Below, one piece after another: positions 1 to 64,000 of a stretch of DNA of 64,000 bases (position 1 is its first letter; each line of letters starts with the position of its first letter). Under the pieces are notes generated by a model. That model saw only the letters and a program-made list of their open reading frames with translations. It ran no database searches and was not told where the DNA came from. The DNA comes from an uncultured Pseudomonadales bacterium (GTDB lineage: Bacteria; Patescibacteriota; Microgenomatia; UBA1400; CAYNMC01): NCBI GenBank assembly GCA_964398365.1, contig CAYNMC010000038.1:25727-89726 (forward strand), written 5' to 3'. The position numbers and the translations under genes are program-made.

Positions 1-1577
1 TGGTTAATTCCTGCAACCTTAATATCCATTTGTAAGGCAGTAATGCCATCGGCGGTGCCAGCCACCTTAAAATCCATATCGCCAAGATGATCTTCTTCGC
101 CTAAAATATCGGTTAAAATCACAAATTCTTTTTCATTTTCTTCTTTTTTATTTTTGGCGTTTTGATTAATAATTAAACCCATGGCAATACCGGCCACCGG
201 TTTCTTAATTGGCACACCAGCGTCCATTAAAGAAAGGGTTGAACCACAAACACTAGCCATCGAGGTTGAACCATTGGAAGAGGTAATCTCGGAAACTACT
301 CTGATTGTATAAGGAAATTTATCTTCTGGGGGAATCATTGGCTCCAAAGCTCTTTCAGCCAAAGCTCCATGACCGACTTCGCGCCTTGAAGGCCAACCCA
401 AACGGCCGGTCTCTCCTACGGAATAAGGCGGCATAAAATAGTGATGAATGTAACGTTTACTTGCCTCGCCTTCCATGGTCTCCAGTAATTGTTCTTCAGA
501 GGGTGAACCAAGCGTGGTAATTGTTAAAGCTTGAGTAGAACCACGTTGAAAAATGGCTGAACCATGAGTACGCGGTAAAATTCCCACTTCAATTTTAAGT
601 GGTCGGATCTCTTCGGGCCTTCGGCCATCAGGCCGTCTGGCCTGCTTTAAGATCTGCTCCCGGCTCAGCTTATGCCAAAGTTCAAAAATAATCTCGCCAA
701 TTAAACTGCTACCTTCCTCGTGTTTTTCTTTTAAAACTGCTTCAAGTTCCCAAAGCGGACTGGCATCTAATTTTCCCTGTCGCCCTTCCTTAAGAATTTT
801 TTCGATCACCGGCTTTGCTTCTTTTTGGATCGCCTTAATAAATTGTGGACTGGCTGTTTTGGGTAAATATTTTTGTTTAGGCTTACCCGCTTTTTTTACC
901 AAAATTTCAATTGTTTCAATAATCTTGCTGATTCTCTCTTGAGCAAAACCAAAGGCTTTACTCATTGCTTCCTCACTTACTTCCTTAGCACCAGCTTCAA
1001 CCATCACTACCGTGTTTTTCTTCCCAGAAATTATCAAATCCAAGTCTGAAAACTCACGTTCGGCATAAACAGGGTTGGCAAATAAATGACCATCTTTTAA
1101 GCCCACTCTTAAAGCCGCTACCGGTCCCTGCCAAGGAATATCAGAAATGGCCAAGGCCGCCGAAGCAGCCAGTAAGGCCGGAATATCCGGATCATTCTCA
1201 CCATCAACCGATAAAACCGTCACAATAATTTGCACTTCCCTGCGATAATCTTTGGGGAAAAGAGGACGCAAAGAACGATCAATCAAACGGGCTGTTAAAA
1301 TTGCCTCGTCAGAAGGTCTACCCTCTCTTTTAACCCAACGACTGCCTTTAATCTTACCACCGGCATACAGCTTTTCTTGATACTCCACACTTAAAGGAAA
1401 ATAATCCAACGACGTCTCTCTTTTTGAAGAAACGGCCGTCGCTAAAACAATCGTATCACCTAAACGTACTTCAACCGCCCCATTGGCTTGAGTTGCCAAT
1501 CTACCGCTTTGGAAAGTAAAGGTTTTACCGTCAACCGTAACTCTTTCAGTAATAATCTCTGGTCTCAACCCATCCAT
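1..1577 (-). CDS. pnp: polynucleotide phosphorylase (PNPase), first ~525 codons; 3' end runs off the left edge
   Basis: Manual translation of the minus strand from the ATG at 1577 gives MDGLRPEIITERVTVDGKTFTFQSGRLATQANGAV... and reaches ...GEEDHLGDMDFKVAGTADGITALQMDIKVAGI at the window edge, a hallmark PNPase motif. Lies directly downstream of rpsO. Absent from the ORF track because it is open at the edge. Confidence 0.93.
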   Translation of the reverse strand, partial: MDGLRPEIITERVTVDGKTFTFQSGRLATQANGAVEVRLGDTIVLATAVSSKRETSLDYFPLSVEYQEKLYAGGKIKGSRWVKREGRPSDEAILTARLIDRSLRPLFPKDYRREVQIIVTVLSVDGENDPDIPALLAASAALAISDIPWQGPVAALRVGLKDGHLFANPVYAEREFSDLDLIISGKKNTVVMVEAGAKEVSEEAMSKAFGFAQERISKIIETIEILVKKAGKPKQKYLPKTASPQFIKAIQKEAKPVIEKILKEGRQGKLDASPLWELEAVLKEKHEEGSSLIGEIIFELWHKLSREQILKQARRPDGRRPEEIRPLKIEVGILPRTHGSAIFQRGSTQALTITTLGSPSEEQLLETMEGEASKRYIHHYFMPPYSVGETGRLGWPSRREVGHGALAERALEPMIPPEDKFPYTIRVVSEITSSNGSTSMASVCGSTLSLMDAGVPIKKPVAGIAMGLIINQNAKNKKEENEKEFVILTDILGEEDHLGDMDFKVAGTADGITALQMDIKVAGIN

Positions 1578-1623
1578 ATAAATCAATTTATTAAAGAAGT
1601 AGAAAGAAAAAGATAGCCTCTTA

Positions 1624-1893
1624 TTACTTTTTTAATTTTAATTTTTTAATTAAATTTTGATAACGTTTTTTATCTTTCTCTGCTAAATAATTTAAAAGTC
1701 TTCGTCTTTTTGCCACCATACCCAATAAACCTCGACGAGAATGGGTATCCTTTTTATGGCTTTTTAAGTGTTCTGCCAATTTTTTGATTTGTGCTGTCAA
1801 CAAAGCCGTCTGCACTTCCGGGCTGCCGGTATCATTTTTGCAGATTGCGTATTCTTCAATAATTTTTTTCTTTTCTGCAACGCTTAAAGACAT
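1624..1893 (-). CDS. rpsO: 30S ribosomal protein S15
   Basis: 89 aa. [48 protein letters not shown] matches the conserved S15 helices. Canonical rpsO-pnp pairing. Confidence 0.95.
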
Positions 1894-1940
1894 AAATTAA
1901 ATTTGATTTTATCAGATTTACTAACAAACTACAAGGATAA

Positions 1941-2324
1941 TTAATTAACTTTTTTAAATATTCCGTCTAAATGAAGATAATAAAGATTGATTTTTAAATC
2001 GGGGAACAAGGACAAAATTTTATTCCGCGCCTTTTTCAAATCCTGAAGATGACGTGCAAAACTGTCTTCCTTACCATAAGCACCACATTCCTCATGATGA
2101 ATTAAAATCACCTTCTTAATCTGATGGAGTTTTTTGGAAATTTCAATTTGTTTTAAAATTACGTCTAAGTCTCTAGTGGCACCGGCATAACCAATATAGT
2201 CGTATTTCTTTCCTTTCAGATTTTTATCGAGCCACGAACGAATATATTTTTGAAAACGAAAATCAATACAAGCAACCACTGCTGCCTCACAGCCATGTTG
2301 TTTCTGCTTTTTGGTTTTCTTCAT
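1941..2324 (-). CDS. small beta-carbonic-anhydrase-like protein (CxDxR / HxxC zinc-site pattern)
   Basis: Track ORF 1941..2519 trimmed to the internal ATG at 2324 (MKKTKKQKQH...), because the upstream 65 codons overlap the 3' end of the preceding gene. The 127-aa product contains CIDFR and HEECG, the Cys / Asp-x-Arg / His-x-x-Cys pattern of beta-class carbonic anhydrases. Family call is by motif only. Confidence 0.5.
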   Translation of the reverse strand: MKKTKKQKQHGCEAAVVACIDFRFQKYIRSWLDKNLKGKKYDYIGYAGATRDLDVILKQIEISKKLHQIKKVILIHHEECGAYGKEDSFARHLQDLKKARNKILSLFPDLKINLYYLHLDGIFKKVN

Positions 2325-2337
2325 TTTAAATTTATTT

Positions 2338-3483
2338 TTATACCTGACTTGAGCCTTTATAAATTTTGGGCTTGAGCCAATCCGGCGGTGCTGGTTCTGA
2401 CTCTTCGACAGTATCTTTTGGGGGCACCGCGCTTTTAACAACTTGTTTTCCAGCTTGATTAACCACCGACCCTCCAGTTTCACCGCTAAAAGCCTTTGAA
2501 GAAGAAGGTTTATTCTCAAAAGTAAATGGTGGTAAATTACTCGTCACTCCTGAATCCTCGGCTAAGCTTGCTGAAGTTTGGCTGTTTGCCGAAGAATAAT
2601 TTGCCTGAGGAAAATAATAAGATGGTAGGGGTATGTTTATTGGTTGATAAGTAGCGCCGCTAAAGGTTGGATCCTGACCAGACATTTCACTTGAAGAAGG
2701 ATAACTAAAAGGTTTTTTCTTTAAAACTTGAGGAGAGGAAACAGGTTGCATCTGTAAGCGTCGGCCGCCGGCATGCATTGCCCAGGCAATTAAATCAAAA
2801 GTCTCCGCCCGCGTTCTAAAATTAAAATTATTGGTGGCTGTTTCCATGCCTGCCAGAATATTGGTAGCAATATCAGGATTAACTGTCATATTTAAATTCT
2901 TGATCACCAAACCCGCCAATTCGCTACAAGAAGAACTTTGAGGATCAATAAAATTGGTCTTACCATAACCGCTATTAAAACGACTGATATCAAGATTGAG
3001 GCTTTCCGTCTCGGCAAAAAGTTTTTTTTCTTCTAAATAAAGCCGGCCAACTTCTTCGGGACGTTGACAACCAATGATTATCAGCATATCAGCCACTGCT
3101 CCGCTATATTTATAGGAAAGTTTTTGATAGTCTAGAGGTGGATAACCCTCTTTCGGTTGAATCACTAAGTTAAATTTTCCGTTGTTGATGTTGTAACTAA
3201 CTTTCTCAATAGAATCTTCAAGATATTCAAAAGAAATAACCAAATTCTGACCGCCAATTTGATTTTGGATTTTATCAACACCAATCAGTCTATTTAAGGC
3301 TACAGGAATGGGCTCTGAACAGACAATCGCCGCTCTTTTACCACTAGCTTTTAAAGAAAAATAAAGAGCCAAACCGGCAGCGGTAACATCAACCGAGGGA
3401 TTTACCGGCAGAAAAATCAAAATCTGTTTACTTTTAACCAAAAGCTTGCCAACTTTGCTAAAAATTTGAGGATCCATTTTCAT
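2338..3483 (-). CDS. DHH/DHHA1-like (NrnA-like) protein with degenerate catalytic motifs and a Ser/Pro-rich tail
   Basis: 381 aa, with a 4-nt ATGA overlap with infB. Length, position after infB and overall pattern resemble NrnA-type phosphoesterases. The motif positions read NPSVDVTAAG, IIIGCQRP, LDISRF and HAGGRR instead of DxD, D, DHH and GGGH. The C-terminal ~120 aa are low complexity. Confidence 0.55.
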   Translation of the reverse strand: MKMDPQIFSKVGKLLVKSKQILIFLPVNPSVDVTAAGLALYFSLKASGKRAAIVCSEPIPVALNRLIGVDKIQNQIGGQNLVISFEYLEDSIEKVSYNINNGKFNLVIQPKEGYPPLDYQKLSYKYSGAVADMLIIIGCQRPEEVGRLYLEEKKLFAETESLNLDISRFNSGYGKTNFIDPQSSSCSELAGLVIKNLNMTVNPDIATNILAGMETATNNFNFRTRAETFDLIAWAMHAGGRRLQMQPVSSPQVLKKKPFSYPSSSEMSGQDPTFSGATYQPINIPLPSYYFPQANYSSANSQTSASLAEDSGVTSNLPPFTFENKPSSSKAFSGETGGSVVNQAGKQVVKSAVPPKDTVEESEPAPPDWLKPKIYKGSSQV

Positions 3484-4958
3484 TCATAAATAACTTTATG
3501 AAATGATATTATATCATCTCCTATCTTAAAATCAACGTCAGGAACAAAAACTAAACCAACCTCATCGCCGGCTTTAACTGTTTTTACATCTTGTCGATTT
3601 TTCTGCATATTTTTAATCTTTGCCTCACCAATAAAATTTTCTGTACGCTTAAAACGTACCTGATCACCAAGATTTAAACTTCCCTTAACAACCCGACAAC
3701 CAGCAATGTGCGCCCCTTTAATTTTAAACTCTGCAATCACCGTGGCTTCACCTAAAATTGTTTCTTCAACCGTCGGTTCAATTAAATGTAAAACCTCTTT
3801 CTCAATATCTTCCAAAAGTTGATAAATAACTTGATAAGTTTTGACATTTACCTTTTCAAACTCCGCCAACTTCTTTACCGCTTGGGGGAAATTAACCCTA
3901 AAGGCTAAAATCGAAGCCTTTGCTGAAGCAGCCATCAACACATCAGATTCGCTCACATCGCCAAGCCCCTCGGAAATCAAAACTACTTCTTGAGGAAGAG
4001 AGCTTTTGATGGCTTCTAAACTGCCGTTAACATCTGCTTTTAAAATTAACTTGAAACATTTGTTTTTTTCTTTAATCTCCTCGATAACCGGCTTAAGTTT
4101 CTTGTGCGTAAAAGTAACTTTCTTTCGGTTAATAATCATTGAGTTGGAAAATTTAATCAAACTGCCTACTTCAGGTAATTCTTTAAAACCCAAAATTTCC
4201 ACTGGTTTTGCTGGTTCGGCTTCGCTCACTAAATAACCGTTTTCATCAAGCATGCTTTTGACTTTACCACCACTACCGCTCACAATAAAATCTCCGAGAT
4301 GAATTACACCTTTTTTGACAATGACCGTTGCCAGCGGGCCACGGCGGCAATCAAGTTTAGTCTCGATCACCACGGCTTCGGGCTGAACATTTAACTCTGC
4401 CTTCAACTCTTGAATTTCTGCCTGTAAAATAATCATTTCCAAAAGCTCGTCAACGCCCTTGCCTGTCTTTGCCGAGATGGGTACTAAAACTACCTGACCA
4501 CCGTAACCTTCTACCAAAACGCCTCTTTCTGCCAACTGAGCTTTAACTTTGTCAACAGAAGTCCCGGGTAAATCAATCTTGTTAGCAGCCACAATAAAAG
4601 GAATTTTGGCTTCTTCAAGAATCTGGAGTGATTCAAGAGTTTGAGGTTTAACTCCTTCGCTGGCATCAACTACCAAAACTGCTAAATCCGCAACTTTTAC
4701 ACCGCGACACCTAATTTTATTAAAAGCCGCGTGACCGGGAGTATCAATGAAGGTGATTGTTTTTCCCTGGCTTTTGAGTTTGATTTGGTAAGCACCAATA
4801 TGTTGGGTAATCCCTCCTGTTTCCGCTGCAGCCACATGGGTTTTGCGGATATAATCCAAAAGGGTAGTTTTCCCATGGTCAACATGGCCCAAGACACAAA
4901 CCACTGGGGGCCGAGAAATAAGAAAAGATTTAAGCTCACGCTTATTGCTTTTAACCAT
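3480..4958 (-). CDS. infB: translation initiation factor IF-2, short form (492 aa, no N-terminal extension)
   Basis: VLGHVDHGKTTLLD (G1), DTPGH (G3) and NKID (G4). The G domain starts near residue 20. nusA-infB gene order. Confidence 0.93.
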   Translation of the reverse strand: MVKSNKRELKSFLISRPPVVCVLGHVDHGKTTLLDYIRKTHVAAAETGGITQHIGAYQIKLKSQGKTITFIDTPGHAAFNKIRCRGVKVADLAVLVVDASEGVKPQTLESLQILEEAKIPFIVAANKIDLPGTSVDKVKAQLAERGVLVEGYGGQVVLVPISAKTGKGVDELLEMIILQAEIQELKAELNVQPEAVVIETKLDCRRGPLATVIVKKGVIHLGDFIVSGSGGKVKSMLDENGYLVSEAEPAKPVEILGFKELPEVGSLIKFSNSMIINRKKVTFTHKKLKPVIEEIKEKNKCFKLILKADVNGSLEAIKSSLPQEVVLISEGLGDVSESDVLMAASAKASILAFRVNFPQAVKKLAEFEKVNVKTYQVIYQLLEDIEKEVLHLIEPTVEETILGEATVIAEFKIKGAHIAGCRVVKGSLNLGDQVRFKRTENFIGEAKIKNMQKNRQDVKTVKAGDEVGLVFVPDVDFKIGDDIISFHKVIYE

Positions 4959-4974
4959 ATTTGTAAATGCAAGC

Positions 4975-6060
4975 TCATTTTGCTTCTTTAGCTTTAGTTT
5001 TGTTCTTGTTGCTTGTTTTCTGAATCACTTTTTTCTCTTTTGTCTTTTTGCTCTTAACCTTTTCCTTTTGCGTTTCAACCTGAGTTTTTTTTCCTTCCGG
5101 ACCAATGATATCAATTTTGTAACCCGTTAGTTTAGCCGCCAAACGAACGTTTTGGCCTTCTTTACCAATTGCCAAAGAAAGTTGATCCTCGTCAGCTGTC
5201 ACTAGAGCTGTTTTTTTCTCTTTATCTACATTAACTTTAAGGTGCTCTGCTGGTGATAAGGCAGCCGTAATAAACTTCACCGGATCTTCGCTATAAGGCA
5301 CAATGTCAAGTTTCTCACCCCCTAACTCTTCAATGACCGCACCCACTCTTACTCCTTTTTGACCAACACAAGAACCTACCGGATCTACACCTGGTTGTTT
5401 AGAGGCAACGGCGACTTTGGCGCGAATTCCCGGTTCGCGCGCCACCACCTTAATCTCCACCGCCCCTGAAGCCACTTCGGGCACTTCACGCTTAAATAAA
5501 GCGCTCACTAATTCCGGTGCCGCTCGGGAAATAATCACTTGTTTCCCTTTATTTGTCTCCCGAATTCCTGAAATATAAAAACTTAACCGACTATTCAAAC
5601 GATATTTCTCATGTGGAATTTGTTCGTGGGGCGGCATCACCCCCTGACCTCTACCAATATCACAAATGATATCTTGACCATCGAAACGCAAAATCATACC
5701 ATTAACTACGCCACCAACTTTTTTTTCGTACTCCGCCAGAATCACTGCTTTTTCTGCTTCCCTAATTTTTTGAATAATTACTTGTTTCGCAGTTTGAGCA
5801 GCAATGCGCCCAAAACCCGGCGGTGTTACTTCTTCCTTTTTCCCCTCGATAATTTTAAAAATTTTCGCACTGCCGCTTTCAGGAGAAACTTCTACCTCAT
5901 ATTCGGCATCTTCTTCTAATCCCTTATCTTTACGATAAGCCGCAAGAATGGCAGCTTTGATCGTCTCCATTACCGATTCCGCTGAAATCCCCCTTTCGTT
6001 ACAAATTTGATTTAAGGCTACGGCAAATTCGGTACGCAAAGTTAAACTTGGCATTTTCAT
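4975..6060 (-). CDS. nusA: transcription termination/antitermination factor NusA with Lys-rich C-terminal tail
   Basis: S1-like segment (GQDIICDIGRGQGVMP) and two KH GxxG motifs (VGQKGVRV, IGKEGQNVRLA). Start placed at ATG 6060 (MKMPSLT...); the track start at 6093 is an alternative. Confidence 0.9.
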   Translation of the reverse strand: MKMPSLTLRTEFAVALNQICNERGISAESVMETIKAAILAAYRKDKGLEEDAEYEVEVSPESGSAKIFKIIEGKKEEVTPPGFGRIAAQTAKQVIIQKIREAEKAVILAEYEKKVGGVVNGMILRFDGQDIICDIGRGQGVMPPHEQIPHEKYRLNSRLSFYISGIRETNKGKQVIISRAAPELVSALFKREVPEVASGAVEIKVVAREPGIRAKVAVASKQPGVDPVGSCVGQKGVRVGAVIEELGGEKLDIVPYSEDPVKFITAALSPAEHLKVNVDKEKKTALVTADEDQLSLAIGKEGQNVRLAAKLTGYKIDIIGPEGKKTQVETQKEKVKSKKTKEKKVIQKTSNKNKTKAKEAK

Positions 6061-6167
6061 CTCTTTAATGAAAAAGGTGGGAATTCCGCCCACCTTTCCA
6101 TTTTATTAAAATTCTTAGACTCTTATTATCCTAGCAAATTTTTGAGAAAAGTCAACGGTGAATTTAT

Positions 6168-7070
6168 TTAAAAATTAGCCTTAGCACCGCTAATCTTTTC
6201 AAATTCTTCCAGAAGCCGCCGTTGTTGGCCAGTTAATTTCTCGGGAATCTGAATCAGAAGACGAATGTATTGATCACCTTTATAAGGGGTGTTAGGACGG
6301 GGAAGCCCCTTGCCTCTAAGTCTAATCAAGGTGCCAGGTTGAGTCCCTGGTCTAATCTTGATTTTTAAAACGCCGTCTAAAGTTGGCACTTCTGTTTCCC
6401 CTCCCAGTGCTGCCAAGGTAAAGGGGATTCTTTTATCAACAAGGATATCTTGACCATCTCGTCGGAAAGTTTCATCGTTGGCTACTTCAATAGAAACATA
6501 AAAATCAGAAAATTTAATTCTGGTGCCGTCATCCACGCCGGCAGGAATCTTGATTTTTCTTGCTTTTCCTTGATGAACAATGGTTTTCGTACAACCCTTA
6601 GCGGCTTCCATAAAAGATAATTTAAGCGAATAACGGGTAAGTCGCTGACGCTGACGAAAGGGTGAGGCGCCGCCAAAAAAGGATTCAAAAACCTCAAAAG
6701 GATCAGAAAAGCCGCCAAAATCAAAACCCAAGTCTTCAAAGGGTGAACCGCCGCCAACATGAGTGTAGGTATAAGTAAAAGGTCCCTGCCGATAAGTCCG
6801 TGTAAAAGGTCCACCCTCAAAGCCCCCAAAACCAGCGGCGCCGGCTTCAAAAGCGGCATGACCAAATTGATCATAAGCTTCTCGCTTCTTGGGGTCAGAT
6901 AAAACTTCGTAAGCTTGGTTAATTTCCTTAAATTTCTCTGTCGCTTCAGGACTTTTATTTCGATCAGGATGCCAACGTAAAGCCAGCCGACGATAAGCCT
7001 GCTTTAGTTCCGCAGGCGAAGCATTCCTGTTCACTCCCAAAATATCATAATAATCCCTTTTAATTGCCAT
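6168..7070 (-). CDS. dnaJ: J-domain co-chaperone, DnaJ/CbpA-like, without the Cys-rich zinc-finger domain
   Basis: DYYDILGV...RWHPDRNK (HPD motif), a Gly/Phe-rich linker and C-terminal substrate-binding domains. No CxxCxGxG repeats anywhere. Last gene of the hrcA-grpE-dnaK-dnaJ cluster. Confidence 0.88.
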
Positions 7071-7109
7071 AATTTTCTTTATTGTAAGCTAAAATCGTCT
7101 AAGCTTAAA

Positions 7110-7132
7110 GGCCTCGCTGCCAAAGCGAGGCC
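7110..7132 (-). terminator. GC-rich hairpin between dnaK and dnaJ (possible partial terminator/attenuator)
   Basis: GGCCTCGC-TGCCAAA-GCGAGGCC: a perfect 8-bp stem in the 93-nt dnaK-dnaJ spacer, followed on the minus strand by TTTAAGCTT. Confidence 0.45.
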
Positions 7133-7163
7133 AATCTTAAAATTTTAACTGCCAGTCTTAATT

Positions 7164-9074
7164 TTATTCGACGACTTCTCCTTCTTCGGCTTTACTTTTG
7201 TCTTCGGTTTTTTTCTTATGCTTTGCCGCTTTCTCCTTTGAATCTTCTGTTTTCCCTTGTTCTGGAGTGGTTCCAGCCTGCTGATAGAGCTTTTCGCCAA
7301 TCTTTTGTAGTTTTTCGGAAAGATCTTTCGTCGCCACTTCAATTGTTTCTTTAGTCACATCCTCTTTTTTCAGTAACTCTCTTACTTTTTTTACCTCCTC
7401 TTCAACTTCTTTTTTTTCTTCCTCTTGGATCTTATCGCCTGCTTCTTTCAGGGTTTTTTCTGCCACAAAACATAGGTTGTCGGCTTGATTTTTGGCTTCA
7501 ATGGTTTCTTTTTTAATTCTATCTTCTTCAAGATGTTTCTCTGCTTCGGCAGTCATCCGCGCTACTTCCTCTTTGGATAAACCAGTAGAACCCTGAATGG
7601 TAATTTTTTGTTCCTTACCTGTTGCTTTATCTTTGGCGGTAACGTTTAAAATCCCGTTGGCATCTAAATCAAAAGTTACTTCAATCTGGGGTACCCCTCT
7701 CGGCGCCGGGGGAATCCCATCCAAAATAAACCGGCCCAATGATTTGTTATCCGCTGCCATCGGCCGCTCACCCTGTAAAACATTAATTTCTACCTGAGTT
7801 TGATTATCGGCCGCGGTAGAAAAAATTTGGCTTTTGGCCGTCGGAATGGTAGTATTGCGACTAATCATCGGAGTAGCTACCCCTCCCAAAGTCTCAATAG
7901 ATAAAGTAAGCGGTGTCACATCCAAAAGAAGAATATCCTTAACCTCGCCTGTTAAAACTCCTCCCTGAATAGCGGCACCCACCGCCACCACTTCATCAGG
8001 ATTGACACTTCGATTTGGTTCTTTGCCAAAAAAATCCTTAACCGTTTGATAAACTTTAGGCATGCGTGTCATACCACCTACCATAACCACCTCATCAACA
8101 TCTTTAATGGTAATCTTGGCATCTTTTAGACAAGCCTTAACAGGTAAAATGGTTTTCTCAATTAAATCATCTACCAGTTGCTCCAATTTAGAGCGAGTCA
8201 ATTTCATGGTTAAATGTAAAGGTCCTTCTCGGCCCTGAGTAATAAAAGGTTGATTAATTTCCGTTTCCATCGAAGAAGAAAGTTCAATTTTTGCTTTTTC
8301 CGCTGCATCTCTAATTCTTTGCAAAGCCTGAGAGTCTTTTCTTAAATCAATCCCTTGCTCTTTTTTAAACTCATCAGCAATATAATCAACTAAGCGCTTA
8401 TCAAAATCATCACCGCCCAAATGGGTATTGCCGTTGGTTGCCTTTACTTCATAAACGCCTTCTCCTAGCTCTAAAATAGAAATGTCAAAAGTCCCCCCAC
8501 CTAAATCATAAACAGCAATAGTTTTTGCACCCTTTTTATCCAGTCCGTAGGCTAAAGCCGCTGCCGTGGGTTCATTGATAATCCGTTTTACTTTTAAACC
8601 TGCGATTTCTCCTGCTTCTTTGGTGGCATTACGTTGGGAATCATCAAAATAAGCCGGTACTGTGATCACTGCTTCAGTTACCTTTTCACCCAAATAAGCT
8701 TCGGCATCAGCCTTGGCTTTTTGAAGAATTTTGGCAGAAATTTCTTGAGGGGTATAAACTTTTCCTGCTACCTCGACACAGGCCAAACCTTTATTGTTAG
8801 CAACAATCTTATAAGGTAACCACTTAATATCTTCCTGAACACTTGGGTCTTTAAATCTTTTACCCATCAACCTTTTAATACTAAAAATGGTATTTTTGGG
8901 ATTTAAAACCATTTGACGTTTGGCTACGTCACCAACTAAGTTTTTGACTGGCTCAACCACCGAAGGAATAACATTGCGACCTTCGGCCGAATGAATAACT
9001 TTGGCTTTACCACCTTCCATCACGGCCACACAAGAATTGGTTGTTCCAAGATCAATACCAACAATTTTATTCAT
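7164..9074 (-). CDS. dnaK: molecular chaperone DnaK (Hsp70)
   Basis: [17 protein letters not shown] and VGGMTRMP motifs with an acidic C-terminus. Start moved to ATG 9074, which is preceded by GGAGG; the track start at 9080 is the GTG inside that ribosome-binding site. Confidence 0.97.
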
Positions 9075-9112
9075 AAACACCTCCTATAAAATTCCAAAAT
9101 TTAAATTATTTT

Positions 9113-9580
9113 CTAAGCCTTTTTACCTACCACCACTTTGGCGGGTCTCAACAATCGTCCTTTCAGCTTATAACCATTTTCCACAACTTTTAAGATTTGA
9201 TTTTCTTGACCAGCTTGAGTTTCAACACACTCCATCAAGTGGGCGTCAAATTTTGTCTTTCCTGCTTCAATAGGAATTACTTCAACTCCTTCTTCGTTTA
9301 AAATTTTTTTAAACTGATTAACGCTTAAATCTAATCCTTGGTCTTTTAAGTGGGCTGCAGTCTTTTCTAAATTAGAAAATAAAGGTAATAACTTTAAAAT
9401 CAAATCGCTGTTTGCCCACTCCAGCCATTCTTTTTTTTGTTCAGCCGTCTTTTTTTCTAAATTTTGATAATCTGCTAAAGCCCGTTTCCATTTATTGGTT
9501 AAATCTGCCACTTCAGTTTTTAATTTCTCAATTTCTGAATTTTCCTTTTGGTTTTTAATTTTGATTTTTGATTTTTGCAT
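9113..9580 (-). CDS. grpE: nucleotide exchange factor GrpE
   Basis: 155 aa. N-terminal coiled coil (DLTNKWKRALADYQNLEKK) and a C-terminal FDAHLMECVE segment matching the GrpE FDPxxHEA region. Operon context. Confidence 0.88.
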   Translation of the reverse strand: MQKSKIKIKNQKENSEIEKLKTEVADLTNKWKRALADYQNLEKKTAEQKKEWLEWANSDLILKLLPLFSNLEKTAAHLKDQGLDLSVNQFKKILNEEGVEVIPIEAGKTKFDAHLMECVETQAGQENQILKVVENGYKLKGRLLRPAKVVVGKKA

Positions 9581-9598
9581 TTTTATCTCCTGTTTTCT

Positions 9599-10330
9599 CT
9601 ACCACTCTTTAAGAATATCATTAAGTAAAGTGCCAAAATATCTCACCGTCGGAATTACATAAGCAAAATTAAACCGGCACGAACCAATAACACCCAGCGA
9701 ACCCTTAAGACTTGAAGCTTGAAAGTCAGTAAACACTAAAGCACAGGAATTAAGAACTTCCAAACCCCAATCTTCACCCAGTAGAACATGAACACTTTCT
9801 TCTTCAGCAGCCTTCGCAAAAACTTTATGAATTGCCGAAAAATCCTCAATTAAACCCAGAACGGTTTTGGTAACATCGATATCAAAAAATTCAGGAAGAT
9901 CTAAAATATTCGCATAGCCGGCATGATAAAGATCCCCTTCGCTGGTTAAAGCCACCGCTAGGGCATCGGTTTTTTGAGCTAAAACCTGCGTAGTTTGACT
10001 TAGAAGTTTTTCTATCTTTGTCCGCGCATCCCAAATTTTTTCCTTGACGGCGACTTCGTCGGCTACCGAAAGCTGCTTTTCTTCCATCAATTGTTTGAGG
10101 TAAAACCTCAAAGCAGCAGTCGTGGGTAACCGCCCGCCGGAAATATGAGCTTTATGCAAAAAACCTTTCTTTTCTAGTTGAGCCATTTCATTGCGAATCG
10201 TGGCGGGTGAAACCCCTAAATTATATTTTTTATCCAACATCTCACTTCCCACTGCCTCACCGCTTTGAATATTTTCTTCAATGATGGTTTTTAAAATTTT
10301 TAATTGTCGAGGTGTCAGCTCTTCATTCAT
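9599..10330 (-). CDS. hrcA: heat-inducible transcriptional repressor HrcA (short, 243 aa)
   Basis: N-terminal winged helix LTPRQLKILKTIIEE...VGSEMLDKKYNLGVSPATIRNEMAQLEKKGFL. A CIRCE operator lies immediately upstream. Confidence 0.88.
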   Translation of the reverse strand: MNEELTPRQLKILKTIIEENIQSGEAVGSEMLDKKYNLGVSPATIRNEMAQLEKKGFLHKAHISGGRLPTTAALRFYLKQLMEEKQLSVADEVAVKEKIWDARTKIEKLLSQTTQVLAQKTDALAVALTSEGDLYHAGYANILDLPEFFDIDVTKTVLGLIEDFSAIHKVFAKAAEEESVHVLLGEDWGLEVLNSCALVFTDFQASSLKGSLGVIGSCRFNFAYVIPTVRYFGTLLNDILKEW

Positions 10331-10351
10331 GAGTTTTAAACCTCCCTTTAA

Positions 10352-10378
10352 TTAGCACTATCCTAACAAGACTGCTAA
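10352..10378 (-). promoter_or_regulatory. CIRCE operator (HrcA binding site) overlapping the hrcA promoter
   Basis: TTAGCACTA-N9-GACTGCTAA against the consensus TTAGCACTC-N9-GAGTGCTAA (8/9 per arm). A TTGACA -35 box (complement of 10383..10388) sits just upstream on the minus strand. AAGGGAGG ribosome-binding site lies before the hrcA ATG. Confidence 0.85.
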
Positions 10379-10435
10379 GAGTTGTCAAGAGGATAAAAAG
10401 AAACGAGAAAGACCATAAATTTCAAGAATCAGGAT

Positions 10436-11149
10436 TTAATAACAACCTTTTTTAATATAAAAGATAAAGGGTGGTTTTTGGGAATCATGAATTTTCTGGG
10501 CTAGAGCCAAACCCACATAACGCCAGTGCCAAGGTTCAAAATTATAGCCGGTCAAAACTTGATCCTCTTTACCATGAGACATCACAAAGCCATATTTATA
10601 GGCATTTTCTTGCAACCACTGCCATTCTTTATCTCCTTCCTTAATTGTTCTTTTGTCAGAAAAAGCCAAATCCACCGCGGTTCCCAACTGATGTTCGCTG
10701 TAACCAACTTCGGCAACTTGCCGGTGACCCTGCTGACCTAGCAACTTTAAAATTTTTTCTTTTAAAAAACGCTGTTGATCAGCGGAACGGTAAGCAGACA
10801 AAACATAAACTGAGCTCCCTAAATCTTGATGTAAAGCACTTAAGAGCAATTTAAGCTGTTGGGCCGCCTCCGCCCTTAAATATTGCCGACCAAAGACGGC
10901 AAAATTTTCTTCTTGAAACAAAACTAAATCTTGAGGTTGATAAGAAGGATCGATACTCGTATATTTGGTCACCGCGATGTTTAGGGAATCTTCATTAAAG
11001 CAAATTTTACCGGCTTTTTTTTCTGATTCTTCCAAGGCAGTCATTAAACCCAAAACCTTTCTAAAATCTTGATTTTTAGAAATCAAACACCAGCTGATAA
11101 TCCCTAAAAAAATGATCAATAAGCTGAAATTAATTTTATTTTCAATCAT
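10436..11149 (-). CDS. D-alanyl-D-alanine carboxypeptidase, VanY / peptidase M15B family, membrane anchored
   Basis: N-terminal TM segment, then SAYRSADQQ, GYSEHQLGTAVD and EPWHWRYVG, the zinc-ligand motif set of VanY-type enzymes. Confidence 0.8.
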   Translation of the reverse strand: MIENKINFSLLIIFLGIISWCLISKNQDFRKVLGLMTALEESEKKAGKICFNEDSLNIAVTKYTSIDPSYQPQDLVLFQEENFAVFGRQYLRAEAAQQLKLLLSALHQDLGSSVYVLSAYRSADQQRFLKEKILKLLGQQGHRQVAEVGYSEHQLGTAVDLAFSDKRTIKEGDKEWQWLQENAYKYGFVMSHGKEDQVLTGYNFEPWHWRYVGLALAQKIHDSQKPPFIFYIKKGCY

Positions 11150-11171
11150 TAAGTAAAGTATAATTAACTTT

Positions 11172-12506
11172 ATGAAAATTGTCGCCGATCTTCATCTCCA
11201 TTCTAAATATTCCCGCGCCGTCTCTCAACAAATGGATCTTTTTTATCTTGAAGAATGGGCTAAAAAAAAGGGGATTGACTTGCTGGGTACCGGCGATTTT
11301 ACCCATCCCTTGTGGTTTAGTGAACTTGAAACAAAGCTAAAAGAGGTTTCTGAAGGTATTTATGTCTTAAAAGATCATTCTTCGGCGGCGGTAAATTTTG
11401 TTTTAACTTGCGAGCTAAGTTCAATTTATTCTCAAGGTGGCCGCTTAAGACGTATTCACAATCTTGTTTTCGCACCTTCTCTGGCTACGGCAAAAAAAAT
11501 TAATCAAGAATTAACCAGAAGAGGGGTTAATCTTCTGGCTGATGGTCGACCAACCCTTGGTTTATCTGCCATCCACTTAGCAGAGTTAATTTGGTCGTTG
11601 GATGAAAATTGTTTAATTATCCCCGCTCATGTCTGGACACCATGGTTTTCTTTGTATGGTTCAAAATCAGGTTTTGATTCTCTTGAAGAATGCTTTGGTA
11701 ATTTTCAGAATAAAATTTACGCCATTGAAACTGGTTTATCGTCTGATCCGGCCATGAATTGGCGCATTGAAGAACTTAAAAATCGTTCAATTTTATCATT
11801 TTCCGATGCCCACTCACCAACAAAACTTGGTCGAGAAGCCACGGTTTTTAAAATTAAAAATAAAAGCCTGAAAAATCAAGTTAATTTCTCTTTTAAAGAT
11901 TTGGCAGCAGCCATCAAACAAGAAAAAGAAGCAGTTTGGGAAATCAGTCACACAATTGAGTTTTATCCCGAAGAAGGTAAATATCATTACACTGGCCATC
12001 GCCATTGCCAGATTAGTCAATCACCGCAGCAAACCAAAACTAAGGGTTTCATCTGTCCGGTTTGTGGTAAACCCCTAACTGTAGGGGTGATGTCCCGAGT
12101 AGAAGAACTTGCCAGCTTCAATTCCCAAATTTTAAAAAAAGAAAGTCATTATGGAGTCATTGTCAATTATTCTGCGCTTTCACCTAACCGCCCCCCTTAT
12201 ATTATGTTAGTCCCCCTTTTGGAAATTTTAACTGAAGCCTTGAAAACCAGCAGTCATCAAAAACTCCTCAAAGCTTACGAAAATTTGATTCAAAATTTCC
12301 AGTCTGAATTAACGGTCTTGATCAAAACACCCATTGAACAAATCGCTAAAGTAGCGGGTGAGAGAGTTGCGGAGGGGATAGATAAAGTCAGACATGGAAA
12401 AATTGTTATCAAGCCTGGTTTTGATGGTCTTTTTGGCTTGGTAAAAATTTGGCCGGAAAGGAATGAAAAAACGCCACTTGTCAAAGAGCAGATGAGTCTG
12501 TTTTAA
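11172..12506 (+). CDS. PHP-domain endonuclease Q-like protein (TIGR00375-type), copy 1
   Basis: ADLHLHSKYSRA, GTGDFTHPLW and the zinc ribbon ICPVCGKPLTVGVMSRVEEL. Paralogue of 51265..52563. Family assignment is from remembered motifs, not a search. Confidence 0.7.
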   Translation: MKIVADLHLHSKYSRAVSQQMDLFYLEEWAKKKGIDLLGTGDFTHPLWFSELETKLKEVSEGIYVLKDHSSAAVNFVLTCELSSIYSQGGRLRRIHNLVFAPSLATAKKINQELTRRGVNLLADGRPTLGLSAIHLAELIWSLDENCLIIPAHVWTPWFSLYGSKSGFDSLEECFGNFQNKIYAIETGLSSDPAMNWRIEELKNRSILSFSDAHSPTKLGREATVFKIKNKSLKNQVNFSFKDLAAAIKQEKEAVWEISHTIEFYPEEGKYHYTGHRHCQISQSPQQTKTKGFICPVCGKPLTVGVMSRVEELASFNSQILKKESHYGVIVNYSALSPNRPPYIMLVPLLEILTEALKTSSHQKLLKAYENLIQNFQSELTVLIKTPIEQIAKVAGERVAEGIDKVRHGKIVIKPGFDGLFGLVKIWPERNEKTPLVKEQMSLF

Positions 12507-12542
12507 TTAAATTGTTTAATAAAATTTAAAAAAGGAGGGGCT

Positions 12543-12869
12543 ATGGCTACCTCTCATAAACTCTCATCAGGTTTAAACCGGAATCTGGCTGCGGCTTTAA
12601 GCTATGCCGGAATTTGGATAACCGGACTTATCTTTTTTTTATGGGAAAAAGAAGATAAATTTGTTAGGTTTCATGCCCTCCAATCGCTTATCTTTTTTGG
12701 CGGTTTAACTATTATCACCATGGTTCCCTTTTTAGGCTGGTTACCCATTTGGTGGATTTTGGGTTTTGTTGTTTGGCTTATCTGCATTGTCAAGGCTTAC
12801 CAAGGGGAGGAATTTTTATTACCTTTTGTGGGCCAATTCGCCAAAAATAAGCTGGAAGAAATGAAATAA
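12543..12869 (+). CDS. small multi-TM membrane protein, DUF4870/Tic20-like, copy 1
   Basis: 108 aa. AAALSYAGIWITGLIFFLWEKEDKFVRFHALQS ... KAYQGEEFLLPFVGQFA. Paralogue of 50854..51183. GGAGG ribosome-binding site upstream. Confidence 0.7.
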   Translation: MATSHKLSSGLNRNLAAALSYAGIWITGLIFFLWEKEDKFVRFHALQSLIFFGGLTIITMVPFLGWLPIWWILGFVVWLICIVKAYQGEEFLLPFVGQFAKNKLEEMK

Positions 12870-12951
12870 TCATTCCTCTTAACTTCCTCCTCGATACCTT
12901 GAAATTGAAGGGGATTTAAAATATAATTTTAGTTTAGTTTAATGAAAGCTC

Positions 12952-13869
12952 GTGATGCACAAGTTTTTAGGATTTATTATCATCTTTTTTTTGTCTTTAG
13001 GTTTAGGGGGCTGTAACCTGCCTTTTCTAAAGCCAAAAAAAGCGGCCATTCAAGTGCTTGCTAACCCGACAGCGGCGGTTTTTCTCAATGATGAACGGGT
13101 TGGCACTACCCCATTTTTTGACGATAAAATTAAACCTGCGGATTATAAAGTCAAACTGGTCACCGAAAGTAGTCAACCGCCTTTAGTTTGGGAAGGTAGA
13201 GTTAACCTTATTGGTGGTGTTCTCACCGTGATTAACCGGGATCTCGGAGAAAATGAAGAAAAAAGCAGTGGTTATGTCTTATCATTAGAACCCCAGACCA
13301 ATAAAAAAACTGCAAGCATGGTAGTCCGTACCATTCCCGATGGTGCCGTCATTTCTTTAAATAATGAACCTAAGGGATTTGCCCCTTTAAGTGTGGATAA
13401 TTTAAACGAAGGAGAAGAATCGTTAGTCATCTCTTCACCAGGTTATATTGAGAAAAGTTTTAAAGCTAAATTTATCAAAGGTTATAAACTACTGGTTGAC
13501 GCCCAACTTGCCAAAATGCCTGAAGAACAACCAAAAGTGGAAGAAGAAAAAGAAGCAACCGCCTCGGCCCAGGCCTCACCAACGCCCAAAACCAGTCCCA
13601 GCCCAAGTCCTAAAAGCAGCGCTTCGCCCAGCGCCAGTCCTAAAGAAATTGATGAATCTTTCCCCAGACCTTACGTTGTGATCAAAAGCCCAAACTTCGG
13701 TTGGGTAAGGGTTAGAAGCGAACCGAATACCCAAAGCCAAGAATTAACAAAGGTGAATGACGGTGAACAATATAAATGGCTGGCAACCAGTGCCGGGTGG
13801 TATAAGATCGAATATGAAGAGGGTAAAGAAGGCTGGATTTCTGGCAAATACGCGGAATTATATAAATAA
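12952..13869 (+). CDS. lipoprotein with PEGA-like domains, Ser/Pro linker and C-terminal SH3b-like domain
   Basis: Lipobox LGLGGC; PEGA-like VRTIPDGAVISLNNEPKGFAPL; ASPTPKTSPSPSPKSSASPSASP linker; GWVRVRSEPN...GWISGKYAELY. ATG at 12955 is the likely start, since 12952 is a GTG. Confidence 0.7.
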   Translation: MMHKFLGFIIIFFLSLGLGGCNLPFLKPKKAAIQVLANPTAAVFLNDERVGTTPFFDDKIKPADYKVKLVTESSQPPLVWEGRVNLIGGVLTVINRDLGENEEKSSGYVLSLEPQTNKKTASMVVRTIPDGAVISLNNEPKGFAPLSVDNLNEGEESLVISSPGYIEKSFKAKFIKGYKLLVDAQLAKMPEEQPKVEEEKEATASAQASPTPKTSPSPSPKSSASPSASPKEIDESFPRPYVVIKSPNFGWVRVRSEPNTQSQELTKVNDGEQYKWLATSAGWYKIEYEEGKEGWISGKYAELYK

Positions 13870-14039
13870 ATAGCGAGTCGCTTAAGCTAAAAATTAGACT
13901 AAAGTAAACTAAGGCTAAATTTTAAACTTCCTTTAACTTTACAAACCAAAACTAAAATTGCGCAAACCCTTATAAACTTAAAAGAAACCTGCTTTTCTTT
14001 ATTTAATTCTAAAAGTGGGTTTAAAAAATTGATTTAAAC

Positions 14040-14960
14040 CTACCAATAAATTGTCAAAATTAAAAGGAAAATCCAAATAATTATCGTCACAATAAGCGGT
14101 TTATCTGAAAAGAAAACCTCTTCCGGTGATTCACCTTTACCCTCATAAATAAGTTGCACATAGCGCATCACACCATAAATAACAAAGGGAATGGTCAACA
14201 TTGTCCATTTTTGAGCAACTAAAGCCCGTGGTAAATCAGCCATAATCGGCAATGTTTTACCCAATTCTAAAGCTGTCGGTTGAGAAAAGGTAAACAAAGC
14301 GTAAGTCAACCAAGTCGCGGTAGCAAAAATTGAAGTATAAACGTCCAGTAATTTCTCCGAATAAAAAAGTAGGGCTTTACGGTGTTTAGCTGCCAGACCT
14401 GCCAATAAGGTCAATTCACAACGTCTTTTCCCTACTGCCAAGAATAAAGAAAAGGAAGTTACACAAAGTAAAAGCCAAACCCCGATATGGGCATTAACGG
14501 CAACCGCTCCAGCCCAAACCCTTAAAATAAAACCAACAGCAATCACTAAAACATCTAAAATGGCTTTTTGTTTAAAATAAAAGTTATAGCTTAAATGCAA
14601 AAGAAAATAACAAAAACAAATCATAAAAAAGAAAAAAGAAAGATTGAAGGCTAAAAGTAAAGTTATAAAAAAACCAGAAACAGCTAAAAAAATTGCCATG
14701 GGGAAAGGTAAGGTACCAGCAGCAATTGGCCGACGACACTTAACAGGATGCAACCTATCTTGTGGGGCATCAACTAAATCATTAAAAAAATAAACAGTGG
14801 AGGCAGCTAAACAAAAAATGGCAAAAGCGGCAATTGCTGCCAAAAGCTTTTCGGGGATGAACAACCAACCGGAAAGGGTTAAGCCTACAAATAAACTTAG
14901 GTTTTTAACCCATTGCTTTGGTCGAGCTGAGATGAGAATTGCTTTAAAAACTTTATCCAT
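14040..14960 (-). CDS. UbiA-family transferase, decaprenyl-phosphate phosphoribosyltransferase-like
   Basis: Multi-TM protein. N-terminal RPKQWVKNLSLF and NDLVDAPQDR (NDxxDxxxD). Overlaps the upstream gene by 64 nt; no alternative start retains the motif. Confidence 0.7.
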   Translation of the reverse strand: MDKVFKAILISARPKQWVKNLSLFVGLTLSGWLFIPEKLLAAIAAFAIFCLAASTVYFFNDLVDAPQDRLHPVKCRRPIAAGTLPFPMAIFLAVSGFFITLLLAFNLSFFFFMICFCYFLLHLSYNFYFKQKAILDVLVIAVGFILRVWAGAVAVNAHIGVWLLLCVTSFSLFLAVGKRRCELTLLAGLAAKHRKALLFYSEKLLDVYTSIFATATWLTYALFTFSQPTALELGKTLPIMADLPRALVAQKWTMLTIPFVIYGVMRYVQLIYEGKGESPEEVFFSDKPLIVTIIIWIFLLILTIYW

Positions 14961-15994
14961 ATTAAAAAACTTCCCAGAATCACCATTAGCATCATGATTG
15001 TATACAATTTCCCCCTAGAACTCAAACTAAGGGCCAAAATTCCTAAAATAAGGGTAGTTAGCCAGTAAAAAATTGCCACTTTTCTCTTACTCCAGCCTGC
15101 CCGCAAAAGATGATGGTGTAAATGCTGGGCATCTCCCCAAACCGGCGAGCGACCGGTAAACAATCGATAAAGGACCACAAAAAAAGCATCCACTAAGGGT
15201 AAACTTAAAACCATGATTGCGGTCCCTACTTTAGTGGTGGCGAGAATCGAAAGCACGGCTAACATAAAACCCGCAATTGTCCCACCACCATAGCCCGGCA
15301 TAATTTTCTGGGGATAAAAATTAAAAGGTAAAAAACCAAAGTAGGCGCCGGCGGTAATAAAAGCCAAAACCGCAACCGGCCATTGCGTAATGTCAGCCGA
15401 ATAGCGAAAACTGGCGATGCCCACGGTCACCGAAGCAATCACAACAATCCCTGGCAGTTGACCATCAACGCCCTTGGCCCAGTTAACAAAATTCATACAA
15501 GCTAATAACCAAATTACGGCAAAAAGGTCAGCTAAAAGCCAAAGATGGCGCACCTTCCCAAAAAGAAAAATTGATAACTGGGGCTGATCTAAGCGAATAA
15601 TCCCGCCTAAAGGATTGGTGATAAAAGGAATGCCAATACCGCCACCAACGACACACAAGCAAGCCAGAAATCCCAAAAAAAGACGAAGATAAGGATTAAG
15701 ATCAAAAAGATCGTCAAAGAAACCAATCACCGCCAGCATCAAAAGTCCCAATAAAATTGCCCATAAATGTTTATCTGTCGGTAAAAAAAATAGACTGCTT
15801 AAAAAAATGGCCAAAAAGATGACCAAGCCGCCTCCTCGAGGAACTGGATACCGATGAATTACTTTTGGATGTTTTTTCCCAGAAGGGTCATCTAACCAAC
15901 CAAAGCGACGGTAAATTTTTATTATAAGTGGCGTAAAAAGGAAGGCCAAAAGTGAAGAAAGTAAAAAAACTTTAATCAGTTGCAGCAAATCCAT
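14897..15994 (-). CDS. polyprenyl-phosphate N-acetylhexosamine-1-phosphate transferase (WecA/TagO/MraY superfamily)
   Basis: Multi-TM protein. VPRGGGL, FFDDLFD, NFVNWAKGVDGQ and the C-terminal DAQHLHHHLLRAGWS, which is WecA-like rather than MraY-like. Confidence 0.75.
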   Translation of the reverse strand: MDLLQLIKVFLLSSLLAFLFTPLIIKIYRRFGWLDDPSGKKHPKVIHRYPVPRGGGLVIFLAIFLSSLFFLPTDKHLWAILLGLLMLAVIGFFDDLFDLNPYLRLFLGFLACLCVVGGGIGIPFITNPLGGIIRLDQPQLSIFLFGKVRHLWLLADLFAVIWLLACMNFVNWAKGVDGQLPGIVVIASVTVGIASFRYSADITQWPVAVLAFITAGAYFGFLPFNFYPQKIMPGYGGGTIAGFMLAVLSILATTKVGTAIMVLSLPLVDAFFVVLYRLFTGRSPVWGDAQHLHHHLLRAGWSKRKVAIFYWLTTLILGILALSLSSRGKLYTIMMLMVILGSFLIWIKFLKQFSSQLDQSNGLKT

Positions 15995-16003
15995 AAAAAT
16001 AAT

Positions 16004-16354
16004 TTAAATCGCCAGCAAAAATAAAATCTTGAAAAAGGTGGTAATTAACAAAAATGTCAGCAAGATATTCGTCGCTAAAAAAATCTTGCTTAGCAATTTT
16101 TCTTTTTCAGTTTGTCGATAGGCTAAAAAGATATTAAATAATCCTAGAAATAAAAGTAGACTTGGCAATAAAAAGAGATTTTTTTTGTCAGCTAACTGTT
16201 CTTTCCCCCATGGTCGGCTGTAAAAAAGTGGCACCAATGGGGGTAAATGTTGCCAGAGCAAAACTAAAATCAATAAAATTAAAAAAACTGCCGCTAATAA
16301 GCTGTAACTGCTCCAAATAAAAAGTTTGTCTTTAAAAAACTCTGTCCACTTCAT
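16004..16354 (-). CDS. small integral membrane protein (hypothetical)
   Basis: 116 aa with three or four hydrophobic segments, co-directional within the glycosylation cluster. Confidence 0.55.
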   Translation of the reverse strand: MKWTEFFKDKLFIWSSYSLLAAVFLILLILVLLWQHLPPLVPLFYSRPWGKEQLADKKNLFLLPSLLLFLGLFNIFLAYRQTEKEKLLSKIFLATNILLTFLLITTFFKILFLLAI

Positions 16355-16427
16355 AGTCGTGCTTTTGCCACAAAAAGGCTTTAGGTAAAAAGGGCAAATA
16401 AAATTAATTTAATCACCTTCTCTAATT

Positions 16428-17879
16428 TTACCCCTTTTTTAAAAAAATTGTGGTTCTTGCCAATTCAGTCACTTTAAAATAATCAAGCTTAATAAATTCG
16501 TCTAATTCCTCAAAATTAGGACTGTTTTTGATTTTAACAATTAAGCGCGGCTGGTTTTCTTTAAGCGCAAGGAGGGTTTCCTGCCATCCCTTAAAATCTA
16601 CGACGTGATAAGCAACCGTGTAGCGACCCGGTGGTAGACGTTCACTCATGATATACAAACAAGGCTCATCTCCCCAAATAAAAATGTTTTCATAAGGATA
16701 ACTCAAACTTTTGATGATTTTAGCTACTTGATAAAGTTCATTCACCTGCTCACCAAAAAAGGCAAAATAAGCTTCCTTGCTTTTTTGGCCGGTTAAAAAT
16801 TGATAAAAATTTTGATAGTAGGGCCAAACTGGATAAGACCAAAATTGGTAATGCCAAAAGGCGAAAATCAGTAAAAAAATTGCACCCATAATCCAGACTT
16901 TTTCCAAAATTTTTCTCCCCTTAAAAAACCAAATTATTAAAAGCGAAAGAGCCGGACCAACTTGGAGTAAATAATGCGGGTATGGTCTACCAGAAAGCAG
17001 GGCAGCAAATAAATCAAAGAAGAACCACAAAATTAAAAAAAGAAAGTGTTTAGCTAAATGTTGCCGTGTCAAAAAAATCAGGATAAGGATTAAAGTTAAA
17101 ATTATGCCTCGATGGCTAAACCCTGAACTTAAAGAAAATAAAGGCTTCTGCCACTCACCAGCCCACGCAGAAAGATAACCAAGGTTTTGAAAAAAAATTG
17201 CTTTTAAATAAATAGCCAAAGCCCTTTGCCACCAGTAGTAAACCACCGTTAATAAAGGCAAGAAAGAAAATCCCGTGATTAAAAAGAAAAAATTTTTAAG
17301 CTTGGCACTTGTAAGTTTTAACTTTGGGGTTTTAAAAATTAAAAAAGTGAAAGCAGCTAAAAAAGTAAAACCGGCTGGAACTTTAAAAAGAAAACCTAAA
17401 CTAAACAAAACCCCAATTAAAAAATAGTTTTTAGTTTTAAATTTGGAAATCAAAAACAACATGGCGGCCGTGGTGGGCATAATCATAAAAATTTCACCAT
17501 TGGCAATATTCCCTTCCTGAGTCACACTAAAAATGGTAAAAAATAAAGCCGCAGCAAAAGCGCTCAGTTCATTTTTAAAAATTTTTTTTGCCAAAATAAA
17601 AATTAGCCAGACATTAATTAAGTGCCAAAAAAGTAAAAAATAACGAAACCAAAATTGATTACCGACTAAAGCAGCAACCAAGTAAATAAGAGGCGGCTTA
17701 TTATCATAAATATCTCTATAAAGAACCAGTCCCTGACGCAAACCTAAACCCAAAGTTAAATAAATACCTTCATCACCATAACGATAAGGTTCGAAAAGTG
17801 AAGGTAATTGCAAACAAAATGCCAAAAAAATGGCTATGCCTAAACCTTTGGAAATATTTAATCTTTTCTGACCATCCAT
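16428..17879 (-). CDS. GT-C fold membrane glycosyltransferase (ArnT/PMT, GT39/83-like)
   Basis: 483 aa with more than 10 TM segments. N-terminal loop YRYGDEGIYLTLG...YDNKPPLIY carries the DE(x) motif typical of polyprenyl-phosphate-sugar-dependent GT-C enzymes. Confidence 0.7.
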   Translation of the reverse strand: MDGQKRLNISKGLGIAIFLAFCLQLPSLFEPYRYGDEGIYLTLGLGLRQGLVLYRDIYDNKPPLIYLVAALVGNQFWFRYFLLFWHLINVWLIFILAKKIFKNELSAFAAALFFTIFSVTQEGNIANGEIFMIMPTTAAMLFLISKFKTKNYFLIGVLFSLGFLFKVPAGFTFLAAFTFLIFKTPKLKLTSAKLKNFFFLITGFSFLPLLTVVYYWWQRALAIYLKAIFFQNLGYLSAWAGEWQKPLFSLSSGFSHRGIILTLILILIFLTRQHLAKHFLFLILWFFFDLFAALLSGRPYPHYLLQVGPALSLLIIWFFKGRKILEKVWIMGAIFLLIFAFWHYQFWSYPVWPYYQNFYQFLTGQKSKEAYFAFFGEQVNELYQVAKIIKSLSYPYENIFIWGDEPCLYIMSERLPPGRYTVAYHVVDFKGWQETLLALKENQPRLIVKIKNSPNFEELDEFIKLDYFKVTELARTTIFLKKG

Positions 17880-19174
17880 AAAAACACTAAACCATCAAAT
17901 TTTTGACTAAAACTGACCACAAAATTTTCAATTTTGACATCTTGAGGTTCTTCACTGCTAATCACGCCAATTTTTTTAATTTCTCCTAAAGATTTAATTA
18001 TATCCTCTGGCTTCATTTGAGCAGTACCCACAAAAAAGGGTAAGTCGCCGCTGGGCACATAAAGCGGCGCCCTCAAACCATAGTATTTTGCTTCCCATAA
18101 ATGATGGGCTTTCCCCGGATAATTAATCAAAACATCGTTTGCCTGAATCTGGGTTTTAATATATTGAGCTAATTGAGAGAAAGGTCTGCGGGTAGGATAA
18201 AAAAAATACTGAAGATCAAACCAAAGCCAAATTAAAATCAGCGCAGAAATCAGGACCAAGCTAATTTTTCTTCTTTCCGAAGCCAATAAAAGCAACAAAG
18301 CTGGCAAGGTATAAAGTAAATAGCGGTCAAAAAAAATAGAACTCATCAGCTGGGAAATAATAAAAGTAAAAAAAATTGGCAAAAAAAACCATAAAAGTAA
18401 AAAATAATCAATTTTTCTTTTTGCCTTCTGCCAGCGACGCAAAAATAAAAGCAGGCTTGTTAAGAGTAAAACGAGAGTTTTAAAATTTTCCGTTAAATTT
18501 TGGGTTAAAAAACTCTTTCCTAAATTAAAAAGCGAGCTTAAATTCGGTTTTGCCAGCCAAAAACCACTTTTCACAAGCATTGTTTGATAATATAAAGGAA
18601 ATAACCAAGGCAGATAAAAAAGAAAAATAAAAAGGAAGGGTAAAATCAAGAAGAAATTTTTCTTAGGGCGCTGAATAAATTGAAAAAAATTCCAAGTAAA
18701 TTGCAAAATCAAGGCAAAAAGAGAAAAGTGGTGAGTATATAAAGCGGTAGTCGCCGTAAAAATATAGGCCGGCCATTGTTTTTTTAAAAAGAAATAAAAG
18801 GAAAGGCTGGTGGTGAAAGCCAACAAGGCATACATCCTTCCTTCAAAGGCATAGCTAAATAAAAATGGATTTAAAAAGGTTAAAACCGCTACCAGAAAAC
18901 CGGTTCGCTTTCCCCATAAATAACGACCTAAGAGAAAAAGCGTCACTACCGTTCCCAGATGAAAACTAAATGATAAAAAACGAATGGCTACTTCGCTGGC
19001 ACCAAAAAGTTTCAACCAAAAATGAAGGAGGAAATAATAAAGCGGTGGTGAGGTGTCATGGGCAACAATTTTAACAATCTCTCTCAAGCTTTCATGACTA
19101 GCCAAAACCGCCGCAAAGGCTTCATCACCCCACAGACTTACATTAAATTGATTCATATGACTTGAGTTTAACAA
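17858..19174 (-). CDS. GT-C fold membrane glycosyltransferase (ArnT/PMT, GT39/83-like)
   Basis: 438 aa, multi-TM. LWGDEAFAAV...DTSPPLYYFLLHFW. Overlaps the next gene by 22 nt. Confidence 0.7.
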   Translation of the reverse strand: MLNSSHMNQFNVSLWGDEAFAAVLASHESLREIVKIVAHDTSPPLYYFLLHFWLKLFGASEVAIRFLSFSFHLGTVVTLFLLGRYLWGKRTGFLVAVLTFLNPFLFSYAFEGRMYALLAFTTSLSFYFFLKKQWPAYIFTATTALYTHHFSLFALILQFTWNFFQFIQRPKKNFFLILPFLFIFLFYLPWLFPLYYQTMLVKSGFWLAKPNLSSLFNLGKSFLTQNLTENFKTLVLLLTSLLLFLRRWQKAKRKIDYFLLLWFFLPIFFTFIISQLMSSIFFDRYLLYTLPALLLLLASERRKISLVLISALILIWLWFDLQYFFYPTRRPFSQLAQYIKTQIQANDVLINYPGKAHHLWEAKYYGLRAPLYVPSGDLPFFVGTAQMKPEDIIKSLGEIKKIGVISSEEPQDVKIENFVVSFSQKFDGLVFLWMVRKD

Positions 19175-19189
19175 GATTTAAATTGGCAA

Positions 19190-20677
19190 TCAAACTTTTT
19201 CGGTAACCCGATATTCGATATATTTACCAAGCATTAAACGTGTATGAGCATCTAGACCTGGTAAAGCCCCAAATAAAAAGCCGACAACTGGTAAAAAAAT
19301 GAATTCTAATGGTGACAATAACTGGCGCCAACGGGAAACCTCCGTAGGTCTTTTTGGTCGCTGTTGCCAATCAATGATAATTAAAATTAAAATTGAAATT
19401 AAAGAAACAGTTAAAATTGCCGAAGAAACTTGAGGTAGGGTTTTTCCTAAAATGGTTCGGCTAAATTCCTTGTTTAAAAGCGGTGGCAAGGCCGCGCCAA
19501 TGGTAATCGCAAACCAATTAACCGGCCACAAAAAATGATCCTCAATCACTTTAAAAACCCTAAGGGTTTTTTGCCAAAAATTAATCTCTTTGCTAACCAA
19601 CCAATGCCAAATGATATAAGCATCATCGGAAACCCCCCAGGCCCAACGTTTCACCTGTTCATACTGATTAATAATGGTTTTCATAAAAGTTGTTGACTCG
19701 GCAGCATCTTGATAAACTGGTAAAAAAATTGGCTCAACCTGGACTTTGCCTTTAAGTTTAAAAAAGGCTTTAAAAAACAACCGATAATCTTCAGGAATCA
19801 CGTCTGTATCCCAAAACCCAATTTTTCTGAGGAGATTTAAAGATAGCGAATAAGTGGAGAAATTGATGAGTCTGTCTTTCCGCAACAAAAGCCCTAAGTG
19901 AACTACCGAAGCACTGGTATTAAAAACCCGAATTAAAATAGGCACCCGCCAGATATTGTTATAAAAATTAATTGCTGGTTGGAAAATTTTTAAGTGTCTT
20001 TTGGGATCATCAAGAAATTTGTAGGTCAAACAGGCAAAATAATTGGGATGTAAAATTGCATCGGCGTCATTGCTTGTAACAGTAAAATAATCAGGGTCTA
20101 ATTTTTTCTTATCAACCAGCTCCCGGCTGGCAAATTTGGCAGCCCAAGCGGTATTGGAAGATTTACCCTTAACTTCACCCGGTAAATCAGGATGAAAAGT
20201 GGTATAAAAAAAGCCAAAGCTCTCACCAAATTCTTTTTTTAAAATCCTTGCCTTTTTTCTACCAGCTGAACCTTCTCTTTCTTCAAAAGAAAGCACGACG
20301 CAAAGTTTCTTTTGAGGATAAGTTTGCTGCCGCAAACCATTTAAAGTACGTTTCAAAATATGAAGAGGCTCTTTATAAGTAGGAATAATAATTAAATGAT
20401 AAATTTTTTGCCAATCAGGAAAAATTTTCACATCCCCCAACCAGTCAAAACTCTGGTAAGCTTTAACTTTGTAATGACCAAGTAGCGCCAAAAAGGCGAT
20501 TGAAGTTGAACGGTAAAACCAATAAACATCAAAAGCAATAATATAATAAGCCACGATTTCCGGAATAATAAAAGAACCCCAAAAAGGAAAAAGAATCAAA
20601 GACCAAGAAAAAAAACCGGGCAGGATCTCTAATAAACGAAAAATGGTTTTTTTATTTTTAAATAACCATTTAAACAT
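19190..20677 (-). CDS. membrane-embedded family-2 glycosyltransferase, processive (cellulose/chitin-synthase-like)
   Basis: IIPTYKEP, SNDADA and QYEQVKRWAWG (QxxRW), flanked by TM segments. Confidence 0.75.
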   Translation of the reverse strand: MFKWLFKNKKTIFRLLEILPGFFSWSLILFPFWGSFIIPEIVAYYIIAFDVYWFYRSTSIAFLALLGHYKVKAYQSFDWLGDVKIFPDWQKIYHLIIIPTYKEPLHILKRTLNGLRQQTYPQKKLCVVLSFEEREGSAGRKKARILKKEFGESFGFFYTTFHPDLPGEVKGKSSNTAWAAKFASRELVDKKKLDPDYFTVTSNDADAILHPNYFACLTYKFLDDPKRHLKIFQPAINFYNNIWRVPILIRVFNTSASVVHLGLLLRKDRLINFSTYSLSLNLLRKIGFWDTDVIPEDYRLFFKAFFKLKGKVQVEPIFLPVYQDAAESTTFMKTIINQYEQVKRWAWGVSDDAYIIWHWLVSKEINFWQKTLRVFKVIEDHFLWPVNWFAITIGAALPPLLNKEFSRTILGKTLPQVSSAILTVSLISILILIIIDWQQRPKRPTEVSRWRQLLSPLEFIFLPVVGFLFGALPGLDAHTRLMLGKYIEYRVTEKV

Positions 20678-20679
20678 TT

Positions 20680-21486
20680 TTAATCAAGCTTAAATAATCT
20701 AGTAGTGTTTTGACTGGTACATTTAGCTATTTCAGCAAAGGAGTCACCTTTTATTTGGGCAACAAACTGAGTGATAATTTTAAGATTTTGAGGCCGGTTG
20801 GGAAAAATTTTTTGACTTCTGAGGGGTTCTGGCGTTAAAAAAGGAGCATCGGTTTCCAAAAGGATTTTCTGCTTTGGTACTATCTTGATAATTTTTTGCC
20901 ACTGAGGCTGATAGGTAATATTGCCATCAAAACCTACATAAAAACCTTTTTTTAAAACCCAAGTTAAAAATTTTTCATCTCCGGAAAAACAATGAAAAAC
21001 TCCCTTTAAATTTTTAAAATTTTTTAAAACTTTTTTTATCTCTTGCTGAGCTTCTCGACAATGAAAAATTATTGGCAGTTTCATTTCGCGGGCTAATTCA
21101 AGCTGAAGTAAAAAAATTTCTTGCTGAAGGTTTTTAAGTTTTTGGTCAATTTGGCAATTTTGAGACTTTATCTTTTCGTTTTGATGATAGTCTAAACCGC
21201 ACTCGCCAATCGCTACGACTTTGTTATTTTCCGCCAATTTCCTCAACTCATTTTTAATAATTTTTAGCTTTTGCTCTTCTTCCTGACAATGATGAGGGTG
21301 AATACCGACGGCCGCGTAAATGTTTTCATAACTCCTGGCCAGCTCCACGGCTCTTTTTGAAGAAACCAAATCAGCGCCGGGAACAATAATTTTTTGCACA
21401 CCCTCCTCTCTGGCTCTCCACAACACATCATCTAAATTTTTTCTAAAAGCCTTAAAATTTAAATGACAATGACTATCAATTAACAT
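20680..21486 (-). CDS. tatD: TatD-family metal-dependent hydrolase/DNase
   Basis: MLIDSHCHLNF start, IGECGLDY, FHCF and ETDAPFL motifs. Confidence 0.88.
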   Translation of the reverse strand: MLIDSHCHLNFKAFRKNLDDVLWRAREEGVQKIIVPGADLVSSKRAVELARSYENIYAAVGIHPHHCQEEEQKLKIIKNELRKLAENNKVVAIGECGLDYHQNEKIKSQNCQIDQKLKNLQQEIFLLQLELAREMKLPIIFHCREAQQEIKKVLKNFKNLKGVFHCFSGDEKFLTWVLKKGFYVGFDGNITYQPQWQKIIKIVPKQKILLETDAPFLTPEPLRSQKIFPNRPQNLKIITQFVAQIKGDSFAEIAKCTSQNTTRLFKLD

Positions 21487-21507
21487 CGCAAAAAAGTAAC
21501 CTGATTT

Positions 21508-22938
21508 TTATTTAATTCTTGGAAAAAGCGGTTTAACTGGCATGGTAATTTTCTTTTGTTTAAACAGTGAGTCTATTTTTTTTGCCGTTTTTGGTAAAAA
21601 GGGCTGGAGCAAAAAGACCACTTCCTGTAATTCCCTCACTGGTTTTTGTAAAACTCTCCTTAAATCCTCGTCAGTTTTCGTCCAGGGTTTTTCTTCGTTA
21701 AGATATTTATCTATTTTGGCAAGTTTCTCCCAGAGCAAAATAAGTACCTCATTAAACTTATAAGCCGCTAATAAATTCTTAATTTTTGGATAATTTTGAA
21801 TCTTAAAGGCTAAGTTTGAAATTTGAACGCTAAAATTGGCTCTCTCGGCAAGTTTTGCCAATCGTTGAACCAAATTGCCAAGACCGTTGGCTAAATCAGC
21901 ATTATAAACTTCTTGAAAATGTTTAAGATTAAAATCGGCATCATTAAAAGGAGGAAATTCTTTCAGTAAATAATAACGAAGAGCATCAACACCGTAATTC
22001 TCCACTAAAACAAAAGGATCAATCACGTTTCCTAAAGATTTGGAAATCTTCTGACCATCAATGGTAATAAAACCATGAATTAAAATCTGCCTTGAATTAG
22101 GCAAGCCTGCAGACATCAGCATTGCCTGCCACATGGCTGCTTGTTGTCTTAAGTTATCTTTACCAGCTATCTGAACGGCTGGCCACCATTTCTTAAAATT
22201 TCTTGCTTCTGTTGGCCAACCAACAGCAGTTACATAATTAACCAAAGCGTCAAACCAAACATACATCACTTGCTCAGGGTCGCCGGGCACCGGCACTCCC
22301 CAAGGCATCTTTTCCTTAATTCTTGAAATACTAAAATCTTGCAAACCGCTAGCCACGAAATTTTGAATCTCCTTAAAGCGGCTGGAGGGGATTATAAAAT
22401 TAGGGTGTTGGGTATAAAATTTCAAAAGAGGTTCCTGATATTTAGAAAATTTAAAAAAGTAATTCTCCTCTTCGATCATTTCCAAATTACGCTGGGGATG
22501 TAAAGGGCAACGACCTTCAATTAATTCCGAATCGGTTTTTGCGAGTTCACAACCAACACAATATTTAATTTTATATTTGGCTTTATAAATATCGCCCTTT
22601 TGAACACAACGCCGCCAGAATTCTTGTGCAGCCTTAAGATGGCGTTTTTCTGTAGTTCTAATAAAGCTGTTGTAGCTTAAGTTTAAAGCCCCTTTGAGTC
22701 TATTAAATTTTGTCGCCAGTTCATCAACATAAACTTGGGGTGGTTTTTTTGCCTCTTTTGCTTTTTGATAAATTTTTAAACCATGCTCATCTGTTCCCGT
22801 ATTAAAAAAAACCTCATCACCAAGCAAGCGGTGATATCTGGCAAGGACATCTGCCTGAATTAATTCAAGGGCAAAACCCAAATGAGGTTCGGCATTAACA
22901 TATGGCAAGGTAGTAGTAATGTAGAATTTTTTTCCCAT
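21508..22938 (-). CDS. metG: methionine--tRNA ligase (short form, no C-terminal tRNA-binding domain)
   Basis: TTTLPYVNAEPHLGFALE (HIGH-type), zinc knuckle CVGCE...CPLH and KISKSLGN (KMSKS). Confidence 0.95.
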   Translation of the reverse strand: MGKKFYITTTLPYVNAEPHLGFALELIQADVLARYHRLLGDEVFFNTGTDEHGLKIYQKAKEAKKPPQVYVDELATKFNRLKGALNLSYNSFIRTTEKRHLKAAQEFWRRCVQKGDIYKAKYKIKYCVGCELAKTDSELIEGRCPLHPQRNLEMIEEENYFFKFSKYQEPLLKFYTQHPNFIIPSSRFKEIQNFVASGLQDFSISRIKEKMPWGVPVPGDPEQVMYVWFDALVNYVTAVGWPTEARNFKKWWPAVQIAGKDNLRQQAAMWQAMLMSAGLPNSRQILIHGFITIDGQKISKSLGNVIDPFVLVENYGVDALRYYLLKEFPPFNDADFNLKHFQEVYNADLANGLGNLVQRLAKLAERANFSVQISNLAFKIQNYPKIKNLLAAYKFNEVLILLWEKLAKIDKYLNEEKPWTKTDEDLRRVLQKPVRELQEVVFLLQPFLPKTAKKIDSLFKQKKITMPVKPLFPRIK

Positions 22939-23061
22939 AAAAAACTTTCTTCTTGATTATAACAAAATTTATGCCAGAAATCTGGATTAAAATCTGCTAA
23001 AATTAAGCTTAGAAAAATAAAAAAATTTTCTTTTAAAAGGCTTTTGTTTCAGTTTAAAATT

Positions 23062-23133
23062 GGGCTGGTAGCTCAGTGGCAGAGCACTACTCTTATAAAG
23101 TAGGTGTCGATGGTTCGAATCCATCCCAGCCCA
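23062..23133 (+). tRNA. tRNA-Ile with UAU anticodon
   Basis: Hand-folded cloverleaf: GGGCTGG TA GCTC AGTGGCA GAGC A CTACT CTTATAA AGTAG GTGTC GATGG TTCGAAT CCATC CCAGCCC A. All stems are Watson-Crick and anticodon positions 34-36 read TAT. No encoded CCA. Confidence 0.85.
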
Positions 23134-23340
23134 CACTTTTGAAGAAAAAACCATCGGCGATGGCGCCCACCCTGTTTAAAAGCGGTAAAGCCCTTTTTAG
23201 ATAGAAAAGCCGCTAAATATTAATTAAATATTAATTAAATATAGGGAAGTCCAAGTCAAATCTTTTGAAAAAGAATGACTAACTTCCATCACTATGTTTC
23301 GCGCGCCCGATTTTTGCTCGGCTCCGCCGAAGTAATTAGG

Positions 23341-24411
23341 TTAAGCCATTACCTGATTGCGCATTGACGCAGGAAGAAACATCAGTCTAATGTCCCTCAA
23401 ATCTATGCTCCGTACACCACCAAATAATCTAGATACGAGTTGAGAATCAAAAGCATGAAGTTTTTGAAGCCATGAAGGCAATAGCTTAATATCCCAAGTT
23501 GGCAATCCTCGTGCAGCAAGCAATCTCACAAGATGACTTAAGCCTATTAGCGGCGCTTCTCTTAATACTTCTATTTGTTGTCTTTGCTCCTCTGTCAAGT
23601 CAAACTGATTTGGTTTTTCCAAAAGCTTACATAATTGTTGAAAGTGGTGTTTGATTTTTTTGATACGACCCAAAGGCTCCATCTTGGCATATTCTTCTCC
23701 CCCTTGGTTAACATGAAGCACTAAAATTTTATCTCCTGGGTTAACCGTATAAGGTTCAGGTAGCGCCCCACTGCTAATTATGTATGGCTCTCGCCCAATA
23801 TAAACGCATACCTTCGCAACCACACTCCCAACTCTTAATCTATTAACTCCTATTTCCGTTCTGTCGCCAGAAAAAGAGTTAAATTCTGTTTGTTTAACAG
23901 AAGCTAAAAGAGGAACAACCATCGCTTCTGTTTGGGATAGTGTAAATTCACATGAGTTACGTAAAATGTTTGCTAAACTCGGATTGGCTCCAGCCGAAAC
24001 TCCCAAAACAGAGGATAAAACTGCGATGGGCATATGGAATCGATCCTTCTTATCGCTCATCAGCGACAAAGCAAGTCCTGCAGAACTTAACGAAGCTGCT
24101 TGGGTTTGACCGGAAAAGGACAAGCCAAGCGCGCCGGCACTACTAACATCCCCTATTAATTTTCCAAGTTTACCTGGAGAAGTATCGAAGGAACTATTAA
24201 TTAGCAACGAAGACGAAACCATTCCTGAGGCGTCGAGCTGATAAGTTGTTGATCTGTCACCAACAGAAATTAAAGGTACCAACATCAAAAGCAATCCATA
24301 AGGGTGCTGTTTAGTCATTAGTTCTAACCGCAACTTCTCAATTGGATTGAGTTGATGTAATTTATCCACAAAATGATTTAATTTTGGTATACCTTGTTCA
24401 ACACTGGGCAT
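23341..24411 (-). CDS. hypothetical protein (356 aa), no recognisable family
   Basis: Long uninterrupted ORF with Ser/Gly/Leu-rich composition. Appears somewhat more GC-rich than its neighbours by eye. Isolated, with large non-coding flanks on both sides. Confidence 0.6.
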   Translation of the reverse strand: MPSVEQGIPKLNHFVDKLHQLNPIEKLRLELMTKQHPYGLLLMLVPLISVGDRSTTYQLDASGMVSSSLLINSSFDTSPGKLGKLIGDVSSAGALGLSFSGQTQAASLSSAGLALSLMSDKKDRFHMPIAVLSSVLGVSAGANPSLANILRNSCEFTLSQTEAMVVPLLASVKQTEFNSFSGDRTEIGVNRLRVGSVVAKVCVYIGREPYIISSGALPEPYTVNPGDKILVLHVNQGGEEYAKMEPLGRIKKIKHHFQQLCKLLEKPNQFDLTEEQRQQIEVLREAPLIGLSHLVRLLAARGLPTWDIKLLPSWLQKLHAFDSQLVSRLFGGVRSIDLRDIRLMFLPASMRNQVMA

Positions 24412-24947
24412 ATTTTGGGACTTAATGATGGTTGAAGTATATCAAATTTTTCACAGAAAGGCTAAAAAACGGCTTTGTTTTTTCATCTAACGAAATTGTT
24501 ATGTTTTTATCGGAAACAGATTTAAGGGGAGTGCTTTTTGATGGCGCAATCTGACAGAAGAAGTAATTCTTTCTGCATCCCAGAGCTTGCGTCATTTAAG
24601 TTTCCCTTCTTTAAATTTTTGCGTTTTTTGAACCCACTTTCATGGGGCGTCCGATTTTTTACGAGCTTGAAAATCAAGTTTGAAAATGGTGCGGCAAATG
24701 ACTGAAGTTACTCATCGCACTACCCTTGAAGTTCAGTCTGAATATTTTCGCAAAGTGTAAACTTGACAATTAAAGCGGTTAAACAAATAAAGAGAGACAG
24801 TCAAAATTTCTAAAATCCCTAAAACTAAAGAAATTCTTCCCTATATTTAAAATAAAAAGATTTAAAAAGAACAAAGTAATAAAAACTCCCAAGATAAACT
24901 TGTTTTCCCAAGTTGCCTTAAATTATAAAATCATTGACTAAAGCTGG

Positions 24948-25808
24948 TTATAAGGCTGGTGATGGCGTCGCACTGAACGTGGAAATTGGCGAAGGTGAAA
25001 AATTGGCGGGCAAAGAAGGTGAAGCTTTAGGTGAAGCTTGAAGTCTTAAATCCCTTAACTCTTGAATTATCCTTTTTAATTCCTGCCGTAAAGCTTGAAT
25101 TTCTTTATGAATCGTTTGTAGAGTGGCTCGGGCATTTTGTAGAGTGGTTTTATTATCAGGATAACCCTCTGGCGTGAGGGCCATTAAACTTGCCTGAAGG
25201 CTTTGAATTTGGGACTTAAGATTAGCAATTTTATTTTGAATAGTTAAAAGAGCGTCCTCCAAAGATTTTACATCTTTACCTGCAGTCTTGGCTTCCTCAA
25301 GCTTACTTTGTAATTTAGCGATCGTGTCTTTAATTTTTGTTTCTAGAAGATCCAAGGCGGTGTCGCTAGCGGCTAAAAGATGAATTTTAGGTATAAACAA
25401 AGCATAAATACGATAAGCCTTAATGATTGATTGACTGTCGGTTTTAAGCGTCGCTAAATCTGTATCCGCGTTAATTTTATTTTTTAAGTCTTGAAGTTTT
25501 TCAATCTCTGCTTCTACCTGATTAATTAAACTGGTTTTCTGTGTCTCGCTTAATTTTTTAAAAGTCTGAAGGCGTTCACGCAACTTATTTAAAGATTGAA
25601 TTCTGCGTTCAATTTCTTGAAGAGCTCGTTGCCGAAGACGATTCATTATCTGTTCCTGATTTTGAGTTCTCATTAATTCTCTTTCTGGACGTCTTTCTGC
25701 TCCTGACGTTGCCCCAAAAAAATTAACTTCTTGTGCCCACGCTTTTAAAGGGGCCAAAAAAAGCAAAATCAACCAACTCAAAAAAAATAATTTTAAAAAT
25801 TTTTTCAT
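24948..25808 (-). CDS. secreted coiled-coil protein (hypothetical)
   Basis: Signal peptide MKKFLKLFFLSWLILLFLAPLKAWA, then heptad-like Q/E/K/L-rich sequence and a Ser/Pro tail. Confidence 0.65.
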   Translation of the reverse strand: MKKFLKLFFLSWLILLFLAPLKAWAQEVNFFGATSGAERRPERELMRTQNQEQIMNRLRQRALQEIERRIQSLNKLRERLQTFKKLSETQKTSLINQVEAEIEKLQDLKNKINADTDLATLKTDSQSIIKAYRIYALFIPKIHLLAASDTALDLLETKIKDTIAKLQSKLEEAKTAGKDVKSLEDALLTIQNKIANLKSQIQSLQASLMALTPEGYPDNKTTLQNARATLQTIHKEIQALRQELKRIIQELRDLRLQASPKASPSLPANFSPSPISTFSATPSPAL

Positions 25809-25809
25809 T

Positions 25810-26244
25810 TTAAATACCTTCTAAAATCTCAATTTGCTGATCATTTAAACCCTGTCTCGCTTCCTCTTCATCTTTTGCTAACTGATTCAAGCCTTCATCG
25901 ATACCTTTTAAATAATAGTCAAAAACCGGATCGCCTGTTTCCGAAATTGGCGAAGGCGAAGGAGAAGGAAGAGGTAAAGTTAAACCAATCTTTGCCGAAG
26001 CCGAAGGTGACGGCGAGGGGACAACCGCTAATTCCAATTTTTTTTGAAAGTAAAAAAATCCCAAGATGGCACCAGTCAAAACAAAGAAACAAAGAACACC
26101 AATCACCAAAAATTTTCTTAAGGAAGAGGCTGGTTTTATTGATGAAGGCGGTAAAGGTTGAGAAAGAGAAGGGCGTAAAGGTACTTCCGGTGAAGAAGCA
26201 GGTGGTGGAGTATTTGCTGGTGTAAAATTCAGATTTTCTTCCAT
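25810..26244 (-). CDS. single-pass membrane protein with Pro/Ser-rich segments (hypothetical)
   Basis: 144 aa. TM segment FLVIGVLCFFVLTGAILGFFYF. One-nt spacer to the downstream gene. Confidence 0.6.
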   Translation of the reverse strand: MEENLNFTPANTPPPASSPEVPLRPSLSQPLPPSSIKPASSLRKFLVIGVLCFFVLTGAILGFFYFQKKLELAVVPSPSPSASAKIGLTLPLPSPSPSPISETGDPVFDYYLKGIDEGLNQLAKDEEEARQGLNDQQIEILEGI

Positions 26245-26474
26245 GGACTGTTTTAAAGATAATGAAATAATTTGCTTCCGTCAAGGGCGAAATTTTTATC
26301 ATTTTTCAAGTAATTAAGCTTAAGCCTCACTAAAACTTAATCAGTTGTTAATCATTTTAGAAATTATAAATTTTAGCTGAATCCTGACTTTAAATTCTCA
26401 GATAATTTATTTAAGGTGATTGTTATTCAACAGGATTGTGCCCAAGCTTACGAAAGGATATAATTAAACAAATC

Positions 26475-27293
26475 ATGAAGCTTAACAAACTTAAGGCACT
26501 GGCTCAAGAAATCCGCCTTAATCTTATTAAAATGTTGGCTGCGGCTGGTTCTGGACATCCGGCCGGTTCTTTGGGTATTGTCGAAATTTTAACTGCCCTT
26601 TATTTTGGTAATTTATTAAAATATCGGCCTAAAAATCCCCAATGGCCTCAACGTGATCGTTTTTTACTTTCCGCTGGTCATTTATGTCCAGCTTTATATG
26701 CCATTTTAGCCAAGGCTGGTTATTTTGCTCAAGAAGAGCTGTCAACTTTGCGCCAGCTTGGTAGCCGTCTCCAAGGCCACACTCATCGTCAAACACCACC
26801 AGGGGTTGAAATTAGTGCCGGGTCTTTGGGCCAAGGTTTATCCATGGCTTGCGGTATGGCTTTGGCGGCAAAAATGGATAAGCATAACTATCAAGTTGTT
26901 TGTTTAACTTCCGATGGTGAACATGATGAAGGTCAGCTTTGGGAAGCAGTAATGTTTGCTGCTAAATATAAACTAAATAATCTTCTTAATATCGTCGATC
27001 GCAATCATATCCAGATTGATGGCCAAACCGAAATAATTATGCCTCTTGAACCGCTAAGAGAGAAATATAAGGCTTTTAACTGGCGGGTGATTGAAATTAA
27101 CGGTCATAACTTCGGGCAAATCATTAACGCTTATCAAGAAGCTAAAAAAAACAAGAATAAACCCACAGTGATTATTGCTAAAACTATCCCAGGAAAAGGC
27201 GTTTCCTTTATGGAAAATAAGGCAGAGTGGCATGGTAAAACACCAACCGAGGAAGAAGCCAAGAAGGCTATCGAAGAATTAAAAAGTTCATAA
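26475..27293 (+). CDS. transketolase, N-terminal (TPP-binding) subunit
   Basis: GSGHPAGSLG, GSLGQGLSMACGMALA and DGEHDEGQLWEA. Start set at ATG 26475 (MKLNKLK); the track start at 26436 is a TTG. Confidence 0.9.
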   Translation: MKLNKLKALAQEIRLNLIKMLAAAGSGHPAGSLGIVEILTALYFGNLLKYRPKNPQWPQRDRFLLSAGHLCPALYAILAKAGYFAQEELSTLRQLGSRLQGHTHRQTPPGVEISAGSLGQGLSMACGMALAAKMDKHNYQVVCLTSDGEHDEGQLWEAVMFAAKYKLNNLLNIVDRNHIQIDGQTEIIMPLEPLREKYKAFNWRVIEINGHNFGQIINAYQEAKKNKNKPTVIIAKTIPGKGVSFMENKAEWHGKTPTEEEAKKAIEELKSS

Positions 27294-27295
27294 AA

Positions 27296-28282
27296 ATGAA
27301 CAGTCTAAAAGCGACGCGCGCTGGCTTTGGTGAAGCCCTAAACAAATTAGGGGAAATCAACCCTAATGTTGTTGTGGTTTCTGCTGACTTAGCCAGTAGT
27401 TTAAAACTCAGTAATTTCGCTAAAAACTACCCCGAACGCTTCTTTGAGTGTGGTGTGGCAGAAAATAATATGTTAGGGGTGGCTGCGGGCTTAGCTCTTG
27501 CTGGTAAAATTCCTTTTGCCTGTTCTTTTGCCGCTTTTTCTCCGGCTATCAATTGGGCGGTAATTCGTCAAAGCGTTTGTCTTAATCAAGCCAACGTCAA
27601 AATTGTTTCTTCACATGCCGGTTTACTTACCGGCGCGGATGGTGCCAGCCATCAAGCCCTGGAAGACCTGGCGCTCATGCAAGTATTACCTAAAATGACC
27701 GTGGTGGTTCCCGCAGATTTCAATCAAGCTTATACCGCTACCTTAGCCGCTGCCAAAATTAATGGACCTTTATATTTAAGATTAACGCGGCCGGATACAG
27801 AACAGTTAATTGATTTTTCTTTTAAAAAAACTAATCTTTCTCTCAAACCTCACAAATTTCAAATCGGTAAGTGCCAAATCCTTAAAGAAGGTAAAGATTT
27901 AACGATCATTAGCTGCGGGCCGATAATCTTTGAAGCCATTAAAGCAATCAAGCAGTTATCTAATCTAGACATTGAATTAATTAATTGTCATACCTTAAAA
28001 CCTTTGGATAAAAAAACCATCCTAAATTCTGTAAAAAAAACAAGAGCTTGTCTAACCCTTGAAGATCATCAAGTCTTTGGAGGTTTAGGCGCTAGTATTG
28101 CCATGTTCTTAGCGCAAAATTACCCCATACCTTTAAAAATTTTGGCTGTTGAGGACCGCTTTGGCGAGTCAGCAAGGAAAGAAACCGAACTCATCAAAAA
28201 ATTTAATTTAGATAACCAAGCAATTATTAGAGAAATTAAAAAATTCCTCCGCCTCTTTAAATCTAATGATTCGAATCATTAG
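27296..28282 (+). CDS. transketolase, C-terminal (pyrimidine-binding) subunit
   Basis: ERFFECGVAENNMLGVAAGLA and GASHQALEDLALM. Two-nt gap after the N-terminal subunit. Confidence 0.9.
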   Translation: MNSLKATRAGFGEALNKLGEINPNVVVVSADLASSLKLSNFAKNYPERFFECGVAENNMLGVAAGLALAGKIPFACSFAAFSPAINWAVIRQSVCLNQANVKIVSSHAGLLTGADGASHQALEDLALMQVLPKMTVVVPADFNQAYTATLAAAKINGPLYLRLTRPDTEQLIDFSFKKTNLSLKPHKFQIGKCQILKEGKDLTIISCGPIIFEAIKAIKQLSNLDIELINCHTLKPLDKKTILNSVKKTRACLTLEDHQVFGGLGASIAMFLAQNYPIPLKILAVEDRFGESARKETELIKKFNLDNQAIIREIKKFLRLFKSNDSNH

Positions 28283-28286
28283 ATTT
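28259..28286. terminator. 28-bp perfect palindrome shared by the convergent transketolase and ligase 3' ends (possible bidirectional terminator)
   Basis: AAATCTAATGATTCGAATCATTAGATTT is its own reverse complement. It contains both TAG stop codons and encodes KSNDSNH* on both strands. Confidence 0.5.
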
Positions 28287-30050
28287 TAAACTTTGGAGTT
28301 CTTTTAGAGAAGTAGCTTCATAAGGCTTCTTGTCATCCCGAAAGCGCTTCAAACGTGGGAAGCGCAAAGCCAAACCAGCAGTATGAATGGGTGAATAAGT
28401 AATATTGTCGGCTTCAATTTCAACTACTAAGCTGGAACGACACCAAACATCAGGAAAGAGATTTTTATGAACAAAATATTCTTTTGGTTTTTGGTTTATT
28501 TTGAGTTTTTCACAACGTTGATACATCTCTTGCCATTGTTTATCTGTCAAACCTGTACCGATTTTGGAAACAGTTAAAATTTTATTTTTATCAGGAATTC
28601 CTACCAAAAAAGCACCAATACCAAAACTCGCTCTTTTTCCCCGACCTTTATAATAACCCATCACCACACAATCAATCGTGTCCGCCAATTCTGATTTCAT
28701 ACCGGCTTTGTACTTCACCCAATTATAATTTCTCGCTCCTGCCTGATATCCCGCCTCGAGTTTTTTTGCCATCAAACCCTCCAAGCCTTCACTAACGACT
28801 TCCTGAAAAAATTTTTCAAAATCTTCAGCCTTGTCTACGATTTTCTGTTCGGTTAAAACAATATTTTTCGTTTGACTTTTTTGAAAGATCTCGGTCAGAA
28901 TTTTTCGGCGTTCCTGAAAAGGCAAATTTAACAAAGATCGATTTTGATAGTTCAAAATGTCAAAACAAAAAACTTTCAGGGGCAGGGCTGCTGCCTTCGC
29001 TCGAACGCCATGTTTACGCTTCCGTTGAATGGTCTCCTGAAAAGGGAGAAACTGACCGGTTTTGGGATGATAAGCAATCGCCTCTCCGTCTAAAATTACT
29101 GACTCTACGGGTAATTTCTGGGCTTCTTTAACGATATCGGGAAACATTGAGGTTAAATTATCCAAATTTCTGGAAAAAATTCTCACAAAGTACTGTTTTT
29201 GACTATCGAATAAATTTAAACTTGTCTCCTCTTGTGGACTAAATTTTCTTTTTTTATCAAGATGTACCTCGCAACGCAAACCATCATATTTGGGTTCAAG
29301 AGCGCAACGCCCCCCCATTTTTTCTAAAATTTCCTCTGGGTTTTTTAATCTTTCTGCCTTAGCCGGCAAAATAGGAATTCCCACTTCGCTTTTAATTTTC
29401 CTAATTCCCTTAAGGCCCTCTTTTTTAAAAATGCTGGCAATTTTACCAATATCTGCCAAAACATTAAAAGCTGCTTCTAAAGGCTGCCGAAGACTCTTAT
29501 TACCAGTCTGACTCCAAGAAAGTGCATCCAAAACTGTCATATCGGAAAAACCAAGACGTAATTTCTGCAACGAAATCCGTACCAAGTATTTTGCCGATAA
29601 AGGATCAATATTCCTCAAAAGTTCTGCCATTTTATTAATTTTTCTTTCTTGTGAACCTTCACCTGATTCCTGAGCAATTTCCACTAATTTTTGATAAACT
29701 TCCTTGACGTTAATTTGCAAATTTTGATGAGCATTTTTAATTTTTAATTTTTGTTTTTTTATCTTAAAAGCGACCTCACCAAGATCGCCCATTTCTTTGT
29801 AAGTCTTTGCAATAATTGTTGGTGTCACTTGAAGAGCAGTAGCCAGAACACGAATCATCATCTTCTCTGCCAACATCAGCTCAATACCAAGATATTTGGG
29901 AGCCAAACGACCTAAAACCAAGTAACAAATTTTATCAATCTCAGCCACCGTTGATTTTTTAAAAACCTCAGCTAATATCCGGGTCATCTCTAAGCGTGAA
30001 GCGGTCTTTTCTAAAAGATTTAAAAATTGAGAAAGTTCTCTAAAATCCAT
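28263..30050 (-). CDS. ATP-dependent DNA ligase, archaeal/eukaryal Lig1-type (DBD + adenylation + OB), copy 1
   Basis: 595 aa. EPKYDGLRCEVH (KxDG adenylation lysine), LDGEAIAY, EGLMAK, and WVKYK / LRFPRLKRFRDDK at the C-terminus. Paralogue of 53631..55349. Confidence 0.9.
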   Translation of the reverse strand: MDFRELSQFLNLLEKTASRLEMTRILAEVFKKSTVAEIDKICYLVLGRLAPKYLGIELMLAEKMMIRVLATALQVTPTIIAKTYKEMGDLGEVAFKIKKQKLKIKNAHQNLQINVKEVYQKLVEIAQESGEGSQERKINKMAELLRNIDPLSAKYLVRISLQKLRLGFSDMTVLDALSWSQTGNKSLRQPLEAAFNVLADIGKIASIFKKEGLKGIRKIKSEVGIPILPAKAERLKNPEEILEKMGGRCALEPKYDGLRCEVHLDKKRKFSPQEETSLNLFDSQKQYFVRIFSRNLDNLTSMFPDIVKEAQKLPVESVILDGEAIAYHPKTGQFLPFQETIQRKRKHGVRAKAAALPLKVFCFDILNYQNRSLLNLPFQERRKILTEIFQKSQTKNIVLTEQKIVDKAEDFEKFFQEVVSEGLEGLMAKKLEAGYQAGARNYNWVKYKAGMKSELADTIDCVVMGYYKGRGKRASFGIGAFLVGIPDKNKILTVSKIGTGLTDKQWQEMYQRCEKLKINQKPKEYFVHKNLFPDVWCRSSLVVEIEADNITYSPIHTAGLALRFPRLKRFRDDKKPYEATSLKELQSLKSNDSNH

Positions 30051-30059
30051 GGGTAGTTA

Positions 30060-31115
30060 TTATTGAACTAAACGGTATTTGACGCCTTTAGTCTTACCCT
30101 CCCTAACAATTAAGCCTTTTTTCAATAAATCTCTTAAATCTCTTAAAATTGTGTCTTCGGAAACCATTTTTAAAATTTGTTTGGCTTGAGCCATTTCTAA
30201 GGACTTATGTTCTTTTAGAAACTTTACTAACTTTATTTGTCTTGAAGAAAGAATTATCTGTTTACCCAAACGATCCTTTAAACTACTATCCAAAGATAAA
30301 CTCTCAACTTTTTCTTTGACTTTTTGCAATTCTACAGCCAAGCCATAAGTAAAATATTCTAACCAATTTGTAAGATCATTATTAAGGCTAACGCTTTGAA
30401 GATGCTGATAATAAGCGGCGGCATCTTGATCATAATATTCTTCTAAAGAAAAGAAGCGTTTAATGTCATAACCTTCACGGAAAAGAATCAAAGTTGCAAA
30501 AGCACGAGCTACGCGACCATTACCATCAATAAAGGGATGAATCCTCACAATTTCATAATGAGCAATTCCTGCTCGCAAAACTGGGTGAATATTCTTTGAT
30601 CGTGGTTCATGAGATAACCAAGCAAAGAATTCTTTAATTTGATAGGGAACCTCAATTGGTGGTGGCGGAATGAATTTTACCTCTTGAGTCTCACTATCTT
30701 TAACAACAACTTTAAGCTTCCGATAATGACCACATTCTTCAGGAGACAAAATTTTTTCTACGGTAAGACTGTGAATTTTTTTTAAATGTTCTTCCTTATA
30801 AACAAAATCTTTGTTTTCGCTACTTGAGAGCTTATCTAGGTAATCCAAAACCTTGCGGTAATTGAGCACTTCTTGAATATCACGGGGACGGCCAACTACT
30901 TTTTCTCCCTCAATTACCTTTTTGGCCTGATTGAAACTTAAATCATTTCCTTCAAGATGAGTGCCATGATGAACGGTTCTGGCGGTCGCTTCTTCCCGAA
31001 ATTGATTCTCCCAAGCTGGTAAAAGCGGCGCGTTATCGATTAAAGCTTTAGCGGCTTCGATCTGGGCAATATTTCTTAAGATTTCCTCACTTATCGTAAA
31101 CTTTGGCCAGTACAT
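30060..31115 (-). CDS. Fic-family protein (Fic_N + Fic + C-terminal winged-helix), copy 1
   Basis: HPFIDGNGRVARA matches the catalytic HxFx(D/E)GNGRxxR motif. C-terminal ...ILRDLRDLLKKGLIVREGKTKGVKYRL is wHTH-like. Nine-nt gap to the ligase. Confidence 0.88.
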   Translation of the reverse strand: MYWPKFTISEEILRNIAQIEAAKALIDNAPLLPAWENQFREEATARTVHHGTHLEGNDLSFNQAKKVIEGEKVVGRPRDIQEVLNYRKVLDYLDKLSSSENKDFVYKEEHLKKIHSLTVEKILSPEECGHYRKLKVVVKDSETQEVKFIPPPPIEVPYQIKEFFAWLSHEPRSKNIHPVLRAGIAHYEIVRIHPFIDGNGRVARAFATLILFREGYDIKRFFSLEEYYDQDAAAYYQHLQSVSLNNDLTNWLEYFTYGLAVELQKVKEKVESLSLDSSLKDRLGKQIILSSRQIKLVKFLKEHKSLEMAQAKQILKMVSEDTILRDLRDLLKKGLIVREGKTKGVKYRLVQ

Positions 31116-31295
31116 AACAATCTTATTTTAACGATTTGAGAAATTTTTTAAAGAGGGTCTTACCGCTGATTTTTTTCTCGTGACGGCGATTTTTGAAAAA
31201 CGCTTTTACAACCCAGTTTAAAGTTGGGTAGGAATAAAGGAAATATATTTATTTCTTCAAAGGAACTTTTAGGCTCAGCAGTCGGTCCATTTCTG

Positions 31296-31367
31296 TGGGC
31301 GAGGATGGGATCGAACCATCGACCTTCGTCTTATCAGGACGACGCTCTACCACTGAGCCACTCGCCC
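31296..31367 (-). tRNA. tRNA-Ile(GAU)
   Basis: Minus strand: GGGCGAG TG GCTC AGTGGTA GAGC G TCGTC CTGATAA GACGA AGGTC GATGG TTCGATC CCATC CTCGCCC A. About 200 nt downstream of the 16S 3' end. No encoded CCA. Confidence 0.9.
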
Positions 31368-32011
31368 CTTCCCTGTTAGTTTTCCTTGCCTAAAAATTAC
31401 CCTCTATTGGTAGGGGCTAAAGGATGATATCAATCTGAATAAGTGATAGGAATCCCCGATTTTCTAAGGTGTCGGCGGCACACCCGACTGTGACGATTTA
31501 CAGTCATGTTTTTCCTTTGACTTGCGCCAAAGAGGTAAAAACCCTGTGAGTGGGTAAACCTTTTATCCTTAAGAAAGGAGGTGATCCATCCGCTCCTTCC
31601 AGAACGGATACCTTGTTACGACTTACCGCTGATTACCGAGCTTGCCTTCACCCCGCCTAAAGGGCGGGGCTTCGGGCACTCCCGACTTTCCTCAGTTGAC
31701 GGGCAGTGTGTACAAGGAGCGAGAACGTATTCACCGCGGTCTGCTGACCCGCGATTACTACCAATTCCGCGTTCATGAGGGCGAGTTGCAGCCCTCAATC
31801 CCAACTGAGGGAAGGTTTGATGGGATTAGCTCCGCCTTACGGCTTGGCAACCCATTGTCCTTCCCATTGTAGGATGTGTGTGGCCCTGGGCATAAGCGCC
31901 GTGCTGACTTGACGTCATCCTCTCCTTCCTCCCCGCCAGTTGGCGGAGCAGTTCCCTAAGAACTTCTAACTTAGGGTAAGGGTTGCGCTCGTTACCGCAC
32001 TTAAGCGTACG

Positions 32012-32045
<34 letters not shown>

Positions 32046-32965
32046 GCTGTCCTAGTGTCCTTGCGGAAGCCTCGGTTTCCCGAAGATGTCACTAGGATGT
32101 CAAACCCAGGTAAGGTTCATCGCTTCGTATCGAATTGAACCACATGCTCCACTGGTTGTGCGCTCCCCCGTCAATTCTTTTGAGTTTTAGCCTTGCGGCC
32201 GTAGTTCCCAGGCGGCCTACTTAACGCGTTAGCTTACGTCACCCCCGCGAAAAACGGAGACAACTAGTAGGCATCGTTTACGGCTAAGACTACAGGGGTC
32301 TCTAATCCCTTTTGCTCCCTTAGCTTTCGTTCATCAGCGTCTGAAGGACCTAGGTGCCTGCCTTCGCTCTCGGTGTTCTTCCCAATCTCAACGGATTTCA
32401 CTCCTCCACTGGGAATTCCAGCACCTCCGATCCAACACAAGTTTTTCAGTATCAATCGCCTTTCTCCGATGAAGTCGGAGGCTTTAACGACTGACTTGAA
32501 AAACCGCCTACGAGACTCTTTACGCCCAGTAAATCCGGATAACGCTTGCACCCTACGTCTTACCGCAGCTGCTGGCACGTAGTTAGCGGGTGCTTATTCC
32601 CCCGATGGTCTCCCATCGGGGAAAAGTGGTTTACAACCCGAAGGCCTTCATCCCACACGCGGCGTCGCGGCGTCAGAGTTGCCTCCATTGCGCACGATTC
32701 CCGGTTGCTGCCACCCGTAGGTGTATGGGCCGTGTCTCAGTCCCATTCTGCCCGTATCCCCTCTCAGGGCGGGTACCCGTCGTAGCCTTGGTAGGCCATT
32801 ACCCTACCAACAAGCTGATGGGCCGCAGGCTCATCCCTCGGCGGACAGTTACGTCCTTTTCCCGATTAAATCGGGATTATGCGGTATTACCCCGCCTTTC
32901 GGCGAGCTATTCCCCACCAAGGGGTAGATTCCTACGTGTTACTCAGCCGTTCGCGGCTAGCGCAA

Positions 32966-33389
32966 CTCACAACACTCAACTACCAACTTTCAACTTTTTA
33001 GAAAAACCGCCAAGTTGATTTACAACGCTTTCACAAAGTTCAATTGACTCGTCAAATTCTTTAGAGTTAATCAGCTTTTCACTAAAAGCAACATCTAACG
33101 CGGATGCTGTTTCATTTGCTGAACCCATCGAATTTTCGAGATATCTGTTGAAATCTTTGTCTGAAGTTTTTGCTGAACCTTCTGCTATATTTAAGACTAT
33201 CGATAAAGAACTTCTTCTTATCTGATCTTTTAGATAATAGAAGTCTTTTGGAAATTTGGCAGACAATCTTACTATTTTTCGATGTAGATTCTTTGAGTCC
33301 TTATATACCTTAAAGTTCAAAAAACGGAAACTTATAATCTAATCATAGCAGAAAGTTGTGTGTTGTTTGTTGGAGGCTGAATGTTGTGA
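32966..33389 (-). other. intervening sequence (IVS) inside 16S rRNA helix 6 / V1, with basal stem
   Basis: After GCATGCAAGTGGAGCGAGCGTAGC the rRNA leaves the conserved core. CTCACAACA (33389..33381) pairs with TGTTGTGAG (32974..32966), after which the core resumes GCGAACGGCTGAGTAACACG. A second pairing, CAACTTTC / GAAAGTTG, lies inside. Confidence 0.8.
32976..33320 (-). CDS. four-helix-bundle protein (23S rRNA IVS protein / S23p / Avd-like family) encoded within the 16S IVS
   Basis: 114 aa. KFPKDFYYLKDQIRRSSLSIVLNIAEGSAKTSDKDFNRYLENSMGSANE matches the family core (QlrRAa.Si..NIAEG...s.kef..fl..A.GS..E). Same strand as the rRNA. Confidence 0.8.
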   Translation of the reverse strand: MNFKVYKDSKNLHRKIVRLSAKFPKDFYYLKDQIRRSSLSIVLNIAEGSAKTSDKDFNRYLENSMGSANETASALDVAFSEKLINSKEFDESIELCESVVNQLGGFSKKLKVGS

Positions 33390-33651
33390 GCTACGCTCGC
33401 TCCACTTGCATGCCTAAGGCGCGCCGCCAGCGTTCATCCTGGGCCAGGATCAAACCCTCAAAAATGCTCCCGATTCTGCATCGGGAAACGCTTCCCCTAG
33501 AAAACTTCGAAATTTTCTGTTTTCCGGCTTAAAATTGTCAAGGTGCCTGTGAACTTACCAAAATGGCCACCAGATGGTGGCCTTCCAAATCACACATCTG
33601 GTAATTTTTCTAATCCATATGCTCTCCTTGAATATCTCGGAGGCAGATATC

Positions 33652-33679
33652 ATTATATCAAATGAAAGCAAAAGGTCAA
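33652..33679 (-). promoter_or_regulatory. candidate sigma-70 promoter for the 16S rRNA gene
   Basis: Minus strand reads TTGACC - 16 nt - TGATATAAT (extended -10), about 190 nt upstream of the 16S 5' end. Confidence 0.45.
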
Positions 33680-33943
33680 CCGTCGAGGATATTTGCGACA
33701 GCTTCATATGGTGTTTTTAAATCTATTCCTAAGTGAAGTTTGAAAAAGTTGTATTCAAGCAATAAACAACCTCTTCTATACATCTTAGTTTTGGGTAATT
33801 CCTGAATCTGAAAAAGAATTCTTCTCAAGTGTGGATGTAATTGTTTCTAAATCATTATATCTTCTCTTTAGATATCTATAAAAAAAGTCCTTGTATGACA
33901 GGCAGGGTTTAAGTGTTTGGTAATCTTTTCTTAGGGGTTGGGA

Positions 33944-34306
33944 TTAAAATAGACTGAATCCTTGACGAAATACCCAGTCACTATCTGGTTCGGCTTGACC
34001 TTCTGGTTCAGGATTAATAATTCCCTCTGTAAAACCTCCTTCATCTTCCTGTGGAACTTCTCTGGAAAAATTTCGACAACCTACTGGGGGTCTTCTAATA
34101 AATTGTCTCTTCAAATTGTCGTAAGCCGCATTAATAGCTCTCATTACCCTTTCATCCCCTCCTGCATCAGGATGAAAACTTTTACTTAAAAAACGATAAA
34201 TTTCTTGGATTGAGTTAAGATCGCTACCATGGCTACTCAAAACCATCATCCAATACCCCACATTACTACTATGTCCTCCTTGTTCCTGACTCTGTTCCTG
34301 ACTCAT
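33944..34306 (-). CDS. small stand-alone J-domain protein
   Basis: SIQEIYRFLSKSFHPDAGGDERVMRAINAAYDNLK carries the HPD tripeptide in J-domain helix II/III context. Start set at ATG 34306 (MSQEQSQEQ); the track start is a TTG. Confidence 0.6.
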   Translation of the reverse strand: MSQEQSQEQGGHSSNVGYWMMVLSSHGSDLNSIQEIYRFLSKSFHPDAGGDERVMRAINAAYDNLKRQFIRRPPVGCRNFSREVPQEDEGGFTEGIINPEPEGQAEPDSDWVFRQGFSLF

Positions 34307-34565
34307 ATAATAAAGTTCTTTTTTAAGATAGCAGATAACCAAAAAATGTCAACTCTATTTTGTAGTATCAAGGTTTCATTGATAGCAGGTAGTATATTAA
34401 GCTTGTTGGTTAGTATCCTCTTTTCAACTTTTTGTTGTGTGGTTTTACCCTTCACTTTACAATCTCCGTTTGAGAGATACCTCAAAAAGTACTCTTTTGG
34501 CATTAATCTAGTGTATAATACAAAGAGTCGCTGTATTTGAAGCAGTGAAGAAGTACTTAAATTAT

Positions 34566-34637
34566 GGCCCCATCGTCTAACGGTTAGGACGACACCCCTT
34601 CAAGGTGTAAATTCGGGTTCGATTCCCGGTGGGGTCA
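34566..34637 (+). tRNA. tRNA-Glu(UUC)
   Basis: GGCCCCA TC GTCT AACGGTTA GGAC G ACACC CCTTCAA GGTGT AAAT TCGGG TTCGATT CCCGG TGGGGTC A. Anticodon TTC. No encoded CCA. Confidence 0.9.
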
Positions 34638-34832
34638 CAGATAGGGATTTTTGAGGGTCGGATTCTCTTTATAAGTTTCCTTTACGATATTCCTAATTGC
34701 CCTGGTCGCAACCCCTAAAGAATTATAGTTGTCTCCCAAAACCTTATTCCTGCTTTTTGCAAAGTTTAGATTGCTTGCCTCTTTTAATCTATTATATATA
34801 TAAACGGAAACTTTATTTTCTAAATTTACCAT
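34635..34832 (-). pseudogene. 65-codon remnant, possibly the N-terminus of a DNA alkylation repair (AlkD/HEAT-like) protein
   Basis: ...FAKSRNKVLGDNYNSLGVATRAIRNIVKE resembles the N-terminal region of that family. The ORF ends abruptly against the tRNA-Glu 3' end. Weak assignment. Confidence 0.3.
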
Positions 34833-35613
34833 AGATAGTTAGCCCCGATAATCCATTTATTCCTACCTCTTCCGATGAAGTTTTCATAACAGATATTCCA
34901 ACTTTATCTAATAATTCCTCTACGCTTCCCGGAGCAAAAAACCATAAAGTTCGGTTATTTACTTTCACATCTGGTCCTGTACCCCCTTGTTTTAAGAAAT
35001 ATACCTCTTGCCAATTATATTTATCTAAATCTACTGATCGTTCCATTTGATTTAATCTGACTATTTGGAGGCTATCTTCAGCGTAGCTATCTACGCTAGA
35101 TATACTTTCCTTCGGCTTTTCTGTCCTCTTTATAAGAAAATCAATTATTATTAGTTTTGGACCATCATCCTTCAAGGAGCTTCGCGCATAAATTAAAGCT
35201 TTTTCAGTATCCGTCAAGGACAAGCTTAAATGTTTAACCATAACTAAATCAAAACGATTTCTGATTCCCTCAGGAAACTCACCTAAAATATCGGCTACTA
35301 TAAATTTTATATCAACCCCACTGGTTAACTTTTTTGCATAATCTATAACTTCCCCGTCTTTATCTAAACCCATACAATCATAGCCATATTCTCTCAATAG
35401 CATTAAGTAACGCCCTGCTCCACAACCTAATTCTAATACGTTTCTTACTCCTGCAGCTTTTTCTCTAATCCACCTGTCAATTGTTTCAGCATCTCCTTTA
35501 TAATCAAAAAACTGGGTGTTAAAAACATCCCAAGCAAATTTCTATTTTAGGGAATCTCCAGAGTATACAGCTTTTTCTAAAGCTTTCTTATCCTCATGTT
35601 CAAACTCTTTCAT
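34813..35613 (-). pseudogene. class I SAM-dependent methyltransferase interrupted by an in-frame TAG
   Basis: ATG at 35613 overlaps the DinB-like stop (ATGA). It reads MKEFEHEDKKALEKAVYSGDSLK, then TAG (35544..35542), then KFAWDVFNTQFFDYKGDAETIDRWIREKAAGVRNVLELGCGAGRYLMLLREYGY... Motif I therefore lies upstream of the track ORF 34813..35403, in the same frame. Confidence 0.7.
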
Positions 35614-36021
35614 TTTGCATTGCGACTATTGTTAGGTAGAGCCCATGCTTCAATCCAACTCTGCGGAAAGCTAACGCCCAGAAGATACCCAAAAGCAATG
35701 AATTGTCCATGATGCAAGGTTTCATGCCTTATCATTATCTCAATGATTGCATATTTCGGCAGCTTTTTGCCAAAAAGTGGTACCTCCCGATCCCAATCGG
35801 TTATGCTTTCAACAACTTTAAAAAATTGATTGTTTACTGCTTCTAAACGATCCAACAATTCTTTTTTTTTTCACAATTATATCTTCAGAACCATCCGTAA
35901 CACTCGAGAAATCAAGTTCTTTTCCTTTTAAAACGTTGGTGTAAACTCTTTGGACATCTCCCAACTCCTCAATGTGTTTAGAAAAGGTATTAAGTCCTGG
36001 CCTGGGTAATCGCCGGTTCAA
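35610..36021 (-). pseudogene. DinB-like (DinB_2 four-helix bundle) gene split by a frameshift in an A10 run
   Basis: Track ORFs 35818..36021 and 35610..35858 join into ...DIIVKKKELLDRLEAVNNQFFKVV... if the run 35862..35871 is 9 nt rather than 10. C-terminal IRHETLHHGQ is DinB-like. Confidence 0.6.
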
Positions 36022-36133
36022 TAGTTCGAGAGGAAGCTCGTTTATCCAATCAAGAGTTAAAGCTCTTGTTTCTCACCATCCGTCTAGTAGTACTTTAATC
36101 TTACGAGACATTTCTTTTTCAATATTGTTTTTA

Positions 36134-36386
36134 TTATCGAGATACTCTTTTGCTATAATACTTCTCTGGTATAAAATTGTAAAGGTTTTTAAGCCACGGC
36201 TGTGTTGTACCTTGATTCTCCTCTGTATAGAAAAATTTTGAAATGTTATCAATAAAATAAAGTCCCTCTCTCGTAATTTCATAATTTTCTTCTTTTTCTA
36301 AAAGCCATCCCAAGGAAGTTAAAGTTTGGATTTGTTCTTTAAAAACTTCTCCTATCTCTCTACCAAAAATTTCTGAAAATTTATTT
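36134..36386 (-). pseudogene. C-terminal remnant of a HemN/HemW-type radical SAM protein (HemN_C domain only)
   Basis: KFSEIFGREIGEVFKEQIQTLTSLGWLLEKEENYEITREGLYFIDNISKFF fits the HemN_C pattern. The first 8-9 codons of track ORF 36134..36412 lie inside the IS left inverted repeat, so its start is an artefact. Confidence 0.55.
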
Positions 36387-37414
36387 TGACAGGTACCCCT
36401 TAAAGTAGACACAGATTCTAAAATGAATCTTACTGTTTAGGGGGTGATTAATTTGGCAGGAATATCAAAAGAAGTTAAAGAGGAGATCTTATCTAAAATC
36501 AAAGGTGGAGCAAAGGTTATGGATGTTTCCAAAGATTATGGAGTCTCTACAAAGAAGCCAGATATTCTAAAAAGTCTTATTGTGAGGTTTCTTGCTTTTG
36601 ACAAGAAGAAATTGAGCAGTGTTATTGGAGCATCGAGGGCCGGGGTTTACAAGGCTTCAAACAATCTTGCTTCAAAAGATGAGCTCTTGAAGCTTCAAAT
36701 ACTGTCTGTGTTATCAACCCACCCAAGCTATGGCCACAGAAGAATAGCTTTGGAGCTTAAAGTTGGCAAGAAAAGAGTTAGAAGGGTGATGAAATTGTAT
36801 GACATCAAGCCTTACAAAAGAAAAGCCAGGTGGAGAAAAAGGAGAGATGAACGTAGGCCAGAATCCCAGTACCAAAACCTTATTAAAGGGATCTGTCCAT
36901 TGAGGGCAGGAGTTGTTTTTGTTGGTGACTTCACTTACTTGAGGTGGAGAGGAAGGTTTGTTTATTTGGCCACTTTTATGGATTTATATACAAGAGAAAT
37001 AGTTGGCTGGAGCATTTCAACAAAACATACTAAAGAGGTTTGTACTTGAGGCTTTCTGGGACGCAGTCCTTACAGCAGGAATCCTTCAAATAGTTCATAC
37101 AGACCAAGGGACTGAATACTGCTCAAGAGAATACTCAGAGCTTATGAATACCCTAAATATCCAAATCTCAATGAGCAAGAAAAGCTCTCCTTGGGAGAAT
37201 GGATATCAGGAAAGTTTCTACAATAATTTCAAGACTGACTTGGGACTTGAGTTTGAGAGATTTAATACCTCCGGAGAGCTTATTGAAGGAGTACACCAAA
37301 CCATTAATTACTACAACAAGCAAAGAATCCACACCACCCTAAAAATGTCACCAATATCTTTCAAACACAAACACTTGTATTAGAATTCGTGTCTACCAAA
37401 AGGGGTACTTGACA
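36387..37414 (+). mobile_element. IS3-family-like insertion sequence (1,028 bp) with 34-bp imperfect terminal inverted repeats
   Basis: Left end TGACAGGTACCCCTTAAAGTAGACACAGATTCTA against the reverse complement of the right end TGTCAAGTACCCCTTTTGGTAGACACGAATTCTA (27/34 identical, TG...CA termini). Encloses the transposase ORFs. No clear target-site duplication seen. Confidence 0.8.
36444..37383 (+). pseudogene. IS3-family DDE (rve) transposase, frameshifted within the catalytic domain
   Basis: HPSYGHRRIALELK, VGDFTYLRW...YLATFMDLYTREIVGWSIS, then after a frame change near 37035..37045 VHTDQGTEYCS and PWENGYQESFY, ending YYNKQRIHTTL. Removing one nt in GAGGTTTG restores ...KEFVLEAFWDAV... Confidence 0.8.
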
Positions 37415-37497
37415 AACTTTTAAACCTTAAATTAAAGATTCAAGTATAAAACAACCCTAAGGGTTCAAAGGTAAAAGTTTAGAAATAATAACTTATC

Positions 37498-37971
37498 TTA
37501 TTTTAAATATCTTTTATATCTACCAAAACAAAGCCGGGGACCAAAACCTTTTGGATGAAGTTCTTCAATGGTTGTAATCATTACTTTTTTCTTCTCTGAG
37601 TCAGATACAAGGATTTCAAAATTTGTTTTATAAAGCTCGGCAAATTCCCAAAGCATTTGTCGACAAATCCCGCAAGGACCCGAGTGAATTTTTACTTTAA
37701 AATGATCACTTTTGGAGATGATTGCGATTTTTTTAATACCATACTCTCCCTGACTTACCATTGATGACAAAGCGGCTCTTTCCGCACAAATTCCTCCATA
37801 TGCGCAAGTATTGATATTAACACCTTTATAGATATTTCCTTTTGTTGTTAAAATAGTTGAGGCGACATAAAACTGAGAATAAGGATCATAGGCATAAGAA
37901 GTTATTCTTTCCGCTTCATTAATCAGATTTTGATCTTCTTTTGATAGTTTTTTAAAATAAATGATTTTCAT
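37498..37971 (-). CDS. cdd: cytidine deaminase
   Basis: CAERAAL (H/CAE zinc motif) and GPCGICRQ (PCxxC). 157 aa. The only clearly intact enzyme gene inside the island. Confidence 0.88.
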   Translation of the reverse strand: MKIIYFKKLSKEDQNLINEAERITSYAYDPYSQFYVASTILTTKGNIYKGVNINTCAYGGICAERAALSSMVSQGEYGIKKIAIISKSDHFKVKIHSGPCGICRQMLWEFAELYKTNFEILVSDSEKKKVMITTIEELHPKGFGPRLCFGRYKRYLK

Positions 37972-37977
37972 AAATTA

Positions 37978-39343
37978 TTAAAATTCTCTTCTAATTGGCT
38001 TCCTCTTTCTTTGTGTTTTTGATTTGCTTTTAAGCTCCTCTAATGGTTTAAAAACTATGTTTATATTTTCTCCAAATACAATTTGTAATAATTCTCTTAG
38101 ATGACCAAAAGAAATTTTTTGTTTTTCTAAATCACTAAATAAAGATGGTTCTTTTAATCTTACCTCAAATTTATTAATTCCAGTTTGAATTATCTCGAAT
38201 TCTTGAATATTAACTCCAACATCAAACATCCAACGATAAGTGATATCTAAAATTGTTCCTGCGGGAACAGCGCTTCCATCTTCTTTAATAAAAGCATCAT
38301 TCTGCCTGCCTTCAATTTTTTGAATTTGGCGCCATTTTACCACACAATCATTAGGTTCTCCCAAAGTAACATAATCACCTTGAACGTATTTTATAAAAGG
38401 CATTGCGGTATTAAGAAGATTTGTACCAATTACCAATCCTGTTCCTTTTTGAATAAGTCTTAAAGTTTGTGAATCAACAACATCTATCCTAGCTGTATCT
38501 TCACAAAGGTGATAATGACCGCATGGTAATTCTAACGCTATTCTTGTTAATTCCTCCGAACTATATTCATCTAAAACTGGTACCCCTAACCGCTGTGACA
38601 TTTCTCTTCTTTCTTCTAAAGAAGACATTTCTGAGTGTACTACAGCTAAGATAATTTTATTTTTTACTTCTTCTGGAAGAAAAGGAAGCAGTGACTGAAG
38701 ATTGGTCGGATATAAAGATAAGATATCTGGTTTAACTTCCTCCAAAATCTTAGCAATTTCTTTGGACTCAATCAAACTACTTATAAAAATACTTTGATAA
38801 TCACCACTACCTAATGAATCAACCCACCATGGTACCGTATATACATGGGCAACCACGTGATTTTTAGTGTATTGCCCCCCATCTGCAACCAAAATTGTCT
38901 AATAGTAAGGTATTAATAATAATTCTTAAGGTTTTTCCTGATGAACCACTAGACCTGGTTGGAAATAAATCGGTTATTTGATAGTTTGGATTTAAACAAT
39001 AATCAGGAAAAGCAGTTATTAATTCATCCTTAGTAATTACTGGTAATTTATAATAATCATCCCAACTTTTAAAATCTTTAGGATGAAATCCAACTTGCTC
39101 GTATTTTTCTCTATAAACTGGTATTTCATAAGCTAAAAATAAAAGCTGTCTGATTCTTTCGAATTGTTTTCTTTCTATTTCTTCAGGTGATAAAAAAGGT
39201 TCTTGAAATAATTGTGTCAAAACTCCTTCATTATAAGATAAATCTAACCTATTCCTAAATTCCGGTGAAGTTTTATGCATTTGAGGTAATCTTTGCGTTT
39301 CCCAATATTCAACTATTCTTTGATTAGGATTTTCAGAAGTCAT
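37978..39343 (-). pseudogene. PaaK / coenzyme F390 synthetase-like adenylate-forming enzyme, frameshifted in a G6 run
   Basis: N-terminal ORF 38864..39343 carries TRSSGSSGKTL (AMP-binding P-loop). C-terminal ORF 37978..38892 continues the fold. Deleting one G from the run (complement of 38875..38880) fuses them as ...NFGCRWGQYTKNHVVAH... Confidence 0.65.
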
Positions 39344-39656
39344 CGATGCTATAATAAAAATTATAACATTATTCTACTTAAAAAAATCAAATTAATAAAA
39401 AAAAGATGTTCAAAAATACTAAATTTTAAAAACAAAAAACATCAACAAAATCTATCAAAGACTTAGTAAACTTATCTACAACTAAGTTCGAAACAAGACA
39501 ACTGTAGCTCACTCGCTTGCGAGACTACACATTTTTTCAGACTTCTAAAAAGACATAAAACTTACTAAACTGGAAAAACAGACCATAAAGACATACGATA
39601 TTATTGCTTCTGATTGGGCTTCAAAACACTCTTCCCAAAGATTCTGGGGTAACGAG

Positions 39657-40202
39657 ATGGATCGGTTTGAGGAGCTACTCCCCAATGGTAATGTCCTTGA
39701 AACTGGTGCGGGTGGTGTTAGAGATGTAAAGGAATTAATTGCCAAGGGTTATGACTATACAGGCATAGATGTCTCACAAGCTTTGCTGAAGGTAGCTAAA
39801 AAGGTTAATCCAAAAGCCACTTTTTTACAGAAATCAGTTTATGACTTAGATTTTCCTGAAGATACCTTTGATGGTTTTTGGGCCTCAGCAGTTTTACTTC
39901 ATGTTCCCAGAGACAGAATTGATGAGGTTTTGAGCAATTTACATCGTGTTGTTAGAAATGGTGGCATTGGATTTATTTCAATAAAGCAGGGTAAGGGTCA
40001 AAAATTTGAAGAATACGAGCCCCAAAAACTCCCAAGACTCTTTGTTTATTGGCAAGATAGGAAGTTTCAAAAAGTTTTAAAAAGGAATAATTTTGAGCTG
40101 ATTGAAAAAAGGGTAATACCAATGAGCGAAAGAACCACTTGGCTGGTCTATTTTGTAAGAAATAAAAAAGATAGCCGAAATGGCAGCGTGTCCAAAAAGT
40201 AA
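39657..40202 (+). CDS. class I SAM-dependent methyltransferase (start uncertain)
   Basis: VLETGAGGVRD (motif I) and FDGFWASAVLLHVPRD. The frame is open from 39549 and encodes a typical N-terminal YDIIASDWASKH...FWGNE upstream of the first ATG, with no ATG/GTG/TTG there. Confidence 0.7.
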   Translation: MDRFEELLPNGNVLETGAGGVRDVKELIAKGYDYTGIDVSQALLKVAKKVNPKATFLQKSVYDLDFPEDTFDGFWASAVLLHVPRDRIDEVLSNLHRVVRNGGIGFISIKQGKGQKFEEYEPQKLPRLFVYWQDRKFQKVLKRNNFELIEKRVIPMSERTTWLVYFVRNKKDSRNGSVSKK

Positions 40203-40225
40203 TTGGGGGTGATAACAAGCCTTTC

Positions 40226-40300
40226 TGGTGATCCCGGAAGGACTCGAACCTTCAACCATCAGCTTAAAAGGCTGTTGCTCTGCCATTGAGCTACGGGACC
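40226..40300 (-). tRNA. tRNA-Lys(UUU), CCA encoded
   Basis: Minus strand: GGTCCCG TA GCTC AATGGCA GAGC A ACAGC CTTTTAA GCTGA TGGTT GAAGG TTCGAGT CCTTC CGGGATC A CCA. There is one A-A mismatch at the top of the anticodon stem. Confidence 0.85.
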
Positions 40301-40304
40301 AAGA

Positions 40305-40550
40305 TTATTTGTGGTCAATATACCACCGAATATACTTCTTATTTTTTGCCTTTTTTAACCGAATTTCCTCTTTTCTCGCTTCGGATTTAGAATTATACAA
40401 TTTTAAATATACTAATATCCAATCTCCTTTAACCCTGCCAGTAAAGCGTGATTGCGCACTGTTGTGTTCTTTCAGTCTTCGGTTTGGATCTTCGGATATT
40501 CCAATATAGTATTTATCAGCTTCCTTGTTAAATAAGATATAAAGGTACAT
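40305..40550 (-). CDS. GIY-YIG nuclease superfamily protein (small, YhbQ/UPF0213-like)
   Basis: 81 aa. YLYILFNKEADKYYIGISEDPNRRLKEHN carries the GIY...YIG-type motifs and a conserved Arg/Glu. Its stop lies 4 nt upstream of the tRNA-Lys 5' end. Confidence 0.8.
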   Translation of the reverse strand: MYLYILFNKEADKYYIGISEDPNRRLKEHNSAQSRFTGRVKGDWILVYLKLYNSKSEARKEEIRLKKAKNKKYIRWYIDHK

Positions 40551-40607
40551 TTTACCTTAACCATTCCCGACTAAGTCGGGATTGCTCTGCCATTGAGCTA
40601 CGGGACC
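40542..40607 (-). pseudogene. truncated tRNA-Lys-like copy (5' acceptor strand, D arm, altered anticodon arm, degenerate T arm; no 3' acceptor strand)
   Basis: 40582..40607 is identical (26/26) to tRNA-Lys positions 1-26 (40275..40300). A perfect hairpin TCCCG-ACTTAGT-CGGGA follows. TGGTTAAGGT then matches the TGGTTGAAGGT variable/T-stem segment of tRNA-Lys, and the would-be T loop contains the GIY-YIG ATG. Confidence 0.6.
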
Positions 40608-40845
40608 GCAAACACTGATATTTTAATTGAATCAACAGGGTAATGCAATCTTGGTCTAGATAATAGAAACCCCTGGTGGAAATTTACAGTTATCTTCATC
40701 CTTCTAAAATTTTTTAACGATCATCATTAGATGAACTAGAACAGCAGGGGTATATTGTTGATACTATAAACTTTTCTTTTGACATTATAAGTCAGAATAA
40801 TTCCTTAAAATCCAATTTTTTGCTAAAATACAACCTAATTCCTGT

Positions 40846-40919
40846 TGCGGGGTCGTCTAAGGGTAGGACAGTGGACTTTGGATCCATTAATCGGGGTTCG
40901 AATCCCTGCCCCGCAGCCA
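40846..40919 (+). tRNA. tRNA-Gln(UUG), CCA encoded
   Basis: TGCGGGG TC GTCT AAGGGTA GGAC A GTGGA CTTTGGA TCCAT TAAT CGGGG TTCGAAT CCCTG CCCCGCA G CCA. The U1-A72 pair is typical of bacterial tRNA-Gln. Confidence 0.88.
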
Positions 40920-40942
40920 AAAGAGAGTGAAAAAGCCTTGAG

Positions 40943-41476
40943 ATGATTAAACTTGGATCAAAAGACCTCAGAGTTTCCCAGCCTACTCCAAAAGAGCTTA
41001 ATAATATCAAACGAAATCCTATTTATTTTGTTTTAGACAATGTTATTGACACTTATAATATTGGGTCTTTATTCAGGCTGGCGGATGCAGTGGCAGCAGC
41101 TAAGATTTATCTTTGTGGAAAGATGGAATATCCCCCATCCTCAAGAATTCATAAAGCCGCAGTTGGAACAGAAAACTGGGTACCCTGGGAAAAAAAAGAC
41201 TCCACTTTGGAACTTGTACTTGAACTAAAATCCAAAGGTTTTCAGATTCTGGCCGTTGAGCAAGACAAAAGGGCAATTGACTACAAGTTATTAACTGCCG
41301 AAAGGTTGAAATTTCCCTGCGCTATCGTAGTTGGCAATGAGACAGAAGGAATTGGAAAAGACGTTCTTGACAACGCAGAGCTTATTGTTGAACTACCAAT
41401 GTTTGGTGTAAATAAATCCTTCAATGTCTGGGGATCGGCAGCGGTGATTGCCTATAAAATTCTCGAATCACTTTGA
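40943..41476 (+). CDS. SpoU/TrmH-family RNA 2'-O-methyltransferase
   Basis: YNIGSLFRLADA, IVVGNETEGI and LPMFGVNKSFNVWGSAAVIAY, the three SPOUT motifs. Confidence 0.85.
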   Translation: MIKLGSKDLRVSQPTPKELNNIKRNPIYFVLDNVIDTYNIGSLFRLADAVAAAKIYLCGKMEYPPSSRIHKAAVGTENWVPWEKKDSTLELVLELKSKGFQILAVEQDKRAIDYKLLTAERLKFPCAIVVGNETEGIGKDVLDNAELIVELPMFGVNKSFNVWGSAAVIAYKILESL

Positions 41477-41507
41477 GAAGGAGTATAAATCAAACGTTCT
41501 GAAATTT

Positions 41508-42491
41508 TTAATTTGTTTTTTGGAGCTCTCTGAGTTCATCAAGGTACTTTAATACATCAAGTGCTGCCATGCAACCAAAACCGGCTGCCGTTATCGCCTG
41601 TCTGTAGTGATAATCATGAACATCCCCTGCTACAAAGACCCCATTAACGCTTGTGGCCATCGAGAAACCTGAATCCGAATTTGAAAATTTTTTGATATAC
41701 CCTTTTTCATCTAGCTCTAATTGCCCTGCAAATATCTTAGAGGATGGCGAATGTCCAATGGCAATAAATACTCCATCCACAACCAGCTCACTAGTTGAAC
41801 CGTTTTTATTGTTTCTAAGCAAAATCTTTTCCAATTTTGTCTCCCCCACCACCTCTACCACCTCAGTATTCCAAAGAACTTTTATCTTGGGGTTGGCAAA
41901 AACTTTCTCTTGCATGATTGCTGAAGCTCGAAATTCATCTCTTCTGTGGATAACTGTAACCTCAAGGGCATATTTGCTCAAAACCAAAGCTTCTTCCATT
42001 GCCGAATCTCCTCCGCCGATAACCGCAACTTTTTTTTCTTTAAAAAAAGGTGCGTCACAAGGAGCACACGAGGAAACTCCACGGCCAATAAGTTTTTGTT
42101 CTCCGGGAACATTTAGCCACAAAGTTTCAGCTCCGGTTGCAACGATAACACTTTTGGTAAGAAAAGTTTTTGTGTCAGTTCTAACCTCAAAAGGTCTTTT
42201 CTTGAAATCAACCCCGGTTACGTTTTTTTCTATCCAGCTTGCGCCAAATGAAAGCGCGTGGTCTTTCATTTTTTGCATGAGTTCTGGGCCCATAATACCC
42301 GGCATTCCAGGGTAATTATCAACCACAGTGGTTAACATCAGCTGTCCTCCCCACTTTTCTCCGGCAAGAATCAAAGTTGAGGCTGCGCCCCGGCTGGTAT
42401 AAATTGCAGCCGTCAAAGATGCTGGTCCCGAACCAATTAGGATAACATCCCAAAGTCCAACCTCGGCAACTGGTTTTGCTTCAAAACTCAC
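41508..42491 (-). CDS. trxB: thioredoxin-disulfide reductase
   Basis: GSGPASLTAAIY (FAD), redox-active CAPCD and GGGDSAMEEA (NADPH). GTG start overlaps the stop of the upstream ORF by 1 nt. Confidence 0.92.
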   Translation of the reverse strand: MSFEAKPVAEVGLWDVILIGSGPASLTAAIYTSRGAASTLILAGEKWGGQLMLTTVVDNYPGMPGIMGPELMQKMKDHALSFGASWIEKNVTGVDFKKRPFEVRTDTKTFLTKSVIVATGAETLWLNVPGEQKLIGRGVSSCAPCDAPFFKEKKVAVIGGGDSAMEEALVLSKYALEVTVIHRRDEFRASAIMQEKVFANPKIKVLWNTEVVEVVGETKLEKILLRNNKNGSTSELVVDGVFIAIGHSPSSKIFAGQLELDEKGYIKKFSNSDSGFSMATSVNGVFVAGDVHDYHYRQAITAAGFGCMAALDVLKYLDELRELQKTN

Positions 42492-42817
42492 TATGTTGCA
42501 CCTCCTCCTGAAAACCCGCCTGTTCCTCCACCCATCTCTTCAGTTTCCTCCCGAGGCTGACTGGCCATTGTTTGTGGCTCTTCTTTTCCCTGAGGCTCTT
42601 CGGGCTGGGCCATTGTCTCCGGTTCTTCTGGTTCTTCTACCCCGGCTATACCAACTCCAGCTTGGGGTGGTTTAGGAGCAGGAGGAACTGTCGAGACTGG
42701 GGGTGTTGATAGGGGGGTAGTTGGCGTAGAAACTCCAACGGAAGCAGTTGTCTCATCCATTGGAGGTTGGGGCATTGTGCCACTCCCCGTCATTTTGTTA
42801 GTATCATCTGGATCCAA
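42491..42817 (-). CDS. Pro/Thr/Glu-rich low-complexity protein (hypothetical)
   Basis: 108 aa, no hydrophobic core, ends in a GGGTGGFSGGG tail. Its stop TAG overlaps the trxB GTG, which suggests it is translated. Confidence 0.5.
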   Translation of the reverse strand: MDPDDTNKMTGSGTMPQPPMDETTASVGVSTPTTPLSTPPVSTVPPAPKPPQAGVGIAGVEEPEEPETMAQPEEPQGKEEPQTMASQPREETEEMGGGTGGFSGGGAT

Positions 42818-42832
42818 AATTTATCACCTCCT

Positions 42833-43153
42833 TTATAATCCTTTTTTAATAATATCTTCAAATGCATTTTTTCCCGCAAAGCCAATTTGTCTTCCCACTT
42901 CCTTTCCGGACTTAAAAAGAATTGTTGTTGGGATTGACATTATTTGATATTTTGCTGCTGTCTGGGAATTTTCGTCAACATTAACTTTGGCAACTGTAAC
43001 TTTTCCCTGATATTCGTTTGAGAGTTCTTCCAAAATTGGTTCCGCCATCCTGCAAGGACCACACCAAGGAGCCCAGAAATCAACCAAAACCGGCAATTGC
43101 GATTTTAACACCTTCTCCTCAAAATCCTGATCAGTAACTACAGATAAAGCCAT
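42833..43153 (-). CDS. trxA: thioredoxin
   Basis: WAPWCGPC active site. Start set at ATG 43153 (MALSVVTDQDF), giving 106 aa. Confidence 0.93.
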   Translation of the reverse strand: MALSVVTDQDFEEKVLKSQLPVLVDFWAPWCGPCRMAEPILEELSNEYQGKVTVAKVNVDENSQTAAKYQIMSIPTTILFKSGKEVGRQIGFAGKNAFEDIIKKGL

Positions 43154-43197
43154 AATCTTTATACGTTTTTCACTATACCTACTCCACCTACACCAAG

Positions 43198-43998
43198 TCA
43201 AGAACCGAAAGACAAAGCAAGGGCTCCATAAAGACCACCTAATCCTTTTAGTGATGTTGTGGTAACAGCTGGGTATTGAGAAAAAATTTTAAGAAACTGT
43301 CCAAGATAAAATCTAATTTTTCCAAGGGAAATTTTATTCATCACTGCTCCACCCAAGATAACCACCTCGGGTGACCATGTGACAATGATGTTGTTTACTC
43401 CAATTGCTAGATATCTGGCAACCTCTTCCCAGACTTCTTCTTTTGCAATTTCTTCCGGTTTTTGAGAAAACCTTTTTTCCAAAGCCTTTCCTGAAACTAA
43501 ATCTTCCAAAGTAGTAAACTTGTCAATAATCTGGTGTCCCGGCTCAAACCCCAAGGCATTATTATCAATCTTGCCATTTACAATTCTTGCACCCCCAACT
43601 CCGGTACTTACGGTTAAATAGGCAACAATCGAAAAACCCTTACCCGCCCCCCAGACCGCCTCCCCTACCCCGGCCAAGGCAGCATCGTTTTCAAGAAAAA
43701 CTTTTGTCTTAAAAACACTCTCTAAATTCTTTTTAAGAGGTTTATTACTCCAGCCGGGCAGATTTGGAGCCCCAATTAAGCTTTCTTTTTCTTTATTCAA
43801 AGGACCGGGAACTCCGCCAAAAACTATATCCACCTGGTTAGATTCCAAAAGACCAGAAGCTTCTTTAACAAGAGTTTCAATTCCTTGACTGTAATCTTGG
43901 GGAGTGGCAAAAGTCTTTATCTTCCCCAAACTCCCACTTCTATCTGAAACTGCTATTCTGGTATTTGTTCCACCGATATCAAAAAGAAACGCTCTCAT
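43198..43998 (-). CDS. ROK-family glucokinase
   Basis: FDIGGTNTRIAV (phosphate-1) and ENDAALAGVGEA. Start ATG 43998 forms an ATGA overlap with the GH15 stop. Confidence 0.8.
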   Translation of the reverse strand: MRAFLFDIGGTNTRIAVSDRSGSLGKIKTFATPQDYSQGIETLVKEASGLLESNQVDIVFGGVPGPLNKEKESLIGAPNLPGWSNKPLKKNLESVFKTKVFLENDAALAGVGEAVWGAGKGFSIVAYLTVSTGVGGARIVNGKIDNNALGFEPGHQIIDKFTTLEDLVSGKALEKRFSQKPEEIAKEEVWEEVARYLAIGVNNIIVTWSPEVVILGGAVMNKISLGKIRFYLGQFLKIFSQYPAVTTTSLKGLGGLYGALALSFGS

Positions 43999-45977
43999 TT
44001 TACTGGATTGCAAGCAACACAAACTCCAAAATCCTCAAGTTTATTTAGGTAGCCAACAAGAGTTATCACAAATTGGGCATGACTCCAAGACAAAGGACTT
44101 GCCGAAAGTTGCCGGCCATCCAAGGCACTGATTTGTTCGGAAAGCATTCCCGAGGGTGTTGCATATTTGACAACCCAATTTAGTATCTCTTTTACTTTTT
44201 CCATTTCTTCTGGTTTTTTGGCTTTAAAGATAAAATACTGCGCCAGCCAAAGAGTTGTTACAAACCATGGGTTACTCAGATTGCTTGTCTCTTGGTGGTA
44301 AATATCTCCTTCAAAACGAATTACTCCTCCAACCTGATTTTTGTTTACAAGCTTTTCTTCCAGGGTTTTAAAAGAGCGCTCAATTCTCTCATCATCAATA
44401 TTAAACACTTCAAAAAGAACAGGCCCATAGAAACTGCTTGCGTCAATTGTTTTATCGTGCAAAATTTTGTCTTCTTTTAAATCCACAAGCTTGTAGAAAT
44501 AATTTTCTTCACTGTTGTAAAGATAGTTTGCTATCGCCTCTTTGACCTCATTTGCCCCGCTTGCGAATCTTACTTCATCATCTTCCTTACCAAGAAGTTT
44601 AGCAAACTTGGACGAAGCCACGAGGGCTCCATAGACAGCTGAGGCGGTAAAGGTGGAGATACCGTACTTCATTTCCCAAATATCAAAACTGGGTTTAGGG
44701 AGATGGGTCGACTGGTCTTTATAGGTAAGTAAAAAATCGGCAGCCTTTTTAATCAAAGAATTGTAATTTCTTTCAATAAACTCCAAATCTTTCGCCAATT
44801 CATAATGCTGCCAGAGAGCATATATAGGAAGTGCTGTTTCGTCTTCCTGAATTGGCAATTTCTTGTTGCCTTTATCATCCACCCAGGGATGCCAGGAACT
44901 GCCCATGGATTTGTCGCAGCGATATTTATGGAAAAAATAACCTTCTTCACTTATGGTCTCATTACAAAACTCAAAAAACTTTTCAGCCACTTCAAAATAT
45001 CCCGCCTGATCCAGGGCCATAGCAACAAAAGAGGCATCTCTTGGCCAGACATAACCATAAGTATCCCGACCGTACTGGAGCATATCGGAATCCCCAGAGG
45101 CAATTACAGCGCCTGTGTTATCAAAGTGGGTACGCATAATAAGAAGAGATTTTTTAAAAAGCCGGGTAACTGCCGCGTCAAGTCCGAAAAAACTGAAATT
45201 AAGTTTATTAACCCAAGCGTGCCAAAAATCCTGAGTCGTTTCAATAATATGCTCTGGTCTCCTCTCAAGAATATATTTATGAAGATCTTTGACCTCATTT
45301 ATCGTCTTGCCAAAACAAACCCACTGGGCAAAAGAGTACTCCTCACCCGCGTCCGGGGTTTTTATAAAAGCGATAGTCGAATCGACAGATCCGTGTTCAA
45401 TGGGGTTTTTAGATAAAACTCCATCCTCGGCATCCTTCCATGAACCTTCTTTTCCTTCAATGCGCAAAAGACCCACCGAGTAATCGCCAAAAGACTCACC
45501 ATCCAAAATTCCTCCGATGACGGCAATGCGTCGACCTTTATAATGGACGATAGTTTTGTCTTCGGGATCAAAATAGGCCGTGTCTCCTTTTGGTATTCCA
45601 TACATCCCAAATTGGTGATTGAAAAATATTCTTATCTCTCTTTTCCTGTTAGCCTGATTTTGAACTGTAACTTTTCTTACAAAGATATTCTTTTCGTTGT
45701 AGACAACGTCGTTGAAAATAAGCTTTAGCTGCTTATTTTTATTCTCTGCTGTTATCACTCCACTTAAAGTCTCCTCCATATAATCAATACTTACTTCCCA
45801 GGAAGGGTCATCAAGCCAAACAAAAGAACTGTCAACCCAAACTCCGACTTTATTTACCGCCGGATGGGTCATGTGATTTTCCAATCCCACATAGTCGTAG
45901 TAGAAATCTTTAACCTGTCCGTGTTGATCCAGACAGATCAAAACGCTTCCATTGCCGACAACTAGAGCTTTAGGCAT
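43995..45977 (-). CDS. glycoside hydrolase family 15 (glucoamylase/glucodextranase-like)
   Basis: 660 aa. YGYVWPRDASF and the (alpha/alpha)6-barrel C-terminal pattern with WLAQYF and LSWSHAQF. Confidence 0.85.
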   Translation of the reverse strand: MPKALVVGNGSVLICLDQHGQVKDFYYDYVGLENHMTHPAVNKVGVWVDSSFVWLDDPSWEVSIDYMEETLSGVITAENKNKQLKLIFNDVVYNEKNIFVRKVTVQNQANRKREIRIFFNHQFGMYGIPKGDTAYFDPEDKTIVHYKGRRIAVIGGILDGESFGDYSVGLLRIEGKEGSWKDAEDGVLSKNPIEHGSVDSTIAFIKTPDAGEEYSFAQWVCFGKTINEVKDLHKYILERRPEHIIETTQDFWHAWVNKLNFSFFGLDAAVTRLFKKSLLIMRTHFDNTGAVIASGDSDMLQYGRDTYGYVWPRDASFVAMALDQAGYFEVAEKFFEFCNETISEEGYFFHKYRCDKSMGSSWHPWVDDKGNKKLPIQEDETALPIYALWQHYELAKDLEFIERNYNSLIKKAADFLLTYKDQSTHLPKPSFDIWEMKYGISTFTASAVYGALVASSKFAKLLGKEDDEVRFASGANEVKEAIANYLYNSEENYFYKLVDLKEDKILHDKTIDASSFYGPVLFEVFNIDDERIERSFKTLEEKLVNKNQVGGVIRFEGDIYHQETSNLSNPWFVTTLWLAQYFIFKAKKPEEMEKVKEILNWVVKYATPSGMLSEQISALDGRQLSASPLSWSHAQFVITLVGYLNKLEDFGVCVACNPVK

Positions 45978-46278
45978 TTTGGTTTAACCACTTATCGTAG
46001 TAGGCAGCAAGGTGCCTGACAACTGTATCCAGTGCTTGTTTTCTTGTCCAACGGCGTCTTAATTTATCCTGAAGTTCATAATCCTTAAAAATATTCCAAA
46101 CCCAGTCAGCAAAATCATTTCGCCCCTCATTTACGTGTTGCCTAAACTGCTCATCTGTAATATTGGCAAGCGCGTCCCTTAAATCACGAAGGTTTCTAAG
46201 AGTTGGACCATCCTTAACATAAAAATATTTATCTTCTGGAGCATCGAAATACTCTCTGACAATCTTTCTTCTAGGCAC
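45970..46278 (-). CDS. small conserved hypothetical protein embedded in the glycogen cluster
   Basis: 102 aa, overlaps both neighbours by 8 nt each. Basic/aromatic composition, no TM segment. Confidence 0.55.
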   Translation of the reverse strand: MPRRKIVREYFDAPEDKYFYVKDGPTLRNLRDLRDALANITDEQFRQHVNEGRNDFADWVWNIFKDYELQDKLRRRWTRKQALDTVVRHLAAYYDKWLNQNA

Positions 46279-47494
46279 TTTCTTTTACCACCTCCTTTAC
46301 TCGATTATCAATTCTAAGTTTTAAATCATTCAAAACATTCATGTAATAAATAAATGCATCATAGGGAGAATTATAGGGATTAAAATATTTATGAACATCT
46401 CCGTCTGCAAACCACTTAGTGCACATGTAGTAAAAATGGTCAGACTCTTGAAGACGCCGCCAATCTTCAATCAGAGATTTATCTTTGGAATGTAGTACCT
46501 TTTCTTCCAGTTCATAGAGTTTATTTATCGCCTCGTGTTGCATGGGGTTGGAAAGCCAAGCGGAAAGATCCCGCTCGACATCTGCCCAGGAAATAAAGTC
46601 GGGAACGTCAAGTTCTGAAACTGGTTCATAAAGTCTCACTGCCTCTGAAGGAGTAACAAAAGTGCTGTCAGGATGCGCTAAAATTTTGCCCGGCAGATGC
46701 CTTAAGAATTCAAAAATTCCCGTATCTTCCCACTGATGTTCACCAAAGGTCTCAAAATCCATAAAAAGGTTGACAACTTGTCCAGATCCGTGAATAGCCG
46801 ATATCCAACTGGCAAATTTATCTGCAGTCAGAGGATATTCTTCCCACCATTTAGCCGAAAAACGAAACGCGATATCATCTGAGAGTTTGTAGTTTTTTAG
46901 AAGAAGCTTTATTTTTTTAGTACCCCTGGGTTTATAAACATAATTTGGACTTCTCCAGCCAAGTATATGGCTTGCTCCCTCTGCCAAAATTCCCAGATAA
47001 CCCAACTTTTCTACTTCAACCGCCAGGTCGTTGTTGTAAATAAGCTCAGTATTTCTAAAAACTTTTGGTCTTAATCCAAAAAGTTTTTTAATTTTCTTGC
47101 AATGCAGGGCAATTTGCCTTCTAAATTCCTCTTTTGAAAAAAGAAACGACAGTGAGTGATAGTAAGTCTCGGCCAAAATTTCAACCCGTCCTGTATCAAC
47201 CAATTTTTGAAAAGATTTTAAGGCTTCGGGACAAAATTCTTCTAACTGGTCCAAAAGAACTCCAGTAAAAGAAAAACTAACTTTGAATTTCGGGTATTTT
47301 TTAAGTAGTTCAAAAAGCACTTTATTGGTGGGTAGATAACTTTTTTTCGCTACCTTTGTAAGTACTTTTTTATTATTAAGGTTGCCTTCTCCGTCGTCGT
47401 TAAAATAAAAAGGATCAGTCCCCACATTCCAGATGCGGTACTTCTTAATTCTATATGGTTGATGGACGTGGAAATAAAAACAAATCGACATCAT
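46271..47494 (-). CDS. glycoside hydrolase family 57 (alpha-amylase / 4-alpha-glucanotransferase-like)
   Basis: FYFHVHQPYR N-terminus, with ...FMDFETFGEH and WSN-like segments typical of GH57. Confidence 0.85.
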   Translation of the reverse strand: MMSICFYFHVHQPYRIKKYRIWNVGTDPFYFNDDGEGNLNNKKVLTKVAKKSYLPTNKVLFELLKKYPKFKVSFSFTGVLLDQLEEFCPEALKSFQKLVDTGRVEILAETYYHSLSFLFSKEEFRRQIALHCKKIKKLFGLRPKVFRNTELIYNNDLAVEVEKLGYLGILAEGASHILGWRSPNYVYKPRGTKKIKLLLKNYKLSDDIAFRFSAKWWEEYPLTADKFASWISAIHGSGQVVNLFMDFETFGEHQWEDTGIFEFLRHLPGKILAHPDSTFVTPSEAVRLYEPVSELDVPDFISWADVERDLSAWLSNPMQHEAINKLYELEEKVLHSKDKSLIEDWRRLQESDHFYYMCTKWFADGDVHKYFNPYNSPYDAFIYYMNVLNDLKLRIDNRVKEVVKESA

Positions 47495-47503
47495 AAAAGT
47501 ACC

Positions 47504-48730
47504 TTATACAAAAGCAAAAGCAGGCCGCACTAAAACATTATAAATATCAATTACCTTTTTGGCAGCTTTATCCCAAGTGCACTGCCTTGCTTCAAGCTGA
47601 CCGTTGTCTCTTAGGGTATCATGCAAACTTTTATGATTTAAGACCCCCAAAACCTTATCCGCCATATCATCAACATCCCAAAAATCGGTTTTTAAGGCGT
47701 GAGATAAGACCTCGGAGACTCCCGACTGTTTTGAAACAAGAACAGGAGTTCCCTTCAAAAGAGATTCAAGAGGAACTATTCCAAAAGGCTCGGAAACAGA
47801 GGGCATAACCACAAGATCAGCCGCTTCATAAACTTTTCCTTTCTCATGATCTTTTAGCCAGCCTGTAAAGATAAATTTGTCTGAAATTCCAAGCCAGGCA
47901 GTTTCTTCTATCATCTGTCTTTCCATATCACCACTTCCCACAACCACAAAAATAACCTTGGGATAATACTCCAATACCTTTTTGGCCATTTTTACAAAAT
48001 AATCAGGTCCCTTTTGCAAAGTGATTCTACCCAAATACAAAACTATTTTATAGCCTGCCTTCTTCAGACTTTTAAGGTTGTTTTTGTCTGAACCCGAATC
48101 ATAAAGAGTATTAGCCTCAACTCCATTGTGGACAACTTCAACTTTGTTTGAATCGGCAAAATATTTCTCTGATAGAAGATTTTTGGTAAAGCTACTAACG
48201 GCAATAACCTTATCCGCGTTTTCAATTCCCTCTCGCTCTATCTCATAGACATCTGGGTTAACATTGTTACCCCCAGACCTGTCAAATTCAGTTGCATGAA
48301 AGTGCACAACCAAGGGCTTGCCACTGACTTTTTTAGCCTCTACCCCAGCGCCAAAACTTAACCAATCATGTGCGTGAATAATGTCAAATGTTTCAGTTTT
48401 GGCAATCTCAGCCGCCAGTCTCGCGTAACGGGCTACCTCTTCCAAAAGGCTTGCACCATAAATACCTTGAAAACAGTCTCTTGCGTGCTTTAAGTAGGAA
48501 GCCGAGGTGATATAGGGGTAAAGAAGGGAGTTTACGCCTTTTACATCTACGTTTGGTAAACCCGCAAAAACTAACCTGAGAAAATCTGCCCGGATATCAA
48601 GCTTTTTAGGAAGAACAAATATGATTTCAACGTTTTGATTTGCCAAAGCTCGCGCCAGCCCATAACAGGCAACACCCAAACCCCCACTGTTGTGTGGGGG
48701 AAACTCCCATCCAAACATTAAAACCCTCAT
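47504..48730 (-). CDS. glycogen(starch) synthase-like glycosyltransferase (GT-B, GT4/GT5)
   Basis: FGWEFPPHNSGGLGVACYGLA N-terminus, HAHDW and EPFGIVPLESLLKGTPVLV (E-x7-E). Confidence 0.8.
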   Translation of the reverse strand: MRVLMFGWEFPPHNSGGLGVACYGLARALANQNVEIIFVLPKKLDIRADFLRLVFAGLPNVDVKGVNSLLYPYITSASYLKHARDCFQGIYGASLLEEVARYARLAAEIAKTETFDIIHAHDWLSFGAGVEAKKVSGKPLVVHFHATEFDRSGGNNVNPDVYEIEREGIENADKVIAVSSFTKNLLSEKYFADSNKVEVVHNGVEANTLYDSGSDKNNLKSLKKAGYKIVLYLGRITLQKGPDYFVKMAKKVLEYYPKVIFVVVGSGDMERQMIEETAWLGISDKFIFTGWLKDHEKGKVYEAADLVVMPSVSEPFGIVPLESLLKGTPVLVSKQSGVSEVLSHALKTDFWDVDDMADKVLGVLNHKSLHDTLRDNGQLEARQCTWDKAAKKVIDIYNVLVRPAFAFV

Positions 48731-48762
48731 AATCTTTTAGATTAGGTCAGCATTTTACTGTC

Positions 48763-49296
48763 TTAGGCCATAAATGCCAGATATAACACAAACAAAAATG
48801 TTAAAAGCCAATAAAAAAGCGCTTTTTCGCGGGACAAACTAATTTTAAAGTCACTAAACCAGCTGTTAATCTGACCTTTTTCTAAAAGATCCCTGAATTG
48901 ATCGGTAGATAAAGAAAGGACTAATCCAACAACAAGCCCCTTCCCAAAAAGATTACCAGAGGAGCTTACCACCCAAAAGGCAAAAATCAAAAAAAATATC
49001 TGCATGAAAGCTGTGTGAAATATCAAATTATCTCTTTCTTTACTTGTTGCAAAAATAAACTCAATAGCCTTATAAACTTGCTTTTTAGCTAAAATCTCTC
49101 GAACCCTTAAAGAATCTAAATCTTGGGGACGCAAGAAAAAAACATAGACAAGCTGATCCAGAAAAGGAAGAAAAGTACCCAAAATACCTCCAGCCCAAAA
49201 AGCAAGATAGCCCAGTGAAAACCATCTTTTAATAAGAGTTACAACAGCAAAAACTACTATCAGAAAAATAAGGTGGGTGTAAAGATACTTTCTCAT
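48763..49296 (-). CDS. integral membrane protein (hypothetical)
   Basis: 177 aa with five or six hydrophobic segments. Confidence 0.55.
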   Translation of the reverse strand: MRKYLYTHLIFLIVVFAVVTLIKRWFSLGYLAFWAGGILGTFLPFLDQLVYVFFLRPQDLDSLRVREILAKKQVYKAIEFIFATSKERDNLIFHTAFMQIFFLIFAFWVVSSSGNLFGKGLVVGLVLSLSTDQFRDLLEKGQINSWFSDFKISLSREKALFYWLLTFLFVLYLAFMA

Positions 49297-49378
49297 TGTA
49301 GACTATAACATTTTTGCACTATTTAAGAAGAAAGTTCAAGAAGATATTCAAAAAGTGGTTGTACCTAACAAGAGACTC

Positions 49379-49687
49379 TCACTTCGTTCGACTCTTTTTG
49401 GGTGTTAACTTACTCTGCTCTTTAAGCTGCCTTAATTTCCACATAAAAAGGCGCGCCGGGGATTTGACGCTTGCAGCGTCTTTGACAAAATTGCGAGCTG
49501 CCTCCAATAAACCCCTTGGGGTCTCTTTGGCTAGTTTTATGTATAAAGCTTTATGTTTTAGGTCATCCAGTTCTTTTGCCAATTCATAGCCATATTTTTG
49601 AAATTCACGCGAAATGTATTTATCTTTGTCAGAGTTGAATTTTTTTAATATATCCCCAACTTTTGAGAAACCCAGTTGTTTATCCAT
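49379..49687 (-). CDS. hypothetical basic protein
   Basis: 102 aa, helical/charged. Preferred over the overlapping plus-strand ORF 49314..49589 because it is co-directional with pth and has a more protein-like composition. Confidence 0.5.
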   Translation of the reverse strand: MDKQLGFSKVGDILKKFNSDKDKYISREFQKYGYELAKELDDLKHKALYIKLAKETPRGLLEAARNFVKDAASVKSPARLFMWKLRQLKEQSKLTPKKSRTK

Positions 49688-49712
49688 AAAATAATTAAAA
49701 CACCATCGCCCG

Positions 49713-50198
49713 TTATTTTTTAATCCTCAAGACTAAATCTTTAACTGCCTTTTTGATTACATTAGTAATTACCAGTAACTCTTCGTCGTCAAAGTCTTGA
49801 AGCACATACTCCTCGCCTTTTATTCGTTTTTCTTTATCTGCTATTCTGTTATCTACTCCTATCCTTAAATGCCAAAAATCTTTAGTGCCCAAAGCCTCAT
49901 AAATAGAGTTTAGGCCCTTGTGCTCCTTGGGGCCTACTCCAAACTGAATTTTATATTTGCCCAATTTTATATCAAGATCATCATGAACTACATATAAGTC
50001 ACTAGGCACCAGGGAGTAGATACTAGTGAATTTTCTAACTGCATCGCCAGAGGAGTTCATGAATACGCCTGTTTTTTTGACTATTAGATCTTTTGGGAGC
50101 TTGGTGGAAAGAAGCTTATCAACAAAAAGGTAGCCAACATTGTGGCGGGTTTTTTTATATTCCTCACCGGGATTCCCAAGACCGATAACAAGCTTCAT
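49713..50198 (-). CDS. pth: peptidyl-tRNA hydrolase
   Basis: MKLVIGLGNPGEEYKKTRHNVGY, the canonical Pth N-terminus with catalytic His. 161 aa. Confidence 0.93.
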   Translation of the reverse strand: MKLVIGLGNPGEEYKKTRHNVGYLFVDKLLSTKLPKDLIVKKTGVFMNSSGDAVRKFTSIYSLVPSDLYVVHDDLDIKLGKYKIQFGVGPKEHKGLNSIYEALGTKDFWHLRIGVDNRIADKEKRIKGEEYVLQDFDDEELLVITNVIKKAVKDLVLRIKK

Positions 50199-50227
50199 AG
50201 AAACAATTCTATCAGTAAACCCCTACT

Positions 50228-50845
50228 TCATGAAACAAACGGGACGAAGTTGAAGATGCCGTGCTCAGACTTTCTTATGCCTTTTTTTGTCTTTTTATAT
50301 TTTGTCATTGTCTTGTCATAACCTTCCCCTACCGGCGCAACCAAAACTCCTCCCATTTTAAGTTGCTCAAACAAACTCGCTGGAACTTTTTTGGAAACTC
50401 CGGCTGTAATCAAAATTGCATCAAAAGGTGCCTTGCTTTTCCAGCCCAGCTCTCCTCTTCCCCACTTAACTTTTACATTTTTGTAACCCAGTTTCTTTAA
50501 TTTTTCTCTAGCTTGTTTGGCAAGCTGACTAATTATCTCTATCGTAAAAACTCTCTTTGCCAAAATAGATAAGATAGCAGCCTGATAGCCCGACCCCGTT
50601 CCAATTTCCAAAACCTTCTCCCCCCCTTTAAGACCCAGAAGGTGTGTCATAATGGCAACTGTATAAGGCTGAGACATTGTCTGGCCAAAACCAATTGGCA
50701 CCGGCCGGTCATCATAAGAAAGATGACGAAATTTAGAAGGGGCAAATTTATCTCGCGGAACCAAAAGCATTGCTGAGAGGACTTTGGGAGAATTTAAAGC
50801 ATACTTTGTTTTAATCTCCCAAACCATCCTCTCTGCGTCTGTCAT
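50228..50845 (-). CDS. pcm: protein-L-isoaspartate O-methyltransferase
   Basis: GFGQTMSQPYTVAIM and VLEIGTGSGYQAAILS. Confidence 0.9.
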   Translation of the reverse strand: MTDAERMVWEIKTKYALNSPKVLSAMLLVPRDKFAPSKFRHLSYDDRPVPIGFGQTMSQPYTVAIMTHLLGLKGGEKVLEIGTGSGYQAAILSILAKRVFTIEIISQLAKQAREKLKKLGYKNVKVKWGRGELGWKSKAPFDAILITAGVSKKVPASLFEQLKMGGVLVAPVGEGYDKTMTKYKKTKKGIRKSEHGIFNFVPFVS

Positions 50846-50853
50846 GGTTGAAC

Positions 50854-51183
50854 CTATAACTTTCCCAATAATTGCCTTACAAACTTACCAACAATAGGAA
50901 CCTCCCACTCTTCACCCTGCCAGGCTTTGTAAATAAGAAAAAGCCAAAGAATAAAACCTACAATCCCTACCAAAGGCACCAGAGCAACAAGAATTATTGT
51001 AAAGCCCATAATCATCTGTAAAACAAACAAACCCAAAAATACCACTATTGACTGCATTGCATGGAAACGCACATAGGAATCTTTTTCCAAAATTAGAAAA
51101 ATCACTCCTGTGATAGGACCCAAAACATAAGATAGTGCTGCCGCCGTGTTTTTACTAAGTCCAGTTCCAGAACTAACTGGCAT
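50854..51183 (-). CDS. small multi-TM membrane protein, DUF4870/Tic20-like, copy 2
   Basis: AAALSYVLGPITGVIFLILEKDSYVRFHAMQS ... KAWQGEEWEVPIVGKF. Paralogue of 12543..12869. Confidence 0.7.
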   Translation of the reverse strand: MPVSSGTGLSKNTAAALSYVLGPITGVIFLILEKDSYVRFHAMQSIVVFLGLFVLQMIMGFTIILVALVPLVGIVGFILWLFLIYKAWQGEEWEVPIVGKFVRQLLGKL

Positions 51184-51264
51184 AATTTCTCACCTCCTTA
51201 TACTCCCTTATATACATAATTTCAATTAGACTGGATTTTGTCAAGAAAAAATGGCAATCAAAGA

Positions 51265-52563
51265 CTAATCAAAAAGGTGTCCTTGGTCGAAAGGTACGGA
51301 CACATGTTCTTCCTCGCGCCAAATCTTGACAACTCCATAAACTCCATCATATCCCGGTAAAATTTGAATATCTCCCAAGCGAACTTTTTTGATTCCCTCA
51401 ACCACTTTTGGATAAGTAGCCTTTTCCAATTCAGACAAGGCAGTTTCAAGTAAGACCTTATATTCGCTCCCAAAATTATTAACAAGTTGGTCATAAATTT
51501 GCAGAACTTTTTGACTTGTTTCACCACTGGCTAAAGACTCGGAAATAATCTCCAAAAGAGGAACCATCATTACATATGGCGCACGATTTTGGTCTTTTGA
51601 TTTTATCCAACGAACCCCAAACTCATCAATAAAACTTTCTGTCTCAATTTCTTTTTTGGCAAGATGCTCCACCCTGCTCATAACACCCACTGTCAAGGGT
51701 TTCCCACAAACCGGGCAGGTGATTCCTCTCTTGCGCGTATCGTTTGGGGAATAAACTATTTTGCAATTTCTATGACCAGTGTAGTGGTATTTCCCTTCCT
51801 CAGGATAAAACTCTATGGTATGAGAAATACCTTGAGGATTCATAAGAGAGTTCCTTAAGTTTTCAAAACTTAAGCTTTCTAGATTAAAAATGGTCATCTC
51901 GCGCCCCAGTTTTGCGGGTGAGTGCGCATCAGAGAAAGAAACGATATTCTTACTATTAAGCTCTCCAATTCTCCAATTCATAGCCGGATCACTTGAAAGG
52001 CCAGTTTCTATTGCAAAAATATTTTCGGCAAACTCACCAAAACACTCCCTGATACTCTCAAAACCAGAAATACTGCCATATAAAGAAAACCATGGAGTCC
52101 AAGCATGGGCCGGGATAATAATTATTCTTTTGTCAATATTCCAAAGGACTTCTGCTACCACTTTTACTGACATACCCAGAATCGGTCTTCCGTCACTTAG
52201 TAAATTAACTCCCTTTTTTGTTAATTCTTTATTTACCTTTTCGATAACTTCAAAATTGGGGGCAAAGACAAGATAGTGTATTCTGTGGCTTTTACCTGAT
52301 TGTAAATAGACAGAACTAATCTCAGTTGAAAGAATAAATCCCGGCGAATTTTTATCCGAACCTTTCAGCCTGTAGATTCCCTCCTCATTCTCTTTGAGAT
52401 TTGCTTCAAGCTCGCGAAGCCATAAAGGATGCGTCCAATCTCCTGTTGCCACAAGGTCAATACCCTTCTTTACCGCCCAGTTGGCGATAGTCGAAACATT
52501 CATCTGCGAAGAAACAGCTCTGGAAAAGCGCGAATGCAAATGAAGATCAGCAGTAACCTTCAT
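51265..52563 (-). CDS. PHP-domain endonuclease Q-like protein, copy 2
   Basis: ADLHLHSRFSRA, ATGDWTHPLW and ITCPVCGKPLTVGVMSRVEHL. 38/60 identical to copy 1 over the first 60 residues (manual count). Confidence 0.7.
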   Translation of the reverse strand: MKVTADLHLHSRFSRAVSSQMNVSTIANWAVKKGIDLVATGDWTHPLWLRELEANLKENEEGIYRLKGSDKNSPGFILSTEISSVYLQSGKSHRIHYLVFAPNFEVIEKVNKELTKKGVNLLSDGRPILGMSVKVVAEVLWNIDKRIIIIPAHAWTPWFSLYGSISGFESIRECFGEFAENIFAIETGLSSDPAMNWRIGELNSKNIVSFSDAHSPAKLGREMTIFNLESLSFENLRNSLMNPQGISHTIEFYPEEGKYHYTGHRNCKIVYSPNDTRKRGITCPVCGKPLTVGVMSRVEHLAKKEIETESFIDEFGVRWIKSKDQNRAPYVMMVPLLEIISESLASGETSQKVLQIYDQLVNNFGSEYKVLLETALSELEKATYPKVVEGIKKVRLGDIQILPGYDGVYGVVKIWREEEHVSVPFDQGHLFD

Positions 52564-52584
52564 GGTGAAGGTATTTTAACCCAC

Positions 52585-53559
52585 CTAGCTAAACTCGGCA
52601 ACCAGAAAGAGAAGATACATCACAAGAAGTACTCCCGCCTCCCACCTATCAAGCCGGTGTTTGCTTCTTATAAAAAACCAAAAAGTGATAAAAATGATGA
52701 TAAACGCGACTGCCGCCAACGAATATTTCTCAACTGTCATCAAGCTAACCGGGGATATGACGGAAACTGTCCCCAGAATAAGAGTAGAGTTGGCAATTAT
52801 TGATCCAAAAAGATTGCCCAAAAACATACTGGGTTCTTTATTCCCAAGTGATTTGAATGAGAAAGCAAGTTCAGGAAGAGTCGTGCCCATCGACAAAATA
52901 ACAAGACCCACAATAAAAACTGGTACACCGGCCAGAGAAGCCAAAAAGGTACCCACTCGCACAATTACATCGGCTGAAAAAAGCAAAAGAGCAATACCGA
53001 TAAAAAGACTGCCCAAATCCTTTGATAAGACTGTTTCAGTATGAACGAACTCCCGCAAAAAACGATGCACAAATTTCTGATCCAGATTTTCCTGAGCGAT
53101 TTGCACAAACCGGTTTTTAAAAAAGCTTGACGCATAGCCAGCATAGACAGCCAAAAGGATAAGGCCATCAACTCTTGAAAGTTCTCTGTCTATTATTAGA
53201 AGAAGAGGTAAAAGTCCTGCCAAAAAGGCAAAAAAAAGATCTTTCTTGATTGCCTCGCCTTTTATATTTACCTTACCGAGAATAAAGGCACTTAGCCCTG
53301 CCACAAGTGAAATATTGGCAATATTAGCTCCCAAAACATTACCCAAGCTTAAGTTCGGACTACCCTCTAGAGCCGAGGTAATTCCTACAAAAAATTCCGG
53401 AAGCGAAGTTCCAACCGCCAAAATTATTGCAGACAAAACAAAAACCTTAGCTCCAACTTTTTTACTTATCCTTCTTATGGCAAGAATTACAAGGTCTGAA
53501 GATTTAATCAGAAAAAAGGAAAAAATAAAAAGTGATAAAAAAAGGGTAATGATTATCAT
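52585..53559 (-). CDS. Ca2+/cation antiporter (CaCA family, YrbG-like)
   Basis: Two alpha-repeats, AVGTSLPEFFVGITSA and SMGTTLPELAFSF. About 10 TM segments. Confidence 0.85.
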   Translation of the reverse strand: MIIITLFLSLFIFSFFLIKSSDLVILAIRRISKKVGAKVFVLSAIILAVGTSLPEFFVGITSALEGSPNLSLGNVLGANIANISLVAGLSAFILGKVNIKGEAIKKDLFFAFLAGLLPLLLIIDRELSRVDGLILLAVYAGYASSFFKNRFVQIAQENLDQKFVHRFLREFVHTETVLSKDLGSLFIGIALLLFSADVIVRVGTFLASLAGVPVFIVGLVILSMGTTLPELAFSFKSLGNKEPSMFLGNLFGSIIANSTLILGTVSVISPVSLMTVEKYSLAAVAFIIIFITFWFFIRSKHRLDRWEAGVLLVMYLLFLVAEFS

Positions 53560-53630
53560 TGTCTAAACTTTTTTAAAAAAACTTTAGAGAATTCTTTGAT
53601 AATAAACATTATAAACAATATCCTAACACA

Positions 53631-55349
53631 TTAAACTCCCTGAAGTTTAAAAAGTTTTTTAATCTCATCTAAAGTTGTTGCCTCTTCCGCCGATTTATCA
53701 TCACGAAAACGAATTAGCCGAGGAAATCTCAGAGCAAAACCCGTCGTATGTTTGGGACTAACTGTCAACTCATCGGCTGCAATTTCTACAACTACCTTTG
53801 GAGCTACCCAAAAATCAGGATAAAGGTCCTTATGAACTTCGTAGTTTTTCGGTTTTTCTTTAATTTGAATTTTAAGCAAACGTTTCTTCAACTCCCTAAA
53901 CTGCTCATCCGTTAGGCCAGTACCAACCTTTGTAATAGTTCTTATCATCTCTTTATCCAAGATACCAGCCAAAAACTGCCCAACTCCAAAGCTGGCTCTT
54001 TTACCCTTACCCAAGGTATAACCCATAATGATTGCATCTATTGTGTCTGCCAATTTTCCCTGAGCTTGTTCCTGTTCCTTCATCTTTACCCAGCGCCAAC
54101 CTGTTCTTCCGGGAACATAAGTTGAGTTGGCTTTTTTTACCATTACTCCTTCCAAGCCCTCAGCCACTTTTTGTTTATAGTATTTGTTTATTTCCTCGGG
54201 GTTGGAAGTTATCGCTTTTTCATCTACCACAAAAAGCTGGTTGGGTATAAAAAGTTTTTCCAAAATTTTTCTTCTTTTCAGATATGGAAGATTCATAAGA
54301 TTTTTTCCATCTTTATAGATAATGTCAAACACCTGAAACCTAAGAGGTATTTCTTTGGACTTTTCTTCAATTTTATATTTGCGCCTTCTTTGCATTGTCG
54401 TCTGAAAGTCGGCAAGTCGCTTCATTTCAGGATCCATTCCCACGGCTTCACTATCCAAAATTACCTCTTTGGCTTTTAAGTATTTTTTAATCTCATAAAT
54501 TTCGGGAAACATCCCCGCCACATCGTTTAAGTTCCTAGTAAAAGCCTTTATAAAATTTTTCTTTCCTCTTTTAAAATGAATAAGAACCCTCAAGCCATCA
54601 AACTTAGGCTCAACAACCACCTCGCCCATTTTTTTAATCATCTCTTGAGGACTTTTGAGTCTTTGAGCAAGCATGGGAAGAACTGGAATCCCAATTACTG
54701 GTTTGACATTTTTTGCGGCACTTGCGGCTCCACGCCTTTTTACCTCCTTTGCCAAAAGTCCAACATCTGGAACAACTTGATAAGCCTCCTCCAAGGTGGG
54801 CTTTAAACTTTTATCCCCCCTCTCCATCCAACTCAAGGCATCCAAAATTGTTTTTTCTGAAAAACCCAGCCTTAACCTTCCTACTGGGATTCTTGAAACA
54901 AAGCGGCAACTTAGCGGATCAAGTTCGGATAGGATTTGAGCCATTTTGCTGATTTTTCTTTCTTGACTTCCTTCACCTTGGTCTTCGGCAATTTCAAAAA
55001 GGCAGTTATAAATCCTCTCAACCGAATAGTCTTTGGTTTCTAAGTTTGACTTCTGGGCCAAATCCGCAGCAACATCACCCAAATCTCCGAGTTTTTTATA
55101 GATAGTTTTAACTTCTTTAACATCTTTTTTGAATGCTTTTGCCAAAACCAAAATCATCATCCTTTCTGCCAAATTAAAAACTATACCCTTGAAACTGGGA
55201 GCAAGAGTGCCCAAAGATAAATAAACTATCTTGTCTATTTCATCAGTCTCACTCCTAGAAAGAAGTTCGGCCAATATTTTGGTGATTTCTATCCTTGAGG
55301 AAGTTCTCTCCAGTTTATTAAGATAAAAAGCAAACTCCCTAAATTTCAT
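53631..55349 (-). CDS. ATP-dependent DNA ligase, archaeal/eukaryal Lig1-type, copy 2
   Basis: 572 aa. EPKFDGLRVLIH, LDSEAVGM, EGVMVK, WVKMK and LRFPRLIRFRDDK. 33/60 identical to copy 1 over the first 60 residues (manual count). Confidence 0.9.
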   Translation of the reverse strand: MKFREFAFYLNKLERTSSRIEITKILAELLSRSETDEIDKIVYLSLGTLAPSFKGIVFNLAERMMILVLAKAFKKDVKEVKTIYKKLGDLGDVAADLAQKSNLETKDYSVERIYNCLFEIAEDQGEGSQERKISKMAQILSELDPLSCRFVSRIPVGRLRLGFSEKTILDALSWMERGDKSLKPTLEEAYQVVPDVGLLAKEVKRRGAASAAKNVKPVIGIPVLPMLAQRLKSPQEMIKKMGEVVVEPKFDGLRVLIHFKRGKKNFIKAFTRNLNDVAGMFPEIYEIKKYLKAKEVILDSEAVGMDPEMKRLADFQTTMQRRRKYKIEEKSKEIPLRFQVFDIIYKDGKNLMNLPYLKRRKILEKLFIPNQLFVVDEKAITSNPEEINKYYKQKVAEGLEGVMVKKANSTYVPGRTGWRWVKMKEQEQAQGKLADTIDAIIMGYTLGKGKRASFGVGQFLAGILDKEMIRTITKVGTGLTDEQFRELKKRLLKIQIKEKPKNYEVHKDLYPDFWVAPKVVVEIAADELTVSPKHTTGFALRFPRLIRFRDDKSAEEATTLDEIKKLFKLQGV

Positions 55350-55356
55350 GAGTATA

Positions 55357-55560
55357 TTATACTCTTTGGGTGGCTAAGTAAGAAGAAAAGAAAAGATAGG
55401 CAAAAACAACCACTCCAATAAAAGCCAGTCCAAAAGCAATATTTATTAGACCATTCCATTCTTGGTGGAAAATCTTATTAAGCCCCTCTCCAACTAAAGT
55501 CAAGCCAAAAAGGGCTGGCAAAACCAATATCATATACAAAAATTGCGGGTCTTTTGCCAT
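55357..55560 (-). CDS. small two-TM membrane protein (hypothetical)
   Basis: 67 aa with two hydrophobic helices. Gaps of 4 nt and 7 nt to Fic and the ligase. Confidence 0.5.
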   Translation of the reverse strand: MAKDPQFLYMILVLPALFGLTLVGEGLNKIFHQEWNGLINIAFGLAFIGVVVFAYLFFSSYLATQRV

Positions 55561-55564
55561 AATT

Positions 55565-56632
55565 TTACTCCTGAGTTGCTAGAACATAGCGCGATCCTTT
55601 CGTACTTCCACGTTTCTTGACAATACCTTTTGCCATTAAATCCTTCAAGTCGCGCAAAATTGTATCCTCTGAAATCATAGGCAAAACTCCTGCTAAATCC
55701 TTCATTATTGCCCAACCCTTTTCCGACAAAAACTCCACAAGCTTTACCTGTCTTTCAGAAAGAGCAATCTGTGCACCTATGCGCACTTTTAGATGACTGT
55801 CAACAGATAATGTTTTAACCTTGTCTTTAATTTTGGTAAGCTCTATGGCTAAAACCTCTGAGAAATACTCTAGCCAAGGTGTTAAGTCTCTATCGGCTAT
55901 ATTCGGAGATTGACTGTCGACTTTAAAAAAGGCTTCATAGTAAGAACTTAAATCCTTATCAAAGTGCTCCTCAAGGGAAAAAAACCTTTTAATATCATAA
56001 CCCTCTTTTAAAAGAATAAGAACTGCAAAAGCTCTAGCAGTTCTACCGTTTCCCTCCACAAAAGGGTGAATGGCAACTAGTATGTAGTGGGCAATTCCAG
56101 CCCTTAAAACTGGGTGAATCTCTTTTCCTTCTGGTGAATTTAGCCAAGCTAGAAACTCTTCAAGTAAAAATGGTACCTCGACAAAAGGCGGTGGAGTAAA
56201 AATGACCCTACCCGTTCCCTCCTCTCTTATAAGGACTTGAGTGTTTCTTATTTTGCCTGCCTTTTCTTCGGGAACAATTTTATAAACGACAACAGCGTGA
56301 ATCTCTGTCAACATGTTTATGTCATACCAACCACGCTTGTTCACAAGATCATCCAAAAGCGCAACCACATTCCTGTAATTTATTACCTCTTGAATATCCC
56401 GCTGCCTGGCTGTAATTTCTTGCCCCTCAAGAACTTGCTTTGTCTGCGAAAAAGTTAAATCATTGCCTTCAATGTGAGTTCCGTGATAGACAGTCCTTGC
56501 TATCGCATCAGAAACAAAGTCTTTCTCGTAGGATGGAATAAGGGGTGCATTTTCAATTACCTCTTTAGCCGCTTCAATTTGACAAATGCTTTTAAGAATC
56601 TTGTTGGTAATACTAAAGCGAGGAGAATACAT
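55565..56632 (-). CDS. Fic-family protein (Fic_N + Fic + winged-helix), copy 2
   Basis: HPFVEGNGRTARA. 36/60 identical to copy 1 over the first 60 residues (manual count). C-terminal ILRDLKDLMAKGIVKKRGSTKGSRYVL. Confidence 0.88.
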   Translation of the reverse strand: MYSPRFSITNKILKSICQIEAAKEVIENAPLIPSYEKDFVSDAIARTVYHGTHIEGNDLTFSQTKQVLEGQEITARQRDIQEVINYRNVVALLDDLVNKRGWYDINMLTEIHAVVVYKIVPEEKAGKIRNTQVLIREEGTGRVIFTPPPFVEVPFLLEEFLAWLNSPEGKEIHPVLRAGIAHYILVAIHPFVEGNGRTARAFAVLILLKEGYDIKRFFSLEEHFDKDLSSYYEAFFKVDSQSPNIADRDLTPWLEYFSEVLAIELTKIKDKVKTLSVDSHLKVRIGAQIALSERQVKLVEFLSEKGWAIMKDLAGVLPMISEDTILRDLKDLMAKGIVKKRGSTKGSRYVLATQE

Positions 56633-56673
56633 ATTTTAAATATAACGCAATCTTTGCGGAAAAAACAAGACAG

Positions 56674-57516
56674 CTAACCCAGGCGTGCTAAGGTTTTTGG
56701 AACGTCATCTGCCAAGTCGTCTGCGTTAAAGTAAACTCCAACACTTTCTGCCAAATTTTCTGCTGTTTTTTTAATAATATAGGCTGCGGCTTGAGCTGCT
56801 AAAAAAGGCTCATTTTTGGCCAAAAGTGCAACAGTTAAGCCGGCATGAACGTCTCCTGTGCCGCCTTTGGTTAGTCCAGCGTTGCCACCGGAGATTTCAA
56901 CAACTTCCTGAGGTGAGGCGACTTTGGTTATTTCTCCCTTAAGGCAAATGATACAACTGTATTCTTTAGAAGCCTCGGCAATATCCATTTTGCCAAATAG
57001 CATAGAGTATTCTTTTTTGTTGGGTGTAAGAATTGAATTTTTTGGAATCCACTCGGGGTACATTGTTTGCAAACTTCCCGCATCAATCACCCACTTCTTA
57101 TAAGGATGTCTGAGAAGAAGTCTCTTGGTAATCAAGCGGGACATTCGACAGGCTTCGTCGCAGTAAGATAAATCACCACCTTTATGGCTTTCTTCAGTCT
57201 TGTAACGCATAAAGCCTGGGCCCAAAAGAGCCGCGTCGGATTTTTGAATATATTTATCAATCTCCTTCCAAGGAACCCAGATAAACGAGCCAAGTTTTGC
57301 CTTAATATAATTCGCAACTTTTCCAACTGATGGTTCGGGTGAAGAGAAAAAAACCATGTCCACAATTCTTGAGGCTACTTTTAATGATAAAAGTGGGGCG
57401 CCGTGGAAAAGCTTGGAGCCACCAATAATTGTCACTTGACCATTGTCTTCACCATCTGACGCAGGGGGTGGCTTGTATAAATCTTTGAGGATTTTGGGGT
57501 CGAATTTTGTGGTCAT
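56674..57516 (-). CDS. nnrD: ADP/ATP-dependent NAD(P)H-hydrate dehydratase (YjeF C-terminal type)
   Basis: GQVTIIGGSKLFHGAPLL and GNAGLTKGGTGDVHAGLTVALLA. Confidence 0.8.
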   Translation of the reverse strand: MTTKFDPKILKDLYKPPPASDGEDNGQVTIIGGSKLFHGAPLLSLKVASRIVDMVFFSSPEPSVGKVANYIKAKLGSFIWVPWKEIDKYIQKSDAALLGPGFMRYKTEESHKGGDLSYCDEACRMSRLITKRLLLRHPYKKWVIDAGSLQTMYPEWIPKNSILTPNKKEYSMLFGKMDIAEASKEYSCIICLKGEITKVASPQEVVEISGGNAGLTKGGTGDVHAGLTVALLAKNEPFLAAQAAAYIIKKTAENLAESVGVYFNADDLADDVPKTLARLG

Positions 57517-57546
57517 TTGATGTATTGTATACTTAATTTAATACTT

Positions 57547-57801
57547 ATGGCAAAAAAGTCCAAAAGACAACTTCATGAGGAAATAATAAGGCAAATGCTT
57601 CAGCTTGCAACCAGCGGATTTGGATTTGTGTCGGCTTTGGCTTGGAATGATTTTATAAAAGGGGCAATGGATAAATTTCTTAGCCCCATCGTTGGAAACA
57701 AATCAGAAGTTCTATCAATGTTTTTATACGCCGTGATTGTTACTGCTCTGGCAGTTCTGGTAACTTATAATCTGACAAAATTAATTAAAAGAAGATACTA
57801 A
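57547..57801 (+). CDS. small membrane protein (hypothetical)
   Basis: Start set at ATG 57547 (MAKKSKRQL). Amphipathic N-terminus and one C-terminal TM segment. Confidence 0.5.
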   Translation: MAKKSKRQLHEEIIRQMLQLATSGFGFVSALAWNDFIKGAMDKFLSPIVGNKSEVLSMFLYAVIVTALAVLVTYNLTKLIKRRY

Positions 57802-57810
57802 TTTTCCTTT

Positions 57811-58878
57811 TTATAGAATAATTTTCCTAACCTCGGCAAATTTTTTGACATATTGTAACTCTGTGGTTGTAATTACTGTCTGGTGGTGTTTGATTACCTT
57901 CATAACCACCTCTCTGTGAGCTTTATCTAATTCTGAAAAAATATCATCTAAAAGAAGTGTGGGTTTGTAACCGGTCTGCCTTTCAATATATTCAAGCTCC
58001 CGCAGTTTGAGCCACAAAACTGCCATTCTCTGCTCGCCCCGGGAACCAAAACGAGAAAGGTCTCTCTCAATTTTGAATTTTGAATTTTGAATTTTGAACT
58101 GAATATCATCTCTGTGGGGACCAACTAGAGTGGTTGCTGCTGCAACCTCTTCTGCCGCGTATTGCTCAAGACGGGAATGCGAAATTGCAGATTTATCATA
58201 AACGAGTGTGAATCTACAATTGTCAAAATTTGGTTCTTGGTTTACAAAATTAATAAATTCTTCCCTTTTGCGACTTATAAAATCTCCATTTTTTATTAAG
58301 AGTTGGTCCCAGAAAATAAGCTGTGAGCGCGATAGACCCTCCTCGCGGATACGATAAAGAAGCCTGTTGCGCTGACGTAGACCTTTTTCGTAAGAAAGGT
58401 TGCTGCGGCGATATTCGCGATCACTTTGAGATAAAACAGCATCGAGAAAACTTCTTCTTAAACTTGGTGATTGGGTCACCAATCCCAAGTCCCATGGCCC
58501 GAAGATAACCGTCTTGAAGCGTCCAGCAAAATCTATAAGTCTTTTATTTACCCCGTTTACCAAAAGTTTTTTGCGAACAAGATGTTTTTTAGGGGAAAGA
58601 TGAGCTTCTCTACCTAAATTCATTTCACCTCTCGTCAATACTACCTCTAATATCTCCTCTGTTTTTGCTTTTACGCGGGCAATTTCAGCATTTTCACTAA
58701 TCATTTCCTCTTCAATCTTGGCTCTAAAACTTTTGCCGCTTGCAACTAAATTTATTGCCTCAAGAATGTTTGTTTTGCCGCTGGCGTTAGGGCCAATTAT
58801 CAAAGTTACTTTTGGTGAAAACTCAATTAGCTTTTCTTTGAAATTTCTAAAGTCTGTAAGTTTGATTTTTTGGATCAT
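57811..58878 (-). CDS. recF: DNA replication/repair protein RecF
   Basis: KLTDFRNF, Walker A GPNASGKTN, GPHRDD, SRGEQR signature and LLLDDIFSELD Walker B. Start set at ATG 58878 (MIQKIKL); the 30 upstream codons of the track ORF look like the tail of a decayed gene. Confidence 0.9.
   Translation of the reverse strand: MIQKIKLTDFRNFKEKLIEFSPKVTLIIGPNASGKTNILEAINLVASGKSFRAKIEEEMISENAEIARVKAKTEEILEVVLTRGEMNLGREAHLSPKKHLVRKKLLVNGVNKRLIDFAGRFKTVIFGPWDLGLVTQSPSLRRSFLDAVLSQSDREYRRSNLSYEKGLRQRNRLLYRIREEGLSRSQLIFWDQLLIKNGDFISRKREEFINFVNQEPNFDNCRFTLVYDKSAISHSRLEQYAAEEVAAATTLVGPHRDDIQFKIQNSKFKIERDLSRFGSRGEQRMAVLWLKLRELEYIERQTGYKPTLLLDDIFSELDKAHREVVMKVIKHHQTVITTTELQYVKKFAEVRKIIL
58069..58098. repeat. 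heptanucleotide tandem repeat (AATTTTG x4 plus 2 nt) inside recF
   Basis: Read directly from the sequence. It encodes FKIQNSKFKI between the GPHRDD and SRGEQR motifs. Confidence 0.9.
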
Positions 58879-59204
58879 AATCTTCCAGAGCACTTTTCCA
58901 TAATTTTCTCGAATATGGCTAACTCTTTGATATTCCTTATTGCTAAGGTAACCGTTTCTGCAAGTCAACCAAAGGCTATTTTCAAAAATCTTCTGAATTC
59001 ATTTTGATTATTTCTTGCATGACCTTTGACAATCTTAAGAGGCACAGACAAAACGGCATATCTTAATTGAGAAGTCAATCCAAAAAGCTCATCTAGGGGA
59101 AATTTATCGGAAAGTTTATAAACACTCCACGCCAGCTTGTCCGCTATTTCCCAAGCGATCAGTTTTTTATAACCTGTTTTGTACAGTATCTTGTCACCTG
59201 TCAC
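58879..59204 (-). pseudogene. decayed four-helix-bundle (23S rRNA IVS protein / Avd-like) gene between mutM and recF
   Basis: YKKLIAWEIADKLAWSVYKLSDKFPLDELFGLTSQLRYAVLSVPLKIVKGHARNNQNEFRRFLKIAFG stops prematurely at 58965. The expected C-terminal segment (GYLSNKEYQRVSHIRENYGKVLWKI) continues in the recF frame. Possible GTG start at 59204. Confidence 0.6.
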
Positions 59205-60060
59205 TTGTCTTTTGTCTCTGACAATTCGGGCAAAAGTAGGTGCCGCGGCCACCCAACATTATTTTTATAAACTTAGCTTTTTTACACCTAGAACAAAACT
59301 TGCCCTCCTTACCATAAGCTAAAAAATAATTTTGATAATTACCCTCACCTCCATCTGGGGTAACAAAAGCCAGCTCACTTGCCCCGCCTCTTTTGATACC
59401 TTCTTTTAAAACTCTAATAATTGAATTGTAAAGAAGTTTTACTTCAGATTCTTTTAGAGAGTTTGCAGGACGAGTGGGATTGATACTTGCAAGCCACAGC
59501 GCATCATTGGCATAGATATTACCCACCCCACCCATCTTGGACTGATCCATAATTACTATTTTTACAGCACTTTTACTTGATTTTAAGATTTTAGAAAAAA
59601 GCTCCAAGGTTAAGCCATTTAGGGGTTCTGGTCCAAGTTTTTTAATAAAATCAATGTCAGTGACACTCTCGGTTTCAACTATCTTAATCCAGCCAAAGCG
59701 GCGAACGTCGTTATAGAAAAGTTTGCCATCGCGATCAAGATGGAATATTAAATGAGTATGGCGGCCACCTAAGCCACCAATAACTTTTTTTGATAGGTCC
59801 GGAGGATCTTTTAAGTTTGGGCCACGATAGATAAACTGGCCGGTAAGTTTAATATGAGCAACAAACGAATAGCTATTATCAAGATCAACTGATAATACTT
59901 TGCCAAAACGGCGGACCTTTTTGACTTTACCTCCTACGAGTTTATTAACATCTCCTGAAACAATTTTTGGAGTGTGAACACTCACTTTCTGGATCTTATG
60001 ACCCCTTAAATATTTATCAAGTTGACCCCTGATTGACTCTACTTCGGGTAGTTCAGGCAT
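59194..60060 (-). CDS. mutM: formamidopyrimidine-DNA glycosylase (Fpg/MutM)
   Basis: MPELPEVE N-terminus (catalytic Pro2/Glu3), H2TH region and C-terminal zinc finger CSRC...CPNCQ. Confidence 0.92.
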   Translation of the reverse strand: MPELPEVESIRGQLDKYLRGHKIQKVSVHTPKIVSGDVNKLVGGKVKKVRRFGKVLSVDLDNSYSFVAHIKLTGQFIYRGPNLKDPPDLSKKVIGGLGGRHTHLIFHLDRDGKLFYNDVRRFGWIKIVETESVTDIDFIKKLGPEPLNGLTLELFSKILKSSKSAVKIVIMDQSKMGGVGNIYANDALWLASINPTRPANSLKESEVKLLYNSIIRVLKEGIKRGGASELAFVTPDGGEGNYQNYFLAYGKEGKFCSRCKKAKFIKIMLGGRGTYFCPNCQRQKTSDR

Positions 60061-60064
60061 ATGT

Positions 60065-61177
60065 TTAATTTACAACTTTCAAATTATCAATAAAACTGGT
60101 CATTTGTTTTCTAAACCTCTCCTTTGAGAATTTTTGTGCGCAGGCTAATAAATCCTTTTTACAAAACTTTTTCTTCTCAAATTTTTTAATTGCTTTTACG
60201 AGAGAATCAACTGTTAGCTCATCAAAAAAAACACCGGTTTTATCAGTTACTGTCTCGGTATAGCCGCCGCCACGGAAAGCTATTACCGGCGTACCCGCTG
60301 CCATTGCCTCAACTGGAGTAATACCAAAATCTTCATCCTTTTGGGCAATAATAAAAGCCTTGGCATTTTGGTAAAGAGAGATTAATTTTTCGTCGTTCAC
60401 TCTTCCTAAAAATTCTATCTCTTTGCCCGCTAATTTTTCCAGCTCCGGCCTTAAAATTCCGTCACCATAGATTTTTAAATTGACTTTTGCCTTACGGCAG
60501 GCCTTGATGATTAGATCGAAGTTCTTGGCAGAAACTAATCTGCCACCAGACAGATAGTATGTAGTATTTTGAATATTGTATTTAGAGTTCTTGGGTTGAA
60601 ATTTCTCAACCTCAACGGGCGGGTAGACAACTTTATCGACTTTGCGGCGGTAGAATTTTTCGACCCGCCTGGCGACATTTAGCGAATTTGCAATAATAAA
60701 ATCTGGCTTTTGGGCTTTAGTAAAATCGTACATACGTATAAAGTGATTAACTATTAGGGCATAGGCTTTGATAATCCCTGAATACCATTTACCCTCCCAA
60801 TTTCTTGATGTGTCATAACCATATAAATACCTCGGCGGAGTATGAATGTAGCAAATCTCCAGCTTTGCGTTGGGCATACCTTTTGTTATCGCCCAACTGG
60901 CAGAGGTAATGACCAAATCATAATTTGAGAAATCAAAACTGGCCCAAATAAACGGAATCAGAAAACGCAGGGGCGAAATTAATCTATCACAAAAAGGCAA
61001 ATACGAAAACCAACTCTGGATTACTTTTTTATCTTTAAATTCCCTCCAGCAAGGAGAGTTCTTTTTGAAAAAAATCGCATAAATTGGAGCTTTGGGATAG
61101 ATCTCTGAAAGAGCCTTTAAGACCCTCTCGGCTCCTCCAAAATCACCAAGATAATCATGGACTAGAGCAATTTTCAT
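60065..61177 (-). CDS. family-4 glycosyltransferase (GT-B)
   Basis: EDFGITPVEAMAAGTPVIAFRGGG (E-x7-E). Confidence 0.8.
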   Translation of the reverse strand: MKIALVHDYLGDFGGAERVLKALSEIYPKAPIYAIFFKKNSPCWREFKDKKVIQSWFSYLPFCDRLISPLRFLIPFIWASFDFSNYDLVITSASWAITKGMPNAKLEICYIHTPPRYLYGYDTSRNWEGKWYSGIIKAYALIVNHFIRMYDFTKAQKPDFIIANSLNVARRVEKFYRRKVDKVVYPPVEVEKFQPKNSKYNIQNTTYYLSGGRLVSAKNFDLIIKACRKAKVNLKIYGDGILRPELEKLAGKEIEFLGRVNDEKLISLYQNAKAFIIAQKDEDFGITPVEAMAAGTPVIAFRGGGYTETVTDKTGVFFDELTVDSLVKAIKKFEKKKFCKKDLLACAQKFSKERFRKQMTSFIDNLKVVN

Positions 61178-61191
61178 GGCGTCCGCGGGCG

Positions 61192-62109
61192 TTAAAACAG
61201 TTGCATCTGTTTTTCCTTCTCTATCTTCTTTCCGACTTCCTGAACCCTTTTTGCCAAAGTTTTAAAACCAATTTTTGCAAAAACTTTCAAAACTTTCTCG
61301 CTTTTAATATCCCAAACTGCAGCCTCATCAAGATGAAAAGTGATAGGTGCGTCCGTGACTATGGTCGCAAGTTTTTTGGAAAGCCCAGCCTCTTCGGCTC
61401 CCTGAGCTAGTTTTTGAGATATTTTGGAAGGTATATCTCCCAAATGTTTATAGACACCCTCAAGGCTGCCAAATTGTTTGATTAAAGAAACTGCTGTTTT
61501 GGGACCAATTCCCAAAACCCCTTTGTAATTATCAGAAGCATCTCCCACCAAGGCCTTATAGTCAACTATCTGTGAAGGTTTAACTCCCATTTTTTCGATA
61601 ACCTCCTTTACTCCAAAAAGTTTCGCGTCCGTCAAACCCCGAATGGGCATATAAACTCTTATTCTATCGGTCACAAGCTGCAAGATATCCCTGTCTCCTG
61701 TGACTATCACAACTTCATCTACCTCAAAGTTTTTCTTGTCGTTATCAGTCGCTTGTTTTGCAATCGTTCCTATAATATCATCAGCCTCATAACCTTCTTG
61801 TCTGAAAATTGGAATTCCAATTGCCCCCAAGACCCGATAGACAAGATCAAACTGCTCGGATAGTTCTGAAGACATTCTGGGCCGCTGCGCCTGATAACCA
61901 ACATATTCCGCGTGTCGAAAAGTTGGTTTGGGGGTATCAAAAGCGCAAACTATGTGAGTTGGTGCTAGGTCCTGAATAATCTTCAGAAGCATTAAGGTAA
62001 AACCATAAACAGCATTGATTTGTTTACCATCCTTGGAAGTCAAAGGGGGCAGGGCATGATATGCCCGATGTAAAATCGCATTACCATCAATTAAAACGAG
62101 TTTGGTCAT
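61192..62109 (-). CDS. stand-alone 5'-3' exonuclease / flap endonuclease (Pol I N-terminal domain homologue)
   Basis: LVLIDGNAILHRAYHA, VTGDRDILQL and DNYKGVLGIGPKTA (H3TH). 305 aa with no polymerase domain. Confidence 0.88.
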   Translation of the reverse strand: MTKLVLIDGNAILHRAYHALPPLTSKDGKQINAVYGFTLMLLKIIQDLAPTHIVCAFDTPKPTFRHAEYVGYQAQRPRMSSELSEQFDLVYRVLGAIGIPIFRQEGYEADDIIGTIAKQATDNDKKNFEVDEVVIVTGDRDILQLVTDRIRVYMPIRGLTDAKLFGVKEVIEKMGVKPSQIVDYKALVGDASDNYKGVLGIGPKTAVSLIKQFGSLEGVYKHLGDIPSKISQKLAQGAEEAGLSKKLATIVTDAPITFHLDEAAVWDIKSEKVLKVFAKIGFKTLAKRVQEVGKKIEKEKQMQLF

Positions 62110-62339
62110 TTTTTTGATTTTAATATTTTGAAGTATTCTTTTCGAGAAATTTTGGCGGTTCGCAAGTTGTTTAAAATAATAAATTCTGGGATCTGTTTAT
62201 ACATTGGTATAACAACAGGTCTGACGAATCCTTCTTTTGTATAAACGAGGTGGTCTCCTTTTGCTCGAGAGTATTTCCAGCCAGACTTTTCAAAAATTTT
62301 TGAAAGTGTTCTCCAATCAACAGGAGTTATTTGAGGCAT
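62106..62339 (-). CDS. hicA: HicA-family (YcfA-like) toxin
   Basis: 77 aa. LSKIFEKSGWKYSRAKGDHLVYTKEG..VVIPMYKQIP fits the HicA pattern (G-S/D-H...iP.H). ATGA overlap with the exonuclease start. Confidence 0.7.
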   Translation of the reverse strand: MPQITPVDWRTLSKIFEKSGWKYSRAKGDHLVYTKEGFVRPVVIPMYKQIPEFIILNNLRTAKISRKEYFKILKSKK

Positions 62340-62341
62340 AA

Positions 62342-62623
62342 CTAAGAAAATGAGAAATAAAACGGCTCGAAACTAACTTTTGGTGGTTGCCAGAAATTTT
62401 TCTTCTTTTCAAAGCCCATCTCTCGTAGAAATTTATCAAGTTCTTTCTTTTTTTTTATTTCTTCTAACACTATCTGTACAGCTTCGCGAAGGTTTTCTCG
62501 AGCCTTTTCTTCGGTTGGCCCACAAGAGGAAATGTCAAGTTCGGGATTGTAAGCTACAAAAGGAGCGTCAGAAGACGCTTTATCCTTTGTGATCTTGATA
62601 GTTAATGGTAATGATATTCCCAT
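62342..62623 (-). CDS. hicB: HicB-like (UPF0150) antitoxin
   Basis: 93 aa. FVAYNPELDISSCGPTEEKARENLREAVQIVLEE matches the HicB N-terminal fold signature. Two-nt gap to hicA. Confidence 0.7.
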   Translation of the reverse strand: MGISLPLTIKITKDKASSDAPFVAYNPELDISSCGPTEEKARENLREAVQIVLEEIKKKKELDKFLREMGFEKKKNFWQPPKVSFEPFYFSFS

Positions 62624-62717
62624 GCTTATATTATATCAGATCACATTATCATCAACTAAAACAAGTTTAGTCATACAGTTGATGTATTTTAGCAAGATAT
62701 GCTAATCTAAGCCCACA

Positions 62718-63167
62718 TTGTCTATAGAAAGTTATCGCAAGAGCAGGAAAAAGTTTCTTCGAGACTCTCTAGTTGTGGCAGCTTGCACTATTGCTGGCAG
62801 CCAACTTGCAATTAACGATTACCTTGGTTTTCCTCCTCTCGAAACTAGCGTGGATAGAAAAATCAATGGCCTTAATTATCATATAGTCTTTTCTTCAGGC
62901 ACATCCATACCAAGAAGTCAAGTAATTCATAACCTGATTTTTGTCGAAGCCGGCCATGGAATTGCTATCTCGAATGATGCAGTCGCCACCACTAACCAAA
63001 TTCTTCGCAACCCAAACCACTCTCAGTACTATGTTATTTATGAAACTTTGGCCAGGGGCGGAACCGTTGTCTATCTAGATTTACCATTAGATCAAGCTAA
63101 TACCCTATTAAAAAGATGGCTATTAGAACAGCCGTTGATTTATCACCAGCCCCTTTTGCCTTTATAG
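62718..63167 (+). CDS. hypothetical protein with N-terminal Tat-like/signal-anchor segment
   Basis: TTG start. SRKKFLRDSLVVAACTIAGSQLA, then a ~120-aa domain of unknown family. Confidence 0.45.
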   Translation: MSIESYRKSRKKFLRDSLVVAACTIAGSQLAINDYLGFPPLETSVDRKINGLNYHIVFSSGTSIPRSQVIHNLIFVEAGHGIAISNDAVATTNQILRNPNHSQYYVIYETLARGGTVVYLDLPLDQANTLLKRWLLEQPLIYHQPLLPL

Positions 63168-63352
63168 CCGCTGGGGCGAATGAGGGGCTAGGTGCAGAAA
63201 CCAGAAAAACACGAAGAAGGTTTCTCAAACTATTGATGGGTGTGGGAACCATGGGTGCAGTCTGGGGATCAAGCTCGTTTGTACCTGATATCTATGCAGT
63301 TACCGACTCTGTATTTGAACTTGAAGATGATTTAACTGATAAAGTGTCATAA
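63116..63352 (+). CDS. hypothetical small protein carrying a canonical twin-arginine motif
   Basis: TRRRFLKLLMGVGTMGAVWGSSS matches (S/T)RRxFLK plus an h-region, followed by a short acidic tail. Overlaps the previous ORF by 52 nt in another frame. Confidence 0.4.
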   Translation: MAIRTAVDLSPAPFAFIAAGANEGLGAETRKTRRRFLKLLMGVGTMGAVWGSSSFVPDIYAVTDSVFELEDDLTDKVS

Positions 63353-63409
63353 TTTGCAGTTGTCAACGACCAGCTACATCTAGAAGTATTTAGATCTTTT
63401 CTCTATCCG

Positions 63410-63667
63410 ATGATAGCTGTGAAGATTTCTGATTTAAACTCAAACGCGAACGTCTTTGTAAAAAGATCTGGTTTGGGATTAATACAATACTTGGAAACAA
63501 ATAGATCTAAACCACTGGGACATATTTCAAGTTTTTATCGCTTAGGTTTAGATAATGGTATTAACTCTTATTTTTTATATAATTCAACAGCAGTAAGAAG
63601 GAGAGGAAACAACTTAAAATCTTACACAATCAGACATCCTGATTTGCATAAAATCTATCAGGATTGA
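63410..63667 (+). CDS. hypothetical protein
   Basis: 85-aa ORF, same strand as the two preceding orphans. No recognisable motif. Confidence 0.35.
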   Translation: MIAVKISDLNSNANVFVKRSGLGLIQYLETNRSKPLGHISSFYRLGLDNGINSYFLYNSTAVRRRGNNLKSYTIRHPDLHKIYQD

Positions 63668-63679
63668 AGATAACTATCC

Positions 63680-64000
63680 TTAATTAGAATTGCTTTCTGG
63701 CTTCTTGCCAACAATTCTTTCGAACTCATCTTTGTCAATCGTTTCTTTTTTTATCAAAACTGCCACGACTTCATCCAGCTTATCTTTATCCTTTTTGACA
63801 ATCTCCAAAGCCTCTTTATAACAGGTGTCTATGATTCTTTTTATCTCAGCATCCACTTTTTCTTGCATTGCCTGAGAAATTTCGCTTGGCTCCATCCAGT
63901 TGGGGGCGCCAAATTCGCTAAATTCTATCTGTGGCCCTAAATTAATCGGACCCAATTCACTCATTCCAAAATCAACTACCATTGCCCGGGCAAGCTGTGT
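63680..64000 (-). CDS. ftsH: ATP-dependent zinc metalloprotease FtsH, C-terminal end (5' part beyond the right edge)
   Basis: The reading frame is open to the window edge (...TQLARAMVVDFGMSELGPINLG...), matching the FtsH protease-domain tail. Confidence 0.8.
   Translation of the reverse strand, partial: TQLARAMVVDFGMSELGPINLGPQIEFSEFGAPNWMEPSEISQAMQEKVDAEIKRIIDTCYKEALEIVKKDKDKLDEVVAVLIKKETIDKDEFERIVGKKPESNSN

Follow-up and report, generated by a model that had tools for sequence, protein, structure and literature searches.

A run of six genes on the minus strand of this DNA (positions 50854-56632 of the window, by which we mean the whole stretch of 64,000 nucleotides that was analysed) raises the question of why a Fic protein, a membrane peptide, a DNA ligase, a CaCA antiporter, an endonuclease Q (EndoQ) homologue and a DUF4870 protein should stand side by side. 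The first-pass annotation had described these genes with spacers of 4, 7, 71, 21 and 81 nt and with pcm and pth after them, and had proposed an incision-ligation repair module with membrane components for tethering or ion control. The layout proved exact when the open reading frames were rechecked, and Pfam identified both pcm and pth, two members of the backbone that come after the block. The features of the region are the following:

55565..56632, minus strand: Fic-wHTH protein, 355 aa (PF02661, 3.8e-19, and HTH_DeoR; Pfam)
55357..55560, minus strand: two-helix (2-TM) membrane peptide, 67 aa, conserved in ~25 related loci
53631..55349, minus strand: ATP-dependent DNA ligase, 572 aa (PF04675, PF01068, PF04679; TIGR00574)
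53560..53630, minus strand: ligase-CaCA spacer, 71 nt (compared with L042, L044 and L041)
52585..53559, minus strand: CaCA cation/Ca2+ antiporter, YrbG/NCX-type, 324 aa (PF01699, 4.6e-47, in two stretches)
51265..52563, minus strand: endonuclease Q homologue (PHP protein), 432 aa (matches to 5ZB8 and 7K30)
51184..51264, minus strand: EndoQ-DUF4870 spacer, 81 nt, with a promoter-like consensus match
50854..51183, minus strand: DUF4870/HOTT (Tic20-like) small membrane protein, 109 aa (PF09685)
50228-50845, minus strand: pcm, protein-L-isoaspartate O-methyltransferase (PF01135, 2.1e-58)
49713-50198, minus strand: pth, peptidyl-tRNA hydrolase (PF01195, 1.2e-40)
56674..62109, minus strand: upstream backbone with NnrD, RecF, (remnant ORF), Fpg/MutM, GT4 and a stand-alone 5'-3' exonuclease of FEN type (Pfam)

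In our opinion, the block is likely to be a compacted piece of an ancestral Microgenomates gene order, composed of three units, and the other copy of these genes in the window is likely to come from a second organism. The units are inherited separately: Fic-(peptide)-ligase, CaCA (P-type ATPase-CaCA in relatives) and EndoQ-DUF4870. They would have been brought together by gene loss in a conserved part of the chromosome of ultra-small bacteria, and the block is unlikely to be a dedicated cut-and-seal machine.

This reading comes from a comparison with 152 fetched related loci, genome counts being taken from 151 genomes of the order. A Microgenomates-wide backbone runs 5'-3' exonuclease, GT4, Fpg, RecF, NnrD, Fic, (peptide), ligase, [P-type ATPase, CaCA], [glycosyltransferases], EndoQ, (DUF4870), pth, and this order is kept in 75 EndoQ loci and 20 EndoQ-less loci; the gene order from NnrD to the exonuclease upstream of the block is also found in relatives. 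Repair genes are frequent along this backbone (5'-3' exonuclease, Fpg, RecF, ligase and EndoQ). In the closest relatives, L042 and L044, whose Fic, peptide, ligase, CaCA, DUF4870 and pcm proteins are 56-72% identical to those of the block, the order is Fic, peptide, ligase, a 180-190-aa ORF, a P-type cation ATPase of ~830 aa (Pfam), CaCA, EndoQ, DUF4870, pcm, pth. The stretch from ligase to EndoQ has the same order in L041, which is with these two among the nearest, Woesebacteria-like relatives, and the three loci share the DUF4870-pcm-pth order with the block. The P-type ATPase is missing from the block locus, and the 71-nt spacer between ligase and CaCA is probably the deletion scar of the ORF and the ATPase. 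The contiguity of the block would be due to this loss of ~3 kb in the Woesebacteria-like lineage.

All six genes may be on one transcript, the spacers being short and no convincing terminator having been found between the block genes. The 81-nt spacer before DUF4870 contains a strong AAGGAGGTGA ribosome-binding site and a promoter-like TTGACA-17-AATTAT with an upstream TG, which is a consensus match alone, the count of such sites in the region not being above that of shuffled controls; an internal transcription start in this spacer is possible.

In the first unit, Fic and the ligase are neighbours in every one of 71 loci. The Fic protein of the block presents the canonical HPFVEGNGRTAR motif, an N-terminal inhibitory-helix Glu (IEGN) and the SoFic/CccR-type architecture, with FICD, 8UQU and 7XUX among its PDB matches. 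It resembles SoFic (Shewanella oneidensis, 3EQX/3ZCN) and CccR (Yersinia pseudotuberculosis, 7XUX) in its HxFx(D/E)GNGRxxR signature, its inhibitory Glu helix and its C-terminal winged HTH, and the PADLOC SoFic model matches it over the whole length (residues 12-350, 1.8e-46). However, its score with the NCBIfam SoFic equivalog is only 59 bits for a cut-off of 550, and, unlike SoFic and CccR, it is fixed beside a ligase gene, often followed by the 2-TM peptide. This peptide, which has no family match in Pfam, NCBIfam or PADLOC, carries the motif DPQFLYMxLxLPxLFGLTLxGEGLNK; its HMM gave 19 matches in 18 distinct loci, plus 7 in family f9. It always lies directly after Fic and on the Fic strand, even in family f9, where Fic and the ligase are divergent and the peptide is found on the far side of Fic. 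It is a facultative downstream partner of Fic.

The ligase is of the Lig1 type, with DNA-binding, adenylation and OB domains and a TIGR00574 score of 398 bits (cut-off 218). It differs from archaeal and eukaryotic Lig1 in being bacterial, seemingly as a full replacement of NAD-dependent LigA, and in being always paired with a Fic-wHTH gene. A profile search for the NAD-ligase domain PF01653 gave no match in the 151 genomes of the order, the same search being positive in 11 of 14 known genomes used as control, and therefore the block ligase is the general and sole DNA ligase type found in the order.

The nuclease has no Pfam match, and the first-pass annotation had called it EndoQ-like. It is a genuine EndoQ homologue: residues 2-417 align with PfuEndoQ (5ZB8, E = 1.7e-51; 7K30, 1e-50), and the equivalents of all six catalytic metal ligands H8, H10, E76, H84, H139 and D193 are kept (PMC5961232). 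It shares the PHP, Zn-binding and C-terminal helical domains with the known enzymes of Pyrococcus furiosus and Thermococcus kodakarensis (5ZB8, 7K30-7K33) and with the bacterial EndoQ of Bacillus pumilus, and it keeps the lesion-pocket residues H139, T142, E167, G169, L170 and D193 of PfuEndoQ, whereas T and F stand in the place of L168 and N191 of the pocket. Its Zn site is H-C-C-C, the first ligand being His and not Cys as in known EndoQ, and its score against NCBIfam TIGR00375 is 184 bits, under the cut-off of 327. As in EndoQ, a short C-terminal sliding-clamp-binding motif is predicted; the terminus, QGHLF, resembles a beta-clamp-binding motif of the bacterial QxxLF type, which is present in most bacterial EndoQ homologues, in contrast to the archaeal PIP box QRTLLQYI.

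Could the block then be a dedicated incision-ligation operon, in which EndoQ nicks, the adjacent specialised ligase seals, Fic regulates and co-expression is selected? We think that this is unlikely, even if the synteny on which such a module depends does hold in relatives. In 57 of 68 Microgenomates EndoQ loci the ligase precedes EndoQ on the same strand. The two genes abut in five loci (L045, L051, L054, L069 and L090, the gap being -32 to 57 nt), and in eight further loci, several of which are Levybacteria records, a single short ORF separates the two. This class-wide order could reflect selection for co-expression and not inertia; the short spacers of the block and the place of the ligase as the last step of the published EndoQ pathway (PMC4858679) point the same way. 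Against it, most relatives have 1-9 kb of unrelated genes between ligase and EndoQ, and in 24 of 58 loci some of the intervening genes are on the opposite strand; families f1, f8, f12 and f13 have lost the link, and the genes are never reunited there; and no ligase was found near EndoQ outside the Microgenomates among the loci compared. Moreover, the ligase is near-universal (148/151 genomes) and EndoQ is patchy (41/151), and religation of an EndoQ nick would merely restore the lesion. What stands of the proposed module is a real EndoQ in conserved synteny with a ligase that is general and not dedicated; given the split into three units, the link between incision and ligation is at the level of the neighbourhood only. 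Incision plus ligation as a complete repair was also considered and discarded: the lesion would remain, and in the published model strand displacement and a flap nuclease are required before the ligase acts last (PMC4858679).

The membrane components might instead serve the nuclease, with CaCA setting local Ca2+ or Mn2+ for EndoQ, and DUF4870 and/or the 2-TM peptide anchoring repair proteins. PfuEndoQ can indeed use Mn2+, Mg2+ and Ca2+, but its active-site metals are Zn2+ and tightly bound (PMC5961232). CaCA, which has two Na_Ca_ex repeats, each with a GT(S/T)LPE motif as in YrbG/NCX_Mj-type antiporters, and a TIGR00367 score of 160 bits (under the cut-off of 180), abuts EndoQ at 6-33 nt in L005, L010, L011, L014, L017 and the block. 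Its constant partner, however, is a PMCA/SERCA-like P-type ATPase directly before it in relatives, with or without EndoQ; the pair follows the ligase in the EndoQ-less families f6, f15 and f19, and the f1 organism in the bin has EndoQ without CaCA. Ion control of EndoQ by CaCA is therefore unsupported. The peptide goes with Fic and not with EndoQ, and EndoQ has a clamp-binding-like tail and no membrane segment. Among the accessory membrane genes of the block, DUF4870 alone tracks EndoQ: 33 of 151 genomes have a strong homologue, and 30 of these also carry EndoQ; DUF4870 directly follows EndoQ in 26 of 72 loci and stands no more than four genes away in 35; it occurs in none of the 20 EndoQ-less backbone loci; and the two genes were relocated jointly in family f1. 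The co-loss counts include kin and are not independent, and joint absence may stem from one deletion that removed both neighbours. The position after EndoQ is filled by an unrelated membrane protein of ~150 aa in 13 Microgenomates loci, several of which are Levybacteria records, and this is in favour of a membrane role there. The DUF4870 protein matches PF09685 barely over the Pfam cut-off (27.8 bits against 25) and has several membrane helices in ~110 aa, like the HOTT family of MamF-like/Tic20-related small membrane proteins (PMC11628618), but it has no magnetosome context and is co-inherited with a cytoplasmic DNA nuclease. Of the annotated tie between membrane genes and EndoQ, only the DUF4870 part survives, and we find the tether or ion-control explanation quite improbable as a whole.

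An anti-phage defence or toxin-antitoxin island, with a SoFic-type AMPylase, a nuclease and a ligase, is very improbable in spite of the PADLOC match of Fic, as PADLOC had no match for the other five block proteins, no mobility genes flank the block, and the Fic-ligase pair, unlike patchy defence genes, is vertically inherited at a constant chromosomal site in all genomes examined.

The first half of the window holds a second set of four of these families, as two separate pairs that were confirmed to lie 15.4 kb apart:

11172-12869, plus strand: EndoQ1 and DUF4870_1, most likely the relocated pair of a family-f1 organism
28263-31115, minus strand: Fic1-Lig1, just downstream of the 16S gene and tRNA-Ile, in the family-f1 arrangement
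31574..33022, minus strand: 16S rRNA gene (Rfam)

The identity to the second set is 54% for EndoQ1, 44% for DUF4870_1, 45% for Lig1 and 54% for Fic1. The left half of the window has its orthologous counterpart in a genome of the same family (G005): EndoQ1 and DUF4870_1 are 60% and 68% identical to its syntenic locus L018 (HrcA ... EndoQ, DUF4870, PEGA-SH3 ... UbiA), and its contig C37 carries the 16S 3' part, Fic, peptide and ligase, with Fic and ligase 70% and 67% identical to Fic1 and Lig1. The right half duplicates backbone also present on contig C11 of the bin. The two sets are unlikely to be paralogues within a single genome, and the first most likely belongs to a different, family-f1 organism. 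Contig C38 is probably chimeric at or near the 16S gene, with organism A on the left and organism B on the right (window 31-42 kb), a reading drawn from gene content and composition alone. Tetranucleotide PC2 shifts at ~56-58 kb of C38, a second partial 16S gene (77% identical) stands at the end of contig C14, several tRNA species are duplicated in the bin, and the bin has four EndoQ genes versus one in each of the 40 other EndoQ-positive genomes of the order. That the block itself is an assembly artefact, its six genes being contiguous in no real genome, has this probable chimera elsewhere on the contig in its favour and can hardly be believed, every junction being reproduced in independent genomes (Fic-peptide-ligase in L042-L044, ligase-CaCA-EndoQ in L043 and L052, EndoQ-DUF4870-pcm in L042), the closest relatives being common to all block proteins and the composition being uniform over 68-108 kb of C38.

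With the block as a compacted piece of ancestral gene order, we think that its parts would work as follows. The sole ligase would join Okazaki fragments and seal every repair patch, and Fic-wHTH, in either orientation, would most likely be a DNA-binding regulator or an AMP-transferase for ligase expression or activity, with the 2-TM peptide as a co-transcribed accessory. CaCA would be the surviving half of a cation-efflux pair of P-type ATPase and antiporter, with no relation to DNA repair. DUF4870 would have been gained, lost and moved with EndoQ, and here it seems to head its own unit, DUF4870-pcm-pth. EndoQ is predicted to nick 5' of dU, dI or AP sites, probably with its QxxLF tail as a tether to the beta-clamp, and, by analogy with the archaeal model, the patch might be completed by a polymerase together with the general ligase and the 5'-3' exonuclease that is encoded as a stand-alone gene 4.6 kb upstream. 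EndoQ is present in 21 of 27 UDG-negative genomes versus 20 of 124 UDG-positive ones. With no UDG-superfamily, EndoV, family-A polymerase (PolA) or NAD-ligase domain found by profile search in the bin, EndoQ would probably be its main entry point for the repair of deaminated bases.

Six open reading frames on the minus strand make up the block at 50854-56632, and their spacers (4, 7, 71, 21 and 81 nt) are exactly those described by the first-pass annotation. Domain searches identified pcm and then pth downstream of them. The copies of four of the families reported in the first half of the window also exist, with 44-54% identity to the second set. For placing the block in a wider context, 152 loci were compared: 40 around EndoQ genes of the same order, 80 from a scan of species representatives, and 32 around the ligase in genomes that lack EndoQ or belong to family f9. 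One gene order is common to Woese-, Blackburn-, Shapiro-, Gottesman-, Levy-, Davies- and Curtissbacteria. This backbone starts with a 5'-3' exonuclease, GT4, Fpg, RecF, NnrD, Fic, (peptide) and the ligase; it continues with [P-type ATPase, CaCA], [GT2/GT28, often on the opposite strand], EndoQ and (DUF4870); and it ends with (PRTase or pcm), pth, a protein of about 100 aa, a membrane protein and Lgt. Backbone genes are found at 75 of 116 EndoQ loci, and none of these neighbours was found at EndoQ loci outside Microgenomates. Two proteins of the window rank among the most constant members:

49379-49687, minus strand, 102-aa protein with no Pfam family, located beyond pth in almost all Microgenomates loci inspected
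48763-49296, minus strand, 177-aa membrane protein with no Pfam family, likewise beyond pth in almost all of these loci

The recurrence of the gene order in relatives does not make the six genes one contiguous unit. The ligase lies upstream of EndoQ in 57 of the 68 loci with sufficient upstream sequence, at a distance that ranges from -32 to 8733 nt (median about 2 kb), and at least one opposite-strand gene of at least 150 aa stands between them in 24 of 58 loci. The block proteins are all closest to those of two Woesebacteria genomes (L042 and L044) and of locus L041, where the order is Fic, peptide, ligase, an ORF of about 190 aa, P-type ATPase, CaCA, EndoQ, zero or three genes, DUF4870, pcm and pth. 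Since these relatives carry the ~190-aa ORF and the ATPase at that point, the 71-nt spacer between ligase and CaCA in the window probably corresponds to a deletion of about 3 kb; the same compaction is seen in L043, a Blackburnbacteria record, and in L052. In the relatives, three units vary independently rather than co-occurring as a single six-gene operon: Fic-ligase and P-type ATPase-CaCA are retained in genomes without EndoQ; in family f8, CaCA, EndoQ and DUF4870 occur in this order without Fic-ligase; and in family f1 the gene pairs stand apart. Thus, what survives of the proposed minimal incision-ligation module is a conserved neighbourhood and not a dedicated module, and the block is an ordinary compacted piece of an inherited chromosome region. 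A scan for promoter and terminator signals gave no excess over shuffled controls (25 sites versus 19.8 ± 3.5 and 11 versus 8.9 ± 3.3). The sole noteworthy site is in the spacer upstream of DUF4870, where TTGACA-17-AATTAT is accompanied by a strong AAGGAGGTGA site, which makes a separate DUF4870-pcm-pth unit plausible.

The repeated families acquire a different meaning when the origin of the contig is considered. Four EndoQ and three ligase genes are present in the source bin, which comprises 39 contigs (1.01 Mb) with 5.9% contamination; each of the other 40 EndoQ-positive genomes in the order has a single EndoQ gene, and most of them have a single ligase match. Third and fourth copies lie on short contigs of the bin, namely Fic-peptide-ligase on C28, CaCA-EndoQ on C39 and EndoQ on C5. 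The family has one other genome, G005, with which the left half of the window shares both orthology and synteny (67% identity for the ligase, 70% for Fic and 68% for DUF4870); in G005, too, a 16S gene is followed by Fic-ligase. A complete backbone is present in the right half, running from the 5'-3' exonuclease to the 177-aa membrane protein; contig C11 of the bin has this backbone again, with identities of 39-57% and with the block absent. Proteins of G005 are nearer to C11 than to the right half of the window (NnrD 67% vs 41%, GT4 68% vs 46%, RecF 57% vs 44%). Because a supervised tetranucleotide LDA was considered circular for contig C38, which contains the window, unsupervised PCA was used instead: all 11 right-hand windows of C38 fall at PC2 values of 1.9-2.9, only 4 of the 181 windows on other contigs exceed 1.8, and the shift occurs at about 56-58 kb of C38, which is the position of the 16S gene. 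A second partial 16S gene at the end of C14 has only 77% identity, and several tRNA species are duplicated in the bin, which is informative for the join.

We think that C38 probably joins two Microgenomates genomes, in or close to the 16S gene, between 31.4 and 41.5 kb of the window (57-67 kb of the contig). In that case the "two copies" would be the single-copy genes of two organisms, one of family f1 to the left and another to the right. The block lies well inside the right-hand organism, and all of its junctions are also seen in independent genomes. Two other markers were of no use for placing the join: encoded and non-encoded tRNA 3' CCA ends are mixed throughout the bin, and in the comparison of 5' and 3' parts of the 16S gene the G005 contig begins inside 16S, while the identities of 78-85% to other families give no placement. 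Contigs C17 and C18 are also cited with the two-genome observation. The outlier signature of the right half of C38 (PC2 above 1.8) is seen as well in C16 at 72-92 kb and in the first 12 kb of C38, and C16 carries weak paralogues of the window ORFs at 36444-37383 in its interval 80.2-81.0 kb. Two tandem genes of about 750 aa lie at each end of C38, beyond the window (11.7-16.4 and 105.1-109.7 kb); the four share 50-56% identity with one another, consistent with orthologous tandem pairs contributed by two organisms. A public MAG contig is probably chimeric, and other readings of the window as one genome may be affected.

The 432-aa PHP protein of the block has no Pfam match in domain searches, but its residues 2-417 align with residues 2-385 of the 400 of Pyrococcus furiosus EndoQ (5ZB8; E = 1.7e-51), a full-length match over the three domains. 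As an EndoQ homologue it would be predicted to cut 5' of dU, dI or AP sites. The PHP-domain metal ligands of EndoQ are His8, His10, Glu76, His84, His139 and Asp193 (PMC5961232), and all six are identical in the HMMER alignment with 5ZB8 (DLHLHS, TEI, RIHYL, PAHAWT, SDAHSP). In the Zn-binding domain, the four cysteines of EndoQ (Cys249, Cys252, Cys268 and Cys271) correspond to H-C-C-C (GHRNC...CPVC), the first Cys being likewise His in the first-half copy; this is a plausible Zn site judging from the residues, although not the canonical C4. Against NCBIfam TIGR00375 the protein scores 183.8 bits, under the curated cut-off of 326.6 bits, which places it by sequence in a divergent bacterial branch. 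The two copies end in ...DQGHLFD (block) and ...EQMSLF (first half). Tails of QxxLF type occur, by the strict pattern, in 49 of 74 and 24 of 41 homologues, and the QxxLF or QLxLxF end of most bacterial EndoQ homologues looks like a beta-clamp-binding motif. Some EndoQ genes are enlarged in frame by long insertions, which may be inteins or inserted elements (L016, 887 aa; L040, 837 aa; the C39 copy of the bin, 500 aa), and the EndoQ gene of genome G008 is interrupted by stop codons.

In the published model, EndoQ incises 5' of the lesion; strand-displacement synthesis follows, Fen1 removes the flap and a ligase closes the nick, each of these steps taking place on the sliding clamp (PMC4858679). 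With a nuclease and a ligase alone, the lesion would be resealed. A candidate for the flap nuclease would be the stand-alone 5'-3' exonuclease of the same backbone (61192-62109). Domain searches of the bin found no UDG-superfamily, EndoV, family-A polymerase or NAD-ligase domain. Across the order, whose genomes are related, EndoQ is present in 21 of 27 UDG-negative versus 20 of 124 UDG-positive genomes, which fits EndoQ standing in for UDG and suggests that it is the main route of uracil and hypoxanthine repair in genomes without a UDG-superfamily gene.

Of the membrane components of the block, which had been proposed to tether the PHP nuclease or to control it through ions, DUF4870 alone tracks EndoQ. 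CaCA has the features of an antiporter of its family (PF01699, 160 bits in two stretches; GTSLPE and GTTLPE of the GxSxPE signature), and the gene of about 850 aa that precedes it in relatives encodes a cation P-type ATPase. Ion control of EndoQ is not supported, as this pair persists behind the ligase in the EndoQ-less families f6, f15 and f19. Moreover, CaCA and EndoQ are commonly separated by opposite-strand glycosyltransferases, and no CaCA gene for the f1 organism was found in the bin, though EndoQ is present. Tethering through the 2-TM peptide is not supported either, since the peptide accompanies Fic, including inverted Fic, and not EndoQ.

The DUF4870 assignment clears the Pfam gathering cut-off by a small margin (27.8 versus 25 bits). 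The family, also called HOTT, is uncharacterised apart from MamF-like magnetosome proteins (PMC11628618). Strong homologues occur in 33 of 151 genomes of the order, 30 of them EndoQ-positive, and 11 EndoQ-positive genomes have none. DUF4870 follows EndoQ immediately in 26 of 72 loci and lies no more than four genes away in 35 of 72; it was found in 0 of 20 backbone loci without EndoQ. In family f1, both genes moved jointly and are now located between HrcA/VanY and a PEGA-SH3 gene. This co-inheritance is suggestive of a joint function but is not proof, because the genomes share ancestry and two neighbouring genes may be lost in a single deletion. In 13 loci (L047, L049, L051, L054, L056-L058, L060, L064, L074, L077, L083 and L096, several being Levybacteria records) EndoQ is directly followed by another polytopic membrane protein, of about 140-176 aa, ending in ...LFQ(I/V)KSYYK and with no Pfam family. 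Remote homology between this protein and DUF4870 was rejected (hhalign probability 0.3%). It is rather unlikely, in our opinion, that in Microgenomates EndoQ functions as a pair with a small polytopic membrane protein, the two being present, absent or relocated as a cassette, with HOTT/DUF4870 in most lineages and the unrelated protein of about 150 aa in those 13 loci. Were it true, repair of deaminated bases would be tied to the membrane, for example through a nuclease that is localised or gated there, in cells without UDG, EndoV, Pol I and LigA.

Fic and the ligase are constantly associated. The block ligase has the DNA-binding (PF04675, 127 bits), adenylation (PF01068, 174 bits) and OB-fold (PF04679, 75 bits) domains, and with 398 bits against a TIGR00574 cut-off of 218 it is an ATP-dependent ligase of Lig1 type. 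A ligase was found in 148 of 151 genomes of the order, and the NAD-ligase adenylation domain in 0 of 151, the control search being positive in 11 of 14 known genomes; hence it is the general replicative and repair ligase, and LigA seems to have been fully replaced by an archaeal-type ATP ligase in Microgenomates. The ligases of family f9 may contain an insertion, as their match is broken into two parts near residue 265, and in family f13 the match begins only at about residue 78 (loci L140-L152 are cited with these two families).

The Fic protein carries the HxFx(D/E)GNGRxxR motif as HPFVEGNGRTAR, together with PF02661 and a C-terminal HTH, and it matches the PADLOC SoFic profile along its full length (1.8e-46). 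It is thus of SoFic type but not an orthologue of Shewanella oneidensis Fic, scoring 58.9 bits in the NCBIfam SoFic equivalog, below the cut-off of 550. A defence-island reading was discarded, since Fic alone among the block proteins has a PADLOC match. In 71 of 71 loci Fic is found upstream of the ligase at a distance of at most four ORFs, and in family f9 the Fic gene is inverted with respect to the ligase but remains adjacent to it. The 67-aa peptide, which has two hydrophobic helices and matched no known family in domain searches, recurs with the motif DPQFLYMxLxLPxLFGLTLxGEGLNK in about 25 loci, always directly 3' of Fic and on its strand, inverted cases included; therefore, it belongs to Fic and not to the ligase or EndoQ. 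The winged helix and the adjacency in both orientations suggest that Fic may regulate the ligase as its target. A literature search found no publication combining "Fic domain" with "ATP-dependent DNA ligase".

The points that deserve follow-up are the Fic-peptide-ligase unit, the EndoQ-HOTT cassette and the partial complementarity of EndoQ and UDG. In a streamlined genome such as this one, short spacers may mimic an operon, and the contiguity seen here results from deletions within an ancient gene order. An archaeal-type ATP ligase that is always flanked by a Fic-wHTH gene provides a testable point on how Microgenomates maintain their DNA.
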